A DNA stretch of 64,000 bases, taken from contig JANXCT010000002.1 of assembly GCA_025059875.1 (NCBI GenBank), positions 153,180 to 217,179 on the forward strand, written 5' to 3'. Under the pieces are notes generated by a model that had not been told where the DNA came from, did no database searches, and saw only the letters and a list, made by a program, of their open reading frames with translations. Shown here piece by piece: positions 1 through 64,000 of this stretch. Within the stretch, counting starts at the first letter, position 1; every line of letters starts with the position of its first letter. This stretch comes from Candidatus Kapaibacterium sp. GTDB taxonomy: Bacteria; Bacteroidota; Ignavibacteria; Kapaibacteriales; HRBIN21. The translations under genes were made by a program, and so were the position numbers.

Positions 1-43
1 TGAGCAACTTTGCAGTTCTGGTAAACTGCAGTATTGCTACCTA

Positions 44-51
44 GCTTTGTA
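44..51 (+). promoter_or_regulatory. Candidate Bacteroidota-type sigma-A -7 element (TAnnTTTG: TAGCTTTG) 8 nt upstream of the atuA-like start codon
   Basis: Exact TAnnTTTG match at 44-51 in a comparatively AT-rich leader; TTG motifs lie about 20-30 nt upstream. Established knowledge: Bacteroidetes promoters use a -7 TAnnTTTG / -33 TTTG architecture. Purely sequence-pattern based. Confidence 0.2.
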
Positions 52-59
52 ACCAACCC

Positions 60-1415
60 ATGCGCTCCCCGATTCGCATAGCTTCCGGTCAAGGGTTTTG
101 GGGTGATTGGCTCTTGGCTCCTCTCCTGCAGGTAACCCGTGGTCCAATTGACTACCTCGTGATGGACTACCTAGCCGAGGTTACGATGTCCATCCTCCAG
201 AAGCAACGGCAGCGTGATCCTCGGCTTGGGTATGCACGAGATCTGCTCACGGTCTTCCGAGACATCGCCCCTTACTTGGTAGAACGCAACATTCGGCTCA
301 TCACGAATGGCGGCGGAGTCAATCCCATGGCCGCTGCTGAGGAGTTAGTCAAGATCGCCCATTCCGTAGGGCTACGGCAGCTCCGCATCGGTGTCGTCCT
401 CGGCGACGATTTGATGCCCCGCATTGACGAGCTCTTGGCTGCTGGCTATGAATTCCGTCACTTGGAGACGGGACAGCCCTTGCGCGAAATTCGGGACCGT
501 CTCTTAAGCGCCAATGCCTACTTCGGGGCCTTCCCCATTGTTGAAGCCCTGCGCCAAGGAGCTCAAGTGGTCGTCACTGGACGCACCACCGACACTGGCA
601 TTACCCTGGCACCGATGATCTACGAGTTCGGCTGGAAGGAGGATGACTATGACCTCCTCGCCGCCGGTGTCGTAGCAGGACACATCTTAGAGTGCGGGGC
701 TCAGGCGAGCGGAGGGAACTTCTTGGGAGACTGGACATCCTTGGACCTCGTGGAACCGGGCTTTCCAATCGTGGAAGCGTACCCTGATGGGAGCTTCATC
801 GTTACGAAGCACGAAGGAACCGGTGGAGCCGTCACCCGTGAGACCGTTGCTGAGCAGCTCCTCTACGAGATCGCGGATCCGCGTGAGTACATCACACCTG
901 AGTGTATCGCGGACTTTACCACAATCCGGTTAGAAGACTTAGGCAATAACCGCGTCCGCGTCTTTGGAATCAAAGGGCGTCCACCAACACCCTTCTACAA
1001 GGTCTCTGCTAGCTACGCTGCTGGCTACATGGCTGTGGGAACCTTGGTGTACTCTGCCCCTGGAGCGCTCCAACGGGCACAGGCTGCCGACGCCATCCTC
1101 CGCGAACGATTGCGCCGCTTGGGACTTCAGTTTGAGGAAATCCGAACGGAATTTGTCGGCTACAATGCTTGCCATGGTCCTCTGGCGAAACCGATAGAAC
1201 CCAACGAGGTCATGCTCCGAATCGCTGTCCGCTCGCCTGACTATGCAGCGGTCGATCGCTTCACGCGAGAGTTAGCACCGCTCATCCTCACTGGGCCACC
1301 TGGCGTAACGGGTTTCTCCGGTGGCCGTCCTAAGCCCAGCGAAGTGGTGGCCTACTTCCCCACCCTCATCCCGAAGGAGCTCGTCCACCACGAAGTCCGC
1401 ATCCTGGAGTTATGA
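60..1415 (+). CDS. AtuA-like (DUF1446, acyclic terpene utilization family) protein
   Basis: 451-aa ORF with uniform coding potential. The N-terminal ASGQGFWGD motif, the GGG/GxD-rich core and overall architecture recall DUF1446/AtuA proteins. Stop overlaps the start of the next ORF (ATGA). Confidence 0.55.
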   Translation: MRSPIRIASGQGFWGDWLLAPLLQVTRGPIDYLVMDYLAEVTMSILQKQRQRDPRLGYARDLLTVFRDIAPYLVERNIRLITNGGGVNPMAAAEELVKIAHSVGLRQLRIGVVLGDDLMPRIDELLAAGYEFRHLETGQPLREIRDRLLSANAYFGAFPIVEALRQGAQVVVTGRTTDTGITLAPMIYEFGWKEDDYDLLAAGVVAGHILECGAQASGGNFLGDWTSLDLVEPGFPIVEAYPDGSFIVTKHEGTGGAVTRETVAEQLLYEIADPREYITPECIADFTTIRLEDLGNNRVRVFGIKGRPPTPFYKVSASYAAGYMAVGTLVYSAPGALQRAQAADAILRERLRRLGLQFEEIRTEFVGYNACHGPLAKPIEPNEVMLRIAVRSPDYAAVDRFTRELAPLILTGPPGVTGFSGGRPKPSEVVAYFPTLIPKELVHHEVRILEL

Positions 1416-2422
1416 GCTGCTGCCTCCTCCTCACTCTGGCCCTGTCACTGCCGGTAGTAGCTGCACCCGATTCTGTCCCTCCCTCGGACACCCTCGCACC
1501 ATTACAGAAGCCATCCCCAAGCCCTACGCAGAGCGCCCCGCGTTACCCCACTGCTATGCTAACCTTCGGAGGGTATCCGCGAGTGACGTTAGCTGGCGGT
1601 CTCCAGACCGTTTCTGGCTCCCCAAATCTGCAGACACTAGCGGCGTTAGGCACAATCTACGCCGGCACCATGGTGGCACTCCACATCATCCAGCACAACG
1701 CGTGGTGGAAGGTGCCGGGCCCATTCCAGGTGGTAGAGGACTGGAACTACGCCCTCCAGGTCGACAAGGCAGGGCACATCTACGGCGGGTACTTGATGTC
1801 GTACCTATGGGGGGAATTCCTCCTAGCAGCCGGAGTAGAGCTGCCAACGGCTGTCCGATGGGGAACGCTTCTGGGATTGCTCTACCAGACGTACGTGGAA
1901 GTTGAAGATGGCTTCAGCCGGGATTGGGGCTTCAGCCCCACGGACGCCCTTGCCAACTTCATTGGGGCCTACTGGTACCTAGCCCAACACTACTGGAAGC
2001 CCCTCCAAGCCTTTCAACCACGCTGGCAGTACATTCCTGCCCAATGGGCTGGTGACTTACCCCGACGCCATAGCGGCACCTTCATTGACGACTACAACAG
2101 CTCCACGTTCTGGCTCTCTATCAATCTGCACCAGCTCTTGCCGGAGCACTGGCGGCGGTACTATCCAGCATGGCTCATGCTGAGCTTCGGCTACGGCGCC
2201 CGAAACGTTGACACCGAACTCCCCAAGCAACGCCGAATCATTGTCGGCCTAGACTACAACCTCTATGCCCTCCTCCCCGAGGGCCCACCACTGTGGAACT
2301 GGCTGCGACAGAGCTTCTCTATGATTAAACTGCCAGCACCAGCGATCGAGTTCGGGCCTCACCCACCGCGATTTGCGCTGCTCTACCCCTTCCGTCTCCG
2401 GCTCGGTGCGCTCCGTCTGTAG
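1412..2422 (+). CDS. Secreted hypothetical protein (signal peptide, Pro/Ser-rich linker; possibly DUF2279-like)
   Basis: N-terminal hydrophobic signal (MSCCLLLTLALSLPVVAAP), then a PSPSPTQS low-complexity linker and a Trp/Tyr-rich conserved core (VDKAGHIYGGY). ATGA translational coupling with the upstream AtuA-like gene. Family assignment is tentative. Confidence 0.4.
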   Translation: MSCCLLLTLALSLPVVAAPDSVPPSDTLAPLQKPSPSPTQSAPRYPTAMLTFGGYPRVTLAGGLQTVSGSPNLQTLAALGTIYAGTMVALHIIQHNAWWKVPGPFQVVEDWNYALQVDKAGHIYGGYLMSYLWGEFLLAAGVELPTAVRWGTLLGLLYQTYVEVEDGFSRDWGFSPTDALANFIGAYWYLAQHYWKPLQAFQPRWQYIPAQWAGDLPRRHSGTFIDDYNSSTFWLSINLHQLLPEHWRRYYPAWLMLSFGYGARNVDTELPKQRRIIVGLDYNLYALLPEGPPLWNWLRQSFSMIKLPAPAIEFGPHPPRFALLYPFRLRLGALRL

Positions 2423-2483
2423 CCAAGCTCCCCGGTGGGGTTGTATTTTTGCAGCGTCTCGGTGTACTGCTCTGGGAACGCCG

Positions 2484-3026
2484 ATGGCAGAACTCTTTAC
2501 GCCTGCTGAGCTGGAAGAGGTGGAACGAATCAAATCGCTCTATCCGGAGCCACAGGCCGCTCTGCTGCCTGTGCTCTGGATGGTCCAGCGAAAGTACGGC
2601 TGGATTTCGCTGGAGAACATCCGAGCGGTAGCCGAACTCCTACGCCTCCCATATGCCCACGTACTCGGTGTCGTGCGTTTCTACACGATGTTCCACACCG
2701 AGCCAGTCGGACGGTACCACATCCAGGTATGCACGAACGTTTCGTGCATGCTCCGCGGCGGGGAGCGTGTGCTGGAGTACATCTCCGAGAAACTCGGTAT
2801 CCGGCACAAGGAGCGTACGGCCGATGGCCTCTTCTCGCTGGAAGAGGTAGAATGCATGGGCGCCTGCGGCGGTGCCCCGATGATCGCAATCAACGAGGAC
2901 TACTACGAGAACATCACGCTAGAGCAGGTAGACCACCTGCTGGAACGCCTTCGACGAGAGAGCACAGCCGAAAGCAGGCATGAGAGTTTACCAAACGGAC
3001 TCCCCAATGAAGAACTCGCGCCGTGA
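2484..3026 (+). CDS. nuoE: NuoE-like thioredoxin-fold [2Fe-2S] ferredoxin (NADH-quinone oxidoreductase subunit E / HoxF-N family), standalone
   Basis: MAELFTPAELEEVERIKSLYPE...LPVLW..Q...GWIS start typical of NuoE. Four Cys in NuoE spacing (CxxxxC ... CMGACGGAPM). ATG at 2484 inside the longer track ORF 2373-3026. No nuoF/nuoG follows. Confidence 0.7.
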   Translation: MAELFTPAELEEVERIKSLYPEPQAALLPVLWMVQRKYGWISLENIRAVAELLRLPYAHVLGVVRFYTMFHTEPVGRYHIQVCTNVSCMLRGGERVLEYISEKLGIRHKERTADGLFSLEEVECMGACGGAPMIAINEDYYENITLEQVDHLLERLRRESTAESRHESLPNGLPNEELAP

Positions 3027-3753
3027 CTTCCTCCGTCGATTAGCAGCTCTCACAGCTGCGGCTGCTGCTGGGGTACCAGCAACGGCACGACTCTTACCAG
3101 AGCTACTAGGACCTGATCGCCGACCCTGCGGGCGGCTCCGCATCCGCTTGAGCGACTACCCTGCACTCCAAAGTGTGAACGGCTCGGTGAAAGTCAACGT
3201 TCCCGATGCTACTGGTGCCGTTCCCGAGCGGCTCATCATCACCCGAACTGCCACAGACACCTTCGCGGCTGTAGATGACATCTGCACGCATGCCGGTTGC
3301 CTTGTCAATGTCTACCAGGCATCGCTCAGAGCGCTACCGTGCCCCTGCCACGGCTCACTCTTCCATCCGACGGGTGAGGTCATCCGCGGTCCAGCAACTC
3401 GTCCGCTACGGAGCTTCCAGACCTTCTATGAGGCCGGTAGCGACTTCGTGGAGGTAGAAATCCCAGGCTACACGTCTGTCCCGGAGCCTAGCACTGCCTT
3501 CGAGCTGACAGTCGCTCCCAACCCGGCAACGGAGTTCATTACCGTCTCCGGCACTCTGAGGGAGAGTGCCGTCCTGTCCTTCCGTATCCTCTCTACCCGA
3601 GGGCAGACAGTTGTGGAATGGCAACAATGGCTGCCAGCAGGTCCATTTAGCCTTCGGTATCCCCTTAACGGCTTCGCTCCTGGAACTTACTGGCTGCATG
3701 TCTCTGGCCGTTCTGTTCCGAGTGTTGTACAGCCCTTCTCTGTGATCCGCTGA
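3007..3753 (+). CDS. Rieske [2Fe-2S] domain protein with twin-arginine (TAT) signal and C-terminal Por/T9SS sorting domain
   Basis: TAT motif SRRDFLRRLAALTAAAAAG; Rieske box I CTHAGC and box II CPCHGS. The C-terminal ~90 aa (ELTVAPNPATEFITVSG...GTYWLHV...) match the T9SS type-A CTD pattern. Start taken at M10 of track ORF 2980-3753, overlapping the nuoE stop. Confidence 0.7.
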   Translation: MKNSRRDFLRRLAALTAAAAAGVPATARLLPELLGPDRRPCGRLRIRLSDYPALQSVNGSVKVNVPDATGAVPERLIITRTATDTFAAVDDICTHAGCLVNVYQASLRALPCPCHGSLFHPTGEVIRGPATRPLRSFQTFYEAGSDFVEVEIPGYTSVPEPSTAFELTVAPNPATEFITVSGTLRESAVLSFRILSTRGQTVVEWQQWLPAGPFSLRYPLNGFAPGTYWLHVSGRSVPSVVQPFSVIR

Positions 3754-5207
3754 TGCGGAGGTGCCGTCTCGGTTTCTTGCCTATCTCGCTCCTTGTTCTG
3801 TTTGGCCTCTCGCTATGGGGATGCGAGACTCCAGACGTTGGGGAATTCGGCAGTGATGCACCACTGGAAGTGACACCACGAGAGGTCGACTTCAGAAATG
3901 TACGCGTAGGGCAGACAGCCGAACTATGGCTCCGCATCCGTAATCGAGCAGATTCAGCCATTGTCTTGGCTCCTTCCATCACCGGAGCTGATAAAAATGC
4001 CTTCAGCATTGCGCGACAACCCAGCGGAGCACTCCGCCCCGGCCAGAGTGATAGTCTGCTACTCCGCTTCTCCCCAACCGAAGCCCGTGTGTACCAGGCA
4101 ACACTCCTCCTTGGCGGGGACAATCCCTTGAACATCCCCTTGCGCGGGACTGGTACAACAGGAGACCGAATGGAGCTCTTGGCTGTCGTTGCCTCAACAC
4201 CGCCGGAGATCGACGGCTCCGCCTCCGACGCTGTCTGGAATGCAGCTCCACCGCTCCACCTCCAGCTCTTCCAGGTAGAGCCTACGGCCAACGATCCTCG
4301 GACTCTCTCGGCAACACTGCGAGCTGCCGTGGACAACGAGTTCCTGTACCTACTCGTGGAAGTTGCCGATCCAACCCCTCACGAAACTCCCAACATCTTC
4401 CGCTTCCGCGGTGGGGACCCTGCCTCCGACGCGAATTGGACGCTGACCACAGAGGGGCAAGATGGTCTCGGCTTCATCTTCCCGATTGGAGACCCGCAAA
4501 GCGTTCGAGGTGACAGACTTGGAGAGACCTTCGCTACCATCGGCTGTGCTGTCGCCTGCCATCCTACCGCCACTACGAACGCTTACGAAGGCGGCAGCTA
4601 CCCAACCTATGGGCGGATTGACCTCTGGTACTGGAAGGCGGGGACTACAAACCCCCAGGGCTACGCTGACGACTACATTGCCGAAGGGCGCGATGGGACG
4701 ACATTCCCTGAGGAGCGCCGTGGTGATGTAGGAAATGCGTTTGAAGAGCCCAACTATCCACCACGCGGAGCCGGTCCGCTCCTACCTATCAGCATGGCTG
4801 GCGGAGACAACGGCGGATTGGACCGACGCCGCTTCCTGTGGCAGGCTACCTCTGTACCCTTCAACCCCCGAGCTCCGAACCCAGCAACTGGTCGACCCTG
4901 GGCTGCCGGCGATGTAGTTCCAGGCTGGACCCTTCGAGGCCAAGAGCATCCCTTCTCCAGCCGTGGTGACATCCAGGCCCGCGGACGCCACGCGAGTGGC
5001 CGTTGGACCATTGAACTACGGCGCCGGCTCTCCACCGGGAAGAGTGACGATGCCTCGTTTGACCGCGGGCGCTCCGTTCCCTTCAGCCTGGCGTACTTCG
5101 ACAACACGCGCAAGTATGCCGTCTTTGAATACCTCAACCTCACCTCGGCCCCTCGCCCAGGCCACTTTGGCCCTAATCCTCCGGTCATTTGGCTACACTT
5201 GCCATAA
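3753..5207 (+). CDS. Lipoprotein with N-terminal ASH/Ig-like domain and C-terminal ethylbenzene-dehydrogenase-like (EB_dh / DOMON-like) heme-binding domain
   Basis: Lipobox LSLWGC after a hydrophobic signal. Ig/ASH-like segment (EVTPREVDFRNVRVGQTAELWLRIRN...NIPLRGTG). EB_dh-type segment (PPEIDGSASDAVWNAAPPLHLQL ... Y/W-rich). Start codon ATGA-coupled to the Rieske gene stop. Confidence 0.55.
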   Translation: MRRCRLGFLPISLLVLFGLSLWGCETPDVGEFGSDAPLEVTPREVDFRNVRVGQTAELWLRIRNRADSAIVLAPSITGADKNAFSIARQPSGALRPGQSDSLLLRFSPTEARVYQATLLLGGDNPLNIPLRGTGTTGDRMELLAVVASTPPEIDGSASDAVWNAAPPLHLQLFQVEPTANDPRTLSATLRAAVDNEFLYLLVEVADPTPHETPNIFRFRGGDPASDANWTLTTEGQDGLGFIFPIGDPQSVRGDRLGETFATIGCAVACHPTATTNAYEGGSYPTYGRIDLWYWKAGTTNPQGYADDYIAEGRDGTTFPEERRGDVGNAFEEPNYPPRGAGPLLPISMAGGDNGGLDRRRFLWQATSVPFNPRAPNPATGRPWAAGDVVPGWTLRGQEHPFSSRGDIQARGRHASGRWTIELRRRLSTGKSDDASFDRGRSVPFSLAYFDNTRKYAVFEYLNLTSAPRPGHFGPNPPVIWLHLP

Positions 5208-5259
5208 GCCCTTCGTTTCTGTGCTTTTCGGTACTTTGCATAGCTGAATAAAGGCGTGC

Positions 5260-6645
5260 ATGTTCCACAGTACTGAGCTGGCGTCAACAATGCTCCAGAC
5301 TGTAGAGTATGCCACCGTGCACAATGGATACGCCGTAGTCCAGAACGGGCTGACCTACCTTTCGGGCTTTGGCAACGAGTTTGCAACTGAAGCGTTACCA
5401 GGAGCGCTCCCGAAAGGCCAGAACTCACCCCAGCGTTGCCCGTATGGGCTCTACAATGAGCAGCTCAATGGGACTCCATTTACAGCCCCACGGCTTCTCA
5501 ATCGCCGTACATGGCTCTACCGGATTCGTCCCTCAGTCGTCCACCCTCCCTTCCGGCAGACTCACCACCCGACATGGAAGAGCACCCCTTTCAATGAAGT
5601 TCCCCCGCCACCGACGCAGCTCCGTTGGAATCCTCTCCCCATCCCCGATTCCCCGACTGACTTCATTGACGGGATTGTCACTTACGGCGGGAACGGGGAC
5701 CTGACAACCCACACTGGCTGCGCAGTCCATCTCTACGCAGCCAACCGTTCTATGGAACGGCGCTACTTCTACAATGCTGACGGCGAGCTCCTCATCGTTC
5801 CTCAGCTCGGCCGGCTGCGCATCCACACGGAGATGGGCATCCTGGAGGCAGCACCGGGTGAGATTGCTGTCATCCAGCGTGGCATCAAGTTCCGAGTCGT
5901 ACTCCCTGACGGTCACGCACGCGGATACATCTGCGAGAATTACGGTGCCCTCTTCCGCCTCCCGGACTTAGGCCCCATCGGTGCCAACGGATTGGCGAAC
6001 CCCCGTTTCTTCTTGACACCCGTGGCGGCGTACGAAGACCTTGAGGAGGAGTGCGAGCTGATTGCGAAGTTCCAAGGGAACTTCTGGGCAACGACGTTGG
6101 ATCATTCTCCGCTGGACGTCGTCGCCTGGGCCGGCAACTATGCCCCGTACAAGTATGACCTGCACACTTTCATGTGCATCAACACGGTCTCGTTCGACCA
6201 CTGTGATCCCTCCATCTACACTGTGCTGACATCGCCTTCGGAGCTGCCAGGCGTGGCAAACGTGGACTTCGTTATCTTCCCTGAGCGCTGGAGCGTCGCT
6301 GAACACACCTTTCGTCCGCCGTGGTTCCACCGCAACTTCATGAGCGAGTTCATGGGGCTCGTCTTCGGCAAGTACGATGCCAAAGAAGAGGGATTCGTCC
6401 CCGGCGGAGCTAGCCTCCATAACTCCATGTCTGGCCACGGCCCTGACGCAGCGACCTTTGAGAAGGCCATCTCAGCCGAGCTTAAGCCCGAGTATCTCGC
6501 CAACACGTTAGCATTCATGTTCGAGATGCGCTACGTATGCCGCCCCACTCGGTGGGCCCTGGAGACCCCACTGCTGCAGACGGACTACTACAAAGCTTGG
6601 GAGGGACTGCGCCGTCGGTTTGACCCAACCAACCCAAACGCGTAA
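5260..6645 (+). CDS. hmgA: Homogentisate 1,2-dioxygenase
   Basis: Classic HGD motifs ([23 protein letters not shown], cupin core, length ~450 aa). True start may be the internal Met at 5290 (MLQTVEY). Confidence 0.85.
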
Positions 6646-6760
6646 CACCAACAGAAACTCCGCTACCATCGGAGTCGGACGTACGGGCCACTGTCGGTGG
6701 CTGACGGGATCCCTCTCGGCCTCATTCCGATGCACGGGCCAACAAGGTCTGTGGAGGGAG

Positions 6761-7396
6761 CTAATGGGGGAAATGCGCCCGGAAAATGGCAGCACAGCGA
6801 GCTTTAACCTCTGCCATGGGGAGCTGCTGCCCTAGCTCCCGTGCCATCGAGGTTACAGTCTTGTCCGCAATTCCGCAGGGAACGATGTAGGCAAACTCCT
6901 CCAGACGATTGTTGACGTTGAGTGCAAAACCATGCCAGCTAACCCATCGAGTGACATGGAGGCCGATGGCGCAGATCTTGCGAGCTCCATCAATCCATAC
7001 GCCCGTCAGCCCCGGGACACGATGCCCGGAAATTCCGAAGTCTGCCAACAGCTCAATGATGCACTGCTCTATCTCTCGCACGAACCAGTGGAGGTCCTCG
7101 CGGTACTCCGAAAGCCGAATGATGGGATAGCCAACGAGCTGACCAGGATTGTGGAGCGTCACATCCCCGCCGCGCTCTACTTCGTAGACTTCGACTCCAC
7201 GTTCGCGCAATAGTGGCTCAGGCAGCAAAATATGACGCCGCGATCCCGAGCGTCCAATGGTGATAACCGTGGGATGTTCGCATAGGACCAGCGTATTCCC
7301 TGCCTGCCGACTCTGCACCCGCTGAAGGAGGTCCCTCTGGCGCTGCCAAGCCTCAGCATACGGGATACAGCCCCAATCTTCCACTTGTAGCATCGC
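6761..7396 (-). CDS. lipB: Lipoyl(octanoyl) transferase
   Basis: LipB motifs (LCEHPTVITIGR, NPGQLVGYPII, catalytic Cys region CAIGL, HGFALNVN). Start set at the internal Met (MLQVEDWG); the track ORF extends to 7504. Confidence 0.8.
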   Translation of the reverse strand, partial: AMLQVEDWGCIPYAEAWQRQRDLLQRVQSRQAGNTLVLCEHPTVITIGRSGSRRHILLPEPLLRERGVEVYEVERGGDVTLHNPGQLVGYPIIRLSEYREDLHWFVREIEQCIIELLADFGISGHRVPGLTGVWIDGARKICAIGLHVTRWVSWHGFALNVNNRLEEFAYIVPCGIADKTVTSMARELGQQLPMAEVKARCAAIFRAHFPH

Positions 7397-7406
7397 GCCA
7401 CGATGC

Positions 7407-7868
7407 CTACCGTAGTGGGCTTTCAGTCCCCGTGCTGCCGAACCCACCACTTCCTCGCTCTGTCTGAGGCAATTCCTGGACAAGCTCCCATTGGACACGC
7501 TCATACCGTGTCACGACCAATTGCGCAATCCGATCTCCTCTCCGAATCCAAAACGGCTCCCGGCCAAAGTTGGCCAGTATCACACGGATTTCGCCACGGT
7601 AGTCACTGTCAATTGTGCCAGGAGCGTTTAGGACAAAGACCCCATGGCGAGCTGCGATCCCACTGCGAGGACGGACTTGGCATTCATAGCCAAGGGGGAG
7701 TGCGATGGCAATACCCGTCGGGATAACTACGATACCTCCCGGAGGGAGCTCCACTGGCTCCGTTACCGCTGCGTAGACGTCCATGCCAGCAGAACCCTCC
7801 GTTGCATAGGTCGGCAGCGGCAGGTCTGCAAAAGCGGGATCTGTGCGCTGGATCTGAACGACCAGCAT
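7407..7868 (-). CDS. dut: dUTP diphosphatase
   Basis: 153 aa with the five dUTPase motifs ([39 protein letters not shown]). Confidence 0.85.
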
Positions 7869-7876
7869 CTGCCCGC

Positions 7877-9058
7877 TCAGCTACTCGCCACCGGCTGTGG
7901 AGCAGTGTAGCCGACTTCGCGGAGTAGCTCCCGAGCAATGATGATGTGCTGGATCTCAGAGGTGCCTTCGTAGATCTCCGTGATCTTGGCGTCACGCAGG
8001 TACCGCTCCACCTTGTACTCCCGAACGTAGCCATAGCCCCCATGGATCTGGATAGCCTCCAGAGCCAGCTCTACAGCCGTTCGAGAGGCGAAGAGCTTTG
8101 CGTGAGATGCCGCCTTGATGTACCGCTCACCTTGATCCCGCAGCCATGCTGCTTTCAAGAGGAGCAGTCGGGCAGCCTCTAGCTTGACAGACATATCCGC
8201 CAGCTTCATCTGGATAGCCTGGTGCTCGCAGATAGGTTTGCCGAAGGTCTTCCGCTGCTGGGAGTACGCCAGCGCCGCTTGGAAGGCTGCCTCAGCAATC
8301 CCAACTGCTTGCGCTGCAATCCCAATTCGCCCGCCGTTGAGGGTGTTCATCGCAATCCGAAAGCCCTCGCCAATGTCCCCCAACACATTAGCGTCGGGCA
8401 CGAAGACGTTGGTGAGCCCAATGGAGCAAGTGTCGCTAGAGCGGATCCCGAGCTTGTCCTCCTTCTTACCAGGGACGAAGCCCTCGATGCCCCGCTCTAT
8501 CAGGAACGCCGTGATTCCCCGATGGCCTTTGGAGCGGTCAGTCTGGGCGAAGACAACGTAGACGTCGGCCGTAGTACCGTTGGTGATCCAATTCTTCGTG
8601 CCGTTGAGAATCCACCCACCATCGCCACGGACGGCCATCGTATGCTGACGCGTTGCATCAGAGCCAGCCTCGGGCTCGCTCAGGCAGAAGGCACCAAGCT
8701 TGCGCCCTGTGGCCAAGTCACGGAGGTAGCGCTCCTTCTGGTCTTGAGTCCCATATGTCTCGATCGGCCAGCAAGCCAGAGAGTTGTTGACCGACATGAT
8801 AACGCCAACGCTTGCATCGGCCTTGGAGATCTCCACCAGCGCCAGGACATAGCTAATGGTATCCAAGCCACTCCCGCCCCACTCAGGCGAGACCATCATT
8901 CCCATGAAGCCAAGCTCTCCCAGCTTGCGCACGATCTCGTAAGGAAACTCACCCGTAATATCTCGCTCGATGGCCGTCGGCTCTATCTCTGTCTCAGCAA
9001 ACTCCCGTGCCGTCTGCTGAATAAGCCGCTGCTCTTCTGTAAGCTCCAAGCTGAACAT
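7877..9058 (-). CDS. Acyl-CoA dehydrogenase
   Basis: ACAD N-, middle- and C-terminal domain motifs ([35 protein letters not shown]). Start chosen at MFSLEL (9058); the upstream in-frame ATG at 9115 would overlap asnB. Confidence 0.8.
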
Positions 9059-9101
9059 TTCTGCCACTGCTGCAGGGAAGACTTCAGCGCTACTTGCCAA
9101 A

Positions 9102-11075
9102 TTACGAAATCTCAACCCGGAACGCTTCCTCAGCGACCTCTACACCGTCGTGCAGCGCAGGGCTACTCCAAAGCGCCAGCCACTCAGCCAGCACCAAGCA
9201 TCCCCAGAGAAGGTGCGCATGGTTCGCTACACCCCGGCGATGCTCATCCAGAAGACGGAGCACTTCCGCTGCATTGAGGTATTCCCGATGGAGTCCAGGC
9301 TGACCAGTATACCACCACCGTAGGCGCTCCCCCAATGCTCCTGCCATCCACGAGATGAGCGGTGTCATAAACGGGGCTTTCGGCCGGTAGAGGACCTGTT
9401 TGGGCACGTATGCCTCTGCCGCCCGCTTCAGGAGGTACTTCTGCTGGAAGCCGTGGATACGGTACCGGTCGGGCAATCGAAAAGCGAACTCCACCACTTC
9501 CACATCTAGTAATGGCGGTCGCGTCTCGACAGCCACTGCCATAGAGGCCTTATCCGAGTAGAGCAAGTTGAGGCCCGTCAAGAACAGCTTGGTATCCAGG
9601 TAAGTCATCTGAGCAACTGGCGAAGCTCCGCGGACCCGTTCGGCCGTCTCCCAGTACCGGCGTATCGGATACAGCTCCGAATACGCCGGCAACGGCTGCA
9701 ACCACAGCCGGCGTAGCCGCTCTGGCGGGCAGTACGCGAAACCATAGATGAAGGCCTCTAGAGGTCGGAGCTGTATCGGGAAAAGCATCCGTGCAAACCA
9801 CCGCAGCGGGCGAATGCGTGAACGCACCCATGAGCTCGGTAGCGATCGGAGAACGGGTTCTACAAGCCCTCTCCGAAACCACTGTGGCAGCCGATGGTAG
9901 TAGGTCAGCAGTAGCGTTGCCAACTGCTTCCGGTAGCCAGCGAAGACCTCATCACCCCCCATCCCGTTGAGCAGTACGGTTGTCCCATTCGCTCTGGCAT
10001 GGTGCGCAATGAGATACGTGTTGATCGCAGCTCCGTCGGCAACGGGGTCGTCCAAGTGCCAGAGGACCTTCGGTAGCAGAGCATTGATGGCCGGGCGGAT
10101 TCGGATCTCCCGATGCCGTGTACGCAATTGCTGTGCAACGAAGCGAGCGTAGGCAGGATCGTCCGGGTGTGCCTCTATGCGATGGTCTTCAGGCGCGAAG
10201 GCGATCGTGTACGTTGCCAAGTCGGCATCGGGGACAGCACGTCGCATGAGTGCTACGACGAGCGAGGAGTCCACCCCTCCGGAGAGGAAGGCCCCGACAG
10301 GAACGTCCGCAAGCATCTGCCGAGCAACGGCTCGTTCCAAGAGGTAGCGCAAGTGCTCCACATACTCCGACTCATGGCGGTAGCGGAGCTGTCCCTCCGG
10401 TGTTGGAGTCGGCACGTCCCAGTACTGGGTGATCTCCAGCCGCCCATTACGGAAAAACGCGTACGAACCGGCTGGCAGCTTGTGGATGCCAACGAAACCG
10501 GTCTTCGGCTCAGGCACCCACAGGAGAATAAGTGTACTCACCAACGCATCCATGTCCGGCACGCACGCTACATTGGGCAGTGCACAGAGTGCCTTCGCCT
10601 CTGAAGCAAAGGCAAGCATGGAGCCCACTTGGACATAGTAGAGCGGCTTGATGCCAAGATGGTCACGGGCTAAGAAGAGCTCGCGCGTCTCCGTGTCGTA
10701 GATTCCGAAAGCGAACATCCCATTGAAGCGGCGCACACAGTCCGCCCCCCACTCATCGTATGCTGCCAGGATGACCTCTGTATCCGTTCGTGAGCGAAAG
10801 CGGTAGCCCAGCCGCTCTAGCTCAGCACGGAGTTCCCAGAAGTTGTAGATTTCTCCATTGTAGGTAATCCATCGCGTTCCGCGCCCATTGGGCATTGGCT
10901 GGTGTCCAGCAGGAGTCAGATCTAGAATCGCCAACCGGCGATGTGCTAGTCCCGAGCGATGTTCTGGGAACCATTCAACTCCCCAATCATCCGGTCCGCG
11001 ATGGCGCAGCCGTTGGAGCATCCGCTCCAAGGCCTCACGACTACCCCCATTGATGATTCCCGCGATGCCGCACAT
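9102..11075 (-). CDS. asnB: Asparagine synthase (glutamine-hydrolysing) family amidotransferase
   Basis: N-terminal MCGIAG class-II glutamine amidotransferase nucleophile; PP-loop SGGVDSS in the synthetase domain; 657 aa. Located at the edge of a glycosyltransferase cluster (AsnB paralogs often amidate sugars). Confidence 0.85.
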   Translation of the reverse strand: MCGIAGIINGGSREALERMLQRLRHRGPDDWGVEWFPEHRSGLAHRRLAILDLTPAGHQPMPNGRGTRWITYNGEIYNFWELRAELERLGYRFRSRTDTEVILAAYDEWGADCVRRFNGMFAFGIYDTETRELFLARDHLGIKPLYYVQVGSMLAFASEAKALCALPNVACVPDMDALVSTLILLWVPEPKTGFVGIHKLPAGSYAFFRNGRLEITQYWDVPTPTPEGQLRYRHESEYVEHLRYLLERAVARQMLADVPVGAFLSGGVDSSLVVALMRRAVPDADLATYTIAFAPEDHRIEAHPDDPAYARFVAQQLRTRHREIRIRPAINALLPKVLWHLDDPVADGAAINTYLIAHHARANGTTVLLNGMGGDEVFAGYRKQLATLLLTYYHRLPQWFRRGLVEPVLRSLPSSWVRSRIRPLRWFARMLFPIQLRPLEAFIYGFAYCPPERLRRLWLQPLPAYSELYPIRRYWETAERVRGASPVAQMTYLDTKLFLTGLNLLYSDKASMAVAVETRPPLLDVEVVEFAFRLPDRYRIHGFQQKYLLKRAAEAYVPKQVLYRPKAPFMTPLISWMAGALGERLRWWYTGQPGLHREYLNAAEVLRLLDEHRRGVANHAHLLWGCLVLAEWLALWSSPALHDGVEVAEEAFRVEIS

Positions 11076-11106
11076 GGTTTACGAAGCGACGCCAGCCTCA
11101 GCTTTC

Positions 11107-12573
11107 TCAGGTTTTTTCAATCTCCTGATCTTCGTCGAAAATTGGCTCTGAGAGAACTCGGGACACAACGGCCTGGACTGTCCAAAAGAAGAGCCATAGG
11201 GGGAAGACTACGCGAGTTACCTCCCACCAGTTATCCACGAACCCTAGTCCAAAGAGGTAGATAGCCCCCATCAAGGTAGCGACAGCGACTGGAAGGACCT
11301 CGGACGCGTGTTCACGGGCTAGCCGAACGAGCTGGTATGAGCGACGGAGGAGGTACCCATAGAGACCGAATACCGCCACTGCTCCTAAGATGCCCACCTC
11401 CGCAAGCGGTGCCAAGTAGCTAGAGTAAGGACTGGCGAAGATGTAGGAGCCGAACACGATCTCCCGTGGGAGACTCCCTAAGTACTGCTGACTGAACTCT
11501 GTTGTCCACGGCTTAGTCATTCCGAAGAGCTGCTGGATGATCCCCCCTACCCCTTTCCCCTTCTGTTCTACAGAGCTGAACTCTACAGCGAACGTGTAGT
11601 AGGCACGACTGACGTAGTTACCTGGACCTACGCCTACGAGGAATGTCCAAGGATGATCCCAGAACATTTGGAACGTTGCCGGAAACGCTTGGAACTTAGC
11701 ATAGTGCAGGTAGTCACCTGGATTCGCTAAAACGAGCAACAGATCACCATAGCCCAAATCTCCTTGGGCAGCTCGTGAGGTATAGTCCACGAGCCGCTGC
11801 TGAGCCTGTCCTGCCAGTTCTTCCAAAGCTCGTTCAATGAGGGCAGCACTCAAAAGGAGAGCTATCACGCTCACGATCACCCCTCGCAGAACCTGTCGTC
11901 CGTAGAGGGCAACCAGAGTCGTTCCGTACGCTACTAAGAAGAACGGGAATCCTGCCCGAAACTGCAGAAGGTAGTACACTGCGAAGATGAGGACTTGCAA
12001 GGCAATAGTAACGATTCGGGATACCCCCTGCGCTTGGCTAGCCCCCAAAAGCATTCCAGCGGCTATGGCTAAGAAGAACGAGAACTGGTATGGATTGTTG
12101 CCAAACGTCCCCGAGAGCCTATCCGGATCGGCGTGGGATAGGAAGGCAGGGAAATCCAAGAACGCCACCACGAGAAGGTTGAGCACGAGGATCCCGAACA
12201 GAAGGTGCTGGAGCTCGCGAGCAAACGCAAATTCTTCTACTACCCACCGACGGAGTGCAAGGAAGAGCAGCGGTCCACCAGCGAACCCAATCGTGAACAG
12301 CAGAACGGCTGGCAGCAGCACCCTATCGGCATTTGCTAGTACCGATATCCCTACTGCCAACAGGAAGAGAAAGACAAAGCGTGCTACTCGGCGCTCATCT
12401 TCACTAGCGATCCCTCCCAGTGCCGGTCGGAAGAGGAAGCCCAGCACTACGATGCTCAGCGCTAGCGGCATATCCAACACATCAACCCACTTCGGCAGGA
12501 GTCGCAGCTTCTCCGTCAGCAGTCGGCTGACCAAGAAGAAGCCAAGTCCGAAGAGGATTACCCTCTCAACCAT
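11107..12573 (-). CDS. Polytopic membrane protein, O-antigen ligase/polymerase (Wzy/RfaL)-like
   Basis: About 10 or more predicted TM helices with a central periplasmic-loop region and a Glu/Asp-rich C-terminus. Sits within a glycosyltransferase cluster. Family assignment by architecture only. Confidence 0.45.
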   Translation of the reverse strand: MVERVILFGLGFFLVSRLLTEKLRLLPKWVDVLDMPLALSIVVLGFLFRPALGGIASEDERRVARFVFLFLLAVGISVLANADRVLLPAVLLFTIGFAGGPLLFLALRRWVVEEFAFARELQHLLFGILVLNLLVVAFLDFPAFLSHADPDRLSGTFGNNPYQFSFFLAIAAGMLLGASQAQGVSRIVTIALQVLIFAVYYLLQFRAGFPFFLVAYGTTLVALYGRQVLRGVIVSVIALLLSAALIERALEELAGQAQQRLVDYTSRAAQGDLGYGDLLLVLANPGDYLHYAKFQAFPATFQMFWDHPWTFLVGVGPGNYVSRAYYTFAVEFSSVEQKGKGVGGIIQQLFGMTKPWTTEFSQQYLGSLPREIVFGSYIFASPYSSYLAPLAEVGILGAVAVFGLYGYLLRRSYQLVRLAREHASEVLPVAVATLMGAIYLFGLGFVDNWWEVTRVVFPLWLFFWTVQAVVSRVLSEPIFDEDQEIEKT

Positions 12574-12582
12574 CTCACGAGC

Positions 12583-13767
12583 TCAAGAGCGCTCAAGGAC
12601 CCAATACAGCTCCTCCTCCCAGCGCTGAACGACGTTCTCAATTGCAAAATCCGTTGCAACTCTCTGCCGGTTTCGTGCCCCAGCTAACCGCAACCATCCC
12701 GGTTCCTGAAGAGACTGCAAGAGAGCCGACGCTAAGGCAGCTGTATCTCCCGGCGGTACAACTCTACCGTGGATCCCATCCGTCACCAATTCTGTTAAGG
12801 CACCCACTGCAGTAACGACGACAGGTAACCCTGCAGCCATCGCCTCCAGTAACGCCATCGAGAATCCCTCACTGTAGGAAGGTAGTACGAACACGTCCGC
12901 CTCAACCATAGCTTGCCTCACTGCGGAAGCGGGAAGTACCCCTGAGATGCGGATTCCATACTGTTCTTGTTGCTTTAGGTAATGGTCAATCTCGGCCTCA
13001 ATCTCGGCAGAGTGCTTGCGATAGTACTGCTGCCATTCCGGTGGCAGGAAGCTGGCAGCCACTTCAGGGTCAGCAATCCGAGTCCCGATGAGCCAGAGCT
13101 CCACAGGGACCGCGTCCCGCAACTGGCGATATGCCCTCAGGAGCTCCCGAACTCCCTTCGCGAAGGCAATATGACCAACGAAGAGTAGCCGATATGGCGG
13201 AGCTTCCGCTACTACCCTCCGGCGCCTTGGGAGGCCCTCTAACTGGACCCCATTTACGAGGACTCGAATCTGCTCTGCTGGGACCAACCCCTCAAACTGT
13301 TGCCGTAGTCCATCACTTTGGACGAATACCCCCTGCAGTTGCCTCAGCCCCCATCGGATTACTGAACGCCGCAATGGAGGCTGGAGAGCAAAGAATCCTG
13401 CAAAGTTCCCCCCTCGATACTGAGCAACTACCCTCGCCCCCCAAAGACGTGCCGTTACTATCAAGACGATATCCCGAACGATCCCTACCCAGCTGGAAGA
13501 GAGCAGGAGGAAGACCAGATGCGGACGCCACCGCCACAATGCTGTGATATATTCCCGCCATACACGCACGAACTTGGCTATTCCCTTCCAGTCAAAGCGA
13601 CCCTTCTCTGCATTACTCTCCCGTAGGGTGGTACGGACATGCATGAGGGCCAATCGCTCTGAACGCCAATGCCGCAACACCAACTCCATCCCCACCTCAG
13701 GCCCTGCATAGGGCGGTGGCGTCGGCACAGCCATTAATACCCGCTTCATTCCATCCACTGCACCCAT
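12583..13767 (-). CDS. Glycosyltransferase family 4 (GT-B)
   Basis: GT4 C-terminal signature (VLPSYSEGFSMALLEAMAAGLPVV, E-x7-E). Likely start at the internal Met (MKRVLMAV, 13749). Confidence 0.7.
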   Translation of the reverse strand: MGAVDGMKRVLMAVPTPPPYAGPEVGMELVLRHWRSERLALMHVRTTLRESNAEKGRFDWKGIAKFVRVWREYITALWRWRPHLVFLLLSSSWVGIVRDIVLIVTARLWGARVVAQYRGGNFAGFFALQPPLRRSVIRWGLRQLQGVFVQSDGLRQQFEGLVPAEQIRVLVNGVQLEGLPRRRRVVAEAPPYRLLFVGHIAFAKGVRELLRAYRQLRDAVPVELWLIGTRIADPEVAASFLPPEWQQYYRKHSAEIEAEIDHYLKQQEQYGIRISGVLPASAVRQAMVEADVFVLPSYSEGFSMALLEAMAAGLPVVVTAVGALTELVTDGIHGRVVPPGDTAALASALLQSLQEPGWLRLAGARNRQRVATDFAIENVVQRWEEELYWVLERS

Positions 13768-15455
13768 GGGAGCGAGCGCACGCGAAACTCTACCACCCCA
13801 CCCCCTTCACGTCGCACGGCGAATACAGGTATGCGACGGTGCCGACGCCAATTCCATTCTTGAGAAGGCAACGACAGGCCACTGTTCCTGAGAGCTTCAA
13901 CTTCTGCAGAGTCGCCTACACAGAAAGTAACGATTGCCCTTAGCACCTCGAGCATCCTCTCCTCAGAGTAGCCCGGTAACTTCTGCCGCAGAGCAATCTC
14001 GGCAAGATGGGGCATAGCTATCAACGGGTCCAGAATGAGACGCCCCGTGGAAGTAGGAGCCGCCAACCGCTCCAAAGCTCGCCATAGCTCTGGTCGGGAG
14101 AGCTCAAGGCGTCCGAGAGTAAATTGCAGCTCACGAGCGGTTGTCGGATACAATCGGTTCAACGCTAACGTTCCATGAAAGTCCCCTGCTATCACGACAT
14201 CCTCAGGCAGGAGCTGTGCCCGGTACCGCTTGTTGACCGCATAGATATCGTTGTCCGGCGAACGATAGAGCCATATCACCGGTGCCGTTGATACAGCAAT
14301 GGCCCCAACCGCCACACTGGCCATAACCCGACTCCCATGAGAACGCACCCCAGCAACACCGAGAGCCCCTAGAGGTATCATCCACAGCCAGAACTCGTTC
14401 GAACTAGGCTCCCAGAGGATGGCTAGGAACGCCAAACCAACTCCCCATCCGACAAGGCTCCAGTATGCCAAATGCCCCGACAGCTCCCTATGGCGCTGCC
14501 GAAAGGTCTTCAGGGCTGTCCAGATAACCACGACCGTCCCTATAAGGCCAATGCCTCCTAAGAGCACAGCAGCCTCTACGGGAAGACTACGCAAAAGGAA
14601 GCGCTCATCCAGGAAGAGCTTCATACTCCATCGCTGCTGCACGTACTCCCAAATATCCCCTACCCGCAGAAAGTACTCCGGAAACGTCCACGCCCGCATG
14701 ATGCCTACGGCAGCATATACGGGCGTCAGAGGCTGGAGGTGATCGTACGGCGTAAACTGCATGTGTAGTGCGTATCCCAGGACAAAGCTGACGATATCTC
14801 GGTACTCACTCTGCAGCCAGAAAGCCACCAGATAGGATACCCCGATGAGGACACTGCTGAGGCATAAGAGAGCTGCTGCCGGCTTTGGTCTTCGGGCAGC
14901 GAGGAGCAAGAGACTTGCAATAACAGCAAAAAGGGCATAGCTCTGATGGAAGAGTGCCGCAGTCCACACGCACACCGCTGCTCCCACAATCCAGCCCCAT
15001 TGCCGGGACTGCTGGGCTCTTTCCACCATCATTGCCGAAGTTAGCACCATCGCAATTCCGGGGACATAGAAGTCCGGAACGACACTGTAAGCCCAGAAAC
15101 CATAGCTGGCGGCCATCGTTAGCATTGCAGCAGCGATTGCCCACGTACCCTTCCACCACAGCCAGGCCAAATACCCAACGCAGAGTATCCCTACAAGGCT
15201 GAAGGCCCCAACGATAAAGCGAACGAACGAGAGCGTCTGCCGAAACTCCAGAGGCCCCGTCCAACCGAGAGCGGCGTTCACCTTTCCAAGGAAGCCTACA
15301 ATGAGGTGGTGGGGGTGGGACATCCCCTCGTGGATCCGCACCACGAATGGGAGGGCATCATCGGCATAGAGGAAGTTCCAGCTCTGGCTGATGGCTACTA
15401 CCAACAGCCAAAGCACGGCGACGCCCCCGAGAAGGAGCTTAGGCTGCCTTCCCAT
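13746..15455 (-). CDS. Large polytopic membrane protein (GT-C-like / polysaccharide-associated, hypothetical)
   Basis: 569 aa, many TM segments in the N-terminal two thirds and a soluble C-terminal domain. Sits between two GT4 genes. No specific motif recognised. Confidence 0.45.
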   Translation of the reverse strand: MGRQPKLLLGGVAVLWLLVVAISQSWNFLYADDALPFVVRIHEGMSHPHHLIVGFLGKVNAALGWTGPLEFRQTLSFVRFIVGAFSLVGILCVGYLAWLWWKGTWAIAAAMLTMAASYGFWAYSVVPDFYVPGIAMVLTSAMMVERAQQSRQWGWIVGAAVCVWTAALFHQSYALFAVIASLLLLAARRPKPAAALLCLSSVLIGVSYLVAFWLQSEYRDIVSFVLGYALHMQFTPYDHLQPLTPVYAAVGIMRAWTFPEYFLRVGDIWEYVQQRWSMKLFLDERFLLRSLPVEAAVLLGGIGLIGTVVVIWTALKTFRQRHRELSGHLAYWSLVGWGVGLAFLAILWEPSSNEFWLWMIPLGALGVAGVRSHGSRVMASVAVGAIAVSTAPVIWLYRSPDNDIYAVNKRYRAQLLPEDVVIAGDFHGTLALNRLYPTTARELQFTLGRLELSRPELWRALERLAAPTSTGRLILDPLIAMPHLAEIALRQKLPGYSEERMLEVLRAIVTFCVGDSAEVEALRNSGLSLPSQEWNWRRHRRIPVFAVRREGGGVVEFRVRSLPWVQWME

Positions 15456-16725
15456 CGCGCTGGCTCACGCCTCTCTCTCGCACTCCCAGAGCCACGAGCA
15501 CCTGCTCAAGGATTGCGTCGTATGAAAACCGTGCAGCGTTCTCATCCGCAGCAGCTTGGCGCCACTGACAGCGCTGAGCTTCAGAAAGGGGTGCGATCGT
15601 CTGGACTGCCGTAGCAAGTGTCTCTTCAAAGCCGTGCGGCTCTTCCCAGTACCATCCCGTGCGACCTTCCTGGAGAAGGTGAAGGAGCGAAGCACGACGA
15701 GGTAACACAAGAGGAAGCCCTACTCCTAAGGACTCATTTGCTGAGATAGCCGGCTGCATCCACACACCGAGATCTGCTGCAGCCGCTAGCCGACGCGTCT
15801 GCTCCGGTGGCAAGAATGGATAGACCGCAAAGTGCTCGGGTATCGGCTGACGTTGGATCTGCTCCAGTAGCTCCCTCTGGTACCCATCCCCCAATCCACC
15901 AACCAGCACATACCGCACTGGAAGCCCGACTCGCTGCATCTTACCAACGGCAGCGATGATACGCTCAAGACCTTTTCGCGGGACAACTCGTGTGACAGTG
16001 AGGATGAGCACCTCTTCAGGCCTCACTCCAAGTTGCTCTCGAGTCTGCTGCCGCTCCAACGCGGAGAAGAAGAAGAGCTGAGGGTCATAGCCGAGCGCTA
16101 GCACTCGTGCCTTTGCCTCCAGAAGTTCTAGCTCCTCCCTATTAGCACAGCATTGCTGCAACCATTCCAGCGTTGCCGGCATATTGCAGACGAGTAACTC
16201 AGCACGGCGAATAGCACGACGATAGAACGGACGCTTCACGAGCTCAAACCCTCGATCCTGTAGCCAGCTAACAACTCGCGCCGACAATGAGTGCCGACGG
16301 CGGTACTCATGCAACTCGCTGAAGAAACACGCGATTGGCACCTGCCTCAGCTCTGCAGCCGTCAGAATTGGTACACCGAAGAGCTTTCCCACCCCCAACA
16401 GCAGAATCGCGTCAGGGCGCCACTCCACAACAGCAGAGACAACCCCACGGCTCAGCACTGCCGAGCGAAACCGAAAGGCAACCGGCAGACGCACGAGCTC
16501 GTAGCCATCCTCGCATATCCTGCCTACGGGATAAGGCCGGCGCCGTAGCCGCCGAGCACTGGAGGAGACTGCCGTGGAAGTAACTACCCGTACCGCAATC
16601 CCTTTACGGACCAAGGTCCGAGCAATCCAGACCTCCTGATACCCCACCTCGGGCATGAAGTGGCCACATACAACGGCAATTCGCATACCAAAAGCTCTCG
16701 GTAGCCTTTCGCTCCCGATGCTCAC
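15439..16725 (-). CDS. Glycosyltransferase family 4 (GT-B)
   Basis: GT-B fold motifs (MRIAVVCGHF..., C-terminal ...GVGLPLV...). Likely start at MRIAVV (16686). Confidence 0.65.
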   Translation of the reverse strand: MSIGSERLPRAFGMRIAVVCGHFMPEVGYQEVWIARTLVRKGIAVRVVTSTAVSSSARRLRRRPYPVGRICEDGYELVRLPVAFRFRSAVLSRGVVSAVVEWRPDAILLLGVGKLFGVPILTAAELRQVPIACFFSELHEYRRRHSLSARVVSWLQDRGFELVKRPFYRRAIRRAELLVCNMPATLEWLQQCCANREELELLEAKARVLALGYDPQLFFFSALERQQTREQLGVRPEEVLILTVTRVVPRKGLERIIAAVGKMQRVGLPVRYVLVGGLGDGYQRELLEQIQRQPIPEHFAVYPFLPPEQTRRLAAAADLGVWMQPAISANESLGVGLPLVLPRRASLLHLLQEGRTGWYWEEPHGFEETLATAVQTIAPLSEAQRCQWRQAAADENAARFSYDAILEQVLVALGVRERGVSQRDGKAA

Positions 16726-19352
16726 CGTTTCACGAAGAGCCGAGTCTCCACCCTCCCTCTGAGGTACACTCGGACTCCGTAGACTCCGGGTGCCCAGCCG
16801 TGGAGGTTAATGCCTGCCTTCTCCCTGCCCCTCAAGCTCTCGCGATAAACGCAGCGCCCGAGTGGATCCACAACCTCCACTGATACCACCCTCCCTCCCT
16901 CAACCAGCAGCCATACGACCTCCGTTGCAGGATTTGGCTCAAGACGCCACCGCAGAGAGCTTACCTCTTCTACGCTCGTGCGAACGAACCGATACGGATC
17001 CGAGATACTGGAGCAGCTATCCACCGTCACCTGCACGTAGTAGATGCCATCCCGCGGCGGGACGAACTCCCGGCCTGTCGCCCCAGGGATCGGTTGCTTG
17101 TTCTCATCCAGCCACTGGTTCCCTGTCAGCGCGCTCGAGACGAGCGTATCCCCGCGCTGTCCAATGACAGGCTTCGGAGGACGCGGGGCAACGGTTACAT
17201 GAACGCTATTGAGTGATCGCACCACGCCACATGCATTGCGAGCCTCCACCGTGTACCTTCCACCCTGCCAAACTCGAAGGACAGTATCCTGAGCCCTGGG
17301 AAGCGCGGTATCGTTACGGAACCACTGAAAGGCTACTCCAACCTCCCCAGCAATGCGGAGCTCTACAGTATCTCCACGGCAGAGCCGAACCCCACCTTCA
17401 GGCACAATCCTCGGCCTCCTCGGCAAGGGACGCATCGTCAGCGTAACGTTCCTCCGCCCTCGGACACTCCCACAGGCATTGTAGGCCTCCACACTGTACC
17501 GCCCCGATTGGGAAGCAGCATAGGCCGTCGCATCCTCTGCCACGACAATCGAATCACGCCACCACCGGTACCGAACCCCTGGCTGCGGCTGCAGAACGTA
17601 GAGCACAACCTGACGCCCTTCACAGAACACAGTATCGCCATCTATCTCGAGCTGCGGCTCCTGCGGACGTTGCTGAGCAGAGAGCAAGCGCCCATTATCG
17701 TTGCTGTAGGCAATCGGCTGTGAAGCTGAGACTCTGATCCGGTATTGCCCCCCAGGAGGCTGGAACGGAACGAAGACTCGCAGCCCTGTGTCTCGACGAG
17801 CCGCGACCGAATCGAGAACTAGTGGAACCTGGAAGCTTCCCCCTGCGTCGGAGAGCTCCACACGGAACATGTTGTTTGCACCAAACTCCCCGCCACGCAC
17901 ACGCCAGCGGACCAGAAGGCTGTCACCCGTACAGAGGACCGTGTCGGGCACTGCCTCCAACTCAAGGCTCAGGAGGTACCCCGATAGACGCACGAGGAGT
18001 CCATCGGCAAGTCCCGCCAGCGCCGACTGGTACGACGGAGGCTCGAGTGGGACATCGGTGCTCGTAGTACTCCCGACAAGCGCTATGTTCCCCGCGCTAT
18101 CTACGGCGATCCCCAGAGCAGCATCGCCAGCACCCCCTCCTAGTAGAAGACTCCACTGCGGCATACCCTGCCGATGGAGCTTCAGGAGGAAGCAGTCATC
18201 CCCTTCCGTAGAGCGTTGTCCTACGCCAATCTGTGGGAAATTCGAGCTGGCCGTACGTCCAGCAATGTAGAGGTTCCCCAACGCGTCCACAGCACAGCTT
18301 GTGGCGACGTCATTCTCCCCGCCGCCGAGGAAGGTCGCCCAGCGTAGCCCTCCGCTTGCTGAGAATTGGACCGCGAACCCATCCGCTCCCCCTCCAGCAT
18401 ACTGAAGCTGCCATATGGGAGTAATCGGCAAATTCTGGCTCCCTGTCATCCCTACGACGGTCACCCACCGCTCCGAGGTTACCGCGATCCCCAGGGCCCG
18501 GTCGCTCTCTGTCCCGCCATAGTAAGTAGACCAGCCCCACACGCCAAAGGGTCCAAACGAGGCAACGAAGGCATCTGTACCACCCCGCAGGACCTGCTGG
18601 AAAGCATTCCGCAGTGGGAAGTTCGAACTACTGGTCTCTCCGCAGATGTAGATGTTGCGGCGGTCATCCACACAGATCGCCGTGGCATAGTCAGGTCCGG
18701 AGCCACCGAAGTAGGTCGCCCACACCCGTGCCCCATCAGGTCGAAGCTGTAGCACAAACGCATCAGTATACCCAGCCAGTCGGTTCTGGACAGCGTTCGT
18801 GGTCACAGAAAAGTTCGTACTGCTTGTGTAGCCCACAACATTCAGCAGTCCCTGAGCATCCACCGCAACGGCTGTTGCCCCCTCCTCTCCGTTCCCACCA
18901 TAGTATGTCGCCCAAAGACGGACTCCATCAATGGAGAAGCACGCAATGAAGGCGTCGCTCCCTGCTGCTTTGGTGGACTGGAAAGCATTCGCAACGGGGA
19001 AGTCCGAACTCGCAGTCACTCCCACGACGTAAATCCTTCCTCCGCTGTCTACCGCAACCCCGAGGGCACGGTCATTGTCGCTGCCTCCTAGGTAGGTGGA
19101 CCACAAGAGAGAGCCGGAGGACGAGAACTTTGCAATAACGGCATCTTCGCGCCCCCGGTTCTGCCCCTGCCAGGCGTTGACGACCGGGAAGCTCACCCCC
19201 AAACTCCACCCAACTACCACGATTGAACCATCTGACGCTATGGCCGTTGCTCGCAGCTCATCCTGGGCTGGCGAGCCGAGATAGGTACCCCAATCAACCG
19301 TTGGCTGAGCAAAGGCCGGTAGGAAAAGGAGAAGCGTCCATGCTCTTTGCAT
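16722..19352 (-). CDS. SBBP (beta-propeller) repeat protein with C-terminal Por/T9SS sorting domain (T9SS cargo)
   Basis: More than 8 repeats of the SBBP pattern (YLGGSxxDxAxGIAVDxxGNIYVxGxTxSSxFP); Sec signal MQRAWTLLLFLPAFA. C-terminal ~80 aa (RLEPNPATEVVWL...GVYGVRVYL...) is a T9SS type-A CTD. Start set at MQRAW (19352); the track ORF extends into the tRNA. Confidence 0.7.
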   Translation of the reverse strand: MQRAWTLLLFLPAFAQPTVDWGTYLGSPAQDELRATAIASDGSIVVVGWSLGVSFPVVNAWQGQNRGREDAVIAKFSSSGSLLWSTYLGGSDNDRALGVAVDSGGRIYVVGVTASSDFPVANAFQSTKAAGSDAFIACFSIDGVRLWATYYGGNGEEGATAVAVDAQGLLNVVGYTSSTNFSVTTNAVQNRLAGYTDAFVLQLRPDGARVWATYFGGSGPDYATAICVDDRRNIYICGETSSSNFPLRNAFQQVLRGGTDAFVASFGPFGVWGWSTYYGGTESDRALGIAVTSERWVTVVGMTGSQNLPITPIWQLQYAGGGADGFAVQFSASGGLRWATFLGGGENDVATSCAVDALGNLYIAGRTASSNFPQIGVGQRSTEGDDCFLLKLHRQGMPQWSLLLGGGAGDAALGIAVDSAGNIALVGSTTSTDVPLEPPSYQSALAGLADGLLVRLSGYLLSLELEAVPDTVLCTGDSLLVRWRVRGGEFGANNMFRVELSDAGGSFQVPLVLDSVAARRDTGLRVFVPFQPPGGQYRIRVSASQPIAYSNDNGRLLSAQQRPQEPQLEIDGDTVFCEGRQVVLYVLQPQPGVRYRWWRDSIVVAEDATAYAASQSGRYSVEAYNACGSVRGRRNVTLTMRPLPRRPRIVPEGGVRLCRGDTVELRIAGEVGVAFQWFRNDTALPRAQDTVLRVWQGGRYTVEARNACGVVRSLNSVHVTVAPRPPKPVIGQRGDTLVSSALTGNQWLDENKQPIPGATGREFVPPRDGIYYVQVTVDSCSSISDPYRFVRTSVEEVSSLRWRLEPNPATEVVWLLVEGGRVVSVEVVDPLGRCVYRESLRGREKAGINLHGWAPGVYGVRVYLRGRVETRLFVKR

Positions 19353-19376
19353 CCGTTCCCCTTGCCACCGTTCTAG

Positions 19377-19450
19377 CGCGCCCGGCAGGACTCGAACCCG
19401 CAACCCCCAGATCCGAAGTCTGGTGCTCTCTCCAATTGAGCTACGGGCGC
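19377..19450 (-). tRNA. tRNA-Arg (anticodon TCG)
   Basis: Reverse complement folds as a cloverleaf: acceptor GCGCCCG/CGGGCGC, D-arm TAGCTCAATTGGAGAGAGC, anticodon loop CTTCGGA (U33, anticodon TCG), T-arm GGTTCGAGTCC. Confidence 0.8.
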
Positions 19451-19462
19451 AGCAGTGCAAAT

Positions 19463-21100
19463 TTACTCGCTTTTTTTAGCCTCCCGCATTGGAGTCACCC
19501 ATATGACCTCCTCGCGTTCCAACCGCACTGCCCCAGGAATACCTCGAACCTTGCGGACGTACTTTCGCCACGTGTAGACGACCGGTACCGATCCGGAGGA
19601 ACGCAGGCGAGAGTAGTAAGCCACAATTGCAGCTGCCTGCTCCAGAACTTCTTGCGGCGGGAGCTGTCCTTTCACCGGTCCCCGCAGAATCCCATGAGCG
19701 CCCGGTGCTCCACGGACATGGAGGAAGAGGTCATGCGGCTTCGCATAGCTAAAGGTCAGCGCATCGTTACTGTTGGCATCCTTACCGACATAGAGCGAGT
19801 AGCCATGGGGAAGGTTGAAGACCCGGAAACGCTCACCAGTTTTAAGCTGGATCTCGCGGGGCGGGAATTCCTCCCTCAGGCGCTGCGCGAGCTGGCGCAG
19901 TTGGCGCAGGGAATGAGCTTGCGCCACTTGGTCGTGGAGGTGTTGAAGCCGATCTCGCTGTTCTTCCAGCACTGGTAGTCGTTGAAGGGCATAAGAGCAG
20001 GAGTGCTCCAGACGACGCGCACGCTGGAAGTAGGCATCAGCGTTCTCCCGCAGCGTCTGCGCTGGGTTCAGAGGAATACGGTGGGGCTTCCCTTCCCAGT
20101 CAGCGAGCACGATCTCCTCCCGCCCGCGCTGATGCAGGTCCGGTTGCGACAGCAGCAAGCTCCCCCACAAGCGGTAAAGTTCGCTCCGAGAAGCCTGCTC
20201 GCACCGTGCGCGTAACTCAACACATTGATGCTCTACCTGCCGACAGTGGCGATCGATTGTCTTCAGGAGGGCTGCACGCTGCTGGCGGAATTCCTCCCAG
20301 ACGAGCGTCCGTCGGACGCGCTCAGCAACAGCTTCGTGGATGGATGTAAACGTCGCCGCTACTTCCGGATACTCCCTCAACGGCACCAACGACAGTAGTG
20401 GCGGTCCCTCCGGGCGCCGGAGGAGCAGCACTTCCGTGGAACCCATCAGCTCGGTAGTGAAGTGAAGGAGGGCTATGGCAAGGCTCTCCCGCTGAGATGC
20501 CGAGAGCTCTCCTAAGGGCATCTCCGGACTTAGTCCGCAGCGATAGCAGAGCTCCCGTGCATAAAAAGTCCCCAACTGCTGTTGACAGCTTGCTAGCGCT
20601 CGGAGAAGCGGGGTGGATTCAGGATACTGTGTCCACGAGAGCAGCTGTCTAGAGGTCTTATCCCACGACCACTGCCTCTCCTCTGTACCCTCTGTGGCTG
20701 CACCGAGCATCGCATGTGGCTTCCCCGTATCGTCCACGACGAACGCTCCACTCTGCGCCGTCCCAAAGAGGCACAAGATGAGCTGCTCTCCCGTATGAAG
20801 GCTCCAACGGACTTGTCGCTCTACGGGATGGAGCTCTACCAGCCGGATTACCTTGCCCCAGAGGCCCTCAGCCCATGGCAGTAGCGGCTGCGGTCTGCCC
20901 CACCTCTCTGGCCGGCGGAAGAATGTACTCATCCCCGGCCGCAAGTGCACTTCCACAAGGAAGGGCTCACCTGTAGGTGGCTCAATCTCTACGAAGAGGA
21001 GCGACTTGCCCTGCCGCCAAACGGCCAGGAGCCGAGCCCCACCAACGATCGAAGCAAGCTCTCCGACGAGGCGGCGAAGCGTCTCTCGGTGTGCCACCAT
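19463..21100 (-). CDS. rqcH: NFACT-family protein (RqcH/Rqc2/FbpA homolog, ribosome quality control)
   Basis: NFACT-N-like start (LVGELASIVGGARLLAVWRQGKSLLFVEI), central coiled-coil, and a C-terminal NFACT-R/DUF814 motif (YVGKDANSNDALTFSYAKPHDLFLHVRGAPGAHGILRG). 545 aa. Confidence 0.7.
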   Translation of the reverse strand: MVAHRETLRRLVGELASIVGGARLLAVWRQGKSLLFVEIEPPTGEPFLVEVHLRPGMSTFFRRPERWGRPQPLLPWAEGLWGKVIRLVELHPVERQVRWSLHTGEQLILCLFGTAQSGAFVVDDTGKPHAMLGAATEGTEERQWSWDKTSRQLLSWTQYPESTPLLRALASCQQQLGTFYARELCYRCGLSPEMPLGELSASQRESLAIALLHFTTELMGSTEVLLLRRPEGPPLLSLVPLREYPEVAATFTSIHEAVAERVRRTLVWEEFRQQRAALLKTIDRHCRQVEHQCVELRARCEQASRSELYRLWGSLLLSQPDLHQRGREEIVLADWEGKPHRIPLNPAQTLRENADAYFQRARRLEHSCSYALQRLPVLEEQRDRLQHLHDQVAQAHSLRQLRQLAQRLREEFPPREIQLKTGERFRVFNLPHGYSLYVGKDANSNDALTFSYAKPHDLFLHVRGAPGAHGILRGPVKGQLPPQEVLEQAAAIVAYYSRLRSSGSVPVVYTWRKYVRKVRGIPGAVRLEREEVIWVTPMREAKKSE

Positions 21101-21102
21101 AG

Positions 21103-21176
21103 CGCGCCCGGCAGGATTTGAACCTGCGACCCTCGGCTTAGAAGGCCGGTGCTCTGTCCAGCTGAGCTACGGGCGC
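21103..21176 (-). tRNA. tRNA-Arg (anticodon TCT)
   Basis: Reverse complement: acceptor GCGCCCG, D-arm TAGCTCAGCTGGACAGAGC, anticodon stem-loop CGGC-CTTCTAA-GCCG (anticodon TCT), T-arm GGTTCAAATCC, 3' CGGGCGC. Confidence 0.8.
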
Positions 21177-21177
21177 G

Positions 21178-23394
21178 TTAGAACTCGCGGTAGAACTCAC
21201 TCCGCCGGTCTACGATAGCAGCCCGATCCCGAACAGCGTTGTACCAGTAGTAGTACGCTGACGCCTTCGCAGTATTGTACAGCCGTCGGTAGAGTTCTGC
21301 AAACTGCTTCGTCTCCAACTGCTTTGGATCGGCTTCTTGGCGCTGAGTAACTCGGATGAGGAAGTATGCCCGCTCTCCTCGAATCGGTGGCGGGATGGTA
21401 CCAATAGGCACGCGGTAGATCATAGCCGTTACGATAGGATCGCTGCCATACCCCTGAAGGAAACCGTTTTCCTTAACCCCCGTTGCTGTCTGAACTTGGG
21501 CGCTGGGATCAATCTCCACAATCCTGGCCAGAATGTCGGCATTTTTGAGGCGCTCATAGATGCTGTCCACCCGAACCTTCAGAGCATTCAGCTTCTTTAT
21601 GCGACGGACCCGTTCTTCTATCTCTGCCCGAACGTCTGCCAATGGCTTGTAGCCTGGCTTTCGCTCATCCACAATCTGCGCGACGACGACACCATATGGC
21701 TTTAGCTCCATCGGGTCAGAGAGGCGCCCAACGGGGTTGTTGAAGGCGAATTCCGTCAATGCCCGGGAGCCGAGTACAGGAGTGGTAGCCTCAAAGAAGG
21801 CTGTCTCCACAGGGTTCCGCTTAAGCCGTCGAGCCAACGTGTCGAAGGGCACACCCTTCTCTACCTGCTGTTTGAAGCTGTAAGCCTCCCGAAAGACCTG
21901 GTTGCGGCTCGCAGTACTGAGTCCTACGGTGAACTCGATCTCGCTATAGGCGATCCGATCTGAAGACTTTGCATGGACTGCGATGATGTGGAACCCAAAC
22001 GGACTTTCAACGGGCCCCACAATGCTACCAGGCTGGGCAGCGAAAGCAGCATCTTCGAAAGGCTTGACCATCCGTCCCCGCGGGAACCATCCTAGGTCGC
22101 CTCCTCTCTCGGCCGTCCCCCGGTCTTGAGAGTACAGTCGCGCCAACTGCGCGAAGTCCTCCCCTGCCTTAGCCCGCTGTAGAATCTTCTGAGCCTCAGC
22201 GCGAGCACTATCCTTGTTCGTCCCAAAATTGATGAGGATATGGCTTGCATGGACAACCACAGTATCCCCCGGCTCCCTCCGATCAACCCGGAAGAAGTAG
22301 AACTTACCCATGAGTTCCACGGGACCAATCACTGCCCCAACGGGCTGCGTTGCCAAGTGGGAAGCCTTCTGGAGGTCTATGGCTGCAAGGGAGCTGAGAC
22401 CGTAGCTTCGGCCTTGGTGCTCAGCCATCAGCAAGGAGAAGACCGAGTCCCGCTGGGCTGCTGGAGCCCGTTCCAGTTCTGACCGGACCCGTTCCAAACG
22501 GCGCCGCAAATTTGCCGTGTCTTGGGCTGTCGGCTCCAGTGGGAAGATAACGTACTTGAGCTTACGAGCTGGCTTCTTCTGCCGGAAAGCCTCTTGGTGC
22601 TGGCGATAGTAGGCTTCGATGTCGGCATCGGTTATCGAAATCTCCTTGTCCGGAATGCGATCGATCGGGTATGCAACATAGGTAACATCGGCAGAGCTGT
22701 TCTCTACGACATATTGGCGTCTTGCATAGCTCGGAGAGACTATGCTGCCAACGAGATTGACAAGGGAGCGCATGTGCTCCCGTGTACGGCTATGGCGGAT
22801 GAAGTCCTCAATCCGGAGCAGATCCCTCTTCCATCGCTCCACCGCCTCCAGCGGATCAACACCGCTATTCGGATCAATGTACTCAGCCAACCGCTCTGGC
22901 TGAGTAACCAGCTCTATGTACCGGTCACGATGGAAAGTACCCGCGGAATCCGTAAACGGCTGCCGTATGTACTCCGGCGGGTTATCCAGCAAGATGTCCC
23001 ACAACTCTCCCCGAGTCACAGGAAAGCCAACCTTGGCCGCTTCCTGGCGCAGTAGGATCTCCTCTACGACAATGTCCCAGATGCTCTGCCGGATTCCAGC
23101 CTCGTCAATGGCAACTTCGTCCCCTGCAGCTCGGCGCTGCTGCTCTATCTGCTGCTGGACGCGTTCGTTGAAGTCTGCATACCGGATGTCCTCTCCGTTG
23201 ACTTCACCAACAGCCGCCGTCGCCAGGTTTCCGCGAAGATGGAGGACATTTTGCAGATCGGCGTCCGTCGCCACCATGAATGCAATGAATACGACGGCAA
23301 ACAACGCCAGGAGGTACGGCGAGACCTCTCGCATTCGTGAAATGACGCCCATGAAAGCCCGCTGTGTAGTCAAGAAACCTTCCAGGGCTTGCAA
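21178..23394 (-). CDS. ppiD: Periplasmic chaperone / peptidyl-prolyl cis-trans isomerase (PpiD/SurA-like)
   Basis: N-terminal membrane anchor ([15 protein letters not shown]), SurA-N-like chaperone region, parvulin rotamase motif (HASHILINF...GGDLGWF...FGFHII). Start may be the internal Met at 23352. Stop codon abuts the tRNA-Arg(TCT). Confidence 0.7.
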
Positions 23395-23472
23395 AGTTAC
23401 GAAGGACCCATCGGACGCATGCCAACTACTACACTAACCGCAGGTTGAGAGCTGTGTACTTCCGGTGGGTTG

Positions 23473-23480
23473 TATCTTTG
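23473..23480 (+). promoter_or_regulatory. Candidate Bacteroidota-type -7 promoter element (TATCTTTG) upstream of trpB2
   Basis: Exact TAnnTTTG match 46 nt upstream of the trpB2 ATG, in the divergent intergenic region with ppiD. Confidence 0.2.
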
Positions 23481-23525
23481 TGCAGCACCAAAAACGACAG
23501 GCAGTCCAACTCTACGAGGGTCGTG

Positions 23526-24902
23526 ATGCGAACGAAGTTTATCCTGGATGAGAGCCAATTACCACGAGCATGGTACAACATCCTGGTGGATCTCCCGGAC
23601 CCCCTCCCTCCGCCACTCCATCCTGTGACCCTACAGCCTCTACGGCCCGAAGATATGGCTCCACTCTTCCCAGAAGACCTCATTCTCCAGGAAGCTGCAG
23701 CAGGCCCATATGCAACCCGCTTCGTGGACATCCCGGAACCTGTATTAGAAGCCTATCGCCTCTGGCGTCCTACACCGCTCTATCGCGCCCGCAGACTAGA
23801 GAAGCTCCTGTCCACACCCGCGGAGATTTACTACAAGTTCGAAGGGGTCTCTCCGACAGGCTCGCACAAGCCCAATACTGCAATTGCCCAAGCCTTCTAC
23901 AACAAACAGGCAGGGATCCGGCGCCTAACGACAGAAACGGGTGCAGGACAATGGGGTAGCGCCCTAGCCTTTGCATGCCACTACTTCGGACTAGAGTGCA
24001 AGGTCTACATGGTTAGCGTCTCCTATCACCAGAAGCCCTACCGCCGCGTGCTCATGGAGCTCTATCGAGCCACAGTCGTTCCCTCACCATCTGCAGATAC
24101 GAGTGTAGGCCGGCGCTATCTTGAAGAAGACCCGAACCATCCCGGCTCCCTTGGGATTGCCATCAGTGAGGCTGTAGAAGATGCCCTCCAACGTGAGGAC
24201 ACCCATTATTCCCTTGGCTCGGTACTCAACCACGTACTGCTCCACCAAACCATTATCGGTGAGGAGGCACTGCGCCAGATGGAGCTCGTCGGAGCATATC
24301 CCGACATCGTCGTCGGATGCGTTGGAGGTGGTTCCAACTTCAGCGGATTAGCCCTCCCCTTTGTGCGAGAGAAGCTCCTCGATGGACGCTCGACACGCAT
24401 CATCGCCGTTGAGCCGACCGCTGCTCCATCACTCACCAAAGGCATCTACACTTACGACTTCGGCGATACGGCTCGCATCGTACCGCTACTCAAGATGCAT
24501 ACGCTCGGCTCCTCATACGTGCCACCTCCTATTCATGCAGGCGGTCTACGCTACCATGGAATGGCACCCATCGTCTCGTACCTCTACCACAAAGGGCTCA
24601 TCGAAGCCGTTGCTGTCCCTCAGCGAAAGGCATTTGAAGCAGGTGTCCTCTTTGCCCAAGCCGAGGGAATTGTGCCAGCACCAGAAGCAAGCCATGCGAT
24701 AAGAGTTGTGATTGATGAAGCGCTCCGCTGCCGAGAAGAAGGGGTGAAAAGGGTGATCCTCTTCAACCTCTGCGGCCATGGCCACTTTGATTTAGCTGGC
24801 TACCAGCGCTTCCTTACCGGGGAGCTGGAGGACTACGAATACTCGAAGGAGCTCATCGAGCGTGCTATTGCAGAGCTCCCAACAGTGCCCGAGCCTCTGT
24901 AA
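23526..24902 (+). CDS. trpB2: TrpB-like PLP-dependent enzyme (tryptophan synthase beta chain, TrpB2 type)
   Basis: TrpB2-type N-terminal extension; PLP lysine region ([18 protein letters not shown]); [11 protein letters not shown] glycine loop; ~458 aa, longer than TrpB1. No trpA adjacent. Confidence 0.8.
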
Positions 24903-24926
24903 CTGGGCACCATCCCTTCTCAAACA

Positions 24927-25751
24927 ATGACTCCGGACTCTATCCGGCTGCAGATCGTAGCCATACAGCAGCTCGTCCTCCACGAGGAGACTGAGCCTGG
25001 ACGAGTTGCTCAACTCCAATCCCAACTCCAGCAGAGCGGCATTCTTCGCAATCCCCCAATTGCTGCACCCTTAGAGGAAGGGACCTTCATCGTGCTTGAC
25101 GGAGCAACACGGATCACAGCGCTGCGACAGCTGGGGATTCCTGCAGTTCCTGTCCAACTGGTTGACTACCCTGGACCTCAGGTCCAGGTCCGAACGTGGT
25201 GTCACTTCCTGCCAGGCTGGACATTGCCGCTCTTCCAACGAGTAGCTACTCAAGCAGGGTTTACGACGCTGCTTTCCCAATGGCCACAAGCACAAGAACT
25301 CCTTGCAGACCACACAGCCGTCGCGTGTGCGTTTGACCAAAACGGTGAAGCACTTGTGCTTCCTCCGGCGTCTCTTTGCCCCTCGCTCTGCTCAGCACTG
25401 CAAGCCCTGGTACGGGGCTACTCCCATCCTTACCCCTTCCAGCGCGTGGCGTGGGAAGAAATCCAGGAGCTCGTACAGCATGGAATCTATCAAGACGGCA
25501 TCTACGTTGCATTTGCTCCTTTTACCCCAGAAGAGATCCGTGCCTTAGCCCTCCGGGGAGAGCTACTCCCAGCCGGGGTGACACGCCACACGATTGCTGG
25601 TCGCCTCCTCCGTGCAAATATCCCGTTGATGCTACTCCAGTCAGGACCAGCAGAGGCAAAAAACCAGCTTTTCCAGCGCTGGTGGCACAACCGTCTGCGC
25701 ACCCACCGCTTACGCTACTATCCCGAACCCACGTTTGTCTTCGACGACTGA
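24927..25751 (+). CDS. ParB/Sulfiredoxin-fold domain protein (candidate SerK-like kinase; function unproven)
   Basis: N-terminal ParB-N-like segment (IRLQIVAIQQLVLHEE...FIVLDGATRITALRQLGIPAVPV). 274 aa with no HTH or DNA-binding region recognisable. Co-directional and 24 nt after trpB2. Confidence 0.55.
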   Translation: MTPDSIRLQIVAIQQLVLHEETEPGRVAQLQSQLQQSGILRNPPIAAPLEEGTFIVLDGATRITALRQLGIPAVPVQLVDYPGPQVQVRTWCHFLPGWTLPLFQRVATQAGFTTLLSQWPQAQELLADHTAVACAFDQNGEALVLPPASLCPSLCSALQALVRGYSHPYPFQRVAWEEIQELVQHGIYQDGIYVAFAPFTPEEIRALALRGELLPAGVTRHTIAGRLLRANIPLMLLQSGPAEAKNQLFQRWWHNRLRTHRLRYYPEPTFVFDD

Positions 25752-25768
25752 GCAAGGCCCACGGAGCC

Positions 25769-26653
25769 ATGCTACAGATTGGGCGCTTCCAGATAGACGT
25801 CGTAGAAACCGGCCGTTTCGGCCTGGACGGTGGAGCGATGTTCGGGGTTGTTCCCAAACCTCTGTGGGAAAAGGCCTACCACCCTGCCGATCCGATGAAC
25901 CGCATCCCAATGGCAGCTAGGGCATTGCTGATTCGGTGGGACAGTCATGCTGTACTCGTTGATACCGGTAACGGCTCCAAGATGTCCGAGAAACAGCGGC
26001 AGATCTATGCGATTGACTCTTCCCAGTACTCCCTAGAACGCTCACTCTCTTACCTTGGGCTCTCGCCAGAAGATATTACCGCCGTGATTCTCACCCATCT
26101 CCACTTCGACCACGCTGGTGGCAGCACCTACTACTCTCCAACTGGCGAATTACTTCCAACCTTCCCTAAAGCTCGCTACTATGTCCAACGCGATCACTTG
26201 CTTGCGGCACGGCACCCTACAGAAAAGGATCGTGCCTCCTTCATCCCAGAAGACTTTGAACCACTGGCATCCCTTGGACTGCTAGAACTTCTCGAGGGCG
26301 AAGGAGAGCTCTTCCCCGGCATCTATCTCCTCCTCACCCATGGTCACACCCGCGCGATGCAGCTCGTGCTTGTCAGCGATGAAGGGCGGCATCTCCTCTA
26401 CTGCGCAGACCTCTGCCCGACAGCAGCCCATATTCCCTACCCCTACATCATGGCATACGACAACTTCCCCCTGACAACGCTGGAAGAGAAAAAGCGCATA
26501 CTACCTAGAGCCTACGAAGAGGGCTGGATCCTCTGCTTTGAGCACGACGCCTTCGTTCAAGCTGGCCGCCTGCAGGTAACCCCAAAAGGATTTGCACTCG
26601 CCGAGCCTCTCACGATCACGACCTACGACCCGCTCCCACCTCAAGTGGGGTAA
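25769..26653 (+). CDS. MBL-fold metallo-hydrolase
   Basis: HxHxDH motif (THLHFDHAGG), downstream His/Asp ligands (LTHGHT, CADL). Start at MLQIGRF inside the longer track ORF 25376-26653. 17 nt after the ParB-like gene. Confidence 0.7.
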   Translation: MLQIGRFQIDVVETGRFGLDGGAMFGVVPKPLWEKAYHPADPMNRIPMAARALLIRWDSHAVLVDTGNGSKMSEKQRQIYAIDSSQYSLERSLSYLGLSPEDITAVILTHLHFDHAGGSTYYSPTGELLPTFPKARYYVQRDHLLAARHPTEKDRASFIPEDFEPLASLGLLELLEGEGELFPGIYLLLTHGHTRAMQLVLVSDEGRHLLYCADLCPTAAHIPYPYIMAYDNFPLTTLEEKKRILPRAYEEGWILCFEHDAFVQAGRLQVTPKGFALAEPLTITTYDPLPPQVG

Positions 26654-27215
26654 GGACCCGATCGGGGAACTGCTCGATGAACTCCCGCCATGTTCGGGGC
26701 CGTTGTGAGTCGACTCGGTAGCGGCGAAAGACATGGCAAAGTGCTACTGCCAAGGCGTCGGAGACATCATAGAAGCGTGATTGCTCCACTTTCTGCCCTG
26801 TGTCTTCGTCACTAAGCAGACGGTACACCATGTAGTGCACCTGCCCCTTTGCTGCATTCCCACGTCCAGTAATTGCCTGCTTGACTTCGCTAGGAGTATA
26901 CTCGATGACTGGGATTCGTGCTAACCCCAGGCTCAGAAGTACAACGCCGCGAGCTTGAGCCAATTTCACTAGCGCTTGAGCATTCCGAGCATAAAAGCTA
27001 CTTTCTACAGCCGCCTCATCTGGCTTCGTTTTGTGGAGAATTGATTGAAGTTGTTCGAAAATAAGGCTCAACTTTGCTGAAAGTCCTTCTGCTTGCTCCG
27101 TTGCTATAACGCCCTGCTCCACTATCCATATCCGTCCATCTTGCCAACCGATAACGCCATAGCCACATCGGATGCTGCCTGGGTCAATTCCAATGATCCG
27201 CAACGGCCTACGCAT
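26616..27215 (-). CDS. ruvC: Crossover junction endodeoxyribonuclease RuvC
   Basis: IIGIDPGS...GYGVI N-terminus, RNase H-like fold residues, conserved ...KQA..G.G.A.K.QV. Start at MRRPLRIIGID (internal to the track ORF). Downstream of yebC as in many bacteria. Confidence 0.8.
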   Translation of the reverse strand: MRRPLRIIGIDPGSIRCGYGVIGWQDGRIWIVEQGVIATEQAEGLSAKLSLIFEQLQSILHKTKPDEAAVESSFYARNAQALVKLAQARGVVLLSLGLARIPVIEYTPSEVKQAITGRGNAAKGQVHYMVYRLLSDEDTGQKVEQSRFYDVSDALAVALCHVFRRYRVDSQRPRTWREFIEQFPDRVLTPLEVGAGRRS

Positions 27216-27963
27216 GTTGCAGCTCTTCCAGGAGAGCGTCGTCCATCTCGAAGTTGGAGTAGACGTTCTGCACGTCGTCCAAATCCTCAATTGTTTCCAA
27301 AAACTTCAGCAAACGCTCCGCCTGCTCACGCGTCTCTATGCGGACGGTGGTTTTGGGTAGCCACTCAAGCTTTGCCTCCTTAACGACCAGGTTGCGCTCT
27401 TGGAAGAACCGCTGGCAGTGGGCAAGCTCCGAAGGAGGACAGTAGACGATGTAGTTCCCATCACCTCTGACGACGTCATCAGCACCAGCCTCCAGAGCAC
27501 ACCCCAGCAGCTCCTCTTCAGATAAGCCACCAGTCTCTACATACAGGACTCCGCGGCGCTCAAAATTCCAGAGCACGGAGCCTGACTCTCCCAGGCTTCC
27601 CCCAAGCCGTGAGAGCGTCGAGCGAAGCTGCGAGACTGTCCGATTGCGATTATCTGTTGCAACCTCTATCAGCAGTGCCACACCGAAGGGACCATACCCT
27701 TCGTAGAGGACCTCTTCTAAGTGTTCTCCCTGTAGCTCCCCTGTCCCACGCAGGATAGCTCGCCGGATATTTTCCATTGGCATATTGGCCGCTCGGGCAT
27801 TCTCTATCGCTAGCCGCAGCCGTGGGTTTGCTTCCGGATCACCTCCACCGAGGCGTGCTGCAATTGTAATCTCTCGAGCCAGCCGGGTGAACAGCTTCCC
27901 TCGACGGGCATCTACAACAGCTTTCCGATGGCGAATGTTCGCCCATTTGCTATGGCCTGCCAT
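27208..27963 (-). CDS. yebC: YebC/PmpR family DNA-binding transcriptional regulator
   Basis: MAGHSKWANIRHRKA start and full-length YebC-family conservation (251 aa). Confidence 0.85.
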   Translation of the reverse strand: MAGHSKWANIRHRKAVVDARRGKLFTRLAREITIAARLGGGDPEANPRLRLAIENARAANMPMENIRRAILRGTGELQGEHLEEVLYEGYGPFGVALLIEVATDNRNRTVSQLRSTLSRLGGSLGESGSVLWNFERRGVLYVETGGLSEEELLGCALEAGADDVVRGDGNYIVYCPPSELAHCQRFFQERNLVVKEAKLEWLPKTTVRIETREQAERLLKFLETIEDLDDVQNVYSNFEMDDALLEELQHA

Positions 27964-28013
27964 CGCAGCTCGTTGTACCTAAGGGAACAAGCCGACTGTG
28001 AGGCACAAATTTA

Positions 28014-29219
28014 CTACGTCCGTGCAGCTTCCTCTGTCCCAAATAGGCATCCCGACGACCCTGCCCATGGCATATCGTTGTATCGGACTCCCATCATTGC
28101 TGCTCGACCTGTGCGTGCCAGGGACATAACGGGCAGCGGTTGTTCCCACTCAGGGAGCCACACCAGCATAACCCGTAGCTCCACAGTGTTCATGCCCACT
28201 GGAGTGTAGATGCATGGAGCGTAGGCAATCCGTTCCTGGAGGAGATACAGCCTCCGCGCCTCCTCCGAGAGGGATCGGACATGGTCCAGCGTGGGATTCA
28301 GGACAACACCCTTGCCAGCAAAAGAGAATAGCGGCTTAAGCACGTAGTTTTCCACGTCTTCGGGAATACCGTCCGACAAGCGCAAAGAGTACGGCACTAA
28401 GGGATGGCGGAGGTAAGGTAGCGTGAACTTGCTCATGCGGAAATACCAGTTCGGATGCCCTGCCCATTCCACTGCTAGATCGTCGGTCCATCGGAAAGGA
28501 AGCTGAACGCCGTACTCCTGGAGCTCGTCGACCACTACCCGGTTGAAGATACGCCGAACCGGTACCCACTGCCCGTTGCGCCGGCGGTAAAGGTAACGGC
28601 CGCGCTTGCGAAGGCTACAGATATCCACAGCCTCTATGCCCAACTGGCACTGCAGCGCCGTGAAATCGGGACGGGTCTTCTGCTCTTCCGGACGATAGTC
28701 AACCAGTACCACCTCCTCCGGGGCGTGATCGCCAAGGATGGCCCGGCGAAGGATGTCCCAATACGCCTCATCGGAGAGGTTGCTGAGGGTGTAGCCCCAG
28801 TGCTCCCCCAACCGGTACACCTCGCGAGCAAGGCGAGCATAGAAGTACTGGTAGCCGAAGAGAGACGGGAAGCCCTGGATCTCCACCACTCGTAGCCCCA
28901 ATCTCTCCTCGCCTTCTTGTACAACAGCGAAGTCCACAACGGCGAAGAGCGGCCGTTCGGGCTCGTTCGGAACTCGATACTCCGGCGGAATGGCCTCTTC
29001 AGACAGCCGGCGATACGCCTCTGCGGTGCACTGAACTGTTATCTCCCGAGCAGCTTGCTCTAGCTGGTATTGAAAGTCACGAGAAACAAAGATCGGAGCC
29101 TCGCAGACTCGGAACTCAATTCGAGAACCCACAGCCTCCTCCAGCCTCTTCCGAAACTGAGCGTACCGCTCCGGCGTGTAGTGCTGCTCAACGAAGCGTC
29201 GCTGCATCTGAGGTAACAT
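28014..29219 (-). CDS. Hypothetical protein (possibly ATP-grasp-like ligase family)
   Basis: 401-aa ORF with consistent codon usage, co-directional after metG and the small membrane protein. No definitive motif recognised. Confidence 0.4.
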   Translation of the reverse strand: MLPQMQRRFVEQHYTPERYAQFRKRLEEAVGSRIEFRVCEAPIFVSRDFQYQLEQAAREITVQCTAEAYRRLSEEAIPPEYRVPNEPERPLFAVVDFAVVQEGEERLGLRVVEIQGFPSLFGYQYFYARLAREVYRLGEHWGYTLSNLSDEAYWDILRRAILGDHAPEEVVLVDYRPEEQKTRPDFTALQCQLGIEAVDICSLRKRGRYLYRRRNGQWVPVRRIFNRVVVDELQEYGVQLPFRWTDDLAVEWAGHPNWYFRMSKFTLPYLRHPLVPYSLRLSDGIPEDVENYVLKPLFSFAGKGVVLNPTLDHVRSLSEEARRLYLLQERIAYAPCIYTPVGMNTVELRVMLVWLPEWEQPLPVMSLARTGRAAMMGVRYNDMPWAGSSGCLFGTEEAART

Positions 29220-29223
29220 CTGC

Positions 29224-29547
29224 CTAAGGACCTAGCTGTTCTCTCGTAGAGGGGAGATACCGCGGGGGCACTGTGGGAAGTTGGAAACCATAACGCTCAG
29301 CAGCAGGGACTACACGCTCTGGCATCTCCATCCGGATGAGCTGCTGGTGGTAGAACAATGCCACTGACTCCAGCGAGTCGCAGACACGCTGGAGGCGCTG
29401 GATTTGCCGGATGCGTTCTTCAATGGCAACGACGTTGTGGACGTAGGCTACCAGCAGTACGTTGCTCCCAAGAATGAGAGCTATCAGCAAGAGATACCGT
29501 AGCCGCTGCCGCTGGCGATGGAATCCTGGCAATGTCTGTTGGCTCAT
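29224..29547 (-). CDS. Small single-pass membrane protein (FtsL/septum-formation-initiator-like, hypothetical)
   Basis: 107 aa: basic N-terminus, one TM helix (YLLLIALILGSNVLLVAYV), then a coiled-coil-like segment. ATGA overlap with the metG stop. Confidence 0.35.
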   Translation of the reverse strand: MSQQTLPGFHRQRQRLRYLLLIALILGSNVLLVAYVHNVVAIEERIRQIQRLQRVCDSLESVALFYHQQLIRMEMPERVVPAAERYGFQLPTVPPRYLPSTREQLGP

Positions 29548-31703
29548 CGCACTTCCGCCCCGCTAGGTACATCCCGTTCAGGAACAAGCAACACTGGGGT
29601 CCCGTCGGACGCTGTAGCAGCCAACAGTATGCCCTGTGACTCTATCCCGCGAATGACGGCTGGCTTGAGATTCGTCGCCACTACGATGGCCCGTCCGAGG
29701 AGCTGCTCTGGGCTGTACTGCTGGGCAATGCCCGCGACGATACGGCGCTCCTCTCCACCGATGTCTACCCGCAGGAGCAGGAGCCGGTCTGTACCCGCGA
29801 TCCTCTCCGCAGCGACAACTTTCCCGATGCGGAGTCCCAACCGTTGGAGTGTCTCCAAGGTTGCGTAAGAATCCTGTGTCTGTAGCGGCATCTCCTGACC
29901 CGAACTTGGTGGGCTACCCAGCTTCTGTCGTTGAAGGGCAATCCGCTGCTCGGGGAACTTGGCAAACAGGAGCCGAGGCTCCGCTAAGAGGTGCCCTTGG
30001 GGGACTTCTGGATAGACCGCACTCAACCAGAGATCAGCCCTGCTTTCCGATTCCGACACGTCACCGATACGAGCGGGCAACTGTAGTAAATGCCATAAGC
30101 GCCGAGCGGCGAAAGGAACTACAGGGGCGAAGAGAATCGCCAGGCTCCGCACGAGCTGGATACAGAAGAAAAGCGTTCGGGCACATGTGGCTGGTTCTTC
30201 CACAATCGTCCGCCATGGAGCCATATCGTTGAAAAATTTGTTTGCTGCTCGCGCTAGCCCCATGGCTTCAGCCACAGCATCCCGGAAGCGAAAGTAGTCA
30301 TAGTGCTGAGCTGCCTGTACTACCCTACCGCAGAGCTCCTGGAGCAGGAAGCGTTCCTCTCTACGCCATCGGTCACTGAATTCCAGCAGCTGTCCTCGCC
30401 ACGCTGCGTCAGCTAAGGAGCGCCACTCTGCCAGGAGCTCCTCCTTTTCATCCGACACCAGTTCTGGAACCTGTCCTCCCCAATACCGATGAACGAACTG
30501 AAGGGTTCGATGGACAAAGTTGCCGAATGCAGCCACAAGCTCGTTGTTCGTCCGGGAAGCGAAGTCGCTCCAAGTGAACTCCGAATCCCGCGTCTCCGGG
30601 AGGTTCATTGCCAAGGCATACCGGAGCGCATCTACGGAGTGCTCCTCGGGGAAGTCCCTGAGGAAATCCCGAACGTCTACACTCCAGTTGCGCGACTTCG
30701 AGAACTTTGCCCCTTCCAAGTTCAGGAACTCGTTTGCCGGCACGTTATCCGGAAGGATGTAGCCGCCATGCGCCATGAGCATGGCGGGAAACATGAGGGT
30801 GTGGAAGACGATGTTGTCTTTGCCGATGAAGGCCACATAGCGCGTTCCGAGGTCTGTCCACCAAAGGCGCCATAACTCGGGCTGGCCCCGTTCCTGAGCC
30901 CACCGGTGAGTTATGGAGATGTAGCCCAGGAGGGCCTCAAACCACACGTACAGCACCTTGCCTTGTGCTTCCGGTAGCGGGACCGGGACCCCCCACTCCA
31001 GGTCCCGTGTGATCGGTCGGTCAGACAGACCACGACGGAGCCAGCTTCGGGTCTGCTGGAGGACGTTCTCTTTCCAATCGTGCTGGTGCCGCTCTATGTA
31101 CTCTTCCAGGGCATTCTGGAAGCGGCTCAGTAAGAAGTACCAGTGCCGGGTTCGGCGCACGACAGGAGGTTTGCCCGTGATCCGACTCCGTGGATTACGG
31201 AGTTCCAGCTGGTTGTAGTAGGCCCCACACTGGTCGCACTGGTCACCCCGAGCAGCTTCGTAGCCGCAGTATGGGCACGTCCCTTCCACGTATCGGTCCG
31301 GCAGGAAGAGGCCGGCCTCGGGATCGTAGAACTGCTCCTCTTCGCGGGGTTCCAGGTACCCCTTTCGCAACAGGGCAAGGAAGAACTGCTGAGCGAACTC
31401 CACGTGCAAGGGATCCGTCGTACGCCCATAGTAGTCAAAGCTCATCCCCAGCCGCTCAAAAGCGAGGGCATTCTCTCGGTGGTAGTGGTCCACGAGCTGC
31501 TGCGGCGAGACGTTCTGCTGTTCTGCAGCAATCGTGATAGGTGCCCCATGTTCATCTGAGCCGCAGATGAAGAGGACCTCACGGCCTCGGAGGCGGGAAT
31601 ATCGGGCATAGAGGTCCGCGGGGAGATAGGCTCCAGCACAGTGACCTAAGTGGATGTAGCCGTTAGCGTACGGCAAGGCTGCCGTGATGAGGACGCGCTC
31701 CAT
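29544..31703 (-). CDS. metG: Methionine--tRNA ligase (with C-terminal EMAP/tRNA-binding domain)
   Basis: HIGH motif (PYANGYIHLGH), KMSKS (KFSKS), zinc knuckle (CPYCGYEA...CDQCG), C-terminal tRNA-binding OB domain. Confidence 0.9.
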   Translation of the reverse strand: MERVLITAALPYANGYIHLGHCAGAYLPADLYARYSRLRGREVLFICGSDEHGAPITIAAEQQNVSPQQLVDHYHRENALAFERLGMSFDYYGRTTDPLHVEFAQQFFLALLRKGYLEPREEEQFYDPEAGLFLPDRYVEGTCPYCGYEAARGDQCDQCGAYYNQLELRNPRSRITGKPPVVRRTRHWYFLLSRFQNALEEYIERHQHDWKENVLQQTRSWLRRGLSDRPITRDLEWGVPVPLPEAQGKVLYVWFEALLGYISITHRWAQERGQPELWRLWWTDLGTRYVAFIGKDNIVFHTLMFPAMLMAHGGYILPDNVPANEFLNLEGAKFSKSRNWSVDVRDFLRDFPEEHSVDALRYALAMNLPETRDSEFTWSDFASRTNNELVAAFGNFVHRTLQFVHRYWGGQVPELVSDEKEELLAEWRSLADAAWRGQLLEFSDRWRREERFLLQELCGRVVQAAQHYDYFRFRDAVAEAMGLARAANKFFNDMAPWRTIVEEPATCARTLFFCIQLVRSLAILFAPVVPFAARRLWHLLQLPARIGDVSESESRADLWLSAVYPEVPQGHLLAEPRLLFAKFPEQRIALQRQKLGSPPSSGQEMPLQTQDSYATLETLQRLGLRIGKVVAAERIAGTDRLLLLRVDIGGEERRIVAGIAQQYSPEQLLGRAIVVATNLKPAVIRGIESQGILLAATASDGTPVLLVPERDVPSGAEVR

Positions 31704-31803
31704 TCAAACAGCGATGAGCACAGCTCTAAGGGGACGTTGCAAAAATACCGAGCTGCCTAGCTTAGTGTCTCTGCTTCCTCTTCATCCGAGATCGCGCTGG
31801 AAG

Positions 31804-32523
31804 CTACAGTCGGTGTCTCGGCTCCTTTAGCACAGAGCACCCTTCAAAGCAGAGCACGAACTCTCCTCGGAAGCGGAGCGTGCGAAAGCGTTCGAAGAGT
31901 TCGGCGAAAGTGCCGTAGTGGTGGGTCTCGTAGGGCATCGTCAGATTGCAGCCGACGTAAGCATGACGATTGGGCATGATGGCAGCAGCATCAGCCAGCA
32001 GTTGCCGAAGGCGGTAGGGAGTCTCTAGGAGAACGACTGTCCGAGGCTCTTCCGCTAAGGCCTGTAGCTGGCGGCGTCGCTCTTCTGGTTTACGGCTCAG
32101 CATCCCACCGAAGAGGAATTGGTCCGTGGAGAAGCCGCTCCGTACCAGCGCTGTGGTAATGCTCGAAGGGCCTGGGACAACGACCAACGGCAGTCCTTCC
32201 TGGAGCACCCTCCGAATGAGAAACAGCCCAGGGTCAGCAATTGCTGGCATCCCAGCGTCTGAAATCAACGCAACATCCTTGCCAGCCCGTAGGTACGAGA
32301 GGACTCGCTCTGTTGCCTCTGGCTCATTGTGCTCATTGAGGGTCTCCAGAGGCCTGTCTATTCGATGTGCCCGCAGTAAGCGGGCCCCCACTTTGAACTC
32401 CTCGCAGAAGACCACAGAGCAGCTCTTCAGCACTCGAAGCGCCCTCAGGGTAATGTCGTCTATGTCCCCAATAGGTGTGCCCACGACGTAGAGGGTACCT
32501 ACGGCGCCGGATTCAGCACCCAT
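31804..32523 (-). CDS. rsmI: 16S rRNA (cytidine1402-2'-O)-methyltransferase
   Basis: Tetrapyrrole-methylase fold with the RsmI pattern (LYVVGTPIGDIDDITLRAL...ALISDAGMPAIADPG...VPGPSS). Start at the internal Met (MGAESG). Confidence 0.75.
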   Translation of the reverse strand: MGAESGAVGTLYVVGTPIGDIDDITLRALRVLKSCSVVFCEEFKVGARLLRAHRIDRPLETLNEHNEPEATERVLSYLRAGKDVALISDAGMPAIADPGLFLIRRVLQEGLPLVVVPGPSSITTALVRSGFSTDQFLFGGMLSRKPEERRRQLQALAEEPRTVVLLETPYRLRQLLADAAAIMPNRHAYVGCNLTMPYETHHYGTFAELFERFRTLRFRGEFVLCFEGCSVLKEPRHRL

Positions 32524-34133
32524 CTGCACTCCCGATGCTGACCCACCACAAAGCACACGAGTGCAACCCCCCGAGGCACAACGCTGCGGGGCAGCCGAGC
32601 CTGCAGTACCCCGTCAGGAAGCGTAGTGAGAAAGCTGGAGAGATCTACGGCTCGCCCTTGCAGCGTGTAGAGGAGTAACCGTCCCGATGCTGTTCCTACC
32701 TGCTGTAGTGTACATCGCAGCAACAGCTCGTCGCCCACCAGCACAGTCGCAGCAGGAGACATTGGTACGCTACTCGGCTCACTCCAGAGAACGCGTAGTT
32801 CCAGCGGACGGACCCCCGCAGCGAACCGGAGCCGCACTCGGAACTCACCTACAGTCCGGCGTTCGGCTCTCAGCGAGAACTGTAGCCATCCAACGCGGAG
32901 AGGCTCCACAATGCTATCAACCACAACCTGCTCTATCACGACCCCCTCAGGGATTCCCAGGAAGTCAACAGCCCGAAGCTGTGCTGGTGCCCAGCCACGG
33001 TTGAGGATGGCCACTCGGTAACTCCATTGCAGAGCCTCTTGTCGATACTCTACGAGCGTGTCCGAGAGAACTGGCTGGGGAACAGGTGGAAAATCCGCTC
33101 CTCCGCCGATTCGGTAGAGCCGTCCGACAAGCTGAGGACGCTCCACGAACGGATTGGCCCGCCCTTGGATAGCAGCAATGCGCCGTGTACGCTCCCGCTC
33201 CCATGCATCCACCGTGTCCTGATTATGCCACTGGCGCAGGAGTGCTTCATAAGCCGCAGTCAGCATGCCGGTCATGTTGCCATAGCGGACGGCAATTGCA
33301 AACAATGCCCGCGCGGCATCACCCTTATGAGCATCCCGCGGCTCAAAGACCTCAGCTCCTGCGGAATCAAACCCATATCGGGAACCCCCAAGCTGCCAGA
33401 GGACCCTTCGGACAATCCCAAAGGGTAGGTTGCTGCGCCGCTCGTTTGCCTCAGCTAATGTTGGGAAGAGGTGATGGAGATCGCTCACAGGCGGGAGGGT
33501 ATCCGCCCCACGACTCCGCGGCCAGGTATGCTCTACGTTGAACACCGTAGGCTGCGGAAGCGGTGGGACGCGAATGGTTCGCCCTGTATACACACACTCC
33601 ACTGTCCCACTGCGGTTGTCAATAGTAAAGAAGATAGCCCGCCGGGCACTATCGTATGGCAGAACGAGCTGAGATTGGAGCATCTCCCGAAGTCGCTGTC
33701 GAAGTGGTTCGCCCCACAATCCGTTGGTAGAGGCGTAGACCGTATCGGAATCCACTCCAAAAGCGCGCAGATGGCACGTCTGCGTCCATTCCGCAGCAGA
33801 GCAGCGCAGGCGGAAGAGCACGAGTGCCTCTTGGTGGATATTGTGGAGAGGCCGTACGAAGACCCGCACAGGGGTACGACTGCCTGGAGCTAATGTCTGC
33901 GGGGCCGAGAACTCCACACCGAAGGAAGCCCACGGTGGCTGCAGGAGCTGCACCGACAGCACCTCAACGGGCTCACGCCCTGTATGCTCGATCCAGAGCC
34001 GTTCTTCCCGCAACTGCCCTATCGGCACAGTACCGAAGTCCACCACTTCCAGGCTCAGCCCAATCCCACACCAGAACCCCCAGCTCTGGCTTGGGACGAG
34101 CACTGCCAATAACAGTAGCCACCACATCCACAT
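32499..34133 (-). CDS. Secreted endonuclease I family (EndA/NucM/Vvn-like) protein with N-terminal Ig/ASH-like domain and C-terminal beta-rich extension
   Basis: Endonuclease-I motifs (NVEHTWPRSRG, DLHHLFP, N..RSN.PFG). Signal peptide from MWMWWLLLLAVLV (start at 34133, internal to the track ORF). N-terminal ASH-like segment and C-terminal ~150-aa beta-rich region. Confidence 0.6.
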   Translation of the reverse strand: MWMWWLLLLAVLVPSQSWGFWCGIGLSLEVVDFGTVPIGQLREERLWIEHTGREPVEVLSVQLLQPPWASFGVEFSAPQTLAPGSRTPVRVFVRPLHNIHQEALVLFRLRCSAAEWTQTCHLRAFGVDSDTVYASTNGLWGEPLRQRLREMLQSQLVLPYDSARRAIFFTIDNRSGTVECVYTGRTIRVPPLPQPTVFNVEHTWPRSRGADTLPPVSDLHHLFPTLAEANERRSNLPFGIVRRVLWQLGGSRYGFDSAGAEVFEPRDAHKGDAARALFAIAVRYGNMTGMLTAAYEALLRQWHNQDTVDAWERERTRRIAAIQGRANPFVERPQLVGRLYRIGGGADFPPVPQPVLSDTLVEYRQEALQWSYRVAILNRGWAPAQLRAVDFLGIPEGVVIEQVVVDSIVEPLRVGWLQFSLRAERRTVGEFRVRLRFAAGVRPLELRVLWSEPSSVPMSPAATVLVGDELLLRCTLQQVGTASGRLLLYTLQGRAVDLSSFLTTLPDGVLQARLPRSVVPRGVALVCFVVGQHRECRWVLNPAP

Positions 34134-34235
34134 CTGACACGCGCTCAGCCACAGAGGTATAGCAGCGCGCAAAATTACGCTCCACCCATAGCGTCTACCT
34201 TTTGCAGTAAGGCTATCCCACGGCCTCTCGCTGAG

Positions 34236-34871
34236 ATGGCAGGATGGATAGAGTTCCTCCAACGCCGGCTCTCGGAGCCCTTACCTGGACAAGCCGCCCA
34301 CCGAGTCGTCATGCCCATTGTAGAAGGCCAGGAGCGCCTGCTCATCCCCCCAAAGGACAGTAGACTGGCTGCTGTTCTTGTGGCTTTTTTGGCAGCAGCT
34401 TCTGAACCTACGTGTGTGCTGACGTTACGAAGCCACCAACTGTCACGCCACCAAGGTGAGTGGAGCTTCCCTGGTGGGATGGTGCATCCGGCGGAGTCTC
34501 CAACGGATGCCGCGCTACGGGAGGCCGCCGAGGAACTAGGCATCCCACCAGAGCAGGTCGCTGTCCTAGGAACGGCAACCCCTGTCTATGTCCCTGCCTC
34601 CCATGCTGCTGTCGTGCCCGTTGTCGCTGTCCTCCAAGGTCACCCGAATTTCCGCCCTAACGGGGAAGTCGCCGAAGTCTTCCTGCTGTCTTTAGAGTTC
34701 CTCCGCCAGCTCCCGCTCCGCCGCGCGGAATGGGTTCGGAACCACCGCATCATCCATGCCCCGTATTGGGAGATCCGCCCTCCGGTCCCCCTGTGGGGAG
34801 CCACCGCTATGATCGCCAATGAGCTCCTTTGGCTCTACACTGAGTTCCGCCAAAGCTGTGCTCGTCTGTAG
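34236..34871 (+). CDS. NUDIX hydrolase (CoA pyrophosphatase-like)
   Basis: Nudix box (GGMVHPAESPTDAALREAAEELGI); upstream UPF0035/NudL-type motif (LRSHQLSRHQGEWSFPGG). Confidence 0.7.
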   Translation: MAGWIEFLQRRLSEPLPGQAAHRVVMPIVEGQERLLIPPKDSRLAAVLVAFLAAASEPTCVLTLRSHQLSRHQGEWSFPGGMVHPAESPTDAALREAAEELGIPPEQVAVLGTATPVYVPASHAAVVPVVAVLQGHPNFRPNGEVAEVFLLSLEFLRQLPLRRAEWVRNHRIIHAPYWEIRPPVPLWGATAMIANELLWLYTEFRQSCARL

Positions 34872-34933
34872 TACCCCGGTCCGGCGCATTCCCGTAATAT
34901 TGTGACTTTGGCAAGGGCAGCCCTCTCACTCCC

Positions 34934-37900
34934 ATGACAAAATGCGGGCTCTCCTGCGGAATACTTGCTGCAGCACTGTCCCTACAGGCAATTGCTGAAG
35001 AGTTACGGCTTCACTGGGAATGGCGCACCCCGCAGGAGGCTCTGTTGACGATCTCTGTTCCAATCCCACTCCTGCTCCAAGCACCTGAAGGTGTACGGCA
35101 AGCAGCTCCGAACTCCCGTTGGGCTTTTCCACTCCCTGACTGGTCCCTCTACGGATTTGCCATCCCTATGGAGCTACCTCTCCAGACTACACTCCGGAGC
35201 GACATCGTGCAGTGGGAGGAACTACCGCTGCCAGCACCACTCCAGCGACGTACGTGCCAAGAATGCTCTCCTGGAGAGCCGCTTGTAGCGCAGCTTGCGC
35301 CCATCGGCTCCTCAGGGGACCGACCCGTTGTAGCGCTGCGCCTCTTGCCGTATCACCCAGTAGAGCATGGCACTCGGCTCCGTGTCGCACGTCAGCTCCG
35401 GCTCCACTTGCGCCTTCCCCAGCCTTCGACAGTTCGTGAGTCCCTAGTTCTGCTGGATTTCAATCCCTCCCGATTAGCATCTCCCCTAGCAGACGTACCC
35501 CTTTCCACCTCAGAACAGCAACTCCCTACAGCTCCCGACGGCTTTCAATACAAGCTCATCGTTCGCCGCCAGGGACTCGTTCGAGTCACAGCTCGACAAC
35601 TGCTCGATGCTGGGCTACCGCTCGCAGCTATCCCTGTAGCGACGCTCCGCCTCTGGAACCGTGGACGTGAAATTCCGCTGTACGTTTACGATCGTAACAA
35701 CAATGGCTACCTCGATGACTATCCCCCAGACCCCGACTACATTGCCTTCTTTGGTGAGCCCAATCGGCTGAACTTCCGTAACCGTGACCGCGATATGTAC
35801 CTTGACCCCGAAACGGAAGAGAATGTCTATGCCCTCACTTGGGGAGGGGGAAATGGGAAGCGGATGGTTGAGGAGTCCGGCGATATCCGCATCCCTGACC
35901 CGCGACGAGCTATAGACCTACGCGGGAAGAGTTTCCGGAGTACTGTCATCGTAGAGCACAACCGAGTCGAGGAACGCTTCGGAGCCGTAGAGGCACAAGA
36001 CCGTGATCTCCTGCTCCCCAGCTTCCAAGGGGACCAACTCTTTTGGGCCCGAGTACCGGCGAACACTAGTGTGACCCTTCCCGTCCCCTTACCCGCACCG
36101 GCGCTCCTGGCAGAGGACTCTGTACGGGTAGAGGTGATGCTATGTGGTGCCATAGCACGTCCCTTGCCGTGCCCTATTCCTGAGCATACTGCGGAGATCT
36201 ACCTCAACCGTCGGCGAATTCTCCGAGCTTCTTGGTCGGGAGCCCGTCCGTTCACTGTTCAGTCCCCTCAACACCAGATTGCTCCCATCCCAGCTTCTGT
36301 TCTCGCTGAAGCCGACAGCAGCACCATTACGGTTGCCAACATCTTTGACTGTCCCCAAGCCAGCGACCGAATTCCCAGCTTCTACGTCAACTGGGTGCGG
36401 ATCGAGTATCCACGGCTCTACGTTGCGACGAACGATGAGCTCTGGTTCTGTACTCCTCCCGGCTCCCCTCCAGGGGTTTACACCTTCGCCCTCGAGGGCT
36501 TTCAAACACCAAATGTCCTGCTCTTCCGCGCCGGCATCTCGCGCATCCTCAACTACAGTCTCGAACGGGTCCGACTGCCTTGGGGGGCCGTGCGATACAC
36601 CATCCGCTTCCAGACTTACGTTGCCTCACCGGAAGAGCTCTTCTATGCTATCGCCGTAGACAGCGTTGCCGGTCCTGCGCGAATTGTCCGTGACCTTCCC
36701 TCCAGCCTATCCCATCCTGACAACGCCGCTGATTACATGATCATCACGCACAAAGGCCTCTGGGATCGCCGTCAGCCACAGGCGAATTCACCAGACCATC
36801 CCATTCAGCGACTCCTCCGCTTGCGGCAGCAGCAGGGGCTGCGCACGATGGTTGTGGACGTTGACGACATCTACGACGAGTTCAATGACGGTATCGCCTC
36901 ACGGGATGCCATTCACCGCTTCCTGCGATTTGCATGGTTGCGGTGGCGAGTCCCTCCGCGGTATATTGTGCTTGTTGGAAATGCCACAGCCATCCCACCG
37001 CAACTATGGCAGACACGCCGCTGGGGAATGACCCCTACGGACTACACGTACGGTTGCGTGGAAGGCACCTACCAAACTCCCACAGGCGCCCTGACGGACG
37101 ATCCGATCCCTGAAATGGCCGTTGGGCGTATTCCTGCAGAATCATTGGCTGATCTGGAAGCCGTAGTGGCAAAGCTGTGGGAGATGGAGGAAGGATACGC
37201 CACGACGTACTTCCAGCCCCGTGCCCTCTTGGTAGCTGGCATCAACGGCTTCATTCACCAGACAGAACTCTTGGCAACGCGGCTCCCCTTGGGACTGTCG
37301 CAGCGCCGCCTCTACGTCCAGCCTGGCACTCCGTACACTGGACATACAGCCGAGCTCCTCCAACTGTTTGCCGATGGAGCTGCTGTCGTCAACTTCCTCG
37401 GCCACGGTGGTGGGGGTATCTGGGAAGATGCCGGGCTACTGCAGGATGAAGATGTTGAGCTCTTCTCCAACCGTGGTCGCTACCCCATTGTCTCCAGTCT
37501 TACGTGCTTCACTGGCGCCTTTGAGCAGCAAGCGGGACGCCGCGGTCTACTGAGCAGCCTCGTTGTAACACCGGGACGTGGGGCCGTCGCCGCTTGGGGG
37601 AACTCCGGCTATGGTTGGCTGGAGAATAGCTTCTTGCTGTCGCTGGCGCTCCTGGAAGCTGTCACAGCCCCCACAGGACGTCTCCAACGTCTTGGAGATG
37701 CTTTCCGTGCTGGCAAAGCCCTCTATGCCGCCCGTGCCTATGGGCTACAGAACGAGATCGTGCTCTCTATGCTCCTGCAGGCAACCCTTATCGGCGATCC
37801 AGCCCAGCTCTTGCGGCTCCCAACGGACACAGTTGAGCTTCGGCTGAGCCGTACAGCCGCTACCGCTGGCGAGGTGCTCACAGTGGTCACCTCTCTGCCG

Positions 37901-39895
37901 TTTTCCTCAGGAAGCGCCCGAGTTCTCCTTGCCGATGAGTATGGCAACGACTTGCCCGGAGGCGAGCGGGTTATCTCCCTCAATGGCCCACGGCTTAGCT
38001 TCTCGGTAACAGTCCCTGCTAACTATATCGGCACGCGCCTCTCCATTCGCCTCTACGCAGTAGAGTCTAACCGGCAACGTGCGGTCATGGGAGGGGCACA
38101 CGTCAGCACAGGTGCTGTTATTCTGGGGGAAATCCAGACCTCACCTTCACCGCCAGTAGCCGGTCAGCCTCTGGCATTGCGCATTCCCATCCGCAGCCGT
38201 ACTGCTATCCAGAGTGTGACCGCCACTGTCAACATTGCCTTCCCTGACGGTACTACAAGCTCTTTGGGACCTATGCCCTGTCAACTCGTTAGCGCCGAGG
38301 TGTACCAGACCGAGCCTCCCATCTCGGCAGCGCTCATACGGGCTGGGGCAGAGATTAGGGCAGTGTTTACGGTCCTTCTGAGCACAGGGCAGAGCATTAG
38401 CTCTCCTATGGCCATCTTCTCGGTCCCAGGGATTGCGGACCCAGCGGTTGTCCAGCCCTTAGCAGGAGACAGCTTACGCACGGCCACCCCATGGCTGCGC
38501 TGTGTCCCAACAGCACAGGGAGCACATCTTCAGGTCCACCTCTACAACTGGCGGGAAACCCCTGCAGGCAACGTCTTGGTCCGTCTGTGGCGCTCCATGC
38601 CGAACGGTCCCCCGCAACTACTGGCTGAGCAGCGTGTGGACATCCCCGGCAACGGCAGCACGGACTGGCTCTTGCGTCCACCCAGAGCTCTACAGAAGGC
38701 CTATCTCCTCTGCGAAGTCGCTAGCGATAGTCTCTCTACCGGGGGTGATCGGTTAGCGAGCAACAATCGGGCTGGAGATAGTCTTCTACTGGGCTGCTTT
38801 GCACTCTTGCCGTCCGTTGGTACTACCGACAATGGCCTGCAGCACTCCCCTGTTGGGATTGAGGGGATAGCGACTGTTGCCGTCCTCCCTGCTCAAGCTC
38901 CGGCGGCTACCGCGCTCCTGTGGATTGAGACCCTCCCCTCCACTCGGACTGTACAGCCGAACGTCCATCTCGTACGTCTTGCCGATAGTTCTGCCGCTGT
39001 GGCAGTGACGGTCTCTTCTCCAACCACGGTCGTAGCAACATTGCAGCTGTGGTACCTGCCACAGGACACCGCGCTCGTCCATGGCCTACCGGCCATCTAC
39101 CGCAAACATAGCCGCTTAGACCTCTGGGAACGCCTCCCCACCCAGCAGATTGGTCCTGGCGTTGTGCAAGCTTCCGTAGTACTTCCTGGCATCTTCGCCG
39201 TTGCGACAAGCTCAGACCGGCGTCCTCCCCAAGTTCGGATAACAGCGGAAGGACGAGCTCTCCCGGCTCGGACTGTCCTCTCGGCGAATCCCCGAATCAG
39301 CATCGTTGGCATAGATGAAAATGGGGTCTCCACCGACACCTCTACCATCCGCTTGACACTGAACGGACAACCCGTACCCGTCCAGCAGCTCAGCATCTCA
39401 GACAGTGCCCAGACACCGACTGCCACCAGCATCAGCTACCGTCCTCAGCTCCAGAGTGGGACCCATATCTTGTGTGCCACGCTCGTAGACTGCAACGGTA
39501 ATCCCAGCGAACGCACCTGCATCCAGATGGAAGTCTCCACACAGCTCGACCTGCGGTTGCTAGGGACCTATCCGAATCCTTTCCGCGAGGAGATGTTCAT
39601 CGCCTACGAGCTGCTGGGGACAAGCAGCGTCGACGAGGTAGAGCTCCGACTATACACTGCTTCGGGACGCTGCATCCGCCGGATGGTCTTCCCAACGACT
39701 TCCCCCGCGGAGGCCTTCGGATTCTTACGCGGCGGGACCGGAATCCCGACAATGCCAGGATACCATGAAATCTGGTGGGACGGCATGGACAACGAAGGCC
39801 GTCCTGTAGCAAATGGGATCTACTTCTACCGACTCCGTGTCCGGTCGGGTGACACCATTGTGGAGCGACGCGGCAGTGTGGCGCGGGTTCGCTAA
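34934..39895 (+). CDS. porU: Type IX secretion system sortase PorU (gingipain-like C25 peptidase), unusually long (1653 aa)
   Basis: Signal peptide. Peptidase C25 core (ADYMIITHKGLW, VGNATAIPP, TDYTYGCVEG, catalytic His in NFLGHGGGGIWED, Cys in SLTCFTGAF). Multiple Ig/FN3-like beta domains. C-terminal FlgD-Ig/T9SS-like domain (GTYPNPFREE...GIYFYRLRV). Immediately followed by porV. Confidence 0.75.
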   Translation: MTKCGLSCGILAAALSLQAIAEELRLHWEWRTPQEALLTISVPIPLLLQAPEGVRQAAPNSRWAFPLPDWSLYGFAIPMELPLQTTLRSDIVQWEELPLPAPLQRRTCQECSPGEPLVAQLAPIGSSGDRPVVALRLLPYHPVEHGTRLRVARQLRLHLRLPQPSTVRESLVLLDFNPSRLASPLADVPLSTSEQQLPTAPDGFQYKLIVRRQGLVRVTARQLLDAGLPLAAIPVATLRLWNRGREIPLYVYDRNNNGYLDDYPPDPDYIAFFGEPNRLNFRNRDRDMYLDPETEENVYALTWGGGNGKRMVEESGDIRIPDPRRAIDLRGKSFRSTVIVEHNRVEERFGAVEAQDRDLLLPSFQGDQLFWARVPANTSVTLPVPLPAPALLAEDSVRVEVMLCGAIARPLPCPIPEHTAEIYLNRRRILRASWSGARPFTVQSPQHQIAPIPASVLAEADSSTITVANIFDCPQASDRIPSFYVNWVRIEYPRLYVATNDELWFCTPPGSPPGVYTFALEGFQTPNVLLFRAGISRILNYSLERVRLPWGAVRYTIRFQTYVASPEELFYAIAVDSVAGPARIVRDLPSSLSHPDNAADYMIITHKGLWDRRQPQANSPDHPIQRLLRLRQQQGLRTMVVDVDDIYDEFNDGIASRDAIHRFLRFAWLRWRVPPRYIVLVGNATAIPPQLWQTRRWGMTPTDYTYGCVEGTYQTPTGALTDDPIPEMAVGRIPAESLADLEAVVAKLWEMEEGYATTYFQPRALLVAGINGFIHQTELLATRLPLGLSQRRLYVQPGTPYTGHTAELLQLFADGAAVVNFLGHGGGGIWEDAGLLQDEDVELFSNRGRYPIVSSLTCFTGAFEQQAGRRGLLSSLVVTPGRGAVAAWGNSGYGWLENSFLLSLALLEAVTAPTGRLQRLGDAFRAGKALYAARAYGLQNEIVLSMLLQATLIGDPAQLLRLPTDTVELRLSRTAATAGEVLTVVTSLPFSSGSARVLLADEYGNDLPGGERVISLNGPRLSFSVTVPANYIGTRLSIRLYAVESNRQRAVMGGAHVSTGAVILGEIQTSPSPPVAGQPLALRIPIRSRTAIQSVTATVNIAFPDGTTSSLGPMPCQLVSAEVYQTEPPISAALIRAGAEIRAVFTVLLSTGQSISSPMAIFSVPGIADPAVVQPLAGDSLRTATPWLRCVPTAQGAHLQVHLYNWRETPAGNVLVRLWRSMPNGPPQLLAEQRVDIPGNGSTDWLLRPPRALQKAYLLCEVASDSLSTGGDRLASNNRAGDSLLLGCFALLPSVGTTDNGLQHSPVGIEGIATVAVLPAQAPAATALLWIETLPSTRTVQPNVHLVRLADSSAAVAVTVSSPTTVVATLQLWYLPQDTALVHGLPAIYRKHSRLDLWERLPTQQIGPGVVQASVVLPGIFAVATSSDRRPPQVRITAEGRALPARTVLSANPRISIVGIDENGVSTDTSTIRLTLNGQPVPVQQLSISDSAQTPTATSISYRPQLQSGTHILCATLVDCNGNPSERTCIQMEVSTQLDLRLLGTYPNPFREEMFIAYELLGTSSVDEVELRLYTASGRCIRRMVFPTTSPAEAFGFLRGGTGIPTMPGYHEIWWDGMDNEGRPVANGIYFYRLRVRSGDTIVERRGSVARVR

Positions 39896-40919
39896 GTGTA
39901 TCGTAGTCCTCGGGGCCAGCATCCAACTATGGGCCGAAGAGGAGCGGTATGCCGCCGCCTTCCTCGAAATCCCCTTGGGAGCCCGGGCCCTCGGCCTCGG
40001 TACAGCCTTCACTGCTATTGCAGACGATGCCTGGGGATTCTACTGGAATCCAGCAGGCACAGCACTGACACCCCCAACAGTGCTCGTAGCCGGGATGTAC
40101 AGCTCGCAGTACGGGGCAATTGGATCACCACTGGCCCACTTCTTCCACACTGGACTGCTCCTGCCTATCTCCGGACTACGGGTTGGGGTCCACTGGGTCC
40201 GGTTCACCGCCCCTGACTTACGGGCGTATCCCGACCTGACGCGTGTCCTCTCTCCCCAGGAGCGGGAGGAGCTTGTACGGCGTGCGAGTGCTGGGGACTT
40301 CATCCCGAATGCGGATGAGGCCATCTGGATCGTGCTCGCCCGACTCCTCGTGGTACCAGTGGACTTCGGTTGGCTACGCTTCCAAGTGCCGGTCGAGTTC
40401 CCCGTAGGACTGAACATTAAGCTCCTCCACGAGCAGATTGCCGAACACCGTGCCTCGGGCATCGGGGTGGACGTTGGCGCTATGCTGCGCGTCAACCTCA
40501 AGGACATTGCCTTTGACGAGCGCTGGCCACGCCTCTCGCTTGGGGTCAATGTGCGAGACCTTGGTGGAACACGGCTGCTTTGGACCACCCAGCGACCGCA
40601 CCGTATCCCTCCCTCCGTCTCCTGGGGAGTGGCATTGACACAGCCCTTGGAGGCATGGAAACTAGAACTGACGCTGGGGTATAGCCGTGACGAGCGCTAC
40701 GGAGGGCATAACAACTACGGCATTGAAGTCCTCTATCGCCGTAGTTTTGCCCTCCGGGCCGGCACGTACCGCTCAGTGCTGACCCTTGGGGCCGGGGTTG
40801 ACGCCGGCGTTCTGACAGCTGACTACGGCTTCCTGGCAGACTCAGACACACAACTGGGGAATGTCCACCGCCTGGGCATATGTCTCCGTTTAGAGCCTCT
40901 GCTGAAGCGATTGCAATGA
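39876..40919 (+). CDS. porV: Type IX secretion system outer-membrane protein PorV (LptO)
   Basis: PorV family signature right after the signal peptide (FLEIPLGARALGLGTAFTAIADDAWGFYWNPAG). Beta-barrel amphipathic strands to the end. Start placed at GTG 39876 (20-nt overlap with porU); the in-frame ATG at 39813 would overlap porU by 83 nt. Confidence 0.75.
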   Translation: MWRGFAKCIVVLGASIQLWAEEERYAAAFLEIPLGARALGLGTAFTAIADDAWGFYWNPAGTALTPPTVLVAGMYSSQYGAIGSPLAHFFHTGLLLPISGLRVGVHWVRFTAPDLRAYPDLTRVLSPQEREELVRRASAGDFIPNADEAIWIVLARLLVVPVDFGWLRFQVPVEFPVGLNIKLLHEQIAEHRASGIGVDVGAMLRVNLKDIAFDERWPRLSLGVNVRDLGGTRLLWTTQRPHRIPPSVSWGVALTQPLEAWKLELTLGYSRDERYGGHNNYGIEVLYRRSFALRAGTYRSVLTLGAGVDAGVLTADYGFLADSDTQLGNVHRLGICLRLEPLLKRLQ

Positions 40920-41677
40920 GCCTCGCCGGCATTGTGCTCGGATGGCTCGTGCTGATAGGGTGTAACGATGCTACTACGCTCCCTGAACCGATGTTGCCCG
41001 CTCCGCAGTGGGTGCCCCGTAGTCCCGATACAGCAGCCTTTGAGACAGGGATTCGTCCTTGGCCGGAAGCAGCTGCCGATGGTGTCGGTGGCATTCGGTT
41101 AGAATGGTACGCCCTTAGTCCCTTGGAGGTCGGCGGCTACCGCATCTACCGGAGCGACACGACAGATTCCCTCGGCCGCCCCATCCGATTTACGGAGCTG
41201 GTCACGATAGAGTACGGCACCACGAGCGAAGACACAGCGTACGTAGACCGCACCGTCGCCCATTGGCGCACGTACTACTACCGCGTCCATGCCTTAGACC
41301 GCTCTCCGCAACGCCGCGAGGGGCCTCCTTCCGAAGTCGTCCGCTTCACGCTGGAACCTCCGCCGATTGCCTTGGCACCGAGTGGCGAGGTGCATCTTGA
41401 CTCGGCCGTCTTTCGATGGAGTGGGAACGTCGGTTACATTGTGCTCCGAGTTTTCGAGGTCGACAGCCTCAACCCTGACATCCTACTCCGCCCAGTATGG
41501 GTGTTCGCAGGAACACCACAGGACTACTCCCGACCGCAGATTCGCTACAACCAGGACGGTCGAGCTCTCCCCCTACAGCCGGGGAAGCTCTACCGCTGGC
41601 GTATCAGCCGCATCACGCCGGGACGCCCGGACCGCGGCTCCAGCTCTATATGGCGCACATTCTGGGTTCGCCAATGA
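40916..41677 (+). CDS. Lipoprotein with fibronectin type III-like domain (hypothetical)
   Basis: Lipobox LVLIGC. FN3-like segment (IRLEWYALSPLEVGGYRIYRSDT...YYYRVHALD) and a second beta-sandwich repeat. Start at internal Met MSLAGIV. Overlaps porV stop and the next gene (ATGA). Confidence 0.45.
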   Translation: MSLAGIVLGWLVLIGCNDATTLPEPMLPAPQWVPRSPDTAAFETGIRPWPEAAADGVGGIRLEWYALSPLEVGGYRIYRSDTTDSLGRPIRFTELVTIEYGTTSEDTAYVDRTVAHWRTYYYRVHALDRSPQRREGPPSEVVRFTLEPPPIALAPSGEVHLDSAVFRWSGNVGYIVLRVFEVDSLNPDILLRPVWVFAGTPQDYSRPQIRYNQDGRALPLQPGKLYRWRISRITPGRPDRGSSSIWRTFWVRQ

Positions 41678-42225
41678 GGGCAATAGGAATCCTCCAGCCC
41701 CTGATAACCCTGCTACTGTCGTCATCAGTGCTCGTTGCTCAGCAACTGCGTGATCCCTTCGGTGCGCAGCGCGATCCCACGCAGCAACGCCCATTACCAT
41801 ACTCCGGCCTGGGTGGCGCAGCCTACTACGACCTCAGCTTCGGTACAGGCCTGACGATCCCAGTCAATCTCTGGGGCTATGTCCGGGTTCCAGGGCGCTA
41901 CATCGTACCGAGCTCCACCACCCTCGTCCAGCTCATCTCTTTCGGCGGGGGACCAACGGAGTACGCTCGGCTAACAGATGTTCGGATCATCCGTGACGTC
42001 CGCGTTGACACTACTATCGTCGAGCGAGTCCTTGTGTACAACTTGGAGCTTTACCAGCGCACGGGCGACCCTAGCCAGAATCCGCTACTCTATCCTGGCG
42101 ATACGGTCATCGTCCCAGGCGGGGCATTGAGCACGTTGGAGGTCGTCGTAGGGGTTGTGCGCGACGTTCTGCTTATCCTCCAGGCTGCCGTCACCCTTGT
42201 GCTCTTCTTCCGAGGCGGGCGATGA
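41674..42225 (+). CDS. Polysaccharide export (Wza-like) periplasmic protein with SLBB domain
   Basis: Signal peptide, then the Poly_export/SLBB pattern (NLWGYVRVPGRYIVPSSTTLVQLISFGGGPTEYA...YPGDTVIVP). Start MRAIGIL at 41674, inside the longer track ORF 41497-42225. Confidence 0.55.
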   Translation: MRAIGILQPLITLLLSSSVLVAQQLRDPFGAQRDPTQQRPLPYSGLGGAAYYDLSFGTGLTIPVNLWGYVRVPGRYIVPSSTTLVQLISFGGGPTEYARLTDVRIIRDVRVDTTIVERVLVYNLELYQRTGDPSQNPLLYPGDTVIVPGGALSTLEVVVGVVRDVLLILQAAVTLVLFFRGGR

Positions 42226-43439
42226 GCCGGTGGGGACCTCTCCTCGTTGCCCTCCCTGTGCTGCTAAGCACCTGCAGCCCGCCAGGAAGCTTGGAAGAAC
42301 GCCAGCTTAGCTTCTGGCACTTCTGGAGCGAACCCTCGCATCGCGCTGCCTTGCAGGAACTCATTGCAGAGTTCGAGCAGCGCTACCGCTGCCGCGTGGA
42401 GCTGACAGAGCTGACGTGGAACGAGGGCAAGGCAAAGCTCTTGGCGGCATTCCACGCTGGTAAACCCCCAGACATTGTGGAGCTAGGTTCCGACTGGGTA
42501 GCACAGTTCTCCAGCGCTGGTGTCCTCTGGGAGCTGCCGCCGGACAGCATAGAGTTGGAGCGGTTCGTCCCATTCGCTCATCCTCCATGTTTCTGGAACG
42601 GCAAGCTCTACGCCGTCCCATGGATTGTGGACACCCGGGTCCTCTTCCTCAATCGCACAGCCCTCGAGAATGCAGGCCTTCCTAGCACCCCACCCAAGAC
42701 ATGGCAGGAGCTCCTGGAGCGAGCCCAACAGCTCCATCGGCCGCCGGAAATCTATGGCTGTGGCGTCAACGGAGCCGATCCCCATCGGCTCTACAAGAAG
42801 GTGCTGCCACTGGTCTGGAGCTTCGGAGGCGACATTGTGGACACGACTGGGGCGGTGACCTTCACTCAGCCAGCGGTCATCGCTGCCGTACGCTTCTACA
42901 CTCGGCTCGCCCGCGTGGGGCTCATAGAGACGCAGCGCCAGCTCGATGATGCCTTCTTCCAGGGCAAGCTGGGATTTTGGATCTCTGGAGCCTGGTTGGC
43001 AGAGAAGCTGCGGCAGCAGCCACCGTCGTGGAGCTATTCGCTGGCGCCTCTACCGGGCAATGCTCCAACGAGCGTGGGGGTATCATTCGCCGGCGGTGAG
43101 TACCTCGCCATTAGCGCCCGCTCGCCACGCAAAGCGTTGGCACTCGAACTTGTCCGCTTCCTGACGGACGGAGCCCAGTCAGTCCGATTCTGCCGAAAGG
43201 TCATAGAAGCAGGATTCCCTGCCGACCGTCGTTACCTCCAGGATTCGGCACTCCTCAGCATCCCCTACCGTCGTGTCTTTGCTGAACAGCTCCAACGCGC
43301 CCGAATGACACCCGTCCACCCTCGGTGGCTGGACATTGAAGCCGCCTTTGAGAACGCTGTCGTAGAAGCACTCTACGGTATCCGCTCCCCCGAGGCTGCC
43401 CTCCAGCAAGCCTCCCAAGACCTTGTCTCCCAGCAGTAG
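42222..43439 (+). CDS. ABC transporter substrate-binding lipoprotein (family-1 extracellular solute-binding protein, sugar/oligosaccharide type)
   Basis: Lipobox LLSTCS. SBP_bac_1-like pattern (LSFWHFWSEP...ELIAEFEQRY...ELTWNEGKAKLLAAFHAGKPPDIVELGSDWVAQFSSAG). ~400 aa. ATGA overlap with the upstream gene. Confidence 0.65.
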   Translation: MSRWGPLLVALPVLLSTCSPPGSLEERQLSFWHFWSEPSHRAALQELIAEFEQRYRCRVELTELTWNEGKAKLLAAFHAGKPPDIVELGSDWVAQFSSAGVLWELPPDSIELERFVPFAHPPCFWNGKLYAVPWIVDTRVLFLNRTALENAGLPSTPPKTWQELLERAQQLHRPPEIYGCGVNGADPHRLYKKVLPLVWSFGGDIVDTTGAVTFTQPAVIAAVRFYTRLARVGLIETQRQLDDAFFQGKLGFWISGAWLAEKLRQQPPSWSYSLAPLPGNAPTSVGVSFAGGEYLAISARSPRKALALELVRFLTDGAQSVRFCRKVIEAGFPADRRYLQDSALLSIPYRRVFAEQLQRARMTPVHPRWLDIEAAFENAVVEALYGIRSPEAALQQASQDLVSQQ

Positions 43440-43477
43440 TCCAGACGAAGGCCTCAGCCTTCTGGAGCAACACCACC

Positions 43478-43957
43478 CTAGGTCTCCGCCTCCACGTGGG
43501 TAATGAGCCACCGCAGCGTGCCACTCCACCGGCGCGGCTCTGGGAGCTCTATACAGCAGATAGCCCCAGCCGGGAAGGCAATCCGAAACGCAGAGCTGCC
43601 ACAGAGCTCACCAATCCAGGCCGGCATGCTTGGTGCGTGTCCCACGAAGAGGACTTGTTGGCATTCGGCAAAGGCAATGAGAAGCGCCTGGACCCCAGCA
43701 GTAGAGCCCATCGGCGACAGCGCTTCGTCTTTGAGAATCTCCTGCGAATACCCCAAACCATCCGCTACTAGCCGTGCCGTCTGCAGAGCCCTCTGGTAAG
43801 GACTGCTCACAATCTGCTCAGGACGCACCCCAAGAGCCCGAAGGCGTGGCAAGAGACGGCGTACATACGCACGTCCTTCCGGAGAGAGCGGTCGGGAAAG
43901 ATCGTCAACCCCCTGCCCTACTTCCGCGCGGGCATGGCGCATGAGGTAGACTAACAT
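43478..43957 (-). CDS. sixA: Phosphohistidine phosphatase SixA (histidine phosphatase superfamily)
   Basis: LMRHARA catalytic RHG-type motif at the N-terminus. ~159 aa, His near the C-terminal third (VGHAPSMP). Confidence 0.7.
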   Translation of the reverse strand: MLVYLMRHARAEVGQGVDDLSRPLSPEGRAYVRRLLPRLRALGVRPEQIVSSPYQRALQTARLVADGLGYSQEILKDEALSPMGSTAGVQALLIAFAECQQVLFVGHAPSMPAWIGELCGSSAFRIAFPAGAICCIELPEPRRWSGTLRWLITHVEAET

Positions 43958-44010
43958 CGCTTGGCCCTAATCGCAGTACAGCCTGTCCACGCCGTTGGCT
44001 GCTGATGGAC

Positions 44011-46077
44011 TCAGGATTCTGAGGCCCGCTCAGGCTCGGAGAGCTGGGAGGTACCAACCGTTGTGGATGGGAGAAGCCGCTCTGCTAGTAACTCTGCGAC
44101 GTCATAGACCCGCACCTCGTCTGCTTTGCCCAGGGCTTTGACCCCGTCCGACAGCATCGTCATGCAGAAAGGGCAATTGACAGCGATCGTTGTAGCACCG
44201 GTGCGGAGCAGCTCCTCCGTGCGCTCCAGATTCACCTTCTTACCCACGCGCTCTTCCATGAACATCCTCCCGCCGCCAGCACCGCAGCAGAAGCCGCGGT
44301 CACGAGCTCGCTCTGGTTCGCGGAGCCCTTCCGGTTGCAGCACCTGCAGGAGGTACCGCGGAGCTTCGTACTCGCTGTTGTATCGCCCAAGGTAGCAGGA
44401 GTCGTGGTAGACCACGGTTCGCAGGAGGGCATCAGTGTCGCGGTCTGCTTGCGGCAGTCTCCCTTGTTCTAAGAGCTGTCGGAGGTACTGCGTGTGGTGA
44501 TATACCTCGTACGTTCCGCCGTAGCGAGGGTACTCATTCCGCAGGGTGTTGTAGCAATGGGGGCAAATCGTTACGATGGTGCGGACTCTGTAGCGGTTGA
44601 GCGTCTCTACATTGGCTCGAGTGAGCATATCGGCTACGTACTCATTCCCAGTTCGTCGAGCGGGATCCCCAGTGCATTGCTCCTCTGCCCCCAGAATGCG
44701 GACCCTCACGCCAGCAGCCAGAAGCAACCGAACAACAGCGCGAGCAACTCGCTGAGCCCGCTGGTCGTAGCTACCCGCACACCCAGCCCAGAAGAGCACG
44801 TCATATGCGGTGGAGTCTTCCGCAAGGGTCTTAATTGGCAGATCTGCTGCCCAGGCCGCTCGGTCAGCCGCGGAGAAGGCCCAAGGGGTCGCATTTGTCT
44901 CCAAGTTTCCGTAGGCCGGTTGGAGCTCGGTCGGGAAGCGGGCTTCCATCATGACTAGGCCCCGTCGTAGCTCCACGATGATGGGGACATGCTCAATCAT
45001 AATCGGGCAAGCCTCCATGCAAGCCCCGCACGTTGTACACTGCCACAATGCCTCCTCCGGGATGTAGTCCCCGACGAAGCGCTTTTGAAGTACGGCCTCT
45101 TCCTCTGCCGTCAATGGCTTCCCCTGTCGCTGCTTCAGCAGCAACGGCATTCGATCGAGCGTCCGCTGCCGCACTGCAACAATGATCGCCCTAGGATCGA
45201 GCACCTTCCCCGTCTGGTTGGCTGGACAGACACTGGTACAGCGCCCACAGTAGGTACAGGAGTAGCCGTCGAGGATGCTCTTCCAGGACAAGTGCTCTAC
45301 ATCGGTCGCCCCAAACGTCTCGGCATCTTCCTTTGTGAAATCCATCGGCTGTAGGGCACTAGCCGGCCTTGTACGGGCAAAGAAGACCGCCGGAATGGAG
45401 GTCAACACATGCAGGTGCTTGGAGAACGGCAGGTAGTTGAGGAAGATGAGAATGAAGCCGATGTGGAACCACCAGCCAATTTCAAAGAGGAAAGGTGTAG
45501 GCTCGGCCGGCGGAAAGAGGTGTGCCAGCAGGGCAGCAACTGGACGTACGGCCCAGGCATGGTCCATTCCTAAGGCAATCCGCGTGCTGTTCTGTAGCAG
45601 GAGCGCCGCCACGATAACCGTGATCAACCCCAGTACTAGAGCGGCATCAAGCTGCTGTGACCGATCCCCTTGGAGGCGTGGGACACGTTGTATCCAGCGG
45701 CGCCAGGCAGCCCATGCAACGCCCGCCAGTACCAGCACGCAGAAGAGGTCCACTGCTATGGTGCTGAGCGAGTAAAGGGGCCCCAAGAAGCTCAACGACC
45801 ACTGCGGATGGAACCCTTCCAAAACGGCCTCCACCGCTGAAGAGAGGAGCACAAGAAATCCCCAGAAGATTGCCGCATGGAGCCAACCTGCCGCTCGGTC
45901 TTTGAGAATTCGCTTCTGTCCAATTCCTACCACTAGCGTCTGCCACAGCCGCTGGCCTATGTTGTCCCACCGCTTCTCTGGGCGTGCCAGCCAGAGGAAA
46001 CGGAGTAGCTGCCATACGTTGTAGGCGAAGATCCCGACTGCAGCCACAAACATCGGAATGAACACGAGCGAGCGCAT
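44011..46077 (-). CDS. Membrane-bound (Fe-S)-binding oxidoreductase: N-terminal NarI-like cytochrome b domain fused to 2x[4Fe-4S] ferredoxin and two CCG domains (HdrD/GlpC/DsrK-like)
   Basis: Five or more TM helices at the N-terminus. Two CxxCxxCxxxCP clusters (CTYCGRCTSVCP, CTTCGACMEACP). Two Cys-rich CCG-type domains (CPHCYNTLRNEYP; FHDSCYLGRYN; GFCCGAGGG). Confidence 0.7.
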   Translation of the reverse strand: MRSLVFIPMFVAAVGIFAYNVWQLLRFLWLARPEKRWDNIGQRLWQTLVVGIGQKRILKDRAAGWLHAAIFWGFLVLLSSAVEAVLEGFHPQWSLSFLGPLYSLSTIAVDLFCVLVLAGVAWAAWRRWIQRVPRLQGDRSQQLDAALVLGLITVIVAALLLQNSTRIALGMDHAWAVRPVAALLAHLFPPAEPTPFLFEIGWWFHIGFILIFLNYLPFSKHLHVLTSIPAVFFARTRPASALQPMDFTKEDAETFGATDVEHLSWKSILDGYSCTYCGRCTSVCPANQTGKVLDPRAIIVAVRQRTLDRMPLLLKQRQGKPLTAEEEAVLQKRFVGDYIPEEALWQCTTCGACMEACPIMIEHVPIIVELRRGLVMMEARFPTELQPAYGNLETNATPWAFSAADRAAWAADLPIKTLAEDSTAYDVLFWAGCAGSYDQRAQRVARAVVRLLLAAGVRVRILGAEEQCTGDPARRTGNEYVADMLTRANVETLNRYRVRTIVTICPHCYNTLRNEYPRYGGTYEVYHHTQYLRQLLEQGRLPQADRDTDALLRTVVYHDSCYLGRYNSEYEAPRYLLQVLQPEGLREPERARDRGFCCGAGGGRMFMEERVGKKVNLERTEELLRTGATTIAVNCPFCMTMLSDGVKALGKADEVRVYDVAELLAERLLPSTTVGTSQLSEPERASES

Positions 46078-46562
46078 CCCACCGCAACACTACAGTCTCA
46101 CCAGACACCGCAAAAATAGGCAGTGCAGCTGCCCTTACCCTTGCTAGCTGCTTCAAGCTCTGCATCAACTACACCCTCGCCCACGAGGGTCACTCTCCGA
46201 GGCTCGAAGAGGATACCTTCGTTTCTCAGCATGGAGCGCGCTTGCCGTGAACAGGAGCTTATTCTCTGGAACACCGTCCTCCCCCGTCCCTTCCTGCTCG
46301 CTCAGAGCTGCTCTACCCCTACTGAGCAAATCCTCCGCCCACCGATACCCCCTTTACACTCAGAAGGGGCCAGGCCTCCCGTGCTTCTCAGCAACGCCTC
46401 ACACCGTAGCAGAATCCTGCAGCTCCTCCTCCACAGTTCAGCACATACGAAGCCCTTAGCTCGCCAGCAGCCCCCGTCCCCGCGTGCATCCCTGATTTCA
46501 AGGGATTGCCGTAGCTTCCCATCTCCCAATTCCAGCGCCGCCATATAGCACCCACACGCCCT

Positions 46563-46985
46563 TCAGGGAAGCCGACGCCGCAGAAACTGCAGCAGTTCTG
46601 AATACAGATCCTCAACGGCCTTGGGAAGCTCCTCACCCATCCCCCACTGGAGCCGATAGCGCCCGCTAGCGGTACGGAGCTCTAAGAAGGCGGTCATATT
46701 GCCAGCTCCTTGTAGCCGTACCCCTTGGCGCTCTAGCACTACCAGCCGCCGGAAGAAGGGTTGGAGACTATCAGCTGCGACGCGACCGAGTTCCTCCATC
46801 CCTTCAGGCCGTCCAGGCATTTGGCTCCAGCGGAGCACCAATCCATCGGAGCGCACAATGTAACCAGAGTAGAGTCCTGTGAATCCTCCACCTTGACCGA
46901 CGAGAATCTCCCCTTCCACAGGCAGATCCACAGCCGAAGAACGGCAGCCCATCACAAAGCCTGCAAAGAGCACAAGCAGTGTCAT
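46563..46985 (-). CDS. Small hypothetical lipoprotein
   Basis: Signal and lipobox (MTLLVLFAGFVMGC) at the internal Met of track ORF 46563-47213. ~141 aa. Terminal gene of a co-directional block. Confidence 0.35.
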   Translation of the reverse strand: MTLLVLFAGFVMGCRSSAVDLPVEGEILVGQGGGFTGLYSGYIVRSDGLVLRWSQMPGRPEGMEELGRVAADSLQPFFRRLVVLERQGVRLQGAGNMTAFLELRTASGRYRLQWGMGEELPKAVEDLYSELLQFLRRRLP

Positions 46986-46995
46986 TGCACTTCCT

Positions 46996-48054
46996 TCACA
47001 TGTCCGTTGACAGCCGGAGCCGAACAATGCGTCCATTGGCCGCATCGGCAATGTAGATGGTCCTGTTGTACACTGCCACTCCCGATGGAGCTCGAAGTCG
47101 AAATACCCCCTCCCCACGATACCCGCGAACGAGCATCCCCGACGGCGAGAGCACGTAGAGGCTATCGGTCTCCACATCCACAACGTATACCGATCCCGCA
47201 GCGTCGAAGGCAACCCCTTCAGGCGCAGTGAACCGCCCAGGCTGCAGTACTGTGGGGGTCTGTCGCGTAGGGTCGAACTTCTGCGTCCATCCAGCCCCTT
47301 CGCCAGTAACGTACGTCAGCCACTGCACGCGGTACTGCATCGCCTCGCCTCGCTGACAGAAGACTAACTCCCGCCCGTTAGCAGAGACGGCTAATCCGCT
47401 GAGCTGTTCGATAGCGTTGAGGGCAATCCCCACCGGTCGAAGTACAGGGATCGGCGAACGCAGCCGGTCATCTGCCCCGATGTGCAGTACGGCCTCGTCT
47501 GGGTCCACGGGAGAGCTGTTGTACGGGCCTGTCCGGGCAACGAGGTAGCTGTTGTCTGGCAAGACAGCGATGCCACTGAAGCGTCGCTGTGGCCGCTCCG
47601 GTTCTGCATAAGCCACTAAGACCCGTGCTCGCTGGATGTCGTGTCGCGCTTCGCGGAGCTTGATCCGAAAGACCGCTCCAATTGTCACCCGACCCCTCGG
47701 CAGGACTGTGTCGAGCTCCCCGCAGACGAGCAGGTCAAAATGCCCATCCTGTGCCAACGCTACAGGTCGTCGGATAGGCGGAGAGACCCCCACAAGACGC
47801 CCTGCCAAGTCCAACATCACCACCCGATCGTTGTCCGTATCGGCCACGTAGATGAAAGGTTCGCGTCCAACCAGAACATCTGACGGGTTACGGAAGCCCA
47901 TCCACGCAGGGTCCAAGGGGACATAGACTGTGTCTCCTATTCTGGCGGTATCCAGGGGCGGCACTGTCGGCAACGAAGGGGGGTCTACGAGACACCCCCA
48001 GTTCCCAACAGACACCATCACCACCAAGGGCCACCACCGTAGCAACCGTGTCAT
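46996..48054 (-). CDS. NHL-repeat (beta-propeller) lipoprotein
   Basis: Lipobox-like VSVGNWGC. Repeated NHL-type segments (PSDVLVGREPFIYVADTDNDRVVMLD; PEGVAFDAAGSVYVVDVETDSLYVL; APSGVAVYNRTIYIADAANGRIVRL). Confidence 0.55.
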   Translation of the reverse strand: MTRLLRWWPLVVMVSVGNWGCLVDPPSLPTVPPLDTARIGDTVYVPLDPAWMGFRNPSDVLVGREPFIYVADTDNDRVVMLDLAGRLVGVSPPIRRPVALAQDGHFDLLVCGELDTVLPRGRVTIGAVFRIKLREARHDIQRARVLVAYAEPERPQRRFSGIAVLPDNSYLVARTGPYNSSPVDPDEAVLHIGADDRLRSPIPVLRPVGIALNAIEQLSGLAVSANGRELVFCQRGEAMQYRVQWLTYVTGEGAGWTQKFDPTRQTPTVLQPGRFTAPEGVAFDAAGSVYVVDVETDSLYVLSPSGMLVRGYRGEGVFRLRAPSGVAVYNRTIYIADAANGRIVRLRLSTDM

Positions 48055-49058
48055 GGCAAGCGGAAAGGCTCGATACTCAGCCCCAACCGATAGACCAAGC
48101 CAAGCGGGGCCCGCGTGGCGAGAGCATAATCAAGCTGCCACATGACTGGAGGCACTGGTAACCGAAACCCAATCCCAGCTCCCCACCACTCTGCCGCTCG
48201 AGCTCGCAGCCCCGCACGCACCATGAGCTCGGCAGGGAAGGCGGCCGAGAAGCGCACTACGTACTCGCTGGCAACGGCATAACTCTCGACGTCGTCACTG
48301 GGATGCTCCAGCGAGAGCATCCATGTCCAGCGCTGGTCCTCTCGCTGGATGAGCTCTCCGGCCACCCCGATCCGAAAGACCGTTGGTGGAGCAAACTCAC
48401 GGAAATCGGCTGAATGGTTACCCACAGGCTCTACCGCAGCAATGCTCCCACGGGCTCGTAGAGGGAGCCCGAACTGCGAGACCGCAACTGCGAGCCGCAG
48501 GCTCCCAATTCCTGTCCAGTACAGCGTCCCAGCGTCCCAGACGAGTCCTTCCAACGTAGCCTCTGCCCACTGTTCCCGAACATACCGCACGGTAACGCCA
48601 GCGGCAAACTGGTCCGTGAACCGATGTGCGTAGGCAATCCCAGCATTCCAGTGGCCGAAGCGGAACTGTCGCCCTGTGCCGTAAGGACGGTATTCAGTCG
48701 TTTCCTCAATCGGTGGCAATCCAAGTGCAGAAGCCGTCAGCACAACCATCCCCGCCGACCACGGACGGAAGCCCACCGCTAAGGAGGAATGGATGATGTC
48801 TGCAACGAAGCGCTGAAATACTACGCCTACGGCATACGGAGCTGCGAGCTCCACGGCCGTCGCCGGGTTAGGGCTGACGTTGATTCCATCAGGCAGTGCC
48901 GTCGTTGCTCCCACCAGCGCTGCACTCCGAGCACTCCCCAGCAGTCGCAGGGCCACAGCCGTGGAGATCCCGACACGCTCTTCACCAAAGCGCGGGAAGA
49001 CCTGCCCTACTGCGATGGCAGCTAGTAACGATGTCAAGCAGCACGCCCAGAACCACAT
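48051..49058 (-). CDS. PorV/PorQ-family outer-membrane beta-barrel protein (putative PorQ-like)
   Basis: Signal peptide, then a motif resembling the PorV/PorQ N-terminal signature (LRLLGSARSAALVGATTALPDGINVSPNPA). Alternating amphipathic beta-strands throughout. Compare with the bona fide PorV at 39876. Confidence 0.45.
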   Translation of the reverse strand: MWFWACCLTSLLAAIAVGQVFPRFGEERVGISTAVALRLLGSARSAALVGATTALPDGINVSPNPATAVELAAPYAVGVVFQRFVADIIHSSLAVGFRPWSAGMVVLTASALGLPPIEETTEYRPYGTGRQFRFGHWNAGIAYAHRFTDQFAAGVTVRYVREQWAEATLEGLVWDAGTLYWTGIGSLRLAVAVSQFGLPLRARGSIAAVEPVGNHSADFREFAPPTVFRIGVAGELIQREDQRWTWMLSLEHPSDDVESYAVASEYVVRFSAAFPAELMVRAGLRARAAEWWGAGIGFRLPVPPVMWQLDYALATRAPLGLVYRLGLSIEPFRLP

Positions 49059-49822
49059 CAGTGCCGCGCTACCCCTCCGTCAACATTGATGGTCTGGCCT
49101 GTGATAATTCCAGAAGCCGGCATCGCCAAAAAGACCACGACGTTGGCAATATCCTCCGGCTCGTCAGCTCGATGGACCGCCTGCGTTGGCAGGATATGCT
49201 GGAGGATCGTCTGCGAAAGTGGAGCGGCATTAGGCCGCTGCGTTGCTGTCAATCCGACGGTAATAGCGTTGACCGTAATCCCATACCGGCCTACCTCCGC
49301 TGCCAGTGAGCGGACGAAGCCGATGATGCCCATCTTGGCCGTTACGTAGTGGACCAAATACGGCGTCCCCAGCCAGACCGTGTCAGAAGAGAGGGCAATG
49401 ATGCGCCCAAAGCCATGCTCCTTCATCAAGGGCAGCACAGCCTTGACGGTGAGGAAGAGGCTATCGAGCGTCACCCCCAGCATTCGCTTCCACTGCTGGA
49501 AGGTCAGTAGCTCAAAGGGCTCCTCCTCGTAAATGCCGACGTTGTGGACCAAGATATCCACCCTCCCCCAGCGAGAGCGGATTGTCTCCACGACTCGTTC
49601 AACGTCCGATGGCTGCGTGAGGTCTGCCTGAACGGTGAGGACCTCTCCCCCTATGCGGTGGACTGCTTCGGCAGTCTCGCTCGCGTCTGCAATATCGGCA
49701 ATAGCGATACGTGCTCCTTCTTCGGCCAGGCGCTCACAAAAGGCACGTCCGTTTCCGATCGCCGCTCCCGTAACTAACGCAACGCGTCCCTGGAGCCCCT
49801 GCTCAAAGCGGTGGATTTGCAT
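49058..49822 (-). CDS. SDR-family oxidoreductase (3-oxoacyl reductase-like; candidate 3-ketosphinganine-type reductase by context)
   Basis: TGAAIGNG Rossmann motif, NVG..., catalytic S...Y...K (YVTAKMG). 254 aa. Its start overlaps the alpha-oxoamine synthase stop. Confidence 0.75.
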
Positions 49823-51251
49823 CCGCTCGTTGTACTTGTTGGCCTGCAGCCGACCGTCGGTCTACACCAGCAGACGCAATCCCCTCTGCGATGCGCTCAC
49901 GCGCCTCAGGTGTCAGCAGACCGAGTTCCTTCCCCACGCGTTCGAACACTTCTAAGATGCGATCCAGGTGCTCGTCCTCGTGGGTTGCCATGTAGCTTGT
50001 CCGCATCATGCTCATCGTGGGAGGGACACCCGGAGGGATGAATGTGTTGACGTAGACGCCAGCATCGAAGAGCTTACGCCAGAAGAGCAGCGCTGTCTGG
50101 ACGTCCCCGACGATGACTGGTACGATAGCTGTCTGCCCGTCAAGGGTATGGAATCCTAGCTCCTTGAACCCCTGCCGCATCTTGTTGGCATTCCGGATGA
50201 GCTTGTCCACCAACTCGGGCTGCTCCTCTAAGATCTCCAATGCAGCTAATGCCGCAGCACATGAAGCCGGCGTCGGGCTAGCACTGAAGATGAGAGCCGC
50301 TGAGTGATGCTTCAGGTAGTTGATGACCCGCTCCGGACCCGCCACGAAGCCGCCGAGCGAAGCAAACGTCTTGGAGAACGTGCCCATCGTCAGGTCAGTC
50401 TGCTCCGTCAGCCCAAACATGCTCGCCGTCCCTCGTCCCCCCACGCCAATGACCCCAATAGCGTGGGCATCATCGATGAGGACACGAGCACCGTAGCGGT
50501 GAGCAATTTCTACAAGCCGTGGCAAATCCACGATTTCTCCCGTGACAGAGAAGACCCCGTCGGAGACCACTAACTTCGGAGCCGACTCCGGAAGGCCCGC
50601 TAAGATGCGCTCTAGATCCTCCATGTCGTTGTGGCGGTAGCGGATGAACTCCGCCCCCATGCCCCTGGCAATGAGAGCACCGGTGACGATAGAGGCATGG
50701 TTCTCGCGATCGCTGATGACGTAGTCCCCCTTCTGCACTAAGCCAGCAATTGTTCCCAGCGCTGTCTGGAAACCAGTGCTGAAGAGCAGGACTGCCTCGT
50801 AACCCAGGAAGCGCGCGAGTCGTTCTTCCAGCTCTACGTGGAGGTCCAGCGTGCCCGTTAGGTACCGCGATCCTGAGCAGCCGGTGCCATACTTACGGAT
50901 GGCCGCCATCGCGGCTTCCTTGACCTTGGGGTGAGTGGTCAATCCCAGGTAGTTGTTCGAACCCGCCATGATGACTTTGCGGCCCCCAACCGTCACTACA
51001 GGACCCTCGTTCTCCTGAATCGGGTGGAAGTAGGGATATAAGCCCATAGCTTTGACTTCGTCCGCACGCGTAAAGGCGTAGCACCGTTCGAACAGGTCCA
51101 CTTCTTCACCGTCTCTGTTGTAGTACTGTCCCGCGCAAGACGGGCACAAATATCTGAAAAAGTCAGCGGAGGCATCGCACGGGCCCAATTCACCGCTTGG
51201 AGACAGCAGCAGAGGTACGGAGGAAGAAGCGGAGGAGGAGGTCACGGCCAC
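49803..51251 (-). CDS. Alpha-oxoamine synthase family PLP enzyme (serine palmitoyltransferase / Cfa / KBL-like)
   Basis: GSNNYLGLT motif; PLP region ([10 protein letters not shown]...[13 protein letters not shown] with Schiff-base Lys). ~400-aa conserved core. The track ORF has a 60-70-aa Cys-containing N-terminal extension, so the true start may be internal. Followed by the SDR. Confidence 0.7.
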
Positions 51252-51804
51252 GAGTTACACCAACTCGCGGACTCACGGCGATCTCTTCCGGAGATGGGGG
51301 CTCTGCTGGAGGCTGGATGAAGAGGGTATCGGAGCAGACAGAGCGGAAGTTATCGCAAAGATCAAAGCCAAACGCTAGCGCTAAGTTCGCAGGCCCGCGA
51401 CACAGTATCTCCTTGGAGACGTCCCCGCGGCGACGGCGCAACAGTGCTATCCCTGCAATGGGCTCAGCTGCCCGCAGCAGCACCGCTGCCCCACGCCCCG
51501 CCGGCTCTGTAACGATGTTCACACACCGGTGCCGCCCGTAGATAGCGTATACGTAGAGGATGCCTCCCGGTTGGAACATCGGCGCAGTCCGCCGGCTCCA
51601 TCCTCGAGCAGCATGGTTAGCGGGATCGCCCTCCGGAAGGTACGCTTCAATCTCTACCAGTCGCGCGGCACACCAGTCATGTTCCTCCCGCTTGACGAGG
51701 ACAGCCCCCAAGAGAGCACGAGCGACCTCTACCGTCGGGCGTTGAAAGAATTCGCATGGGAACGCCAGCGCCGGATTAGGTTCAAACGCTTCCGACAAGC
51801 TCAT
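51190..51804 (-). CDS. mpg: DNA-3-methyladenine glycosylase (Mpg/AAG family)
   Basis: MPG motifs ([48 protein letters not shown]). Start at the internal Met (MSLSEAF) chosen to avoid overlap with divergent dus; an alternative start is 51840. Confidence 0.7.
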
Positions 51805-51845
51805 GCGTCTTTTGCTGTCGGTGACTGCACTCTCTTCCATGGACG

Positions 51846-52895
51846 ATGCAGCGTCGGCAGGCTGTACTGCGTATCGGGTCCCTCGAGCTCCACAACGCCG
51901 TACTCCTAGCACCGATGGAGGACGTCACCGACAGCGCTTTCCGGCTCCTCTGTCGGCAGATGGGAGCGGACATTGTTTACACCGAGTTCGTCTCCTCCGA
52001 CGCCCTTGTCCGGAACGCGTGGAAGGCATACCAGAAAATCCAGCTCCACCCCGAAGAGCACCCGGTTGCAATCCAAATCTTCGGTGGAGACATCCCCACC
52101 GTCGTAGAAGCAGCCTGTAGGGCCGTCGCTGCCAATCCTGACTTCCTGGACCTCAACTGCGGCTGCTGGGTGCAGAATGTTGTTGCTCGGAACGCTGGGG
52201 CTGCCCTCCTGAAGGACCCGGACAGGATGGTCGCTATGGCAGCAGCAATGGTGCGGGCAGTCCCTCTCCCTGTAACGGTCAAGACCCGACTGGGATGGTC
52301 GCGGGACTCCATCAACATCGTGACGATTTCCCAACGCCTAGAGCAGGAAGCTGGCATTGCCTCACTCTGTGTCCACTGCCGAACCCGAGATCAAGGTCAT
52401 TCCGGACAGGCCGATTGGAGCTGGATCCCGCGGATAAAGGCTGTCGTCTCCATCCCCGTCATCCTCAACGGCGACGTCAAGACTCCAGAGGATGTCCTTC
52501 GAGCCTTCCGAGAGACAGGCTGCGACGCGGTCATGATTGGCCGGGCCGCCATTGGCAATCCTTTCATCTTCCGCCAGGCCAAGGAGTTCTTGGCAACAGG
52601 AACATACTCTCAGCCTACCCCAGTCGAGCGTATCCACGTCTGTCTCCAGCATCTGCGGACTGCAATTGCATCCAAAGGCGAAGAACGGGCCATCCGCGAT
52701 TTCCGCATCTTCTACGCTGGATATCTTCGTGGGCTTCCTCATTCGGCTGCTGTTCGGAACGAACTCATGCGGCTGACCACTTATGCCGCTGTGGAAGACA
52801 CCCTCTTAACATACGCCGAGCGCTTAGCGGAGCGCGATATCCTGGTAATTGCTCCTGACACAGCCGAAGAGTCCTGCCTCTCATGTGTGTCGTAG
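51846..52895 (+). CDS. dusB: tRNA-dihydrouridine synthase (DusB-like)
   Basis: LAPMEDVTD N-terminal motif, TIM-barrel FMN-binding motifs, catalytic Cys (CGCW), C-terminal helical domain. Confidence 0.8.
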   Translation: MQRRQAVLRIGSLELHNAVLLAPMEDVTDSAFRLLCRQMGADIVYTEFVSSDALVRNAWKAYQKIQLHPEEHPVAIQIFGGDIPTVVEAACRAVAANPDFLDLNCGCWVQNVVARNAGAALLKDPDRMVAMAAAMVRAVPLPVTVKTRLGWSRDSINIVTISQRLEQEAGIASLCVHCRTRDQGHSGQADWSWIPRIKAVVSIPVILNGDVKTPEDVLRAFRETGCDAVMIGRAAIGNPFIFRQAKEFLATGTYSQPTPVERIHVCLQHLRTAIASKGEERAIRDFRIFYAGYLRGLPHSAAVRNELMRLTTYAAVEDTLLTYAERLAERDILVIAPDTAEESCLSCVS

Positions 52896-54304
52896 AGGAG
52901 GTCCAACGCCACGTCTCCGAACGCTTTACCGAACTTGGGGTCCAGCCTGGAAGCCGGCTCCTCTGTGCCGTCAGCGGAGGGGTGGACTCTATCGTGCTGT
53001 TGGACGTCGCCGAAGCAGTAGCTCCGCAGCTTGGTCTTACTCTTGGGATTGCCCACGCAGACCATGGCCTTCGTGGGGATGAATCCCGTCATGATGCTCT
53101 CTTCGTCCAGACTCTCGCCAACGAGCGTAGGTTGCCAGTGTTCATAGAGTCCATCCCCGTCCAGCAGTATGCACGCCGTCACCGCTGTGGCATCGAAGAG
53201 GCTGCCCGGCAGCTCCGCTACGAGTTTCTCCAGCGCTGCGCCATCACCTTTGGAGCAACTCACGTAGCCACAGCACATACTGCTGATGACAATGCCGAGA
53301 CAGTACTCCTCCACCTGCTCCGAGGAACCGGGTTAGAAGGCCTCGCCGGCATTCCTCCTCGGCGGGAGCTCTTCCCTGGATGCTGGCTCATCCGCCCACT
53401 CCTGCAGCTCCGCAAGAGCGTCCTAACTGCATACGCACGGGCCCGAGGGCTCAGTTGGCGTGAAGATTCCAGCAACCGCGACCGCCGTTTCCGGCGCAAC
53501 CGAATTCGCTGGGAACTCTTGCCCACGGCCGAGCAGATCGTGCCCAAGGGCGTGGAGAACATCAACCGCTGCAGTACGCTCATTCGGCGTGCCGTAGAGG
53601 GGATTGGCCAACTCTTGGAACCACTCCTCCTGCGCTCTACACTCCCCGATGGAGGCTTCTTCTTTCCTGACACCGAATGGGACGCCCTCCCTACCTTCTT
53701 CCGCGGCGAGCTCCTCCGCCGTGCCCTGCAACGGTTAGGTCACCCCTACAGTCCCCCAGCACACCGCATAGAGGCTGCCCTTGCCCTGAGAACTGCTACG
53801 ACTGGCAAACGGTGCTCGTTAGCGCCGGCAACTATGCTCATCCGAGAGCATTCGGGCCTGAGTCTGGTTCAGCTCCCGCCGCCCTGGCCCGAGCTTACCG
53901 TAGAACCCCAAGGAGTGGTTCGCTTCGGCAGTTGGGAGCTGGAGTTCCAACACATCAGCATCGGTGACTTCCAGACGACCGAGGACCCATGGGTTGAGTA
54001 CATGGATGCTGACTGGCTCCCACCACGACTACAGTGGCGTGCGCCGAAGTCTGGCGACCGCTTCCATCCCCTGGGAATGCCAAAAGCGATGAAGCTGGGA
54101 GATTTCCTCACCAACCAGCGTCTTCCCCACTGGCGTCGGCTCTCATTGACGGTCTTGGCCGACGGCCACCGCATCCTCTGGGTCTGCGGTGTCCGCTTGA
54201 GCGAAGACGTCAAAATCACCTCAACGACTCGTCGGGTCATCCGAGTCCGCCTCCGCCGTGTTGGACCAACAATTGCTGAGGACGATGCCACCAGAGACCA
54301 TTGA
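52883..54304 (+). CDS. tilS: tRNA(Ile)-lysidine synthetase
   Basis: PP-loop SGGVDS and the HADHGLR motif; C-terminal TilS substrate domain. Upstream of hpt and ftsH (conserved tilS-hpt-ftsH order). Confidence 0.8.
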   Translation: MCVVEEVQRHVSERFTELGVQPGSRLLCAVSGGVDSIVLLDVAEAVAPQLGLTLGIAHADHGLRGDESRHDALFVQTLANERRLPVFIESIPVQQYARRHRCGIEEAARQLRYEFLQRCAITFGATHVATAHTADDNAETVLLHLLRGTGLEGLAGIPPRRELFPGCWLIRPLLQLRKSVLTAYARARGLSWREDSSNRDRRFRRNRIRWELLPTAEQIVPKGVENINRCSTLIRRAVEGIGQLLEPLLLRSTLPDGGFFFPDTEWDALPTFFRGELLRRALQRLGHPYSPPAHRIEAALALRTATTGKRCSLAPATMLIREHSGLSLVQLPPPWPELTVEPQGVVRFGSWELEFQHISIGDFQTTEDPWVEYMDADWLPPRLQWRAPKSGDRFHPLGMPKAMKLGDFLTNQRLPHWRRLSLTVLADGHRILWVCGVRLSEDVKITSTTRRVIRVRLRRVGPTIAEDDATRDH

Positions 54305-54833
54305 GCTCCACGGCCATCGCTTCCGTCTCTTCCTGCACCGTGAGAAGATCGCAGAAATTGTCCGCCAGTTGGCCACCCAGATTGAGCGCGATTATGCAGG
54401 CAGGGCGCCTGTGTGCTTGATTGTCCTCAAAGGGGCCTTCATCTTCGCTGCCGATCTCCTCCGGTGCCTGTCCTTGCCTTGCACTGTAGAGACCATTCGC
54501 GCACGCAGCTACGGAATGGGAATGACCTCCTCAGGCTCTGTGCAGATTGATCCACCCACAGTAGAGCTCCGTGGCAAGGATGTGCTCCTCCTGGAGGACA
54601 TCGTTGACACGGGGTTGACTCTCCAAGCTCTGGTTGACTTCATTGAAGAGCAGCAGCCCGCATCGCTGCGGATCGCTACGCTCTTGGCAAAGCCGCCAGC
54701 TCGGGCACTCGCTGTACCTTTAGCATACATCGGCAAGGACATCCCGCCAGTCTTCGTCGTCGGCTATGGGATGGACTACGCCGAAGCAGGGCGTGGGTTA
54801 GCAGATATCTATGCTGCCGTTGACGCTTCATAG
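54285..54833 (+). CDS. hpt: Hypoxanthine phosphoribosyltransferase
   Basis: PRT motif (VLLLEDIVDTGLTL), KGAFIFAADL region. Start at MPPETIE (the track ORF begins 27 nt earlier, overlapping tilS). Confidence 0.85.
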   Translation: MPPETIELHGHRFRLFLHREKIAEIVRQLATQIERDYAGRAPVCLIVLKGAFIFAADLLRCLSLPCTVETIRARSYGMGMTSSGSVQIDPPTVELRGKDVLLLEDIVDTGLTLQALVDFIEEQQPASLRIATLLAKPPARALAVPLAYIGKDIPPVFVVGYGMDYAEAGRGLADIYAAVDAS

Positions 54834-54878
54834 AGCTCTACACGTTGCAGAGCAATCCCTACCGTAGACGTACGTCCT

Positions 54879-57503
54879 TTGAGACAGTCCACCAATAGGG
54901 CAAGGTTCTGTCAGCTCATGCAGCAACCGACACGCCCACCACAGCCCCCGACTGGTGGCCAGCAACCGCCGTTCGGACGCCTCCTTCGAGCCGTCTTTGG
55001 CTGGATGCTTCTGCTGATGGGCATCCTGATGGTCTACGTGCTACTCCGTGGCACTGACCGGCCGGAGTGGCCCGTGACCTACACGGAGTACCGACAACTG
55101 CTGGAAGAGGGAAAGATTGCCTCGGCCACAGTCGTCAAGTCTCGCTTCAACGATTACGAGTTCCGTGGTGTTCTCAAGGAGCCCATCACGCTCATCCGCG
55201 ATGGTCGTCCCCGTAAGGTCCAGTACATCGTTACACGGCTCGGCTTCCTTGATGCCGAAACGGAGAAGCTCTGGGCTGAGAAGGGGATTACGTGGACCTA
55301 TGAGTCGGGTGACAACCCGTGGTGGGACAGCCTGATTTCCGTCCTACCGTGGGTGGCCCTCATCGCGATCTACTTCCTCCTGCTACAGCGCATGCAGGTC
55401 GGCACGACCCGCAACATCTTCTCCTTCGGCAAGGCACGGGTACGCCTCCACGATCCTTCCCAACCTCGCGTCACCTTTGACGACGTAGCCGGAGCTGAGG
55501 AGGCAAAGGAAGAGCTCCGCGAAATCATTGACTTCCTGCGCAACCCAGAGCGTTTCCGGAGCCTGGGGGCAAAGGTACCCAAGGGTGTGCTCCTGGTAGG
55601 CCCTCCGGGCACTGGGAAGACTCTCTTAGCCCGCGCCGTGGCTGGAGAGGCAGGGGTACCGTTCTTCTCAATCTCGGGCGCCGACTTCGTTGAGATGTTC
55701 GTTGGCGTTGGAGCAGCTCGGGTACGCGACCTCTTTGAGCAGGCCAAGCGCCATGCCCCTTGCATCATCTTCATTGACGAGCTGGACGCTGTAGGCCGCC
55801 AGCGGGGTGCTGGGTTGGGCGGTGGCCACGACGAACGGGAGCAGACCCTGAACCAGCTCCTCGTGGAGATGGACGGATTCGAGCAGAACAGTGGGATTGT
55901 GGTCATCGCTGCGACGAACCGACCGGACATCCTCGATCCCGCGCTCCTACGTCCCGGACGCTTCGATCGGCGTATCGTTGTTGACCTCCCGGACGTTCGA
56001 GGACGGGAACAAATCCTGCGAGTCCACGCCCGCCGTATCCCATTGGCGCCTGATGTAGACTTAGCAAAGCTGGCTAAGGGCACCCCAGGCTTCTCGGGGG
56101 CAGACTTGGCGAACCTCATCAATGAAGCAGCACTCCTTGCAGCCCGCCGTAACAGCCGTTACGTTACGATGCGCGACCTAGAGGATGCCAAGGACAAAAT
56201 CCTCATGGGGATAGAGCGCCGCAGCATTGTGCTCTCCGAGGAGGAGCGGCGTGTGACAGCCTACCACGAGGCCGGACATGCCCTCGTTGCCAAACTCTTA
56301 CCGAACGCAGACCCCATCCACAAGGTCACCATTATTCCCCGAGGACGCGCGCTCGGCGTGACAGCACAACTCCCCGAAGAGGATCGCTATACGCTCACGA
56401 AAGAGTACATCGAAGACCGCATCGTCACCGTCCTCGGCGGGCGAGCAGCCGAGAAAGTCATCTTCGGCCGCCTCACCACAGGTGCAGCGAACGACTTAGA
56501 ACAGGCCACCCGCCTTGCCCGCAAGATGGTCTGTGAGTGGGGAATGAGCGAAGTGCTGGGCCCCGTTGCTTTCAGCAACCGGCACGAGGAGGTCTTTCTG
56601 GGGAGGGAGATTGTACAGCCACGCGAGTACAGCGAAGAGACGGCCCGCCTGATTGATGCTGAAGTCCGACGTATCATCACGGAAGCCCTAGAGAAAGCCG
56701 AGCGCCTCCTACGCGACAACATCGAAGCGCTCCACAAGATTGCACATGCTCTGTTGGAACACGAAACCCTCACTGGTGAGGACATCGACCACATCCTCCA
56801 AGAGGTCGGAGTCCCTACAGCGCTATCCGACCAAAGCTCGCCTACACCAGAGCCCCAATCCTCCGATGGTCTACTTAACGGCCATCTCGCCCAAATTGGC
56901 ACCTGGAAACTCCCAGAGGACACAGAACTTTCCGCATCGGAGCTGCAGAACCTTGCAGAGCAGCTTGCCCACCGCATAGGCTCCCCTAGTGCCGTGGCAC
57001 TCCTCCGAAGCATGCAGCATGACCTATCGCCGCTAGAGCTGTGCAACTTGGAGCCTTCGGCAGAGGAACTCCCGACAGTCGTCCAGCGACTTGCTGAGCT
57101 CGGCGGCTACGGCAGCGCAGAGCAAGCAGCAATTTCTTTTGCGCTTCCCCTTCGCGATGGTCACATCCCAACGGAGCTCTGGCGTCAGCTCCACGAGCGC
57201 CTGCGAGAGCAAGTGCTGCGCTCATTCTGGTTTGGTGCTGTCAAACGCCTCCACGAGCAGTGGCTATCCACCTCTGAGCGAAACACGAGGATGTCGCTGC
57301 CAGAACTCCAAGAAGCAGTCCGCAACCTCAGCCGTTGGCTCGGCTACCGCAGTGCAGAAGAGGCAGCTCAACAGCTTGGAATCCCTTTAGACTCTACCGC
57401 CAGCAGTTGGCGCCGACTGCTCTCGGCAATGGAGCAGCAGCTACGCGACCGACTTGCACACCATCGCCGCGGCGCTAACCCTCCTGCAGAATCCCCCTCC
57501 TGA
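54879..57503 (+). CDS. ftsH: ATP-dependent zinc metalloprotease FtsH with ~220-aa C-terminal extension carrying three tandem repeats
   Basis: Two N-terminal TM helices. Walker A (GPPGTGKT), Walker B (IIFIDELDA), SRH ([19 protein letters not shown]), HEAGH zinc motif. Extension beyond ~aa 650 with three ~40-aa repeats. Confidence 0.9.
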
Positions 57504-57509
57504 GACCCT

Positions 57510-58550
57510 ATGGAATGGCAGCGGGAAGCCCCTCTGGAGGGTTGGAACAGCTTCCGCGTCCCTGCAACAGCCGCATACAGAGTTTGCTGCCGTCACCCCG
57601 AGGAATTGGAGCGGCTCGGTCAATACGTACCCTTGCAAGAGCTTTCGCTGTTCGTGCTCGGGAAGGGCACGAATGTTCTCTTCGTGGAGGACTTCCCCGG
57701 CATCGTCTGCCAGGTGGAATTTCGGGGCATCCGCTGCCTCGAGGATGACGGTGATACCGTCTGCGTGGAAGTGGCTGCTGGCGAACCGTGGCACGACTTC
57801 GTCGCCTACTGCCTGCAGCAGGGATGGTACGGGGTGGAGAACCTAGCCCTCATCCCAGGTACCGTAGGAGCCGCTCCAGTCCATAACATCGGTGCCTATG
57901 GCGTAGAGGTCGCCGAAGTACTCGAGGGAGTCCAAGTGTGGGACGTGGCAGCGGGCGATTATCGGTGGCTCCCTGCTCATCAGCTCGGCTTGCGGTACCG
58001 TGGTAGTGTTCTCCGTGACTCCTTGCTCGGCCGCGTCGTGATCACCCACGTTCGCTTCCGATTGCACAGAAGACCTACCCCTCGGTACGAGTACGCCGAA
58101 CTTCAACAGTTCCTCCGAACCCACCAAATCCCCAATCCCACGCCGCACGACATCTTCCGAGCCATCTGCCAGCTACGGCAACGGAAGCTGCCCGACCCTG
58201 CTGTCTTCCCGAACGCGGGTAGCTTCTTCAAGAACCCACAGCTCTCTGCTGAGCAGGCCGAAGAGCTGCGAACCCGCTTTCCGACAGTTCCACTCTTCCA
58301 GAATCCCGACGGAAGCTACAAAGTACCAGCAGGCTGGCTCATTGAACAGTGTGGCTGGAAAGGAAAGCGATGCGGCCCAGTCGGCACCTGGGTCTCGCAT
58401 GCTCTCGTTGTAGTTGCCTATAGTCCAGCAACAGGTGCTGACATTCTACACTTCGCAACCCTCCTCTGGCGCTCTGTCTACGAGCGTTTCGGGATCGCGC
58501 TGGAGCCAGAAGTCCTGATCGTCCCACCAACGGCTTGGCAGCCTTCGTAG
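57510..58550 (+). CDS. murB: UDP-N-acetylenolpyruvoylglucosamine reductase
   Basis: FAD-binding domain (GKGTNVLF), LIPGTVGAAPVHNIGAYG, C-terminal MurB domain. 346 aa. Confidence 0.85.
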   Translation: MEWQREAPLEGWNSFRVPATAAYRVCCRHPEELERLGQYVPLQELSLFVLGKGTNVLFVEDFPGIVCQVEFRGIRCLEDDGDTVCVEVAAGEPWHDFVAYCLQQGWYGVENLALIPGTVGAAPVHNIGAYGVEVAEVLEGVQVWDVAAGDYRWLPAHQLGLRYRGSVLRDSLLGRVVITHVRFRLHRRPTPRYEYAELQQFLRTHQIPNPTPHDIFRAICQLRQRKLPDPAVFPNAGSFFKNPQLSAEQAEELRTRFPTVPLFQNPDGSYKVPAGWLIEQCGWKGKRCGPVGTWVSHALVVVAYSPATGADILHFATLLWRSVYERFGIALEPEVLIVPPTAWQPS

Positions 58551-58553
58551 CCC

Positions 58554-59243
58554 CTAGCCAGCTCCCTGCTCCTGCCTACTCCCCGTGTACCCAACGATGC
58601 TGGAGTACTCCTCCGGAACTTCCACCGAGGGGAACGGCCTATCCGTTATCGGAGCTGCCATCTCGGGTGAAGGGGGACGCAGCCCATGCTGCACCATCCA
58701 GTAGTAGGCTGCTTCTAGGACCCCGTTGACGAACTGCCCGCTGTGGGCTGTGGAGTACTTCTTCGCCAGTTCCACGGCCTCGTCAATGACAACGGGAACC
58801 GGCATCTGAGGGAAGGCCAACATCTCAGCAATACCCAACTGGAGGATGAGCCGGTCGATCGGCACCAATCGCCCAACATCCCAATTCTGCAAGACTTGAC
58901 GTAGAATACTCGTGCCCAGTTCCAACGATTGCTCTGCCGCCTGCAGGAGCCGCCGAGCAAACTCTACGTCCTTCTCCTCCCATCGAATGGGCGTATCAGC
59001 CTCCAGCTCCTGCACCTCCTCTACGCTCAGCAATGGGCGATCAGGGGTAGGAACATCCACGGTGAAATCCCGATAGAAGATGTGCTCGAAGACAGTCTGC
59101 CAGGGTACCTGCGCGCCGACGGCAGCAGCAAAGACCTGCAAGACTTTCTCTCTCGCCATCCTTCGAGTTCCCCGACAAACGCGTGTGCGTCGCAGTGGGA
59201 ACAACGCTTGCTCAACCGCCTGCGTTTTCCGCCCCCTCCCCAT
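58554..59243 (-). CDS. nusB: Transcription antitermination factor NusB (with C-terminal extension)
   Basis: AREKVLQVF...NusB helical pattern, RLILQLGIAEML, EAVELAKKY. Start uncertain (Met at 59243 vs 59159). Confidence 0.6.
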   Translation of the reverse strand: MGRGRKTQAVEQALFPLRRTRVCRGTRRMAREKVLQVFAAAVGAQVPWQTVFEHIFYRDFTVDVPTPDRPLLSVEEVQELEADTPIRWEEKDVEFARRLLQAAEQSLELGTSILRQVLQNWDVGRLVPIDRLILQLGIAEMLAFPQMPVPVVIDEAVELAKKYSTAHSGQFVNGVLEAAYYWMVQHGLRPPSPEMAAPITDRPFPSVEVPEEYSSIVGYTGSRQEQGAG

Positions 59244-59248
59244 AGGTA

Positions 59249-60337
59249 TCAAGCGCAGCACGACTCTCGGGAACGTACTGCATTGAGAGCACGGAGCGCT
59301 CTCACAGCAGCAATTCGCTCCTCGGCTATCCTGGCTGCTGCTTCCGTGGGCAGGATATTCTGCTCTTGAGCCATCCGGAAGACCCGTAAGAGGGTATCGT
59401 AAATCCCGGCAGCCTGTGCCAGAACACGCTTGCGATCGTAGTTTCCCGTCAGCTCTGCTGCCACGTTCATCAGGCCCCCCGCATTGATGACATAATCCGG
59501 GGCATACAGGATGCCACGCTCATGGAGCCGCTGAGCATCCGCAGACTCATCAGCCAAGGGATTGTTGGCTCCCCCCGCCACGATCGCGCACCGCAAGCGT
59601 GGGATCGAAGCGGAGTTCAGCACGCCTCCCAGCGCGTTCGGCGAGAAGATATCGCACGGTAGATCGTAGATCTCCTCTGCCCCGACCGGAGTCCCCCCTA
59701 TCTCATCGCAGAGCCGACGTGCCTTCTCCGGGTAGATGTCCGCAACGAAGACTTGAGCCCCTTCACGCACCAAGTACTCCACCAAGTGGCGTGCTACATT
59801 CCCTGCGCCCTGGACTGCAATCGTTCGATTGGCCAGCGTGTCCGAGCCGAAGACAACCTTAGCGCAAGCCTTCATTCCGTAGTAGACACCGTGCGCGGTC
59901 ACCGGCGAAGGATCCCCGCTCTTACCCAACACCCCCGTAACGTAGCGCGTTTCCATCCGTATCCATTCCATGTCAGCCACGGTGGTGCCGACATCCTCAG
60001 CAGTGATGTAGCGCCCACCCAACGACTCGACAAAGCGGCCGAAGGCACGAAAGAGGGCTTCGGTCTTCTGCGTGCGGTGGTCTCCCAGGATGACAGCCTT
60101 TCCTCCTCCGAGATTCAGCCCAGCAACAGCTGCTTTGTAGGTCATAGCCCGAGAGAGACGCAGTACATCCTGAAGTGCCTCCTCTTCGCTTGCGTACGGC
60201 CACATCCGTACACCACCTAACGCTGGCCCCAGCGTTGTGTCATGGATCGCAATGATAGCTCGCAGCCGTACCGTGGGTTCCCAACAGAAGATGACCTGCT
60301 CGTGCCCCTCAGCGGCTAATGTATCAAAGAGTGCCAT
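59249..60337 (-). CDS. ldh: Leucine/valine dehydrogenase (Glu/Leu/Phe/Val dehydrogenase family)
   Basis: GGVRMWPY...catalytic Lys region (KAAVAGLNLGGGKAVI), Rossmann GAGNVARHL. Start at MALFDTL. Confidence 0.8.
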   Translation of the reverse strand: MALFDTLAAEGHEQVIFCWEPTVRLRAIIAIHDTTLGPALGGVRMWPYASEEEALQDVLRLSRAMTYKAAVAGLNLGGGKAVILGDHRTQKTEALFRAFGRFVESLGGRYITAEDVGTTVADMEWIRMETRYVTGVLGKSGDPSPVTAHGVYYGMKACAKVVFGSDTLANRTIAVQGAGNVARHLVEYLVREGAQVFVADIYPEKARRLCDEIGGTPVGAEEIYDLPCDIFSPNALGGVLNSASIPRLRCAIVAGGANNPLADESADAQRLHERGILYAPDYVINAGGLMNVAAELTGNYDRKRVLAQAAGIYDTLLRVFRMAQEQNILPTEAAARIAEERIAAVRALRALNAVRSRESCCA

Positions 60338-60506
60338 CGCCCCTTGAGTCGCTGCAGACACTACGCCAACGACGGCGGCAAAATTAGGACAAAGCACCAC
60401 TTGCCATCTGGCATACGTACCACACTAACCCCTCAGGAGCGTCGTCCCGACCGCCGGCAATCGAGCATCTCGAGGGAGGTAGCCCCCTTGACCTTGCGCA
60501 GCGAAG

Positions 60507-63002
60507 ATGGACAGCACCTCTGATGGCATGCCAATCCTCCAGTCCCCATCGAACGCTGAGCCACGGAAAACAGGCTCATTCCTACATACTGCTGTCTACG
60601 CCGTCAGCGGCATGAGCTGTGCTGCCTGCGCCAGGAACATAGAGAGTTACCTCCGAGCTCAGCCAGGGATCAGCACTGCTGACGTCAACTTCGCAGCACA
60701 GACATTAACCGTCGTCTATGACCCCCAACGGTACCGACCAGAGGACCTTCGGCACCTCGTCCAGCAGCTCGGCTACGACTTAATAGACCCACACTCCTGG
60801 AGCCAAGAGCAGCAGAAGCAGCTCACGCACCACTCTCGCCAGACATGGATAGCACTCAGCTTCGCTATCCCCGTCATCGTGCTCTCGATGGGATTCCACG
60901 GGCGTATCCCCGCCGCACTCCTCTTGGCACTGACACTCCCTGTGGTGTGGGTTGCCCGAGACATCTTCATCGCAGCATGGACACAAGCCCGCCGAGGTCG
61001 GGCAACCATGGAGACGCTGGTAGCTCTAGGCACAGGAGCGGCTCTTTCCCTCAGCATCTGGGCAACGGTTGCCCCCCAAAGCTTCTCATCTCTCGGGCTT
61101 ACCCCCCCTCTGTACTATGAAGCTGCCGCCGCAGTCCTCGCTGCTGTACTCCTTGGACGGCTACTCGAGGAACGAGCCCGCTTTCGAGGCTCGCGCGCGA
61201 TTGAACGGCTCATGACCCTCCAACCCCGAACAGCCTGTCGGATACAGGATGGCCGTGAGGAGGAGGTACCACTGGAAGCCCTTCGTGTTAGCGACCTCCT
61301 CCGGATCCGTCCGGGCGAGCGGGTTCCTGTCGACGGGACCGTTGTTGAGGGAATCTCCGCGATAAACGAGAGTGCCCTCACAGGTGAGCCACTCCCCGTG
61401 GAGAAGCGCCCTGGAACGCGGGTCTGGGCTGGCACACTGAACACTACCGGAAGCCTGCTGATACGTGCTGAACAGGTCGGTGAAGCCACCGTCCTGGCCC
61501 GCATCATTGAACTCGTTCGTTCGGCCCAGAGCCACAAAGCGCCGATCCAGCGGACTATTGACCGAGTCGCAGGTATCTTCGTCCCGATAGTTCTGGCCCT
61601 CTCCGCCACTACGGCAGCATTGTGGCTCCTCTTCGGACCGGAGCCACGCATAGCCTATGCCCTCCTGACGAGCATCTCTGTGCTCCTCATCGCTTGTCCT
61701 TGTGCCCTCGGATTAGCAACCCCACTGGCATTCCTCTTTGGGGTAGGGCGTGCTGCCGAGGAAGGGGTGCTGGTTAAGGACGCTGCAGCCCTCGAACGTC
61801 TTGCACAGTGCACTGCCATCGTGTTGGACAAAACAGGAACCCTCACTGAAGGGAAGCCTCGTGTGGTATCCGATCGCTGGCTAGAGGACTCCGCACGACA
61901 CCGTGCTGCCCTCGCTGCAATTGCTGCCCACTCTGAGCATCCCCTAGCTGCAGCACTCTATCGCTTCCTCGGAGTCACAGCACTACCGCCTGTAGAGGCT
62001 TTCGTGAGCATCCCCGCCCAAGGAATCGTTGGACGAGTTCGGGGAACGACCTATACAATTGGCAGCCCAGAACTTCTTCGAGAGCGTGCACTCGACTTCC
62101 CTCCTACTTTGCAGGATGTCCTAGACGGATGGTATCGGGCAGGCTACACCATAGTCTGCGCTGCAGCAGAAGAGTGTGTCATTGCCATCTTTGCCATTGC
62201 TGACTCTCTACGAGACGGCACTGCCGAGGCCGTCCGCTTCCTGAAGCGGAGGGGGGTCGAGGTGCATTTAGTTACCGGTGACCATACAGAGGCCGCTGAG
62301 CACGTAGCTCGTGCCACAGGAATTGAGCACGTTCAGGCTCGAACACAGCCGGAGCAGAAAGCCGCCTACGTGCGTTACCTTCAAGCCCAAGGACACCGCG
62401 TAGCCGTCGTTGGGGATGGTATCAACGATGCTCCTGCCCTGGCGGCTGCCGATGTCGGTATAGCAGTTGGCACAGGAATAGATGTTGCCCTGGAGACAGC
62501 TTCGATTGTCTTAGCTGGCAGAGATATCCGCCGGATTGCTTTTGCCTGGCAGCTATCGCGTGCGCTCCGTCATGTCGTTGTCCAGAACTTGGTAGGAGCC
62601 TCGATTTACAACCTCATAGCCCTTCCCGTAGCAGCTGGGGTCCTTTATCCCTTCACTGGGCTCCTCCTGACCCCAATGGTCGCTGGAATTGCTATGGCAC
62701 TTAGCTCTATCTCGGTCGTTTTCAGTAGTTTGCGCCTTAGCAGGTTCACGCCACATTACCGCTCCAAGATGCGCCGATATGTCTTCCGGACAACACTCCA
62801 CTGTGGTAGCTGTGTCACTACTGTTGCACCGGAATTAGACAGAATCGCAGGAGTTCGGCAGTGGCAGGTAGATCTTGCCCACCCGGAGAAGCGCCTTGTC
62901 GTAGATGCGGAAAGTGACGTCCGCCATGCCGTCATCGCCGTGCTGCAGCGCCATGGCTATACGGCCGAACCTGTGCACTCCGCGGAGATGTCCCACCAGT
63001 AA
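60507..63002 (+). CDS. copA: Heavy-metal (Cu+/Ag+-type) translocating P1B-type ATPase with N-terminal HMA domain and extra C-terminal CxxC metal-binding-like domain
   Basis: N-terminal HMA ([12 protein letters not shown]), TM CPC motif ([12 protein letters not shown]), [18 protein letters not shown]-terminal ~80 aa with HCGSC. Confidence 0.85.
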
Positions 63003-63017
63003 GCTTCGGAAGACCCT

Positions 63018-64000
63018 ATGGCACTCCGGTTGAAACGCTTCCAAAACGAACCCCGCCTGGACTTCAGCAATCCGGAAGTTGCTCGCAAACAGCGGCAAGC
63101 AATTGAGCGAGTTCGGAAGCAGTTTGGACAGGAGTACCCCAACCTCATCGGTGGCAAAGAGGTCTACAACAACCGTGAGAAGCTGCGCTCTATCAATCCG
63201 GCCCATCCAGATGAAGTCGTTGGGCTTTTCCAACGGGCCACCCAACGCGATGCCGAGAATGCACTCAACGCTGCTTGGCGTGCCTTCGAGGAGTGGAAGC
63301 GAGTTCCTGCCGAAGAGCGCGTCCGCTACCTACTGCAAGCTGCAAAGGAGATGCGGCGCCGCCGCCTTGAACTGAATGCCTGGATGATCTGTGAGGTCGG
63401 TAAAAACTACGCTGAAGCAGATGCCGATACCTGCGAAGCGATCGACTTCCTGGAGTACTACGCTCGTGAGGCTCTTCGGTATGCGCAACCACAGCCTGTA
63501 ACCCCCGTCCCTGGTGAGCGCAACGAGTACTTCTACATTCCCCTTGGAGCTGGCGTCATCATCCCTCCATGGAACTTCCCGCTGGCGATTCTGACTGGGA
63601 TGACAGCGGCAGCTATTGTCACCGGCAATACTGTCGTTGTCAAGCCCTCCTCAGAATCCCCAATGATGGGATGGTTGTTAGCAGACATCTTTCGAAGCGT
63701 CGGTCTCCCAGATGGTGTACTCAACCTCGTTGTCGGCAGTGGCAGTGAAATCGGGGACTTCCTCGTCTCGCACCCTCGCACCCGCTTCATTGCTTTCACC
63801 GGCTCGATGGAGGTAGGCCTCCGCATCCATGAGCTAGCTTCCAAACCGCAGCCAGGCCAGATTTGGATTAAGCGCACCATCTTGGAGATGGGCGGGAAAG
63901 ATGCTATCATCGTCGACTCCGAGGCCGATTTAGATGCGGCCGTTGCTGGGGTCATCGTCTCGGCTTACGGCTACCAAGGACAGAAGTGCTCTGCATGCTC
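63018..64000 (+). CDS. rocA: 1-pyrroline-5-carboxylate (L-glutamate gamma-semialdehyde) dehydrogenase, RocA/PruA type; 5' partial, continues past the window end
   Basis: Own translation from the ATG at 63018 (frame 0): MALRLKRFQNEPRLDFSNPEV...YPNLIGGKEV...SINPAHPDEVVG..., ALDH motifs (PWNFPLAI, EMGGKDAIIV, Cys in GQKCSAC). Not in the ORF track because there is no stop before the window end. Confidence 0.8.
   Translation, partial: MALRLKRFQNEPRLDFSNPEVARKQRQAIERVRKQFGQEYPNLIGGKEVYNNREKLRSINPAHPDEVVGLFQRATQRDAENALNAAWRAFEEWKRVPAEERVRYLLQAAKEMRRRRLELNAWMICEVGKNYAEADADTCEAIDFLEYYAREALRYAQPQPVTPVPGERNEYFYIPLGAGVIIPPWNFPLAILTGMTAAAIVTGNTVVVKPSSESPMMGWLLADIFRSVGLPDGVLNLVVGSGSEIGDFLVSHPRTRFIAFTGSMEVGLRIHELASKPQPGQIWIKRTILEMGGKDAIIVDSEADLDAAVAGVIVSAYGYQGQKCSAC

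What the first reader, a model, noticed from the sequence alone, without database searches (positions are those of the whole stretch)
2484..5207. Possible cell-surface redox module: standalone NuoE-like ferredoxin, TAT-Rieske protein with T9SS sorting domain, and EB_dh/DOMON-like heme lipoprotein
Three co-directional, overlapping or abutting genes. (1) A NuoE-type [2Fe-2S] ferredoxin with no nuoF/nuoG partner. (2) A Rieske [2Fe-2S] protein with a twin-arginine signal and a Por/T9SS C-terminal sorting domain. (3) A lipoprotein with an Ig/ASH domain and an ethylbenzene-dehydrogenase-gamma-like (EB_dh/DOMON-like, heme b-binding in characterised members) domain. The combination reads as an electron-transfer chain reaching the periplasm or outer surface. 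I am not aware of a described family combining a Rieske centre with a T9SS CTD. The immediate downstream gene is homogentisate dioxygenase (aromatic/tyrosine catabolism), which may or may not be linked.
Basis: partly seen in the sequence, partly recalled or inferred. Interest (0 to 1): 0.7.

Follow-up and report, generated by a model that had tools for sequence, protein, structure and literature searches.

The report
Tat-exported Rieske protein with T9SS tail
A hot-spring-type Kapabacteria genome encodes an iron-sulfur (Rieske) protein that appears to be exported folded by the Tat pathway and then passed to the type IX secretion system, next to a lipoprotein that looks like a new covalent-haem cytochrome; this hints at an undescribed outer-surface electron relay, while the neighbouring 'NuoE' is just an ordinary complex I gene.

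Summary
The three genes and their domains are real and lie at the stated coordinates.

- **nuoE (2484-3026)** is an ordinary complex I subunit. In this lineage nuo genes are scattered (PMC6338057). The same singleton nuoE occurs in relatives with no Rieske or EB_dh gene beside it.
- **The Rieske gene (probable start 3007, ends 3753)** has a Tat leader above the curated cut-off and bc1/b6f-type cluster boxes. Its type A T9SS C-terminal domain scores below cut-off in this copy but is clear at family level. An exhaustive profile search found about 70 clusters (50% identity) with the same layout. Of 61 examined, 56 hit TIGR04183 and 54 have an RR motif. I found no paper describing Tat-dependent or Fe-S T9SS cargo.
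- **Linkage:** the Rieske and EB_dh genes also occur singly in sister genomes, so they are not obligate partners.
- **T9SS in the window:** PorU/PorV-like genes and one other T9SS cargo are present.

Function (an outer-envelope one-electron relay) is inferred, not shown.

The parts
2484..3026 (+). nuoE: cytoplasmic thioredoxin-like [2Fe-2S] subunit of complex I. It is a neighbour, and possibly co-transcribed, but not part of the extracytoplasmic module.
   Evidence: TIGR01958 scores 184 against a cut-off of 142; PF01257 scores 186 bits. Four Cys are present and there is no signal peptide. It is 60-68% identical across the class. It is a singleton in L008 and L010. Dispersed nuo genes are reported for this lineage (PMC6338057).
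3007..3753 (+). Tat-Rieske-T9SS-CTD protein, 248 aa from ATG 3007. An upstream in-frame ATG at 2980 would give 257 aa.
   Evidence: The start at 3007 fits homologue lengths and the M-x-x-SRRxFL N-termini.
3007..3087 (+). Twin-arginine leader MKNSRRDFLRRLAALTAAAAAGVPATA, with a short Ala-rich h-region and an A-T-A site.
   Evidence: TIGR01409 scores 23 against 16.7. The sequence was read directly. 54 of 61 family members carry an RR-x-F/L motif. That the leader is cleaved is inferred.
3196..3417 (+). Rieske [2Fe-2S] domain. Cluster boxes are CTHAGC (3283-3300) and CPCHGS (3340-3357), including the disulfide cysteines.
   Evidence: PF00355 scores 44.8 bits. The ligands are invariant in the alignments. 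The AF2 model has pLDDT above 90 in this region. The best fold matches are PetC3 5cxm (TMt 0.77, 30% identity), Chlorobaculum 8hn2 and Kuenenia 9rk4.
3505..3750 (+). T9SS type A C-terminal sorting domain. It has the PNPAT motif, G-x-Y-W-L-x-V, and ends in ...FSVIR.
   Evidence: It is sub-threshold in this copy. AF2 predicts a 7-strand sandwich. It aligns with the CTD of a bona fide cargo from the same window (E = 3e-4) and with CTDs from L009, L028 and L034. 56 of 61 family members hit TIGR04183.
3753..5207 (+). Lipoprotein with an Ig (ASH / choice-of-anchor D) domain and an EbdC/NxrC-fold (EB_dh/DOMON) domain; a putative mono-haem cytochrome.
3753..3824 (+). Signal peptide with lipobox L-W-G-C24, followed by acidic residues (CETPD).
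   Evidence: Cys24 is conserved in at least 90% of homologues. Relatives have CSDDS, CKDNS or CSEDS after the Cys. Surface exposure is inferred from the Bacteroidota lipoprotein export signal, which I recall from memory.
3858..4154 (+). PapD/ASH-type Ig domain. Relatives of about 800 aa have four of these.
   Evidence: PF22073, PF15780 and NF012200. tblastn finds four Ig copies in L006. Fold matches are to HYDIN and CEP192 PapD-like domains.
4170..5204 (+). EB_dh / DOMON-type beta-sandwich domain.
4545..4562 (+). CAVACH: an invariant CX3CH motif, the putative covalent haem c attachment site with His270 as axial ligand.
   Evidence: Invariant in 19 of 19 homologues at 40-92% identity. In about half of them (9 of 18 full-length), including the window protein, these are the only Cys after the lipobox Cys; the others carry one to three additional Cys. 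The motif lies 12 residues upstream of the position equivalent to the EbdC/NxrC Met ligand.
34934..40919 (+). Context: a PorU-like Peptidase_C25 gene (34934-39895) and a PorV/PorQ-family gene (39813-40919), candidates for the T9SS sortase and shuttle.
   Evidence: PF01364 E = 1e-65. NF033707 scores 167.7 bits and NF033709 scores 85.4 bits; both are below the equivalog or subfamily cut-offs.
16722..19460 (-). Context: another T9SS type A cargo in the same window, an SBBP beta-propeller protein of 912 aa.
   Evidence: TIGR04183 scores 31.2 against 23. PF06739 and PF19081 also hit.

Best explanation
The finding is two extracytoplasmic redox-protein genes lying downstream of an unrelated housekeeping gene.

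nuoE is the normal N-module subunit of a complex I whose genes are dispersed in this lineage. It stays in the cytoplasm.

The Rieske protein would receive its [2Fe-2S] cluster in the cytoplasm and be exported folded by Tat. Its short Ala-rich leader would be cleaved at A-T-A. The periplasmic intermediate would then be recognised through its type A C-terminal domain by the type IX secretion system. PorU-like and PorV-like genes lie 30 kb away. T9SS would take it across the outer membrane, where the CTD is removed and the protein is either anchored to the surface or released.

The downstream gene, coupled by a TGATG overlap, encodes a lipoprotein. An Ig spacer carries an EbdC/NxrC-fold domain that binds one haem. 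That haem is most likely attached covalently through Cys265 and Cys269, with His270 as one axial ligand and His471 or Lys454 as the other.

Together the two would form a one-electron relay at the outer membrane or cell surface. The direction of transfer and the external partner are unknown. Each protein can also work without the other.

Shown: gene structure, domains, motifs, fold, family size, and neighbourhood patterns.
Inferred: leader cleavage, actual T9SS transit, covalent haem, surface location, and electron transfer between the two proteins.
For: Domains and signals:
- About 70 cluster representatives at 50% identity have the same single-stretch Tat-Rieske-CTD layout.
- Of 61 examined, 56 hit TIGR04183 (best E = 3.6e-12), 54 have an RR motif, and 52 have CxH...CxxH.
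- The L009 orthologue has SRRDFL and PF18962 at 40.9 bits against a cut-off of 27.
- The window CTD aligns with the CTD of a same-genome cargo and is predicted as a 7-strand sandwich.
- PorU/PorV-like genes and another cargo are in the window.

Gene C:
- CX3CH and His471 are invariant in 19 of 19.
- The Met-ligand position is Ser in the window protein.

Operon structure:
- The genes overlap.
- The trio is conserved in 8 distinct contigs down to 49-56% Rieske identity.

Recurring haem or copper partners for this Rieske subfamily:
- A CCP_MauG - Rieske-CTD - Rieske operon in an Ignavibacteria MAG (L034).
- Bacteroidales Rieske lipoproteins with a DUF5777 outer-membrane barrel within 4 kb in 12 of 15 loci.
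- In L028, the Rieske lipoprotein sits beside a cupredoxin with a T9SS CTD, a CXXCH protein and YceI.

nuoE as housekeeping.
Against: - The window protein's own CTD scores below both curated cut-offs.
- The PorU-like and PorV-like genes are below the NCBIfam equivalog or subfamily cut-offs. No SprA, PorK, PorL, PorM or PorN was seen in the window.
- Described T9SS cargo use Sec (PMC5445135), so a Tat-to-T9SS route has no experimental precedent that I could find.
- The Rieske-CTD and EB_dh genes each occur alone downstream of nuoE in sister genomes, and Rieske-CTD occurs alone in L033 and L035. A direct partnership is therefore not required.
- No cytochrome c maturation genes are in the window.
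- CX3CH is a non-standard haem c motif, and I had no access to model coordinates to check the pocket geometry.
- No electron donor or acceptor is identified.
Confidence: 0.5

Rival explanations
1. Periplasm-only reading. The Rieske protein is a soluble, or Tat-anchor-tethered, periplasmic electron carrier. Examples would be a carrier between ACIII or quinol-level donors and periplasmic haem enzymes, or a donor to a peroxidase. In this clade its C-terminal sandwich would be a degenerate former CTD used for protein docking rather than secretion. Gene C would be a periplasm-facing lipoprotein cytochrome.
For: The window CTD is below the cut-offs. Bacterial Rieske Tat signals are often uncleaved anchors (PMC8047123). 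The L034 operon pairs the family with a periplasmic CCP_MauG enzyme. The lineage lacks bc1 but has ACIII and oxidases (PMC6338057).
Against: The CTD motifs (PNPAT, GxY, terminal hydrophobic-x-R/K) are retained, and 10 of 12 close homologues still hit PF18962. 56 of 61 wider members hit TIGR04183. The h-region is short and Ala-rich with an AxA site, unlike a membrane anchor. The L034 member itself carries a CTD on record without a weak or faint mark.
Confidence: 0.2
2. NuoE, Rieske and the EB_dh haem protein form a dedicated electron path from the cytoplasm to the surface, with NuoE as a stand-alone ferredoxin.
For: nuoE overlaps the Rieske gene by 20-47 nt. It precedes a Rieske-CTD gene and/or an EB_dh gene in three flanking contexts (window clade; SQS_PSYx2...rhomboid; L009), giving three downstream arrangements. 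No nuoF is nearby.
Against: NuoE has no export signal and passes the NuoE family model, including the N-terminal helical domain that pairs with NuoF. It is far more conserved than its neighbours. It keeps its locus when the downstream genes are absent (L008, L010). Dispersed nuoA-N genes are documented for this lineage, and L007 has a lone nuoD. There is no membrane-spanning component to connect a cytoplasmic ferredoxin to periplasmic proteins. Rieske-CTD genes outside Kapabacteria lack nuoE.
Confidence: 0.05
3. Gene C is not a cytochrome. It would be a surface glycan-binding or adhesin lipoprotein (CBM9/DOMON sugar-binding branch plus an Ig domain) whose two cysteines form a disulfide, and its adjacency to the Rieske gene would be incidental.
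Confidence: 0.12
4. Gene C binds haem b non-covalently, as EbdC and NxrC do, and the CX3CH cysteines have a structural role.
For: The domain matches PF09459 and the EbdC/NxrC fold. Lys454 is conserved in 18 of 19 near the region aligned to the EbdC/NxrC Lys ligand.
Against: The Met ligand position is Ser in 13 of 19 members, including the window protein. TIGR03477 scores 18.6 against 169.85. The C-X3-C-H motif is invariant.
Confidence: 0.13

Closest known systems
T9SS type A cargo proteins (for example gingipains RgpB/Kgp, Flavobacterium ChiA and SprB; TIGR04183 / PF18962 CTD)
   Same: A C-terminal Ig-like sandwich of about 80 aa with PNP, GxY and terminal basic-residue motifs. The host is in the Bacteroidota/FCB group. 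PorU/PorV-like genes are in the same genome.
   Different: The leader is twin-arginine (Tat) rather than Sec. The passenger is a small Fe-S redox protein rather than a hydrolase or adhesin. Secretion has not been shown.
Small bc/b6f-type Rieske proteins that work outside a bc complex, for example Synechocystis PetC3 (5cxm) and Kuenenia kuste4569 (9rk4)
   Same: Similar fold (TMt 0.77, 30% identity to PetC3), CTHxGC...CPCHGS boxes with the disulfide, and Tat-type export.
   Different: This protein has a cleavable-looking leader instead of a membrane anchor, and an added T9SS CTD. No cytochrome b partner is nearby, and the lineage is reported to lack bc1.
EbdC / NxrC / SerC-type gamma subunits of type II DMSO-reductase-family enzymes (PF09459; haem b with Met/Lys ligation)
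   Different: No Mo-enzyme alpha or beta genes are nearby. This protein is a lipoprotein with an Ig spacer. The Met ligand position is Ser. It has an invariant CX3CH and His471, which points to covalent haem. TIGR03477 scores far below cut-off.
Sulfolobus cbsAB-soxLN (extracellular haem protein CbsA encoded with the Rieske protein SoxL); recalled from memory, not tested here
   Same: It pairs a Rieske protein with a mono-haem protein outside the cytoplasmic membrane in an organism that lacks a classical bc1 cytochrome c1.
   Different: It is archaeal, with membrane-anchored haem b, cytochrome b (SoxN) in the operon, and no secretion-system tag. The only sequence link found here is a weak soxL2 hit (E = 0.004).
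Porin-cytochrome and multihaem extracellular electron transfer systems (MtrCAB, PioAB); analogy only
   Same: The proposed role is moving single electrons across or at the outer membrane. Bacteroidales relatives of the Rieske protein sit beside an outer-membrane beta-barrel (DUF5777).
   Different: There are no multihaem cytochromes. The cofactors are [2Fe-2S], one haem, and (in L028) copper. Delivery would be by T9SS or lipoprotein sorting.
NuoE (Nqo2) of the 14-subunit complex I
   Same: Gene A passes the NuoE family model and has the four Cys ligands.
   Different: It is not adjacent to nuoF or nuoG, which is normal for this lineage (PMC6338057).

Membership tests
T9SS type A cargo | C-terminal domain matching TIGR04183 / PF18962 above the curated cut-off | tested here: inconclusive
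   The window protein scores 16.7 against 23 and 21 against 27. At family level, 10 of 12 and 56 of 61 members hit at E <= 0.01, and the L009 orthologue scores 40.9 against 27.
T9SS type A cargo | Ig-like 7-strand beta-sandwich with conserved PNP, GxY and C-terminal strand motifs | tested here: met
   AF2 predicts 7 strands over aa 167-246. P, N, P, G and Y are invariant when aligned with CTDs from the same window, L009, L028 and L034. BLASTP against the same-genome cargo CTD gives E = 3e-4.
T9SS type A cargo | N-terminal Sec signal peptide, as in all described cargo | tested here: not met
   The leader is Tat-type: SRRDFL, TIGR01409 23 against 16.7. 54 of 61 family members have RR. The review states that cargo are Sec-dependent.
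T9SS type A cargo | The genome encodes the T9SS machinery | tested here: inconclusive
   A PorU-like gene (NF033707, 167.7 against 420) and a PorV/PorQ-family gene (85.4 against 90) are in the window, along with another cargo above cut-off. The core genes sprA and porKLMN were not seen in the 64 kb.
T9SS type A cargo | T9SS-dependent secretion and CTD cleavage | not testable with these tools
   This needs proteomics or genetics.
Tat substrate | S/T-R-R-x-F-L-K motif, a moderately hydrophobic h-region, and a cofactor-bearing passenger | tested here: met
   The leader is MKNSRRDFLRRLAALTAAAAAGVPATA. TIGR01409 is above its cut-off. The passenger is a Rieske Fe-S domain.
bc1/b6f-type Rieske protein | CxH...CxxH ligands plus the two disulfide cysteines (CTHxGC / CPCHGS) | tested here: met
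   PF00355 scores 44.8 against 20.3.
bc1/b6f-type Rieske protein | Subunit of a cytochrome bc complex (cytochrome b partner; equivalog model) | tested here: not met
   The PetC and QcrA equivalogs are far below cut-off (53 against 250, and so on). There is no cytochrome b gene within +/-10 kb. The lineage is reported to lack complex III.
NuoE (complex I) | Matches the nuoE family model, with four Cys for cluster N1a | tested here: met
   TIGR01958 scores 184 against 142, and NF005722 scores 143.3 against 141. The Cys are at CTNVSC and CMGAC.
NuoE (complex I) | Encoded with nuoF and the other nuo genes | tested here: not met
   None are present in the window or the flanks. Dispersed nuo genes are documented in this lineage, and L007 has a lone nuoD.
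Type II DMSO-reductase gamma subunit (EbdC/NxrC/SerC) | EB_dh fold | tested here: met
Type II DMSO-reductase gamma subunit (EbdC/NxrC/SerC) | Met/Lys axial ligation of haem b | tested here: not met
   The Met-equivalent position 282 is Ser. The Lys equivalence is unresolved: Lys454 lies nearby, but the sequence alignment does not reach the Lys ligand.
Type II DMSO-reductase gamma subunit (EbdC/NxrC/SerC) | Encoded with molybdopterin alpha and Fe-S beta subunits; matches TIGR03477 | tested here: not met
   No such genes are in any of the loci. TIGR03477 scores 18.6 against 169.85.
c-type cytochrome | C-Xn-C-H haem attachment motif in an exported protein | tested here: met
   CX3CH, a non-canonical spacing, is invariant in 19 of 19. 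In the window protein and about half of the homologues these are the only Cys after the lipobox Cys. A signal peptide with lipobox is present.
c-type cytochrome | Covalently bound haem; maturation system present | not testable with these tools
   No ccm or ccs genes are in the window. The lineage has ACIII and aa3 oxidase, which implies a maturation system exists. Covalent binding needs biochemistry.
Bacterial lipoprotein | Lipobox with an invariant Cys after a hydrophobic signal | tested here: met
   The signal is ...LFGLSLWGC24, and the Cys is conserved in at least 90% of homologues. The -2 Trp is atypical.

The most novel reading that the evidence does not exclude
Members of the Bacteroidota/FCB group use the type IX secretion system, fed by Tat, to place folded, cofactor-loaded single-electron carriers on the cell surface. 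These carriers would include Rieske [2Fe-2S] proteins and, in related clusters, cupredoxins. They would work with lipoprotein DOMON-fold c-type cytochromes and small outer-membrane barrels as an extracellular electron-transfer system built without multihaem cytochromes. This would be both the first Tat-to-T9SS export route and the first extracellular Rieske protein.
Probability: 0.3. Interest if true: 0.85.

Novelty: new variant of a known kind. Interest (0 to 1): 0.62.

Why it matters
T9SS cargo are described as Sec-exported hydrolases, adhesins and motility proteins. A large, conserved family of Tat-leader Rieske proteins carrying canonical T9SS sorting domains would matter in three ways:

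1. It would imply that Tat and T9SS can act in series.
2. It would imply that the T9SS translocon passes a protein with an assembled Fe-S cluster.
3. It would imply that Bacteroidota-group bacteria put redox cofactors on their surface. That bears on extracellular electron transfer, on iron and oxygen chemistry at the cell surface, and on the respiration of lineages that lack a bc1 complex.

The neighbouring lipoprotein may add a new cytochrome type: an EbdC/NxrC DOMON fold with covalent haem through CX3CH.

All of this can be tested with standard genetics in Flavobacterium and with simple haem and EPR biochemistry.

The finding also corrects a tempting mis-reading. The lone nuoE is ordinary in this lineage.

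Tried and rejected
- **Word-index homologue search for the Rieske protein.** It suggested a tiny family of about 12 clusters. The exhaustive profile search overturned this.
- **phmmer of gene C against PDB sequences.** It found nothing. The full-length profile was swamped by HYDIN-type Ig hits, so I cut out the EB_dh domain to get residue-level alignments to NxrC and EbdC. Even then the alignment does not reach the Lys ligand, so the distal ligand stays unresolved.
- **Foldseek of the Rieske-CTD model.** It returned Rieske hits only. No solved T9SS CTD appeared in the top 50. The only CTD-region hit was DUF3244 (4g5a).
- **AFDB fold search.** The library was unavailable.
- **Literature searches.** DOMON + ethylbenzene dehydrogenase + Rieske, and Kapabacteria + Rieske, returned nothing. 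CXXXCH + DOMON returned nothing relevant. Rieske + T9SS returned only incidental co-mentions.
- **Promoter and terminator scan.** No sigma-70-like promoters were found, which is expected since Bacteroidota-type promoters are not covered. The terminator-like hairpins were not above shuffled expectation. One lies at 2426-2442, between DUF2279 and nuoE.
- **A link to homogentisate dioxygenase.** Rejected: the adjacency is confined to one syntenic clade, L002 has an extra gene inserted, and the other arrangements lack hmgA.
- **AtuA and DUF2279 upstream.** Treated as unrelated synteny for the same reason.
- **Cluster-member names.** They gave almost no taxonomy. Members are generically named or mis-named.

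Full report
**What is there**

The window comes from a MAG labelled 'Bacteroidota bacterium' (GCA_033581675.1, contig JAVQST010000002.1). Its relatives are labelled Kapabacteria, Chlorobiota or 'Bacterium HR21'.

Three co-directional genes occupy 2484-5207.

- **Gene A (2484-3026)** passes the NuoE family model: TIGR01958 scores 184 against a cut-off of 142, and PF01257 scores 186 bits. It has the four cluster cysteines and no signal peptide.
- **Gene B** has a Tat leader (TIGR01409 23 against 16.7) and a Rieske domain (PF00355 44.8 against 20.3) with CTHAGC and CPCHGS boxes. Its C-terminal domain hits the T9SS sorting-domain models only below cut-off: PF18962 21 against 27, TIGR04183 16.7 against 23.
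- **Gene C** has a lipobox, a PapD/ASH-type Ig domain, and an EB_dh domain (PF09459 85.2 against 33.3).

The junctions are tight. nuoE and the Rieske gene overlap, and the Rieske and EB_dh genes share TGATG. The Rieske start is probably ATG 3007 (MKNSRRDFL) rather than 2980. That gives 248 aa, in line with homologues of 245-250 aa.

**Is the C-terminal domain a real T9SS signal?**

- The close family keeps PNPAT, GxYWLxV and a terminal hydrophobic-x-R. Ten of 12 members hit PF18962 individually.
- AF2 (pLDDT 80) predicts a seven-strand sandwich for aa 167-246.
- The domain aligns with the CTD of a bona fide cargo encoded in the same window (16722-19460, TIGR04183 31.2 against 23) at E = 3e-4. 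P, N, P, G and Y are invariant across CTDs from four loci.
- The orthologue in a Ca. Kapaibacterium genome (L009) has an exact SRRDFL leader and a CTD at 40.9 bits.
- The exhaustive profile search is the strongest evidence. Among the best 150 representatives (50%-identity clusters), about 70 are proteins of 240-285 aa matched in one stretch across leader, Rieske domain and CTD. Of 61 examined, 56 hit TIGR04183 (best E = 3.6e-12), 54 have an RR-x-F/L motif, and 52 have the CxH...CxxH ligands.
- The window also carries a PorU-like Peptidase_C25 gene and a PorV/PorQ-family gene at 34934-40919, although both are below NCBIfam's strict cut-offs.

So Tat + Rieske + T9SS CTD is a genuine, sizeable architecture, and the window protein is a somewhat diverged member of it. 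The T9SS review I read describes cargo as Sec-dependent (PMC5445135). Searches combining Rieske or Tat signals with T9SS found no description of such cargo.

**The Rieske domain**

Fold search places it with small bc/b6f-type Rieske proteins that act outside canonical complexes: PetC3 5cxm (TMt 0.77, 30% identity), Chlorobaculum 8hn2 and Kuenenia 9rk4. The bc1 and b6f equivalog models are far below cut-off. No cytochrome b gene is nearby. The lineage is reported to have ACIII and no bc1 (PMC6338057).

**NuoE is not part of the module**

- It is 60-68% identical to hundreds of Kapabacteria and Ignavibacteria NuoE clusters. The Rieske and EB_dh proteins fall to 31-45% at comparable distance.
- In related genomes it is always a singleton, typically after two SQS_PSY genes, and never next to nuoF.
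- The slot downstream of it varies:
  - empty in L008 and L010;
  - Rieske-CTD only in L009 and the P0012 contig;
  - EB_dh only in L006 and L007;
  - both in the window clade, L001-5 and L011-16.
- L007 also has a lone nuoD.
- Outside Kapabacteria, Rieske-CTD genes are not next to nuoE (L033, L034, L035).

A lone nuoE is therefore ordinary here. At most it shares a transcript with its neighbours.

**Gene C**

- A domain-only profile aligns IDLWYWKA (aa 289-296) with EbdC VNAWYWKA (115-122) and NxrC VNLWHWKA (162-169).
- NxrC haem b is ligated by Met155 and Lys305 'as in EBDH' (PMC8387239). Met155 lies 7 residues before that strand. EbdC Met108 (numbering recalled from memory) has the same spacing.
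- The equivalent residue 282 is Ser in the window protein and in 12 other family members, Met in five, and His in one.
- By contrast Cys265, Cys269, His270 (CAVACH) and His471 are invariant in 19 of 19. Lys454 and Lys295 are conserved in 18 of 19.
- In the window protein and in about half of the full-length homologues (9 of 18), the two motif cysteines are the only ones after the lipobox Cys. The other homologues carry one to three additional Cys, mostly in their extra Ig repeats.

I read this as a c-type attachment site with non-standard CX3CH spacing grafted onto an EbdC-like pocket, with His270 replacing Met. This is inferred.

The lipobox Cys is followed by acidic residues: CETPD here, and CSDDS, CKDNS or CSEDS in relatives. 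This resembles the Bacteroidota surface-lipoprotein export signal, which I recall from memory and did not test.

**Are the Rieske and EB_dh genes partners?**

For a partnership:
- translational coupling between the two genes;
- conservation of the pair in 8 distinct contigs down to 49-56% Rieske identity;
- both gene types repeatedly landing in the same slot.

Against an obligate partnership:
- each occurs alone in sister genomes;
- the window-clade loci share synteny on both sides (AtuA-DUF2279 ... hmgA), so they are not independent observations.

**Wider context of the Rieske subfamily**

All of these contexts involve envelope redox proteins.
- An Ignavibacteria MAG has a tight CCP_MauG - Rieske-CTD - Rieske operon (L034).
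- Bacteroidales relatives are 134-146-aa Rieske proteins with an RR or RK leader plus a lipobox followed by acidic residues. A DUF5777 outer-membrane barrel lies within 4 kb in 12 of 15 loci.
- In L028 the cluster also holds a plastocyanin-family cupredoxin with a bona fide T9SS CTD (42 bits), a small CXXCH protein, YceI and a Crp-type regulator.

**Most likely mechanism**

1. The Rieske protein is loaded with its cluster in the cytoplasm.
2. It is exported folded by Tat, and the leader is cleaved.
3. It is taken across the outer membrane by T9SS.
4. The lipoprotein cytochrome sits in the outer membrane, possibly facing outward.
5. The two form a one-electron relay, with the partner and direction unknown.

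I put about 0.85 on the architecture claims (Tat leader, Rieske, true CTD family, EbdC fold, nuoE unrelated). I put about 0.65 on covalent haem, and about 0.5 on the overall outer-envelope relay.

**Novelty and score**

This is a new variant of known kinds. It is a T9SS cargo class with a Tat leader and an Fe-S passenger, and an EbdC-fold domain with a CX3CH motif. All evidence is computational. The family members are generically named or mis-named in the source databases.

Interest is 0.62. A T9SS or bioenergetics specialist would be surprised, and the claims can be tested directly. However, function and even localisation remain unproven.

Noticed in passing
window 34934-40919 (+): A 1653-aa Peptidase_C25 protein is followed by a 368-aa PorV/PorQ-family protein, so this is a PorU/PorV-like pair. 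Both score well below the NCBIfam PorU and PorV equivalog cut-offs, and both also touch the 'PorU2/PorV2' models. This may be a divergent T9SS sortase and shuttle pair in Kapabacteria.
   Followed up: partly
window 16722-19460 (-): A 912-aa SBBP beta-propeller / Ig_7 protein has a T9SS type A CTD above cut-off (TIGR04183 31.2 against 23). It is an ordinary T9SS cargo in the same window.
   Followed up: partly
L028 4404-10354 (Bacteroides-like MAG CAZOHA010000012.1): This cluster holds a Tat/lipobox Rieske lipoprotein, a Crp-type regulator, a plastocyanin-family cupredoxin with a T9SS CTD (PF00127 + PF18962, 42 bits), a 152-aa CXXCH protein, a DUF5777 outer-membrane barrel and a YceI-like protein. 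It is a second example of a redox protein tagged for T9SS.
   Followed up: partly
L017-L031 (Bacteroidales; for example L019 5140-6399): Small Rieske proteins of 134-146 aa have an RR or RK leader, a lipobox and an acidic stretch (CEEDP, CSEDD). A DUF5777 beta-barrel gene is adjacent or within 4 kb in 12 of 15 loci.
   Followed up: partly
L034 4914-7399 (Ignavibacteria MAG GCA_016844745.1): A tight operon encodes CCP_MauG (di-haem peroxidase family), Rieske-CTD and a second Rieske protein. NCBI names the Rieske-CTD protein 'Two component regulator propeller domain protein', which looks like a mis-annotation.
   Followed up: no
P0013-15, P0030, P0032, P0048 (alignment A1): A second group of Tat-Rieske proteins of similar length has a different, non-CTD C-terminal beta-rich domain with no PNP motif. 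Many profile hits instead have the Rieske domain at the C-terminus of proteins of 260-310 aa.
   Followed up: no
window 3753+281 codons (nt 4596-4598), column 282 of alignment A3: The position equivalent to the EbdC/NxrC Met haem ligand varies within the family: Ser in 13, Met in 5, His in 1. Meanwhile CX3CH is invariant. The family may record a switch of axial ligand.
   Followed up: partly
window 1412-2422 (+): The mechanical ORF for DUF2279 starts at 1412, overlapping AtuA. The source gene call starts at window position 1556 (288 aa). A terminator-like hairpin lies at 2426-2442, just before nuoE.
   Followed up: no
window 23445-25751 (+): A PLP-dependent (PALP) enzyme is followed by an SbnI / ADP-dependent serine-kinase-like protein (NF033589, E = 1e-29). 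This may be an O-phosphoserine-linked pathway.
   Followed up: no
window 44011-46077 (-): A 688-aa protein has a 4Fe-4S dicluster domain and two CCG domains (HdrD/GlpC/DsrK-like). It is another redox protein in the window, with no evident link to the finding.
   Followed up: no
L006-L010 and the P0012 contig: The order SurA - SQS_PSY x2 - nuoE - (variable slot) - rhomboid/DUF6576 - PBP is conserved across Kapabacteria and Ignavibacteria-like genomes. The slot after nuoE behaves like a hotspot for gain or loss of envelope redox genes.
   Followed up: partly

What the first reader, a model, noticed from the sequence alone, without database searches (positions are those of the whole stretch)
3007..3753. 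Rieske iron-sulfur protein carrying both a TAT signal and a T9SS C-terminal sorting domain
Seen directly: SRRDFLRRLAALTAAAAAG (twin-arginine), CTHAGC/CPCHGS (Rieske boxes), and a ~90-aa C-terminus with the NPATE...GxYxxxV pattern of T9SS CTDs. TAT export implies the cluster is inserted in the cytoplasm. The T9SS would then have to move a folded, cofactor-loaded domain across the outer membrane. T9SS does handle folded cargo, but redox cargo is unusual. If real, it points to an extracellular or surface-anchored Fe-S redox protein.
Basis: seen in the sequence. Interest (0 to 1): 0.65.

Follow-up and report, generated by a model that had tools for sequence, protein, structure and literature searches.

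The report
Tat-exported Rieske protein with T9SS tail
A small iron-sulfur (Rieske) electron-carrier protein in a hot-spring Kapabacteria genome carries two export signals: one that moves folded proteins across the inner membrane and one that sends proteins out through the type IX secretion system. The pairing is conserved across a large uncharacterised family, which predicts a so-far undescribed route for putting an Fe-S protein on or outside the cell surface.

Summary
ORF 3007-3753 (+) encodes a 248-aa protein with four parts:
- an SRRDFLR twin-arginine signal (TIGR01409 23.0 bits, cutoff 16.7);
- a bc/b6f-type Rieske domain (PF00355 44.8 bits; CTHAGC/CPCHGS);
- a disordered linker;
- an 82-aa, seven-strand C-terminal beta-sandwich.

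Family-level evidence overturns that:
- 11 of 12 Kapabacteria orthologs hit the same model.
- An exhaustive search found dozens of end-to-end relatives, and 35 of 53 examined hit TIGR04183 at about its cutoff (best E 3.6e-12).
- The Kapabacteria tails align to those relatives' tails at 98.5% probability (E 2.6e-15).
- The best PDB match by sequence, and the best compact fold match, is the mirolase T9SS CTD.

The window also encodes a PorU-like sortase, two PorV/PorQ proteins and one cargo that passes the cutoff. The twin arginines are nearly invariant family-wide.

Secretion itself is untested. I found no described T9SS cargo that uses Tat or carries an Fe-S cluster, and one prediction pipeline explicitly excludes Tat proteins. 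Verdict: real, with a new combination of known modules. The function is unknown; it is probably a surface or periplasmic electron carrier.

The parts
3007..3753 (+). Whole ORF: 248-aa Tat-Rieske-CTD precursor, stop codon included
   Evidence: identical protein P0001 in NCBI as 'Rieske 2Fe-2S domain-containing protein', Bacteroidota MAG
3007..3087 (+). Twin-arginine signal peptide (aa 1-27): SRRDFLR motif, a 16-residue Ala-rich h-region, and ATA just before R28 as the likely signal peptidase I site
   Evidence: TIGR01409 23.0 bits > 16.7; RR nearly invariant in 54 relatives; uncharged stretch 16 aa here, family median 17. The cleavage site is inferred.
3127..3465 (+). Rieske [2Fe-2S] domain (aa 41-153), bc/b6f type
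   Evidence: PF00355 44.8 bits; AF2 pLDDT > 90; Foldseek best matches are Chlorobaculum Rieske 8hn2, PetC3 5cxm (TM 0.76), b6f PetC and AioB
3283..3300 (+). Rieske box I, CTHAGC (C93 and H95 are ligands; C98 is a disulfide cysteine)
   Evidence: seen in sequence; C93 nearly invariant and H95 invariant in A5; C98 co-varies with C114
3340..3357 (+). Rieske box II, CPCHGS (C112 and H115 are ligands; C114 is a disulfide cysteine; S117)
   Evidence: seen in sequence; C112 invariant and H115 nearly invariant
3466..3504 (+). Flexible interdomain linker (aa 154-166)
   Evidence: AF2 pLDDT below 50 at residues 159-163, pTM 0.51; lowest conservation apart from the segment after the signal peptide (36% mean pairwise identity)
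3505..3750 (+). Divergent T9SS type-A C-terminal sorting domain (aa 167-248): seven beta strands, PNPA (171-174), GTYWLHV (226-232), terminal strand FSVIR
   Evidence: PF18962 21.1 bits and TIGR04183 16.8 bits, both sub-threshold; hit in 11 of 12 orthologs; hhalign 98.5%, E 2.6e-15 against relatives' CTD tails; PDB sequence top hit is mirolase CTD 8qb1, E 2.4e-4; fold TM 0.72 to 8qb1; tail-only AF2 pLDDT 94; dN/dS 0.21-0.29
3753..5207 (+). Downstream gene whose start overlaps the Rieske stop: lipoprotein with an Ig domain and an EB_dh-type heme domain; candidate redox partner
   Evidence: TGATG stop/start overlap; PF09459 85.2 bits; invariant lipobox Cys24 and invariant C265-x3-C269-H270
2481..3026 (+). 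Upstream NuoE-like thioredoxin-like [2Fe-2S] ferredoxin whose end overlaps the Rieske start; no signal peptide seen in its N-terminus
   Evidence: PF01257 186 bits, TIGR01958 184 bits; adjacent to the EB_dh gene in all Kapabacteria examined, with or without the Rieske gene
34934..39895 (+). PorU-like C25 peptidase, the presumed T9SS CTD-removing sortase of this organism
   Evidence: PF01364 222.9 bits; NF033707 T9SS_sortase 167.7 bits, below its 420 cutoff; followed directly by a PorV-family gene
39813..40919 (+). PorV/PorQ-family outer-membrane protein next to the PorU-like gene (start codon uncertain)
   Evidence: NF033709 85.4 bits, cutoff 90
48051..49058 (-). Second PorV/PorQ-family protein
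   Evidence: NF033709 91.1 bits > 90
16722..19460 (-). T9SS cargo in the same window whose CTD passes the curated cutoff (SBBP propeller + Ig_7 + CTD); shows that the organism uses type-A CTDs
   Evidence: TIGR04183 31.2 bits > 23, at aa 842-911 of 912

Best explanation
The gene encodes a small soluble Rieske [2Fe-2S] electron-transfer protein built for two-step export.

Proposed route, all inferred:
1. The cluster is inserted and the Rieske domain folds in the cytoplasm.
2. The SRRDFLR signal sends the folded holo-domain through Tat.
3. The short, Ala-rich signal is probably cleaved after ATA27 rather than kept as a membrane anchor.
4. The bc1/b6f-type disulfide (C98-C114) forms in the periplasm.
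5. The C-terminal seven-strand beta-sandwich, a divergent type-A T9SS sorting domain on a flexible linker, is recognised by the PorV/SprA translocon.
6. The folded domain of roughly 130 residues crosses the outer membrane.
7. The PorU-like C25 sortase encoded 31 kb away removes the CTD. The Rieske domain is then left surface-attached or released.

Once there, it most likely acts as a one-electron carrier. In this thermophilic Kapabacteria clade its likely partner is the EB_dh-type heme lipoprotein encoded immediately downstream.

Shown by computation: the domain architecture, its conservation across a large family, homology of the tail to T9SS CTDs, purifying selection on the tail, and T9SS genes in the same genome.

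Inferred: signal cleavage, actual T9SS transit, final location, the redox partner and the physiological role.
For: Architecture:
- Rieske PF00355 44.8 bits and TAT TIGR01409 23.0 bits both pass.
- AF2 gives a confident Rieske domain, a disordered linker and a seven-strand tail.

Tail is a CTD homolog:
- Por_Secre_tail is the only C-terminal model hit. It matches 11 of 12 Kapabacteria orthologs and none of 6 Verrucomicrobiota relatives.
- The exhaustive profile search finds dozens of 240-285-aa proteins matching positions 3-248 in one stretch, many with textbook QNYPNP...GxYFYRL...K tails.
- 35 of 53 examined hit TIGR04183 at E <= 6e-5, best 3.6e-12.
- hhalign of Kapabacteria tails against those tails: 98.5%, E 2.6e-15, 81 columns.
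- The top PDB sequence hit of the tail profile is the mirolase chain 8qb1, described as 'C-terminal domain of mirolase from Tannerella forsythia'. It is also the best compact fold match, TM 0.72.
- Longer relatives P0049 and P0054 keep Tat-Rieske at the N-terminus and a GA-passing CTD at the extreme C-terminus, with Ig repeats between. That is the behaviour expected of a terminal sorting module.

The signals look functional:
- RR is nearly invariant across 54 sequences.
- The h-region is short, with a median of 17 uncharged residues.
- Tail dN/dS is 0.21-0.29.

Machinery: a PorU-like sortase, two PorV/PorQ proteins and a threshold-passing CTD cargo are in the same window.

Plausibility: T9SS is described as transporting folded proteins (PMC9251779).

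Partner: TGATG overlap with the EB_dh lipoprotein gene. Rieske and EB_dh evolve faster (53-69% identity) than their cytoplasmic neighbours (85-95%), as envelope proteins often do.
Against: - This sequence fails both curated CTD cutoffs and the Pfam TAT cutoff.
- According to T9GPred, all 102 experimentally verified T9SS cargos have Sec signals and none has a Tat signal. There is no precedent for the route.
- bc1-type Rieske Tat signals are typically uncleaved anchors (PMC8047123). Cleavage here is inferred only from h-region length and an AxA-like site.
- The Kapabacteria tail carries clade-invariant EWQQ and RYPL motifs that are not part of the CTD consensus. This hints at an additional or different role.
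- A non-homologous beta-rich tail sits at the same position in Verrucomicrobiota, a phylum that to my knowledge lacks T9SS. A C-terminal beta domain may therefore serve the Rieske function itself.
- The EB_dh gene pairs ancestrally with the NuoE-like gene and occurs without the Rieske gene in other Kapabacteria. Rieske-CTD genes elsewhere have no conserved neighbour. The partner assignment rests on overlapping reading frames in one clade only.
- Tat genes were not looked for in this genome.
Confidence: 0.6

Rival explanations
1. Periplasmic Rieske protein. Tat exports it and it stays in the periplasm, either soluble or held by an uncleaved signal anchor. The C-terminal beta-sandwich descends from a T9SS CTD but now serves as a docking or structural domain, for example for the EB_dh lipoprotein, without T9SS-dependent secretion.
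For: - CTD scores are sub-threshold in this clade.
- The clade-invariant EWQQ and RYPL motifs lie outside the CTD consensus.
- A parallel Tat-Rieske-beta-domain architecture with a non-homologous tail exists in Verrucomicrobiota.
- All verified T9SS cargos are Sec-dependent.
- Stand-alone periplasmic Rieske proteins exist; PetC3 (5cxm) is among the closest folds.
Against: - Homology to relatives' CTD tails is end to end, 98.5% over 81 columns.
- The tail sits at the extreme C-terminus on a disordered linker, as in known cargos (PMC4804311).
- P0049 and P0054 keep the CTD terminal even when Ig repeats are inserted.
- T9SS machinery is present.
- The tail type tracks the two lineages named: a CTD in Kapabacteria and a different tail in Chthoniobacterales.
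Confidence: 0.27
2. Iron-sulfur subunit of a membrane-bound bc1/b6f-type or arsenite-oxidase-type complex, anchored by its Tat signal, with an incidental extra domain.
For: The best Rieske sub-family hits are PetC, bc1 and AioB models, and the fold matches point the same way. It has CTHAGC/CPCHGS with the disulfide cysteines.
Against: - All equivalog scores are far below their cutoffs (52 vs 250; 42 vs 97; 31 vs 96).
- No cytochrome b or molybdopterin subunit gene is adjacent in the window or in six syntenic genomes.
- The h-region is only 16 uncharged residues.
- A related Kapabacteria genus is reported to use alternative complex III (PMC6338057).
Confidence: 0.04
3. T9SS cargo that does not work as an electron carrier. 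The Rieske fold would be secreted as a metal- or ligand-binding or sensing module, or without its cluster, and the RR motif would not confer Tat dependence.
For: No conserved redox partner across the wider family. One relative, P0048, has lost the first Cys ligand.
Against: The four ligands are invariant or nearly so, and the disulfide pair co-varies, as expected for functional Rieske centres. RR is nearly invariant with a canonical S/T-RRxFLK context. To my knowledge no periplasmic Fe-S assembly pathway exists, so a Sec route would yield apo-protein.
Confidence: 0.07

Closest known systems
T9SS type-A CTD cargo proteins (for example P. gingivalis RgpB, T. forsythia mirolase, F. johnsoniae cargos); models TIGR04183 / PF18962
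   Same: An extreme C-terminal ~80-residue, seven-strand Ig-like sandwich on a disordered linker. PNP motif near the first strand, GxY motif on the penultimate strand, basic residue at the end. The mirolase CTD is the best match by both sequence profile and fold. PorU- and PorV-like genes are in the genome.
   Different: The N-terminal signal is Tat rather than Sec, whereas all 102 verified cargos are Sec. The passenger is a cofactor-bearing Fe-S redox domain rather than a hydrolase, adhesin or motility protein. This clade's CTD falls below the curated cutoffs and has its own EWQQ and RYPL invariants.
bc1/b6f-type Rieske proteins (PetC, QcrA/FbcF) and arsenite oxidase small subunit AioB
   Same: Tat targeting, the CxHxGC...CxCHGS boxes with disulfide cysteines and the same box spacing, and the fold.
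   Different: No cytochrome b or AioA partner gene. Short h-region instead of a long signal anchor. An extra C-terminal sorting domain. Scores far below every equivalog cutoff. Box II is followed by Phe where, from memory, bc1 and b6f proteins have the potential-raising Tyr.
Stand-alone Rieske proteins outside bc complexes: Synechocystis PetC3 (5cxm) and Kuenenia kuste4569 / kustd1480 soluble Rieske domains
   Same: Small Rieske domains that are not part of a canonical bc complex, and among the closest structural matches (5cxm TM 0.76, 30% identity).
   Different: None of these is described with an outer-membrane secretion signal, and none carries a CTD.
Tat-then-T2SS two-step secretion (from memory: for example Pseudomonas aeruginosa PlcH)
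   Same: A folded Tat substrate is handed to an outer-membrane secretion system that accepts folded cargo. This is the logical precedent for the proposed Tat-then-T9SS relay.
   Different: A different outer-membrane machine and a different targeting signal. This comparison rests on recalled knowledge and was not tested here.

Membership tests
Rieske [2Fe-2S] domain (PF00355) | HMM score at or above the Pfam gathering threshold | tested here: met
   44.8 bits vs GA 20.3, aa 64-137
Rieske [2Fe-2S] domain (PF00355) | Cys-X-His ... Cys-X-X-His cluster ligands | tested here: met
   C93, H95, C112 and H115 are present, and each is invariant or nearly invariant in 54 relatives
Rieske [2Fe-2S] domain (PF00355) | Actual [2Fe-2S] cluster (EPR / UV-vis) | not testable with these tools
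   Requires purified protein
bc1/b6f complex Rieske subunit | Equivalog HMM cutoff (NF045928, TIGR01416, NF050121) | tested here: not met
   52.4 vs 250; 42.3 vs 97.4; 43.5 vs 275
bc1/b6f complex Rieske subunit | Adjacent cytochrome b gene | tested here: not met
   The neighbours are a NuoE-like gene and an EB_dh gene in the window and in six syntenic genomes. By contrast, L033 shows a true Rieske-cytochrome b pair.
bc1/b6f complex Rieske subunit | Disulfide-forming cysteines in boxes I and II | tested here: met
   C98 and C114 are present; across the family they are present or absent together
Tat substrate | S/T-R-R-x-F-L-K motif followed by a moderately hydrophobic h-region | tested here: met
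   S-R-R-D-F-L-R at aa 4-10; 16-residue Ala-rich h-region; RR nearly invariant
Tat substrate | TIGR01409 score at or above cutoff | tested here: met
   23.0 vs 16.7
Tat substrate | PF10518 score at or above GA | tested here: not met
   15.7 vs 22.7. This model has only 21 positions, so a miss is weak evidence.
Tat substrate | TatA/TatC present in the genome; export abolished by RR-to-KK or tat deletion | not tested
   No tat genes were sought. Only 64 kb of the genome is available, and the genetic test is experimental.
T9SS type-A CTD cargo | TIGR04183 / PF18962 score at or above the curated cutoff | tested here: not met
   16.8 vs 23 and 21.1 vs 27 for this sequence. Among wider-family relatives, 35 of 53 hit TIGR04183 at E <= 6e-5, which I estimate corresponds to the cutoff. 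P0049 and P0054 pass Pfam GA.
T9SS type-A CTD cargo | Homology of the tail to accepted CTDs | tested here: met
   hhalign A2 vs A7: 98.5%, E 2.6e-15, 81 columns. The top PDB sequence hit is mirolase CTD 8qb1, E 2.4e-4.
T9SS type-A CTD cargo | About 70-90-residue, seven-strand beta-sandwich at the extreme C-terminus after a flexible linker | tested here: met
   AF2 places strands across residues 167-246, with tail-only pLDDT 94 and linker pLDDT below 50. TM 0.72 to 8qb1. Generic sandwiches also match, so the fold alone does not discriminate.
T9SS type-A CTD cargo | T9SS machinery encoded by the organism | tested here: met
   PorU-like C25 peptidase, two PorV/PorQ-family proteins and a threshold-passing CTD cargo are in the window. 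SprA and GldKLMN were not seen because only 64 kb was available.
T9SS type-A CTD cargo | N-terminal Sec signal peptide (a feature of all 102 verified cargos) | tested here: not met
   The signal is Tat-type. The T9GPred rule 'no Tat signal' would exclude this protein.
T9SS type-A CTD cargo | Secretion and CTD removal that depend on T9SS and PorU | not testable with these tools
   Experimental

The most novel reading that the evidence does not exclude
FCB-group bacteria display or release a Rieske iron-sulfur protein outside the outer membrane through a Tat-then-T9SS relay. That would be the first Tat-dependent, Fe-S-cofactor-bearing T9SS cargo. In thermophilic Kapabacteria it would work with the EB_dh-type (possibly CxxxCH heme-c) lipoprotein encoded immediately downstream as a non-multiheme extracellular electron-transfer module. 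The non-homologous tail at the same position in Verrucomicrobiota could be an analogous, still unrecognised sorting module for a different export system.
Probability: 0.25. Interest if true: 0.82.

Novelty: new variant of a known kind. Interest (0 to 1): 0.62.

Why it matters
In the literature I could search, T9SS cargo is treated as Sec-dependent, and at least one prediction pipeline discards any protein with a Tat signal. A conserved family with nearly invariant twin arginines, intact Rieske ligands and genuine type-A CTDs argues that such filters miss a class of cofactor-loaded cargo, and that T9SS may accept Tat-delivered holo-proteins.

If the Rieske domain does reach the cell surface, it would add an Fe-S protein to the known extracellular electron carriers, which to my knowledge are mainly multiheme cytochromes and flavins. 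That would open a testable route to redox chemistry at the surface of Bacteroidota-related bacteria in hot-spring mats and elsewhere.

Practically, the result also shows that curated CTD cutoffs under-call cargo in Kapabacteria. Three of the four C-terminal tails I scored in this lineage are sub-threshold.

Tried and rejected
- A profile built only from the Kapabacteria tails, searched against all ORFs of the window and eight loci, found just one weak extra hit: the C-terminus of a 710-aa protein in L001, E 0.005. It was too divergent to show modularity on its own.
- The word-indexed homolog search suggested a tiny family of 21 hits. That was misleading. The exhaustive HMM search found 12,355 hits at E <= 1e-3 and dozens of full-length relatives.
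- I considered that the Kapabacteria and Verrucomicrobiota tails might be one ancestral domain, which would argue against a sorting role. Rejected: hhalign probability 0.35%.
- I considered that P0049's middle region might be an EB_dh domain, giving a Rosetta-stone link to the neighbour. Rejected: only Ig-repeat similarity.
- I looked for a conserved redox partner in five contexts outside Kapabacteria and found none.
- EB_dh relatives in other Kapabacteria lack the Rieske gene, so the pairing is clade-specific.
- Algoriphagus (L023) has a Tat/lipobox Rieske without a CTD, and L033 is an ordinary bc-complex Rieske. Neither is the same architecture.
- Taxonomy of the wider family could not be obtained: no names, AFDB50 unavailable, and 'Candidatus Kapabacteria' absent from the taxonomy copy.
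- The EB_dh protein has no PDB sequence relative by phmmer.
- Literature searches for Rieske + T9SS, Tat + T9SS cargo, and extracellular electron transfer + T9SS returned nothing relevant.
Full report
**1. The observation**

ORF 3007-3753 (+) is real and translates to 248 aa. The public annotation of the identical protein (P0001, 'Rieske 2Fe-2S domain-containing protein', Bacteroidota MAG) starts 27 nt upstream at 2980. Orthologs begin at MKNSRR, MGTSRR or MKLTRR, so 3007 is the better start.

Single-sequence HMM results were mixed:

| Model | Score (bits) | Cutoff | Result |
|---|---|---|---|
| Rieske PF00355 | 44.8 | 20.3 | passes |
| TAT TIGR01409 | 23.0 | 16.7 | passes |
| TAT PF10518 | 15.7 | 22.7 | fails |
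| Por_Secre_tail PF18962 | 21.1 | 27 | fails |
| Por_Secre_tail TIGR04183 | 16.8 | 23 | fails |

The question became whether the tail is a divergent CTD or just a beta-sandwich.

**2. The organism has a T9SS, and its CTDs are under-called**

The same 64-kb window encodes:
- a 1653-aa PorU-like C25 peptidase (PF01364 223 bits; NF033707 168 bits, below that model's own cutoff);
- a PorV/PorQ-family gene immediately after it (85.4 bits vs cutoff 90);
- a second PorV/PorQ protein (91.1 bits, above 90);
- a 912-aa beta-propeller protein whose last 70 residues pass TIGR04183 (31.2 vs 23).

Other plainly C-terminal tails in this lineage score below threshold: 13.7 bits for the PorU-like protein's own tail and 16.2 bits for a 710-aa protein in L001. 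A sub-threshold score is therefore usual for this clade and is not evidence of absence.

**3. Close family**

The word-indexed search found about 12 full-length orthologs at 50-91% identity. The genome scan placed them in Kapabacteria/Kapaibacterium MAGs, several with hot-spring-type sample names. All share the PNPA...GxYWL...FxV[LV]R tail. Por_Secre_tail is the only model that hits the C-terminus. It does so in 11 of 12 of them and in none of the six members of a second, Chthoniobacterales (Verrucomicrobiota) clade.

That second clade has the same Tat signal and Rieske core, followed by a different beta-rich tail of about 95 aa. The two tail types are not detectably homologous (hhalign 0.35%).

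**4. Wider family: the decisive step**

An exhaustive HMM search of 1.84 billion cluster representatives with the Kapabacteria alignment returned 12,355 hits at E <= 1e-3. Among the top 150 were dozens of 240-285-aa proteins that match profile positions 3-248 in a single stretch.

Many of them carry textbook type-A CTDs, for example '...LAQNYPNPASGQTTIEYTI...GVYLYRMETSTGYTQTRKLTVI'. Of 53 such relatives, 35 hit TIGR04183 at E <= 6e-5, best 3.6e-12. I estimate from the scores and E-values that E 6e-5 corresponds to about the 23-bit cutoff.

Two longer relatives (P0049 and P0054, about 600 aa) keep Tat-Rieske at the N-terminus and a GA-passing CTD (42.4 and 34.2 bits) at the extreme C-terminus, with Ig repeats in between. 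A terminal sorting module should behave this way.

A profile of the Kapabacteria tails aligns end to end with a profile of 32 textbook tails from these relatives: 98.5% probability, E 2.6e-15, 81 columns.

Independent support comes from the PDB. The Kapabacteria tail profile's best sequence hit is the 88-residue mirolase chain 8qb1 (E 2.4e-4), described as 'C-terminal domain of mirolase from Tannerella forsythia'. The tail-only AF2 model (pLDDT 94, seven strands) has that same structure as its best compact fold match (TM 0.72/0.71). Generic sandwiches also score in the fold search, so the fold alone would not be decisive.

**5. The other two modules are genuine**

Across 54 sequences with 29% mean column identity, both arginines are nearly invariant in an S/T-RRxFLK context. 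The four cluster ligands are invariant or nearly so.

The two extra cysteines that form the bc1/b6f-type disulfide are present or absent together, for example CTHAGC/CPCHG against CTHQGV/CPEHG. That covariation is expected of working Rieske centres.

The AF2 full-length model gives a Rieske domain at pLDDT above 90, a disordered linker (residues 159-163, pLDDT below 50) and pTM 0.51, so the two domains are not rigidly packed. The closest folds are Chlorobaculum Rieske, PetC3 (TM 0.76), b6f PetC, Kuenenia Rieske proteins and AioB.

It is not a bc-complex subunit. Equivalog scores are far below cutoff and no cytochrome b gene is adjacent. A related Kapabacteria genus is reported to use alternative complex III (PMC6338057).

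**6. Anchor or cleavable signal?**

bc1-type Rieske Tat signals are uncleaved anchors (PMC8047123). Here the uncharged stretch after the RR motif is 16 residues (LAALTAAAAAGVPATA), bounded by Arg on both sides and ending in A-T-A. The family median is 17. This favours a cleavable Tat signal, but it is an inference: no signal-peptide predictor was available.

**7. Selection**

Within Kapabacteria, mean pairwise identity is 67% for the Rieske domain, 51% for the tail and 36% for the linker. A crude Nei-Gojobori dN/dS is 0.06-0.13 for the Rieske domain and 0.21-0.29 for the tail. The tail is under purifying selection but evolves faster than the core. That fits a functional sorting domain and argues against a decaying relic.

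Unexplained: the clade-invariant EWQQ and RYPL motifs in the tail are not part of the CTD consensus.

**8. Context and likely partner**

The Rieske stop codon overlaps the start codon of the downstream gene (TGATG). That gene encodes a lipoprotein with an invariant lipobox Cys24, an Ig domain and an EB_dh-type heme domain (PF09459, 85 bits). Its family has an invariant C-x3-C-H motif.

The upstream gene, whose end overlaps the Rieske start, is a stand-alone NuoE-like [2Fe-2S] ferredoxin. The AtuA-DUF2279-NuoE-Rieske-EB_dh-HGD order is conserved in all six Kapabacteria genomes that carry the Rieske gene.

In other Kapabacteria, however, the NuoE-like and EB_dh genes are directly adjacent with no Rieske gene between them. 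Rieske-CTD genes outside Kapabacteria have no conserved neighbour. The Rieske gene therefore looks like a clade-specific insertion into an older NuoE-like/EB_dh pair. The Rieske-EB_dh partnership is plausible but supported only by the overlapping reading frames in this clade.

**9. Comparison with what is known**

T9SS is described as moving folded proteins whose N-terminal signals are Sec-type (PMC9251779). T9GPred derives the rule 'Sec signal, no Tat signal' from 102 experimentally verified cargos (bioRxiv 10.1101/2023.03.31.535141). Full-text searches for Rieske + T9SS, Tat + T9SS cargo, and extracellular electron transfer + T9SS found no description of this architecture. No NCBIfam model is specific for the family.

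The parts are all known kinds. The combination (a Tat signal and an Fe-S passenger on a T9SS CTD) appears undescribed, and it is conserved widely enough to be more than a one-off fusion.

**10. Verdict**

- Architecture confirmed: confidence about 0.9.
- Genuine Tat-then-T9SS secretion of a holo-Rieske domain: best explanation, about 0.6.
- Periplasmic retention with a repurposed CTD-derived domain: main rival, about 0.27.
- Physiological role: unknown. A one-electron carrier at the cell surface or in the outer periplasm, possibly paired with the EB_dh heme lipoprotein, is the most likely reading.
- Novelty: new variant of a known kind.
- Interest: 0.62.

Noticed in passing
window 3753-5207 (+): The EB_dh-domain lipoprotein downstream has a family-invariant C265-x3-C269-H270 motif (GCAVACH), plus conserved K295 and H471. 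This could be a variant CxxxCH covalent heme-c site in a fold usually associated with heme b.
   Followed up: partly
window 2481-3026 (+); L055 4469-4963, L057 4431-4907, L058 4509-4982: A stand-alone NuoE-like thioredoxin-like [2Fe-2S] ferredoxin, with no NuoF or NuoG nearby, sits immediately upstream of the EB_dh lipoprotein gene in every Kapabacteria genome examined, with or without the Rieske gene. A cytoplasmic ferredoxin paired with an exported heme lipoprotein is an odd conserved couple.
   Followed up: partly
window 34934-40919 (+) and 46996-49058 (-): T9SS-related genes: a very long (1653 aa) PorU-like C25 peptidase followed directly by a PorV/PorQ-family gene, and a second PorV/PorQ gene next to an NHL-repeat protein. 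All but one score below the NCBIfam cutoffs, so the Kapabacteria T9SS parts are divergent.
   Followed up: partly
L007 7833-8741, L008 800-1609; P0013-P0018 and at least 22 cluster representatives: A parallel family in Verrucomicrobiota (Chthoniobacterales) has the same Tat signal and Rieske core but a different ~95-aa beta-rich C-terminal domain ending ...TVYVD...GFF(A/S)V.... It has no Pfam or NCBIfam match and is not homologous to the T9SS CTD. It could be an unrecognised sorting or docking domain.
   Followed up: partly
P0047, P0064, P0073, P0078, P0099 and others: Related Tat/lipobox proteins of about 260-310 aa carry two Rieske domains in tandem. P0047 (379 aa) and P0078 (461 aa) show three Rieske stretches each, and P0078 also has Big_2 Ig domains. 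Multi-Rieske exported proteins appear uncharacterised.
   Followed up: no
wider family members such as P0096, P0142, P0145, P0150, P0152, P0154: Many textbook-CTD members have a conserved A-[AT]-C-P-H-x-x-L-G-[KR] motif right after the Tat h-region. It resembles a lipobox and raises the possibility of Tat-exported lipoproteins that also carry a CTD. The window protein lacks this Cys.
   Followed up: no
window 16722-19460 (-) and 9102-16725 (-): The 912-aa SBBP beta-propeller + Ig_7 protein is the only cargo in the window that passes TIGR04183. By the look of the translations alone, it lies next to a run of glycosyltransferase and asparagine-synthase-like genes that could be a surface-polysaccharide cluster.
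   Followed up: no
window 32499-34262 (-): An Endonuclease I domain protein (PF04231, 95 bits) with an N-terminal Ig-like domain. The CTD tail profiles also weakly hit a 75-aa PDB chain named 'Endonuclease I' (8glk_D), so nucleases of this kind may be T9SS cargo. This protein's own C-terminus did not hit a CTD model.
   Followed up: no
L061 6001-7584: Two Rieske-CTD-family paralogs sit in tandem in one metagenomic genome. L063, from a related lineage, shares the flanking genes but has a single copy.
   Followed up: no
window 3007-5207 vs flanks: Across Kapabacteria, the Rieske (53-63% identity) and EB_dh (66-69%) proteins diverge much faster than their neighbours AtuA, HGD and ACAD (85-95%). 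This fits envelope or surface exposure.
   Followed up: yes

What the first reader, a model, noticed from the sequence alone, without database searches (positions are those of the whole stretch)
19377..21180. rqcH-like NFACT gene wedged between two tRNA-Arg genes with 2-nt and 12-nt spacers, abutting ppiD
On the minus strand the order is ppiD stop, 1 nt, tRNA-Arg(TCT), 2 nt, ATG of the NFACT/RqcH-like gene ... its stop, 12 nt, tRNA-Arg(TCG). A protein-coding gene embedded in a tRNA array with essentially no spacer implies co-transcription and RNase P/Z processing that liberates the mRNA. Any translation-initiation signal must lie within the tRNA 3' end. RqcH-type proteins work with tRNAs in ribosome-associated quality control (Ala-tailing in Bacillus), so the tRNA-sandwich arrangement is an unusual, possibly regulatory, coupling.
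Basis: seen in the sequence. Interest (0 to 1): 0.5.

Follow-up and report, generated by a model that had tools for sequence, protein, structure and literature searches.

The report
tRNA-punctuated rqcH gene in Kapabacteria
In a clade of hot-spring relatives of Bacteroidota, the ribosome-rescue gene rqcH starts 2-7 bases after a tRNA gene that abuts the stop codon of the upstream gene, so its mRNA is probably cut free by tRNA-processing enzymes and translated almost without a leader, as in mitochondria; this is inferred from sequence only.

Summary
On the minus strand the order is: ppiD-like stop, 1 nt, tRNA-Arg(UCU), 2 nt, ATG of a full-length RqcH/NFACT homologue, TAA, 12 nt, tRNA-Arg(UCG).

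The layout is kept in 12 loci of one Kapabacteria clade (NFACT identity down to 46%, synonymous sites saturated). The tRNA-to-ATG spacer is always 2-7 nt and variable in sequence, the start is always ATG, and CCA is never encoded. Outgroup rqcH and ppiD loci have no flanking tRNAs.

The genome uses the Bacteroidetes-type promoter box TAnnTTTG. Each locus has only two conserved copies. One lies before ppiD. The other overlaps the rqcH stop codon, 7-11 nt before the second tRNA.

So ppiD, tRNA-Arg(UCU) and rqcH are most likely one transcript, and the downstream tRNA has its own promoter. To yield both a tRNA and an rqcH mRNA, that transcript must be cut inside the 2-7-nt spacer, which gives a nearly leaderless mRNA. 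This resembles mitochondrial tRNA punctuation.

I found no evidence for a functional RqcH/tRNA-Arg link. There are no expression data. I rate it a new variant of a known kind, of moderate interest.

The parts
23392..23399 (-). P1: Bacteroidetes-type sigma-A -7 box TAACTTTG. Predicted transcription start about 23387, giving a 35-nt leader before the ppiD ATG at 23352.
   Evidence: Exact TAnnTTTG match. A box is conserved about 2220 nt upstream of tRNA1 in all 10 loci that reach that far. The box occupies -12..-5 according to PMC9723704 and PMC6847099.
21178..23352 (-). PpiD-like parvulin peptidyl-prolyl isomerase gene (724 aa). Its stop TAA is at 21180..21178.
   Evidence: Pfam SurA_N_2/SurA_N_3 plus Rotamase domains. 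The [10 protein letters not shown] start is conserved in 10 loci. dN/dS is 0.05-0.07.
21177..21177 (-). 1-nt spacer between the ppiD stop codon and the tRNA 5' end, which is the predicted RNase P site. The range across the clade is -1 to 6 nt.
21103..21176 (-). tRNA-Arg(UCU) gene, 74 nt including discriminator G. CCA is not encoded. No promoter box of its own.
   Evidence: ARAGORN. Rfam 70 bits. The anticodon stem differs on both strands between lineages and still pairs (GCAGC...GTTGC in L006/L085 against ATCGGC...GCCGA; read from the alignment). No TAnnTTTG upstream.
21101..21102 (-). 2-nt spacer (CT) between the tRNA discriminator and the rqcH ATG. This is the predicted RNase Z cut region and would be the whole 5' leader of the processed rqcH mRNA.
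   Evidence: The 12 clade loci have spacers of 2, 2, 5, 3, 4, 5, 6, 4, 5, 7, 6 and 5 nt, always starting with C and otherwise variable.
19463..21100 (-). rqcH / NFACT-family gene (545 aa), ATG 21100, stop TAA 19465..19463.
   Evidence: Pfam NFACT_N plus NFACT-R_1. Full-length profile match to B. subtilis RqcH, E 6e-64. All homologues start at the same column, M[VI]AHRETL. dN/dS is 0.15-0.17.
19458..19465 (-). P2: -7 box TAAATTTG whose TA(A) is the rqcH stop codon. Predicted start about 19453, 3 nt before the mature 5' end of tRNA-Arg(UCG).
   Evidence: Exact TAnnTTTG in 12/12 loci (TAAATTTG or TAATTTTG), although the rest of the 12-16-nt spacer varies. In the window, 10 of 15 TAnnTTTG matches sit just 5' of a gene. 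For 9 of 14 non-tRNA hits P = 1.6e-14.
19377..19450 (-). tRNA-Arg(UCG) gene, 74 nt. CCA is not encoded.
   Evidence: ARAGORN. Rfam 68.9 bits.
16722..19352 (-). Downstream gene for a secreted beta-propeller/Ig-like protein (876 aa), starting 24 nt after tRNA-Arg(UCG). Probably co-transcribed from P2 and by read-through.
   Evidence: Pfam SBBP plus Ig_7. Spacer. Present in WIN, L001-L004, L081, L082 and L213. Absent in L005, L006, L084 and L085, where a glycosyltransferase gene follows.
21274..21303 (-). Weak candidate internal promoter in the ppiD 3' end: TTTGCA-18-TACAAT, next to a local peak of synonymous-site conservation (about 21229-21279).
   Evidence: Sigma-70-type scan hit, not enriched over shuffles. 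Synonymous identity 0.80-0.83 against a mean of 0.61, sd 0.08. TACAAT in 8/10 loci. It does not match TAnnTTTG.

Best explanation
The locus is a tRNA-punctuated transcription unit.

Shown:
- The PpiD-like gene, tRNA-Arg(UCU) and rqcH lie head to tail with spacers of 1 and 2 nt (-1..6 and 2..7 nt across the clade).
- The only conserved sigma-A promoter boxes are one before ppiD and one overlapping the rqcH stop codon.
- Neither tRNA gene encodes CCA.
- rqcH is a full-length RqcH homologue under purifying selection, and Met1 is its only conserved start.

Inferred:
- RNA polymerase starting at the ppiD promoter transcribes ppiD, the tRNA and rqcH as one RNA.
- RNase P cuts at the tRNA 5' end. This leaves the ppiD mRNA ending at or 1 nt after its stop codon.
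- An RNase Z-type endonuclease cuts after the discriminator, which is the established route for tRNA precursors without an encoded CCA.
- One precursor must yield both a functional tRNA and an intact rqcH mRNA, so the 3' cut has to fall in the 2-7-nt spacer.
- The rqcH mRNA therefore begins with a 5' monophosphate and only 2-7 nt before the AUG. It must be translated by leaderless-type initiation, probably inefficiently, which would suit a low-abundance rescue factor.
- Its 3' end is set 12-16 nt after the stop codon by RNase P cleavage at tRNA-Arg(UCG).
- That second tRNA, and the genes after it, are also driven by their own promoter, whose -7 box uses the rqcH TAA.

The arrangement arose once, at the base of this thermophilic Kapabacteria clade.
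For: - Coordinates and tRNA calls.
- Conservation in 12 loci, with variable spacer sequence and spacer lengths that are not multiples of 3, so the tRNA is not part of the ORF.
- ATG start in 12/12, and N-termini aligned from residue 1 with mainly third-position changes.
- Residue 12 aligns with residue 12 of B. subtilis RqcH.
- dN/dS 0.15-0.17, with dS saturated between distant members.
- TAnnTTTG is the working promoter box here. 9 of 14 non-tRNA hits lie 10-45 nt before the ATG of a long ORF (P = 1.6e-14). The implied leaders of 28-41 nt match the 33-nt mean in F. johnsoniae (PMC6847099).
- Only two conserved boxes per locus, at about -2220 and at the rqcH stop.
- No terminator-like site inside the unit.
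- Control set of unrelated tRNA-Arg(TCT) genes: 66/80 encode CCA, and 0/74 has a credible ATG ORF within 12 nt.
- Another gene in the window (AtuA) has a box that predicts a leader of only about 6 nt, so very short leaders seem to be tolerated in this genome.
- The first 50 nt of the predicted processed mRNA fold more weakly than shuffles in 8/10 loci (mean z +0.62; weak support).
Against: - There are no RNA data. Co-transcription, the cleavage sites and the mode of initiation are all inferred.
- In model bacteria even 1-5 extra nt before the AUG strongly reduce leaderless initiation. In Caulobacter the relative efficiency is about 0.24 at 2 nt and 0.08 at 7 nt (PMC8459731).
- Leaderless mRNAs are only about 5% of transcripts in a flavobacterium (PMC9723704).
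- Promoters for alternative sigma factors, or degenerate sigma-A boxes, inside ppiD cannot be excluded. One weak candidate exists.
- P2 lacks a -33 TTG element.
- I could not check that this genome encodes RNase Z or a CCA-adding enzyme, because only 64 kb are available.
- A short spacer can stay short through mutational inertia, so its conserved length does not prove selection.
Confidence: 0.55

Rival explanations
1. rqcH is translated from the unprocessed precursor by coupling to ppiD translation. A ribosome terminating at the ppiD stop codon, 0-1 nt from the tRNA, unwinds the 5' strand of the acceptor stem. That frees the 3' acceptor strand plus the spacer (10-15 nt) as a landing pad for initiation at the rqcH AUG. 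tRNA maturation and rqcH translation would then be alternative fates of each transcript.
For: The ppiD stop abuts the tRNA in every locus (-1 to 6 nt), so a terminating ribosome must cover the tRNA's 5' part. This genome does not rely on SD pairing, so a short single-stranded stretch might suffice. This route avoids the poor efficiency of 2-7-nt leaders (PMC8459731).
Against: The stretch that would be freed is G+C-rich (CCUGCCGGGCGCG). It has none of the upstream A residues that favour initiation in Bacteroidota (PMC6847099). The D, anticodon and T arms would still form a bulky fold 10-15 nt from the AUG. The tRNA-Arg(UCU) gene has no promoter of its own, so processing of this precursor must be efficient enough to supply the tRNA. 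No conserved alternative pairing between the flanks was found.
Confidence: 0.15
2. tRNA-Arg(UCU) and rqcH are transcribed mainly from an unrecognised promoter inside the 3' end of ppiD, for example the TTGnnn-17-TACAAT element at 21303..21274, rather than from the ppiD promoter. tRNA excision would still define the rqcH 5' end.
For: There is a sigma-70-like hit. Synonymous-site conservation peaks at ppiD codons about 692-708. TACAAT is kept in 8/10 loci and TTTG in 9/10. Chlorobaculum, a related lineage, uses a TA[ATC][ATC][AT]T -7 box (bioRxiv 10.1101/172254), which TACAAT fits.
Against: It does not match the TAnnTTTG box that marks the other promoters in this window. Sigma-70-type hits are not enriched over shuffles (3 found, 2.6 expected). 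The conservation peak is modest (z about 2.9, one of four peaks). The peak lies in a Tyr/Trp-rich peptide (YYYWY), where codon bias alone could explain it.
Confidence: 0.2
3. The layout is a frozen accident of one lineage-specific rearrangement in a compact genome. It has no regulatory meaning and the spacer length is not under selection. rqcH is simply expressed well enough by whatever route. This is compatible with the processing mechanism above, but denies it any adaptive role.
For: Outgroup rqcH loci (L007-L080, L086/87) and outgroup ppiD loci (L088-L091) have no adjacent tRNAs, so the arrangement arose once. All junctions in the locus are short, and many co-directional ORFs in the window abut or overlap on a crude ORF map. 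Spacer lengths of 2-7 nt are what small indels acting on a short ancestral spacer would give.
Against: The layout survived while synonymous sites became saturated and while the neighbourhood changed on both sides (the SBBP gene is present or absent, and the genes before ppiD differ). No lineage in 12 has acquired a normal 28-41-nt leader.
Confidence: 0.35
4. RqcH is placed between tRNA-Arg genes because it works with them, for example in Arg-specific tailing or in sensing Arg-tRNA supply.
For: RqcH-type proteins bind tRNA (own knowledge). The N-terminal 155 residues are too divergent for the Pfam NFACT_N model, which matches only residues 156-411. The B. subtilis 'EIM' tRNA-binding motif is an insertion relative to this family's profile.
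Against: More distant FCB-group rqcH genes have no flanking tRNAs. The two tRNAs have different transcriptional roles. rqcH is not enriched in AGA/AGG or CGA/CGG codons. The D/E-R motif is retained (R95 is invariant). The divergence also covers outgroups that lack the tRNAs.
Confidence: 0.04

Closest known systems
Mitochondrial tRNA punctuation model (Ojala, Montoya and Attardi 1981; reviewed in PMC3790967 and PMC4493943)
   Same: The stop codon abuts, or in L082 overlaps, a tRNA 5' end. The tRNA 3' end abuts the next start codon. The tRNA carries no encoded CCA. RNase P and RNase Z excision is what defines the mRNA ends. The resulting mRNA has essentially no 5' leader.
   Different: This is a free-living bacterium with a normal promoter-rich chromosome. 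Only one mRNA is punctuated. The leader is 2-7 nt rather than 0-3. There is no evidence for stop-codon completion by polyadenylation. Excision is inferred here, not shown.
E. coli mixed mRNA/tRNA operons: secG-leuU (PMC2241853) and thrU-tyrU-glyT-thrT-tufB (own knowledge)
   Same: A protein gene and a tRNA gene are co-transcribed, and RNase P separates them.
   Different: In secG-leuU the tRNA is the last gene and is followed by a terminator. In the tufB operon the mRNA follows the tRNAs after a spacer of about 100 nt with a normal ribosome-binding site (own knowledge). Neither gives a leaderless mRNA or a stop codon flush with the tRNA.
Bacterial leaderless mRNAs (Mycobacterium PMC4633059, Deinococcus PMC4007540, Caulobacter PMC8459731) and MazF-generated leaderless mRNAs in E. 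coli (PMC5001579)
   Same: Translation has to start at an AUG at or near the 5' end, without an SD sequence. The AUG is strictly kept (12/12). In the MazF case the leaderless 5' end is made by an endonuclease.
   Different: Classical leaderless mRNAs are primary transcripts that start at the A of the AUG. Here the end would be made by tRNA 3' processing, would carry a monophosphate, and would keep 2-7 nt.
B. subtilis RqcH (PDB 7AQC, 7AS8, 7OPE)
   Same: Same domain order and a full-length alignment (E 6e-64). NFACT-R domain. The Arg of the DR motif is conserved (R95).
   Different: About 25 residues shorter. The N-terminal lobe is divergent (it has no Pfam NFACT_N match). DR is ER. The EIM motif is not alignable. 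Activity is untested.
Bacteroidetes sigma-A (sigma-ABfr) promoters, -33 TTTG / -7 TAnnTTTG (PMC6847099, PMC9723704)
   Same: Both boxes in the locus match TAnnTTTG. P2 also fits the stricter TAHHTTTG. The spacing to the gene or tRNA is as expected.
   Different: P2 has no -33 TTG. It overlaps a stop codon and lies only 7-11 nt before a tRNA. No TSS data exist for this phylum-level lineage.

Membership tests
tRNA (Rfam RF00005), both genes | Cloverleaf covariance-model score above the gathering threshold, with a readable anticodon | tested here: met
   70.0 and 68.9 bits against a gathering score of 29. ARAGORN gives Arg-TCT and Arg-TCG. The anticodon stem differs on both strands between lineages and still pairs (read from the alignment).
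RqcH / NFACT family | NFACT-N, coiled-coil middle and NFACT-R domains in one chain, collinear with characterised RqcH | tested here: met
   Pfam NFACT_N (residues 156-411) and NFACT-R_1 (425-518). The family profile aligns at 12-539 with B. subtilis RqcH 12-563, E 6e-64.
RqcH / NFACT family | Conserved tRNA-binding motifs of NFACT-N (DR and EIM in B. subtilis; own knowledge of the mutational studies) | tested here: inconclusive
   The Arg is invariant (R95), but the Asp is Glu in this clade. EIM appears as an insertion relative to the family profile.
RqcH / NFACT family | Binds obstructed 50S subunits and adds C-terminal Ala tails | not testable with these tools
   Needs biochemistry or proteomics.
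tRNA-punctuated transcript (mitochondrial type) | The upstream ORF ends at the tRNA 5' end and the downstream ORF starts at the tRNA 3' end | tested here: met
   -1..6 nt and 2..7 nt in 12 loci.
tRNA-punctuated transcript (mitochondrial type) | One primary transcript spans ORF, tRNA and ORF (no promoter or terminator between them) | tested here: inconclusive
   No conserved TAnnTTTG box between the ppiD promoter and the rqcH stop, and no terminator-like site. One weak sigma-70-like candidate lies inside ppiD. No RNA data.
tRNA-punctuated transcript (mitochondrial type) | The mRNA ends are produced by RNase P and RNase Z cleavage | not testable with these tools
   Inferred from CCA-less tRNA genes (12/12 here, against 14/80 in the control set).
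Leaderless mRNA | AUG start codon at or within a few nt of the 5' end, with no SD | tested here: inconclusive
   ATG in 12/12. The predicted leader is 2-7 nt. The anti-SD duplex is -2.5 kcal/mol, no better than random. The real 5' end is not mapped.
Leaderless mRNA | Low secondary structure around the start codon | tested here: inconclusive
   8 of 10 orthologues fold more weakly than shuffles, mean z +0.62. The effect is small.
Bacteroidetes sigma-A promoter (P2, before tRNA-Arg(UCG)) | -7 box TAnnTTTG at -12..-5 | tested here: met
   12/12 loci, 7-11 nt before the tRNA. The motif is validated within the window.
Bacteroidetes sigma-A promoter (P2, before tRNA-Arg(UCG)) | -33 TTTG/TTG element 17-23 nt upstream of the -7 box | tested here: not met
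   No TTG in that range in the window or L002/L003 (read). The element is weak in F. johnsoniae too (PMC6847099).
Integrative mobile element at a tRNA gene (considered) | Integrase, a partial tRNA direct repeat (att) and atypical composition | tested here: not met
   Both tRNAs are complete and have different anticodons. GC is 0.59-0.62 across the locus, like the flanks. The enclosed gene is a housekeeping rqcH.

The most novel reading that the evidence does not exclude
A free-living bacterium uses true mitochondrial-style tRNA punctuation as a control point. Excision of tRNA-Arg(UCU) would be the only way to make the rqcH mRNA translatable, so the level of the ribosome-rescue factor would track tRNA-processing capacity. 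The same cut would leave the ppiD mRNA ending exactly at its stop codon (inside it in L082). That mRNA would then be a chronic source of non-stop messages, which rescue systems such as the RqcH encoded next door must clear.
Probability: 0.12. Interest if true: 0.75.

Novelty: new variant of a known kind. Interest (0 to 1): 0.5.

Why it matters
tRNA excision is the textbook way mitochondria make their leaderless mRNAs. In bacteria, the documented mixed tRNA/mRNA operons keep ordinary leaders. A conserved bacterial locus with a stop codon flush against a tRNA, and a start codon 2-7 nt after it, would show the same logic working on a normal bacterial chromosome. It would be a natural test case for several questions: how ribosomes that do not use Shine-Dalgarno pairing (FCB group) start on processed, 5'-monophosphate, near-leaderless RNAs; how an apparently promoter-less tRNA gene is supplied from the 3' end of an mRNA; and how a promoter can be built onto a stop codon. 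It is also a practical warning for annotation pipelines, which tend to disfavour starts that have no leader. The payoff is moderate, because everything beyond the DNA layout still has to be shown on RNA.

Tried and rejected
1. A processing stem formed by the tRNA flanks. In the window, the ppiD 3' end pairs with the rqcH 5' coding region (z = -2.5). Across 10 loci only a 6-bp piece persists, with no compensatory change. Rejected.

2. An SD-like signal in the tRNA 3' end. The duplex energy is -2.5 kcal/mol, and the genome-wide start sites show no SD enrichment (mean -3.33 against -3.35 for random sequence). Rejected. I had taken the GGGGA before the downstream gene as evidence that this genome uses SD sequences, and I withdrew that reading.

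3. A primary leaderless transcript from a promoter inside the tRNA. The -12..-5 window before the ATG is CCGGGCGC-like in every locus, so it cannot be a TAnnTTTG box. Rejected.

4. A downstream alternative start. No internal Met is conserved. Rejected.

5. A mobile-element insertion. Rejected.

6. An ancestral ppiD-tRNA-tRNA array into which rqcH was inserted. Outgroup ppiD genes are followed by SQS_PSY genes and have no tRNAs. Not supported, and the origin of the arrangement remains unknown.

7. Arg-codon enrichment in rqcH. None.

8. The metallo-beta-lactamase gene near ppiD in relatives as RNase Z. It is a YtnP-like lactonase.

It was useful as a control but gave no new clade members.

10. 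Literature searches for a bacterial precedent returned only mitochondrial work and secG-leuU. The library is incomplete, so this is not proof that no precedent exists.

Full report
**Observation**

ARAGORN finds exactly two tRNA genes in the 64-kb window, both on the minus strand. They are tRNA-Arg(TCT) at 21176..21102 and tRNA-Arg(TCG) at 19450..19376. Rfam's tRNA model confirms them at 21176..21103 (70.0 bits) and 19450..19377 (68.9 bits), against a gathering score of 29.

Reading the minus strand gives this order:
- the 724-aa upstream ORF ends with TAA at 21180..21178;
- one base (21177) follows;
- then the tRNA, ending in discriminator G at 21103;
- then CT;
- then the ATG at 21100 of a 545-aa ORF, which ends with TAA at 19465..19463;
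- then 12 bases;
- then the second tRNA;
- 24 bases later, the ATG (19352) of a large secreted-protein gene.

Neither tRNA gene encodes CCA.

**Identity of the genes**

The upstream protein has SurA-N and parvulin rotamase domains, so it is PpiD-like. The middle protein has NFACT_N and NFACT-R_1. The downstream protein has SBBP beta-propeller repeats and an Ig_7 domain.

A profile of the middle protein's family aligns over its whole length with B. subtilis RqcH (12-539 against 12-563, E 6e-64), so 'RqcH-like' is justified. The identical protein is on record from a Candidatus Kapabacteria MAG. NCBI places that group within Bacteroidota, in the FCB group.

**Conservation**

A scan of one genome per species, using a profile of the NFACT protein, returned 80 loci.
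- The six closest (49-90% identity; hot-spring MAGs such as 'bacterium HR21') all have tRNA-Arg(TCT) before the gene and tRNA-Arg(TCG) after it.
- None of the other 74 (34% identity or less) has a flanking tRNA.
- Contigs that encode further homologues added L081, L082/L083, L084, L085 and L213, all with the same layout. The nearest outgroup (P0015, 34%) lacks it.

Across the 12 clade loci:
- the distance from ppiD stop to tRNA is -1 to 6 nt (in L082 the G of TAG is tRNA position 1);
- the tRNA-to-ATG spacer is 2, 2, 5, 3, 4, 5, 6, 4, 5, 7, 6 and 5 nt;
- that spacer always begins with C and is otherwise unrelated in sequence;
- the start codon is always ATG.

Because the spacer lengths are not multiples of three, the tRNA cannot be part of the reading frame.

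All homologues begin at the same alignment column (M[VI]AHRETL). The DNA differences after the ATG are mostly at third codon positions, and no internal Met is conserved. The gene is under purifying selection (dN/dS 0.15-0.17, against 0.05-0.07 for ppiD). Synonymous sites are saturated between the more distant members.

PpiD homologues show an identity gap (73% or more inside the clade, 49% or less outside). Four outgroup ppiD loci are followed by squalene/phytoene-synthase genes and carry no tRNA. The arrangement therefore arose once, at the base of this clade. Its origin is not explained.

**Is the junction unusual?**

I scanned metagenomes for the 3' half of this tRNA. That gave 80 loci from unrelated bacteria.
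- 66 of the 80 encode CCA.
- Among the 74 with at least 300 nt downstream, the only ATG-initiated ORF of 100 aa or more within 12 nt (L128) is an Arg/Ala-rich low-complexity artefact.
- Four GTG/TTG ORFs of 105-203 aa start 4-10 nt after the discriminator and overlap an encoded CCA. I did not examine them further. Such ORFs are common by chance in G+C-rich DNA.

**Promoters**

The FCB-group housekeeping sigma factor recognises a -7 box TAnnTTTG that occupies -12..-5 (PMC6847099, PMC9723704). The window has 15 exact matches.
- Nine lie 10-45 nt upstream of the ATG of a long same-strand ORF, and a tenth lies 7 nt before tRNA-Arg(TCG).
- For nine of the 14 non-tRNA hits, the binomial probability is 1.6e-14.
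- The implied leaders are mostly 28-41 nt, close to the 33-nt mean in F. johnsoniae.

In every clade locus there are exactly two conserved boxes.
- One is about 2220 nt upstream of the first tRNA. In the window it is TAACTTTG at 23399..23392, 39 nt before the ppiD ATG.
- The other is formed by the rqcH stop codon plus the next five bases (TAAATTTG or TAATTTTG). It is present in 12/12 loci, although the remaining 7-11 nt before the tRNA vary.

So the downstream tRNA has its own promoter, built onto the rqcH stop codon. Its predicted start is about 3 nt before the mature tRNA end in the window (19453) and 3-7 nt across the clade.

The upstream tRNA and rqcH have no recognisable promoter other than that of ppiD. 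No terminator-like site lies within the unit.

There is one weak alternative: a sigma-70-like TTTGCA-18-TACAAT at 21303..21274, next to a modest peak of synonymous-site conservation in ppiD. It does not fit the box used elsewhere in this genome.

**Translation signals**

Pairing of the 17 nt upstream of 45 gene starts with the anti-SD is no stronger than for random sequence from the window (mean -3.33 against -3.35 kcal/mol). The value for rqcH is -2.5. These starts come from a crude ORF map, so the estimate is rough.

This lineage therefore seems to resemble other Bacteroidota in not using SD sequences (PMC6847099). What sets rqcH apart is not the lack of an SD but the lack of any single-stranded leader. 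The 13 nt before the spacer are the G+C-rich 3' strand of the acceptor stem.

One other gene in the window, an AtuA-family gene at 60..1415, has a box at 42-49 that predicts a leader of only about 6 nt. Very short leaders therefore seem to be tolerated.

The first 50 nt of the predicted processed rqcH mRNA fold slightly less stably than shuffled sequences in 8 of 10 orthologues (mean z +0.62). This is weak support.

**Mechanism**

The DNA facts above are shown. The following steps are inferred.
- Transcription from the ppiD promoter runs through the tRNA and rqcH.
- RNase P cuts at 21177/21176, so the ppiD mRNA ends at its stop codon.
- tRNA precursors without an encoded CCA are matured by an RNase Z-type endonuclease that cuts after the discriminator (established for B. 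subtilis; own knowledge).
- Exonucleolytic trimming from the 3' side would have to destroy the 1.6-kb rqcH message first. So any cut that preserves both products must fall in the 2-7-nt spacer.
- The rqcH mRNA then carries a 5' monophosphate and 2-7 nt before the AUG. This calls for leaderless-type initiation. A 5' phosphate is known to favour that mode (Giliberti et al. 2012, cited in PMC9031893).
- The efficiency would be low. Extrapolating the Caulobacter fit gives about 24% at 2 nt and 8% at 7 nt of a true leaderless mRNA (PMC8459731). Low efficiency is plausible for a low-abundance rescue factor.
- RNase P cleavage at the second tRNA would set the rqcH 3' end 12-16 nt after the stop codon.

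**Rivals**

- Initiation on the unprocessed RNA, helped by the terminating ppiD ribosome melting the acceptor stem (0.15).
- A contribution from an internal promoter in ppiD (0.2). tRNA excision would still be needed.
- The view that the layout is a frozen accident with no adaptive role (0.35). This is compatible with the mechanism.
- A functional RqcH/tRNA-Arg link (0.04). I found nothing to support it. rqcH is not enriched in the cognate Arg codons, outgroup rqcH genes lack the tRNAs, and the two tRNAs have different transcriptional roles.

**Comparison with known systems and novelty**

The nearest analogue is mitochondrial tRNA punctuation. The nearest bacterial systems are the mixed operons secG-leuU (PMC2241853) and tufB (own knowledge). 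Those keep normal leaders or place the tRNA last.

Five full-text searches found no bacterial case of a tRNA-punctuated, near-leaderless mRNA. The library is incomplete.

I class this as a new variant of a known kind.

Noticed in passing
window 42-60 (+), gene 60..1415: The AtuA-family gene (Pfam E 2e-151) has a TAGCTTTG -7 box at 42-49. That predicts a transcription start near 54 and a leader of only about 6 nt. It is a second candidate short-leader mRNA in the same genome.
   Followed up: partly
L082 3919-3922 (ENA ERZ1669417 contig): The ppiD stop codon TAG shares its G with position 1 of tRNA-Arg(TCT). RNase P cleavage would leave the mRNA ending in UA, an incomplete stop codon of the kind seen in animal mitochondria.
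   Followed up: partly
window 21229-21303 (-): There is a local peak of synonymous-site conservation in the ppiD 3' end (0.80-0.83 against a mean of 0.61), next to a sigma-70-like TTTGCA-18-TACAAT. It could be an internal promoter, or just codon bias in a YYYWY peptide.
   Followed up: partly
window 20740-20830 (-), RqcH residues about 90-125: The DR tRNA-binding motif of B. subtilis RqcH is ER here (E94, R95). The EIM motif appears as an insertion relative to this family's profile. Pfam NFACT_N does not match the first 155 residues. The N-terminal lobe is unusually divergent in FCB-group RqcH.
   Followed up: no
window 21041-21210 (-): The minimum-energy fold pairs about 25 nt of the ppiD 3' end with the rqcH 5' coding region, enclosing the tRNA (z = -2.5). 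Across 10 orthologous loci only 6 bp persist, with no compensatory changes, so the pairing is probably fortuitous.
   Followed up: yes
whole window, 45 gene starts: There is no Shine-Dalgarno enrichment upstream of start codons (mean duplex energy -3.33 against -3.35 kcal/mol for random sequence). Leaders predicted from -7 boxes are mostly 28-41 nt. The translation and transcription signals are Bacteroidota-like in this Kapabacteria genome. The starts come from a crude ORF map.
   Followed up: partly
L088-L091; L081, L082, L212, L213 upstream of ppiD: In outgroup Kapaibacteria and Ignavibacteria, ppiD is followed by squalene/phytoene-synthase (SQS_PSY) genes in the three loci that extend past it (L089-L091). 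In most clade loci ppiD is preceded, on the other strand, by a YtnP-like lactonase gene and an SbnI-like gene. In the window, L001 and L002 a PALP (TrpB-like) gene directly precedes ppiD; in L212 it lies between ppiD and those two genes.
   Followed up: no
L083 about 3930-3950 (GCA_964450085.1, CAYVCN010000002.1): This public MAG contig has a run of N inside the ppiD end and tRNA-Arg(TCT). That splits ppiD into two called ORFs and hides the tRNA from predictors. It is an assembly gap, not a biological difference.
   Followed up: yes
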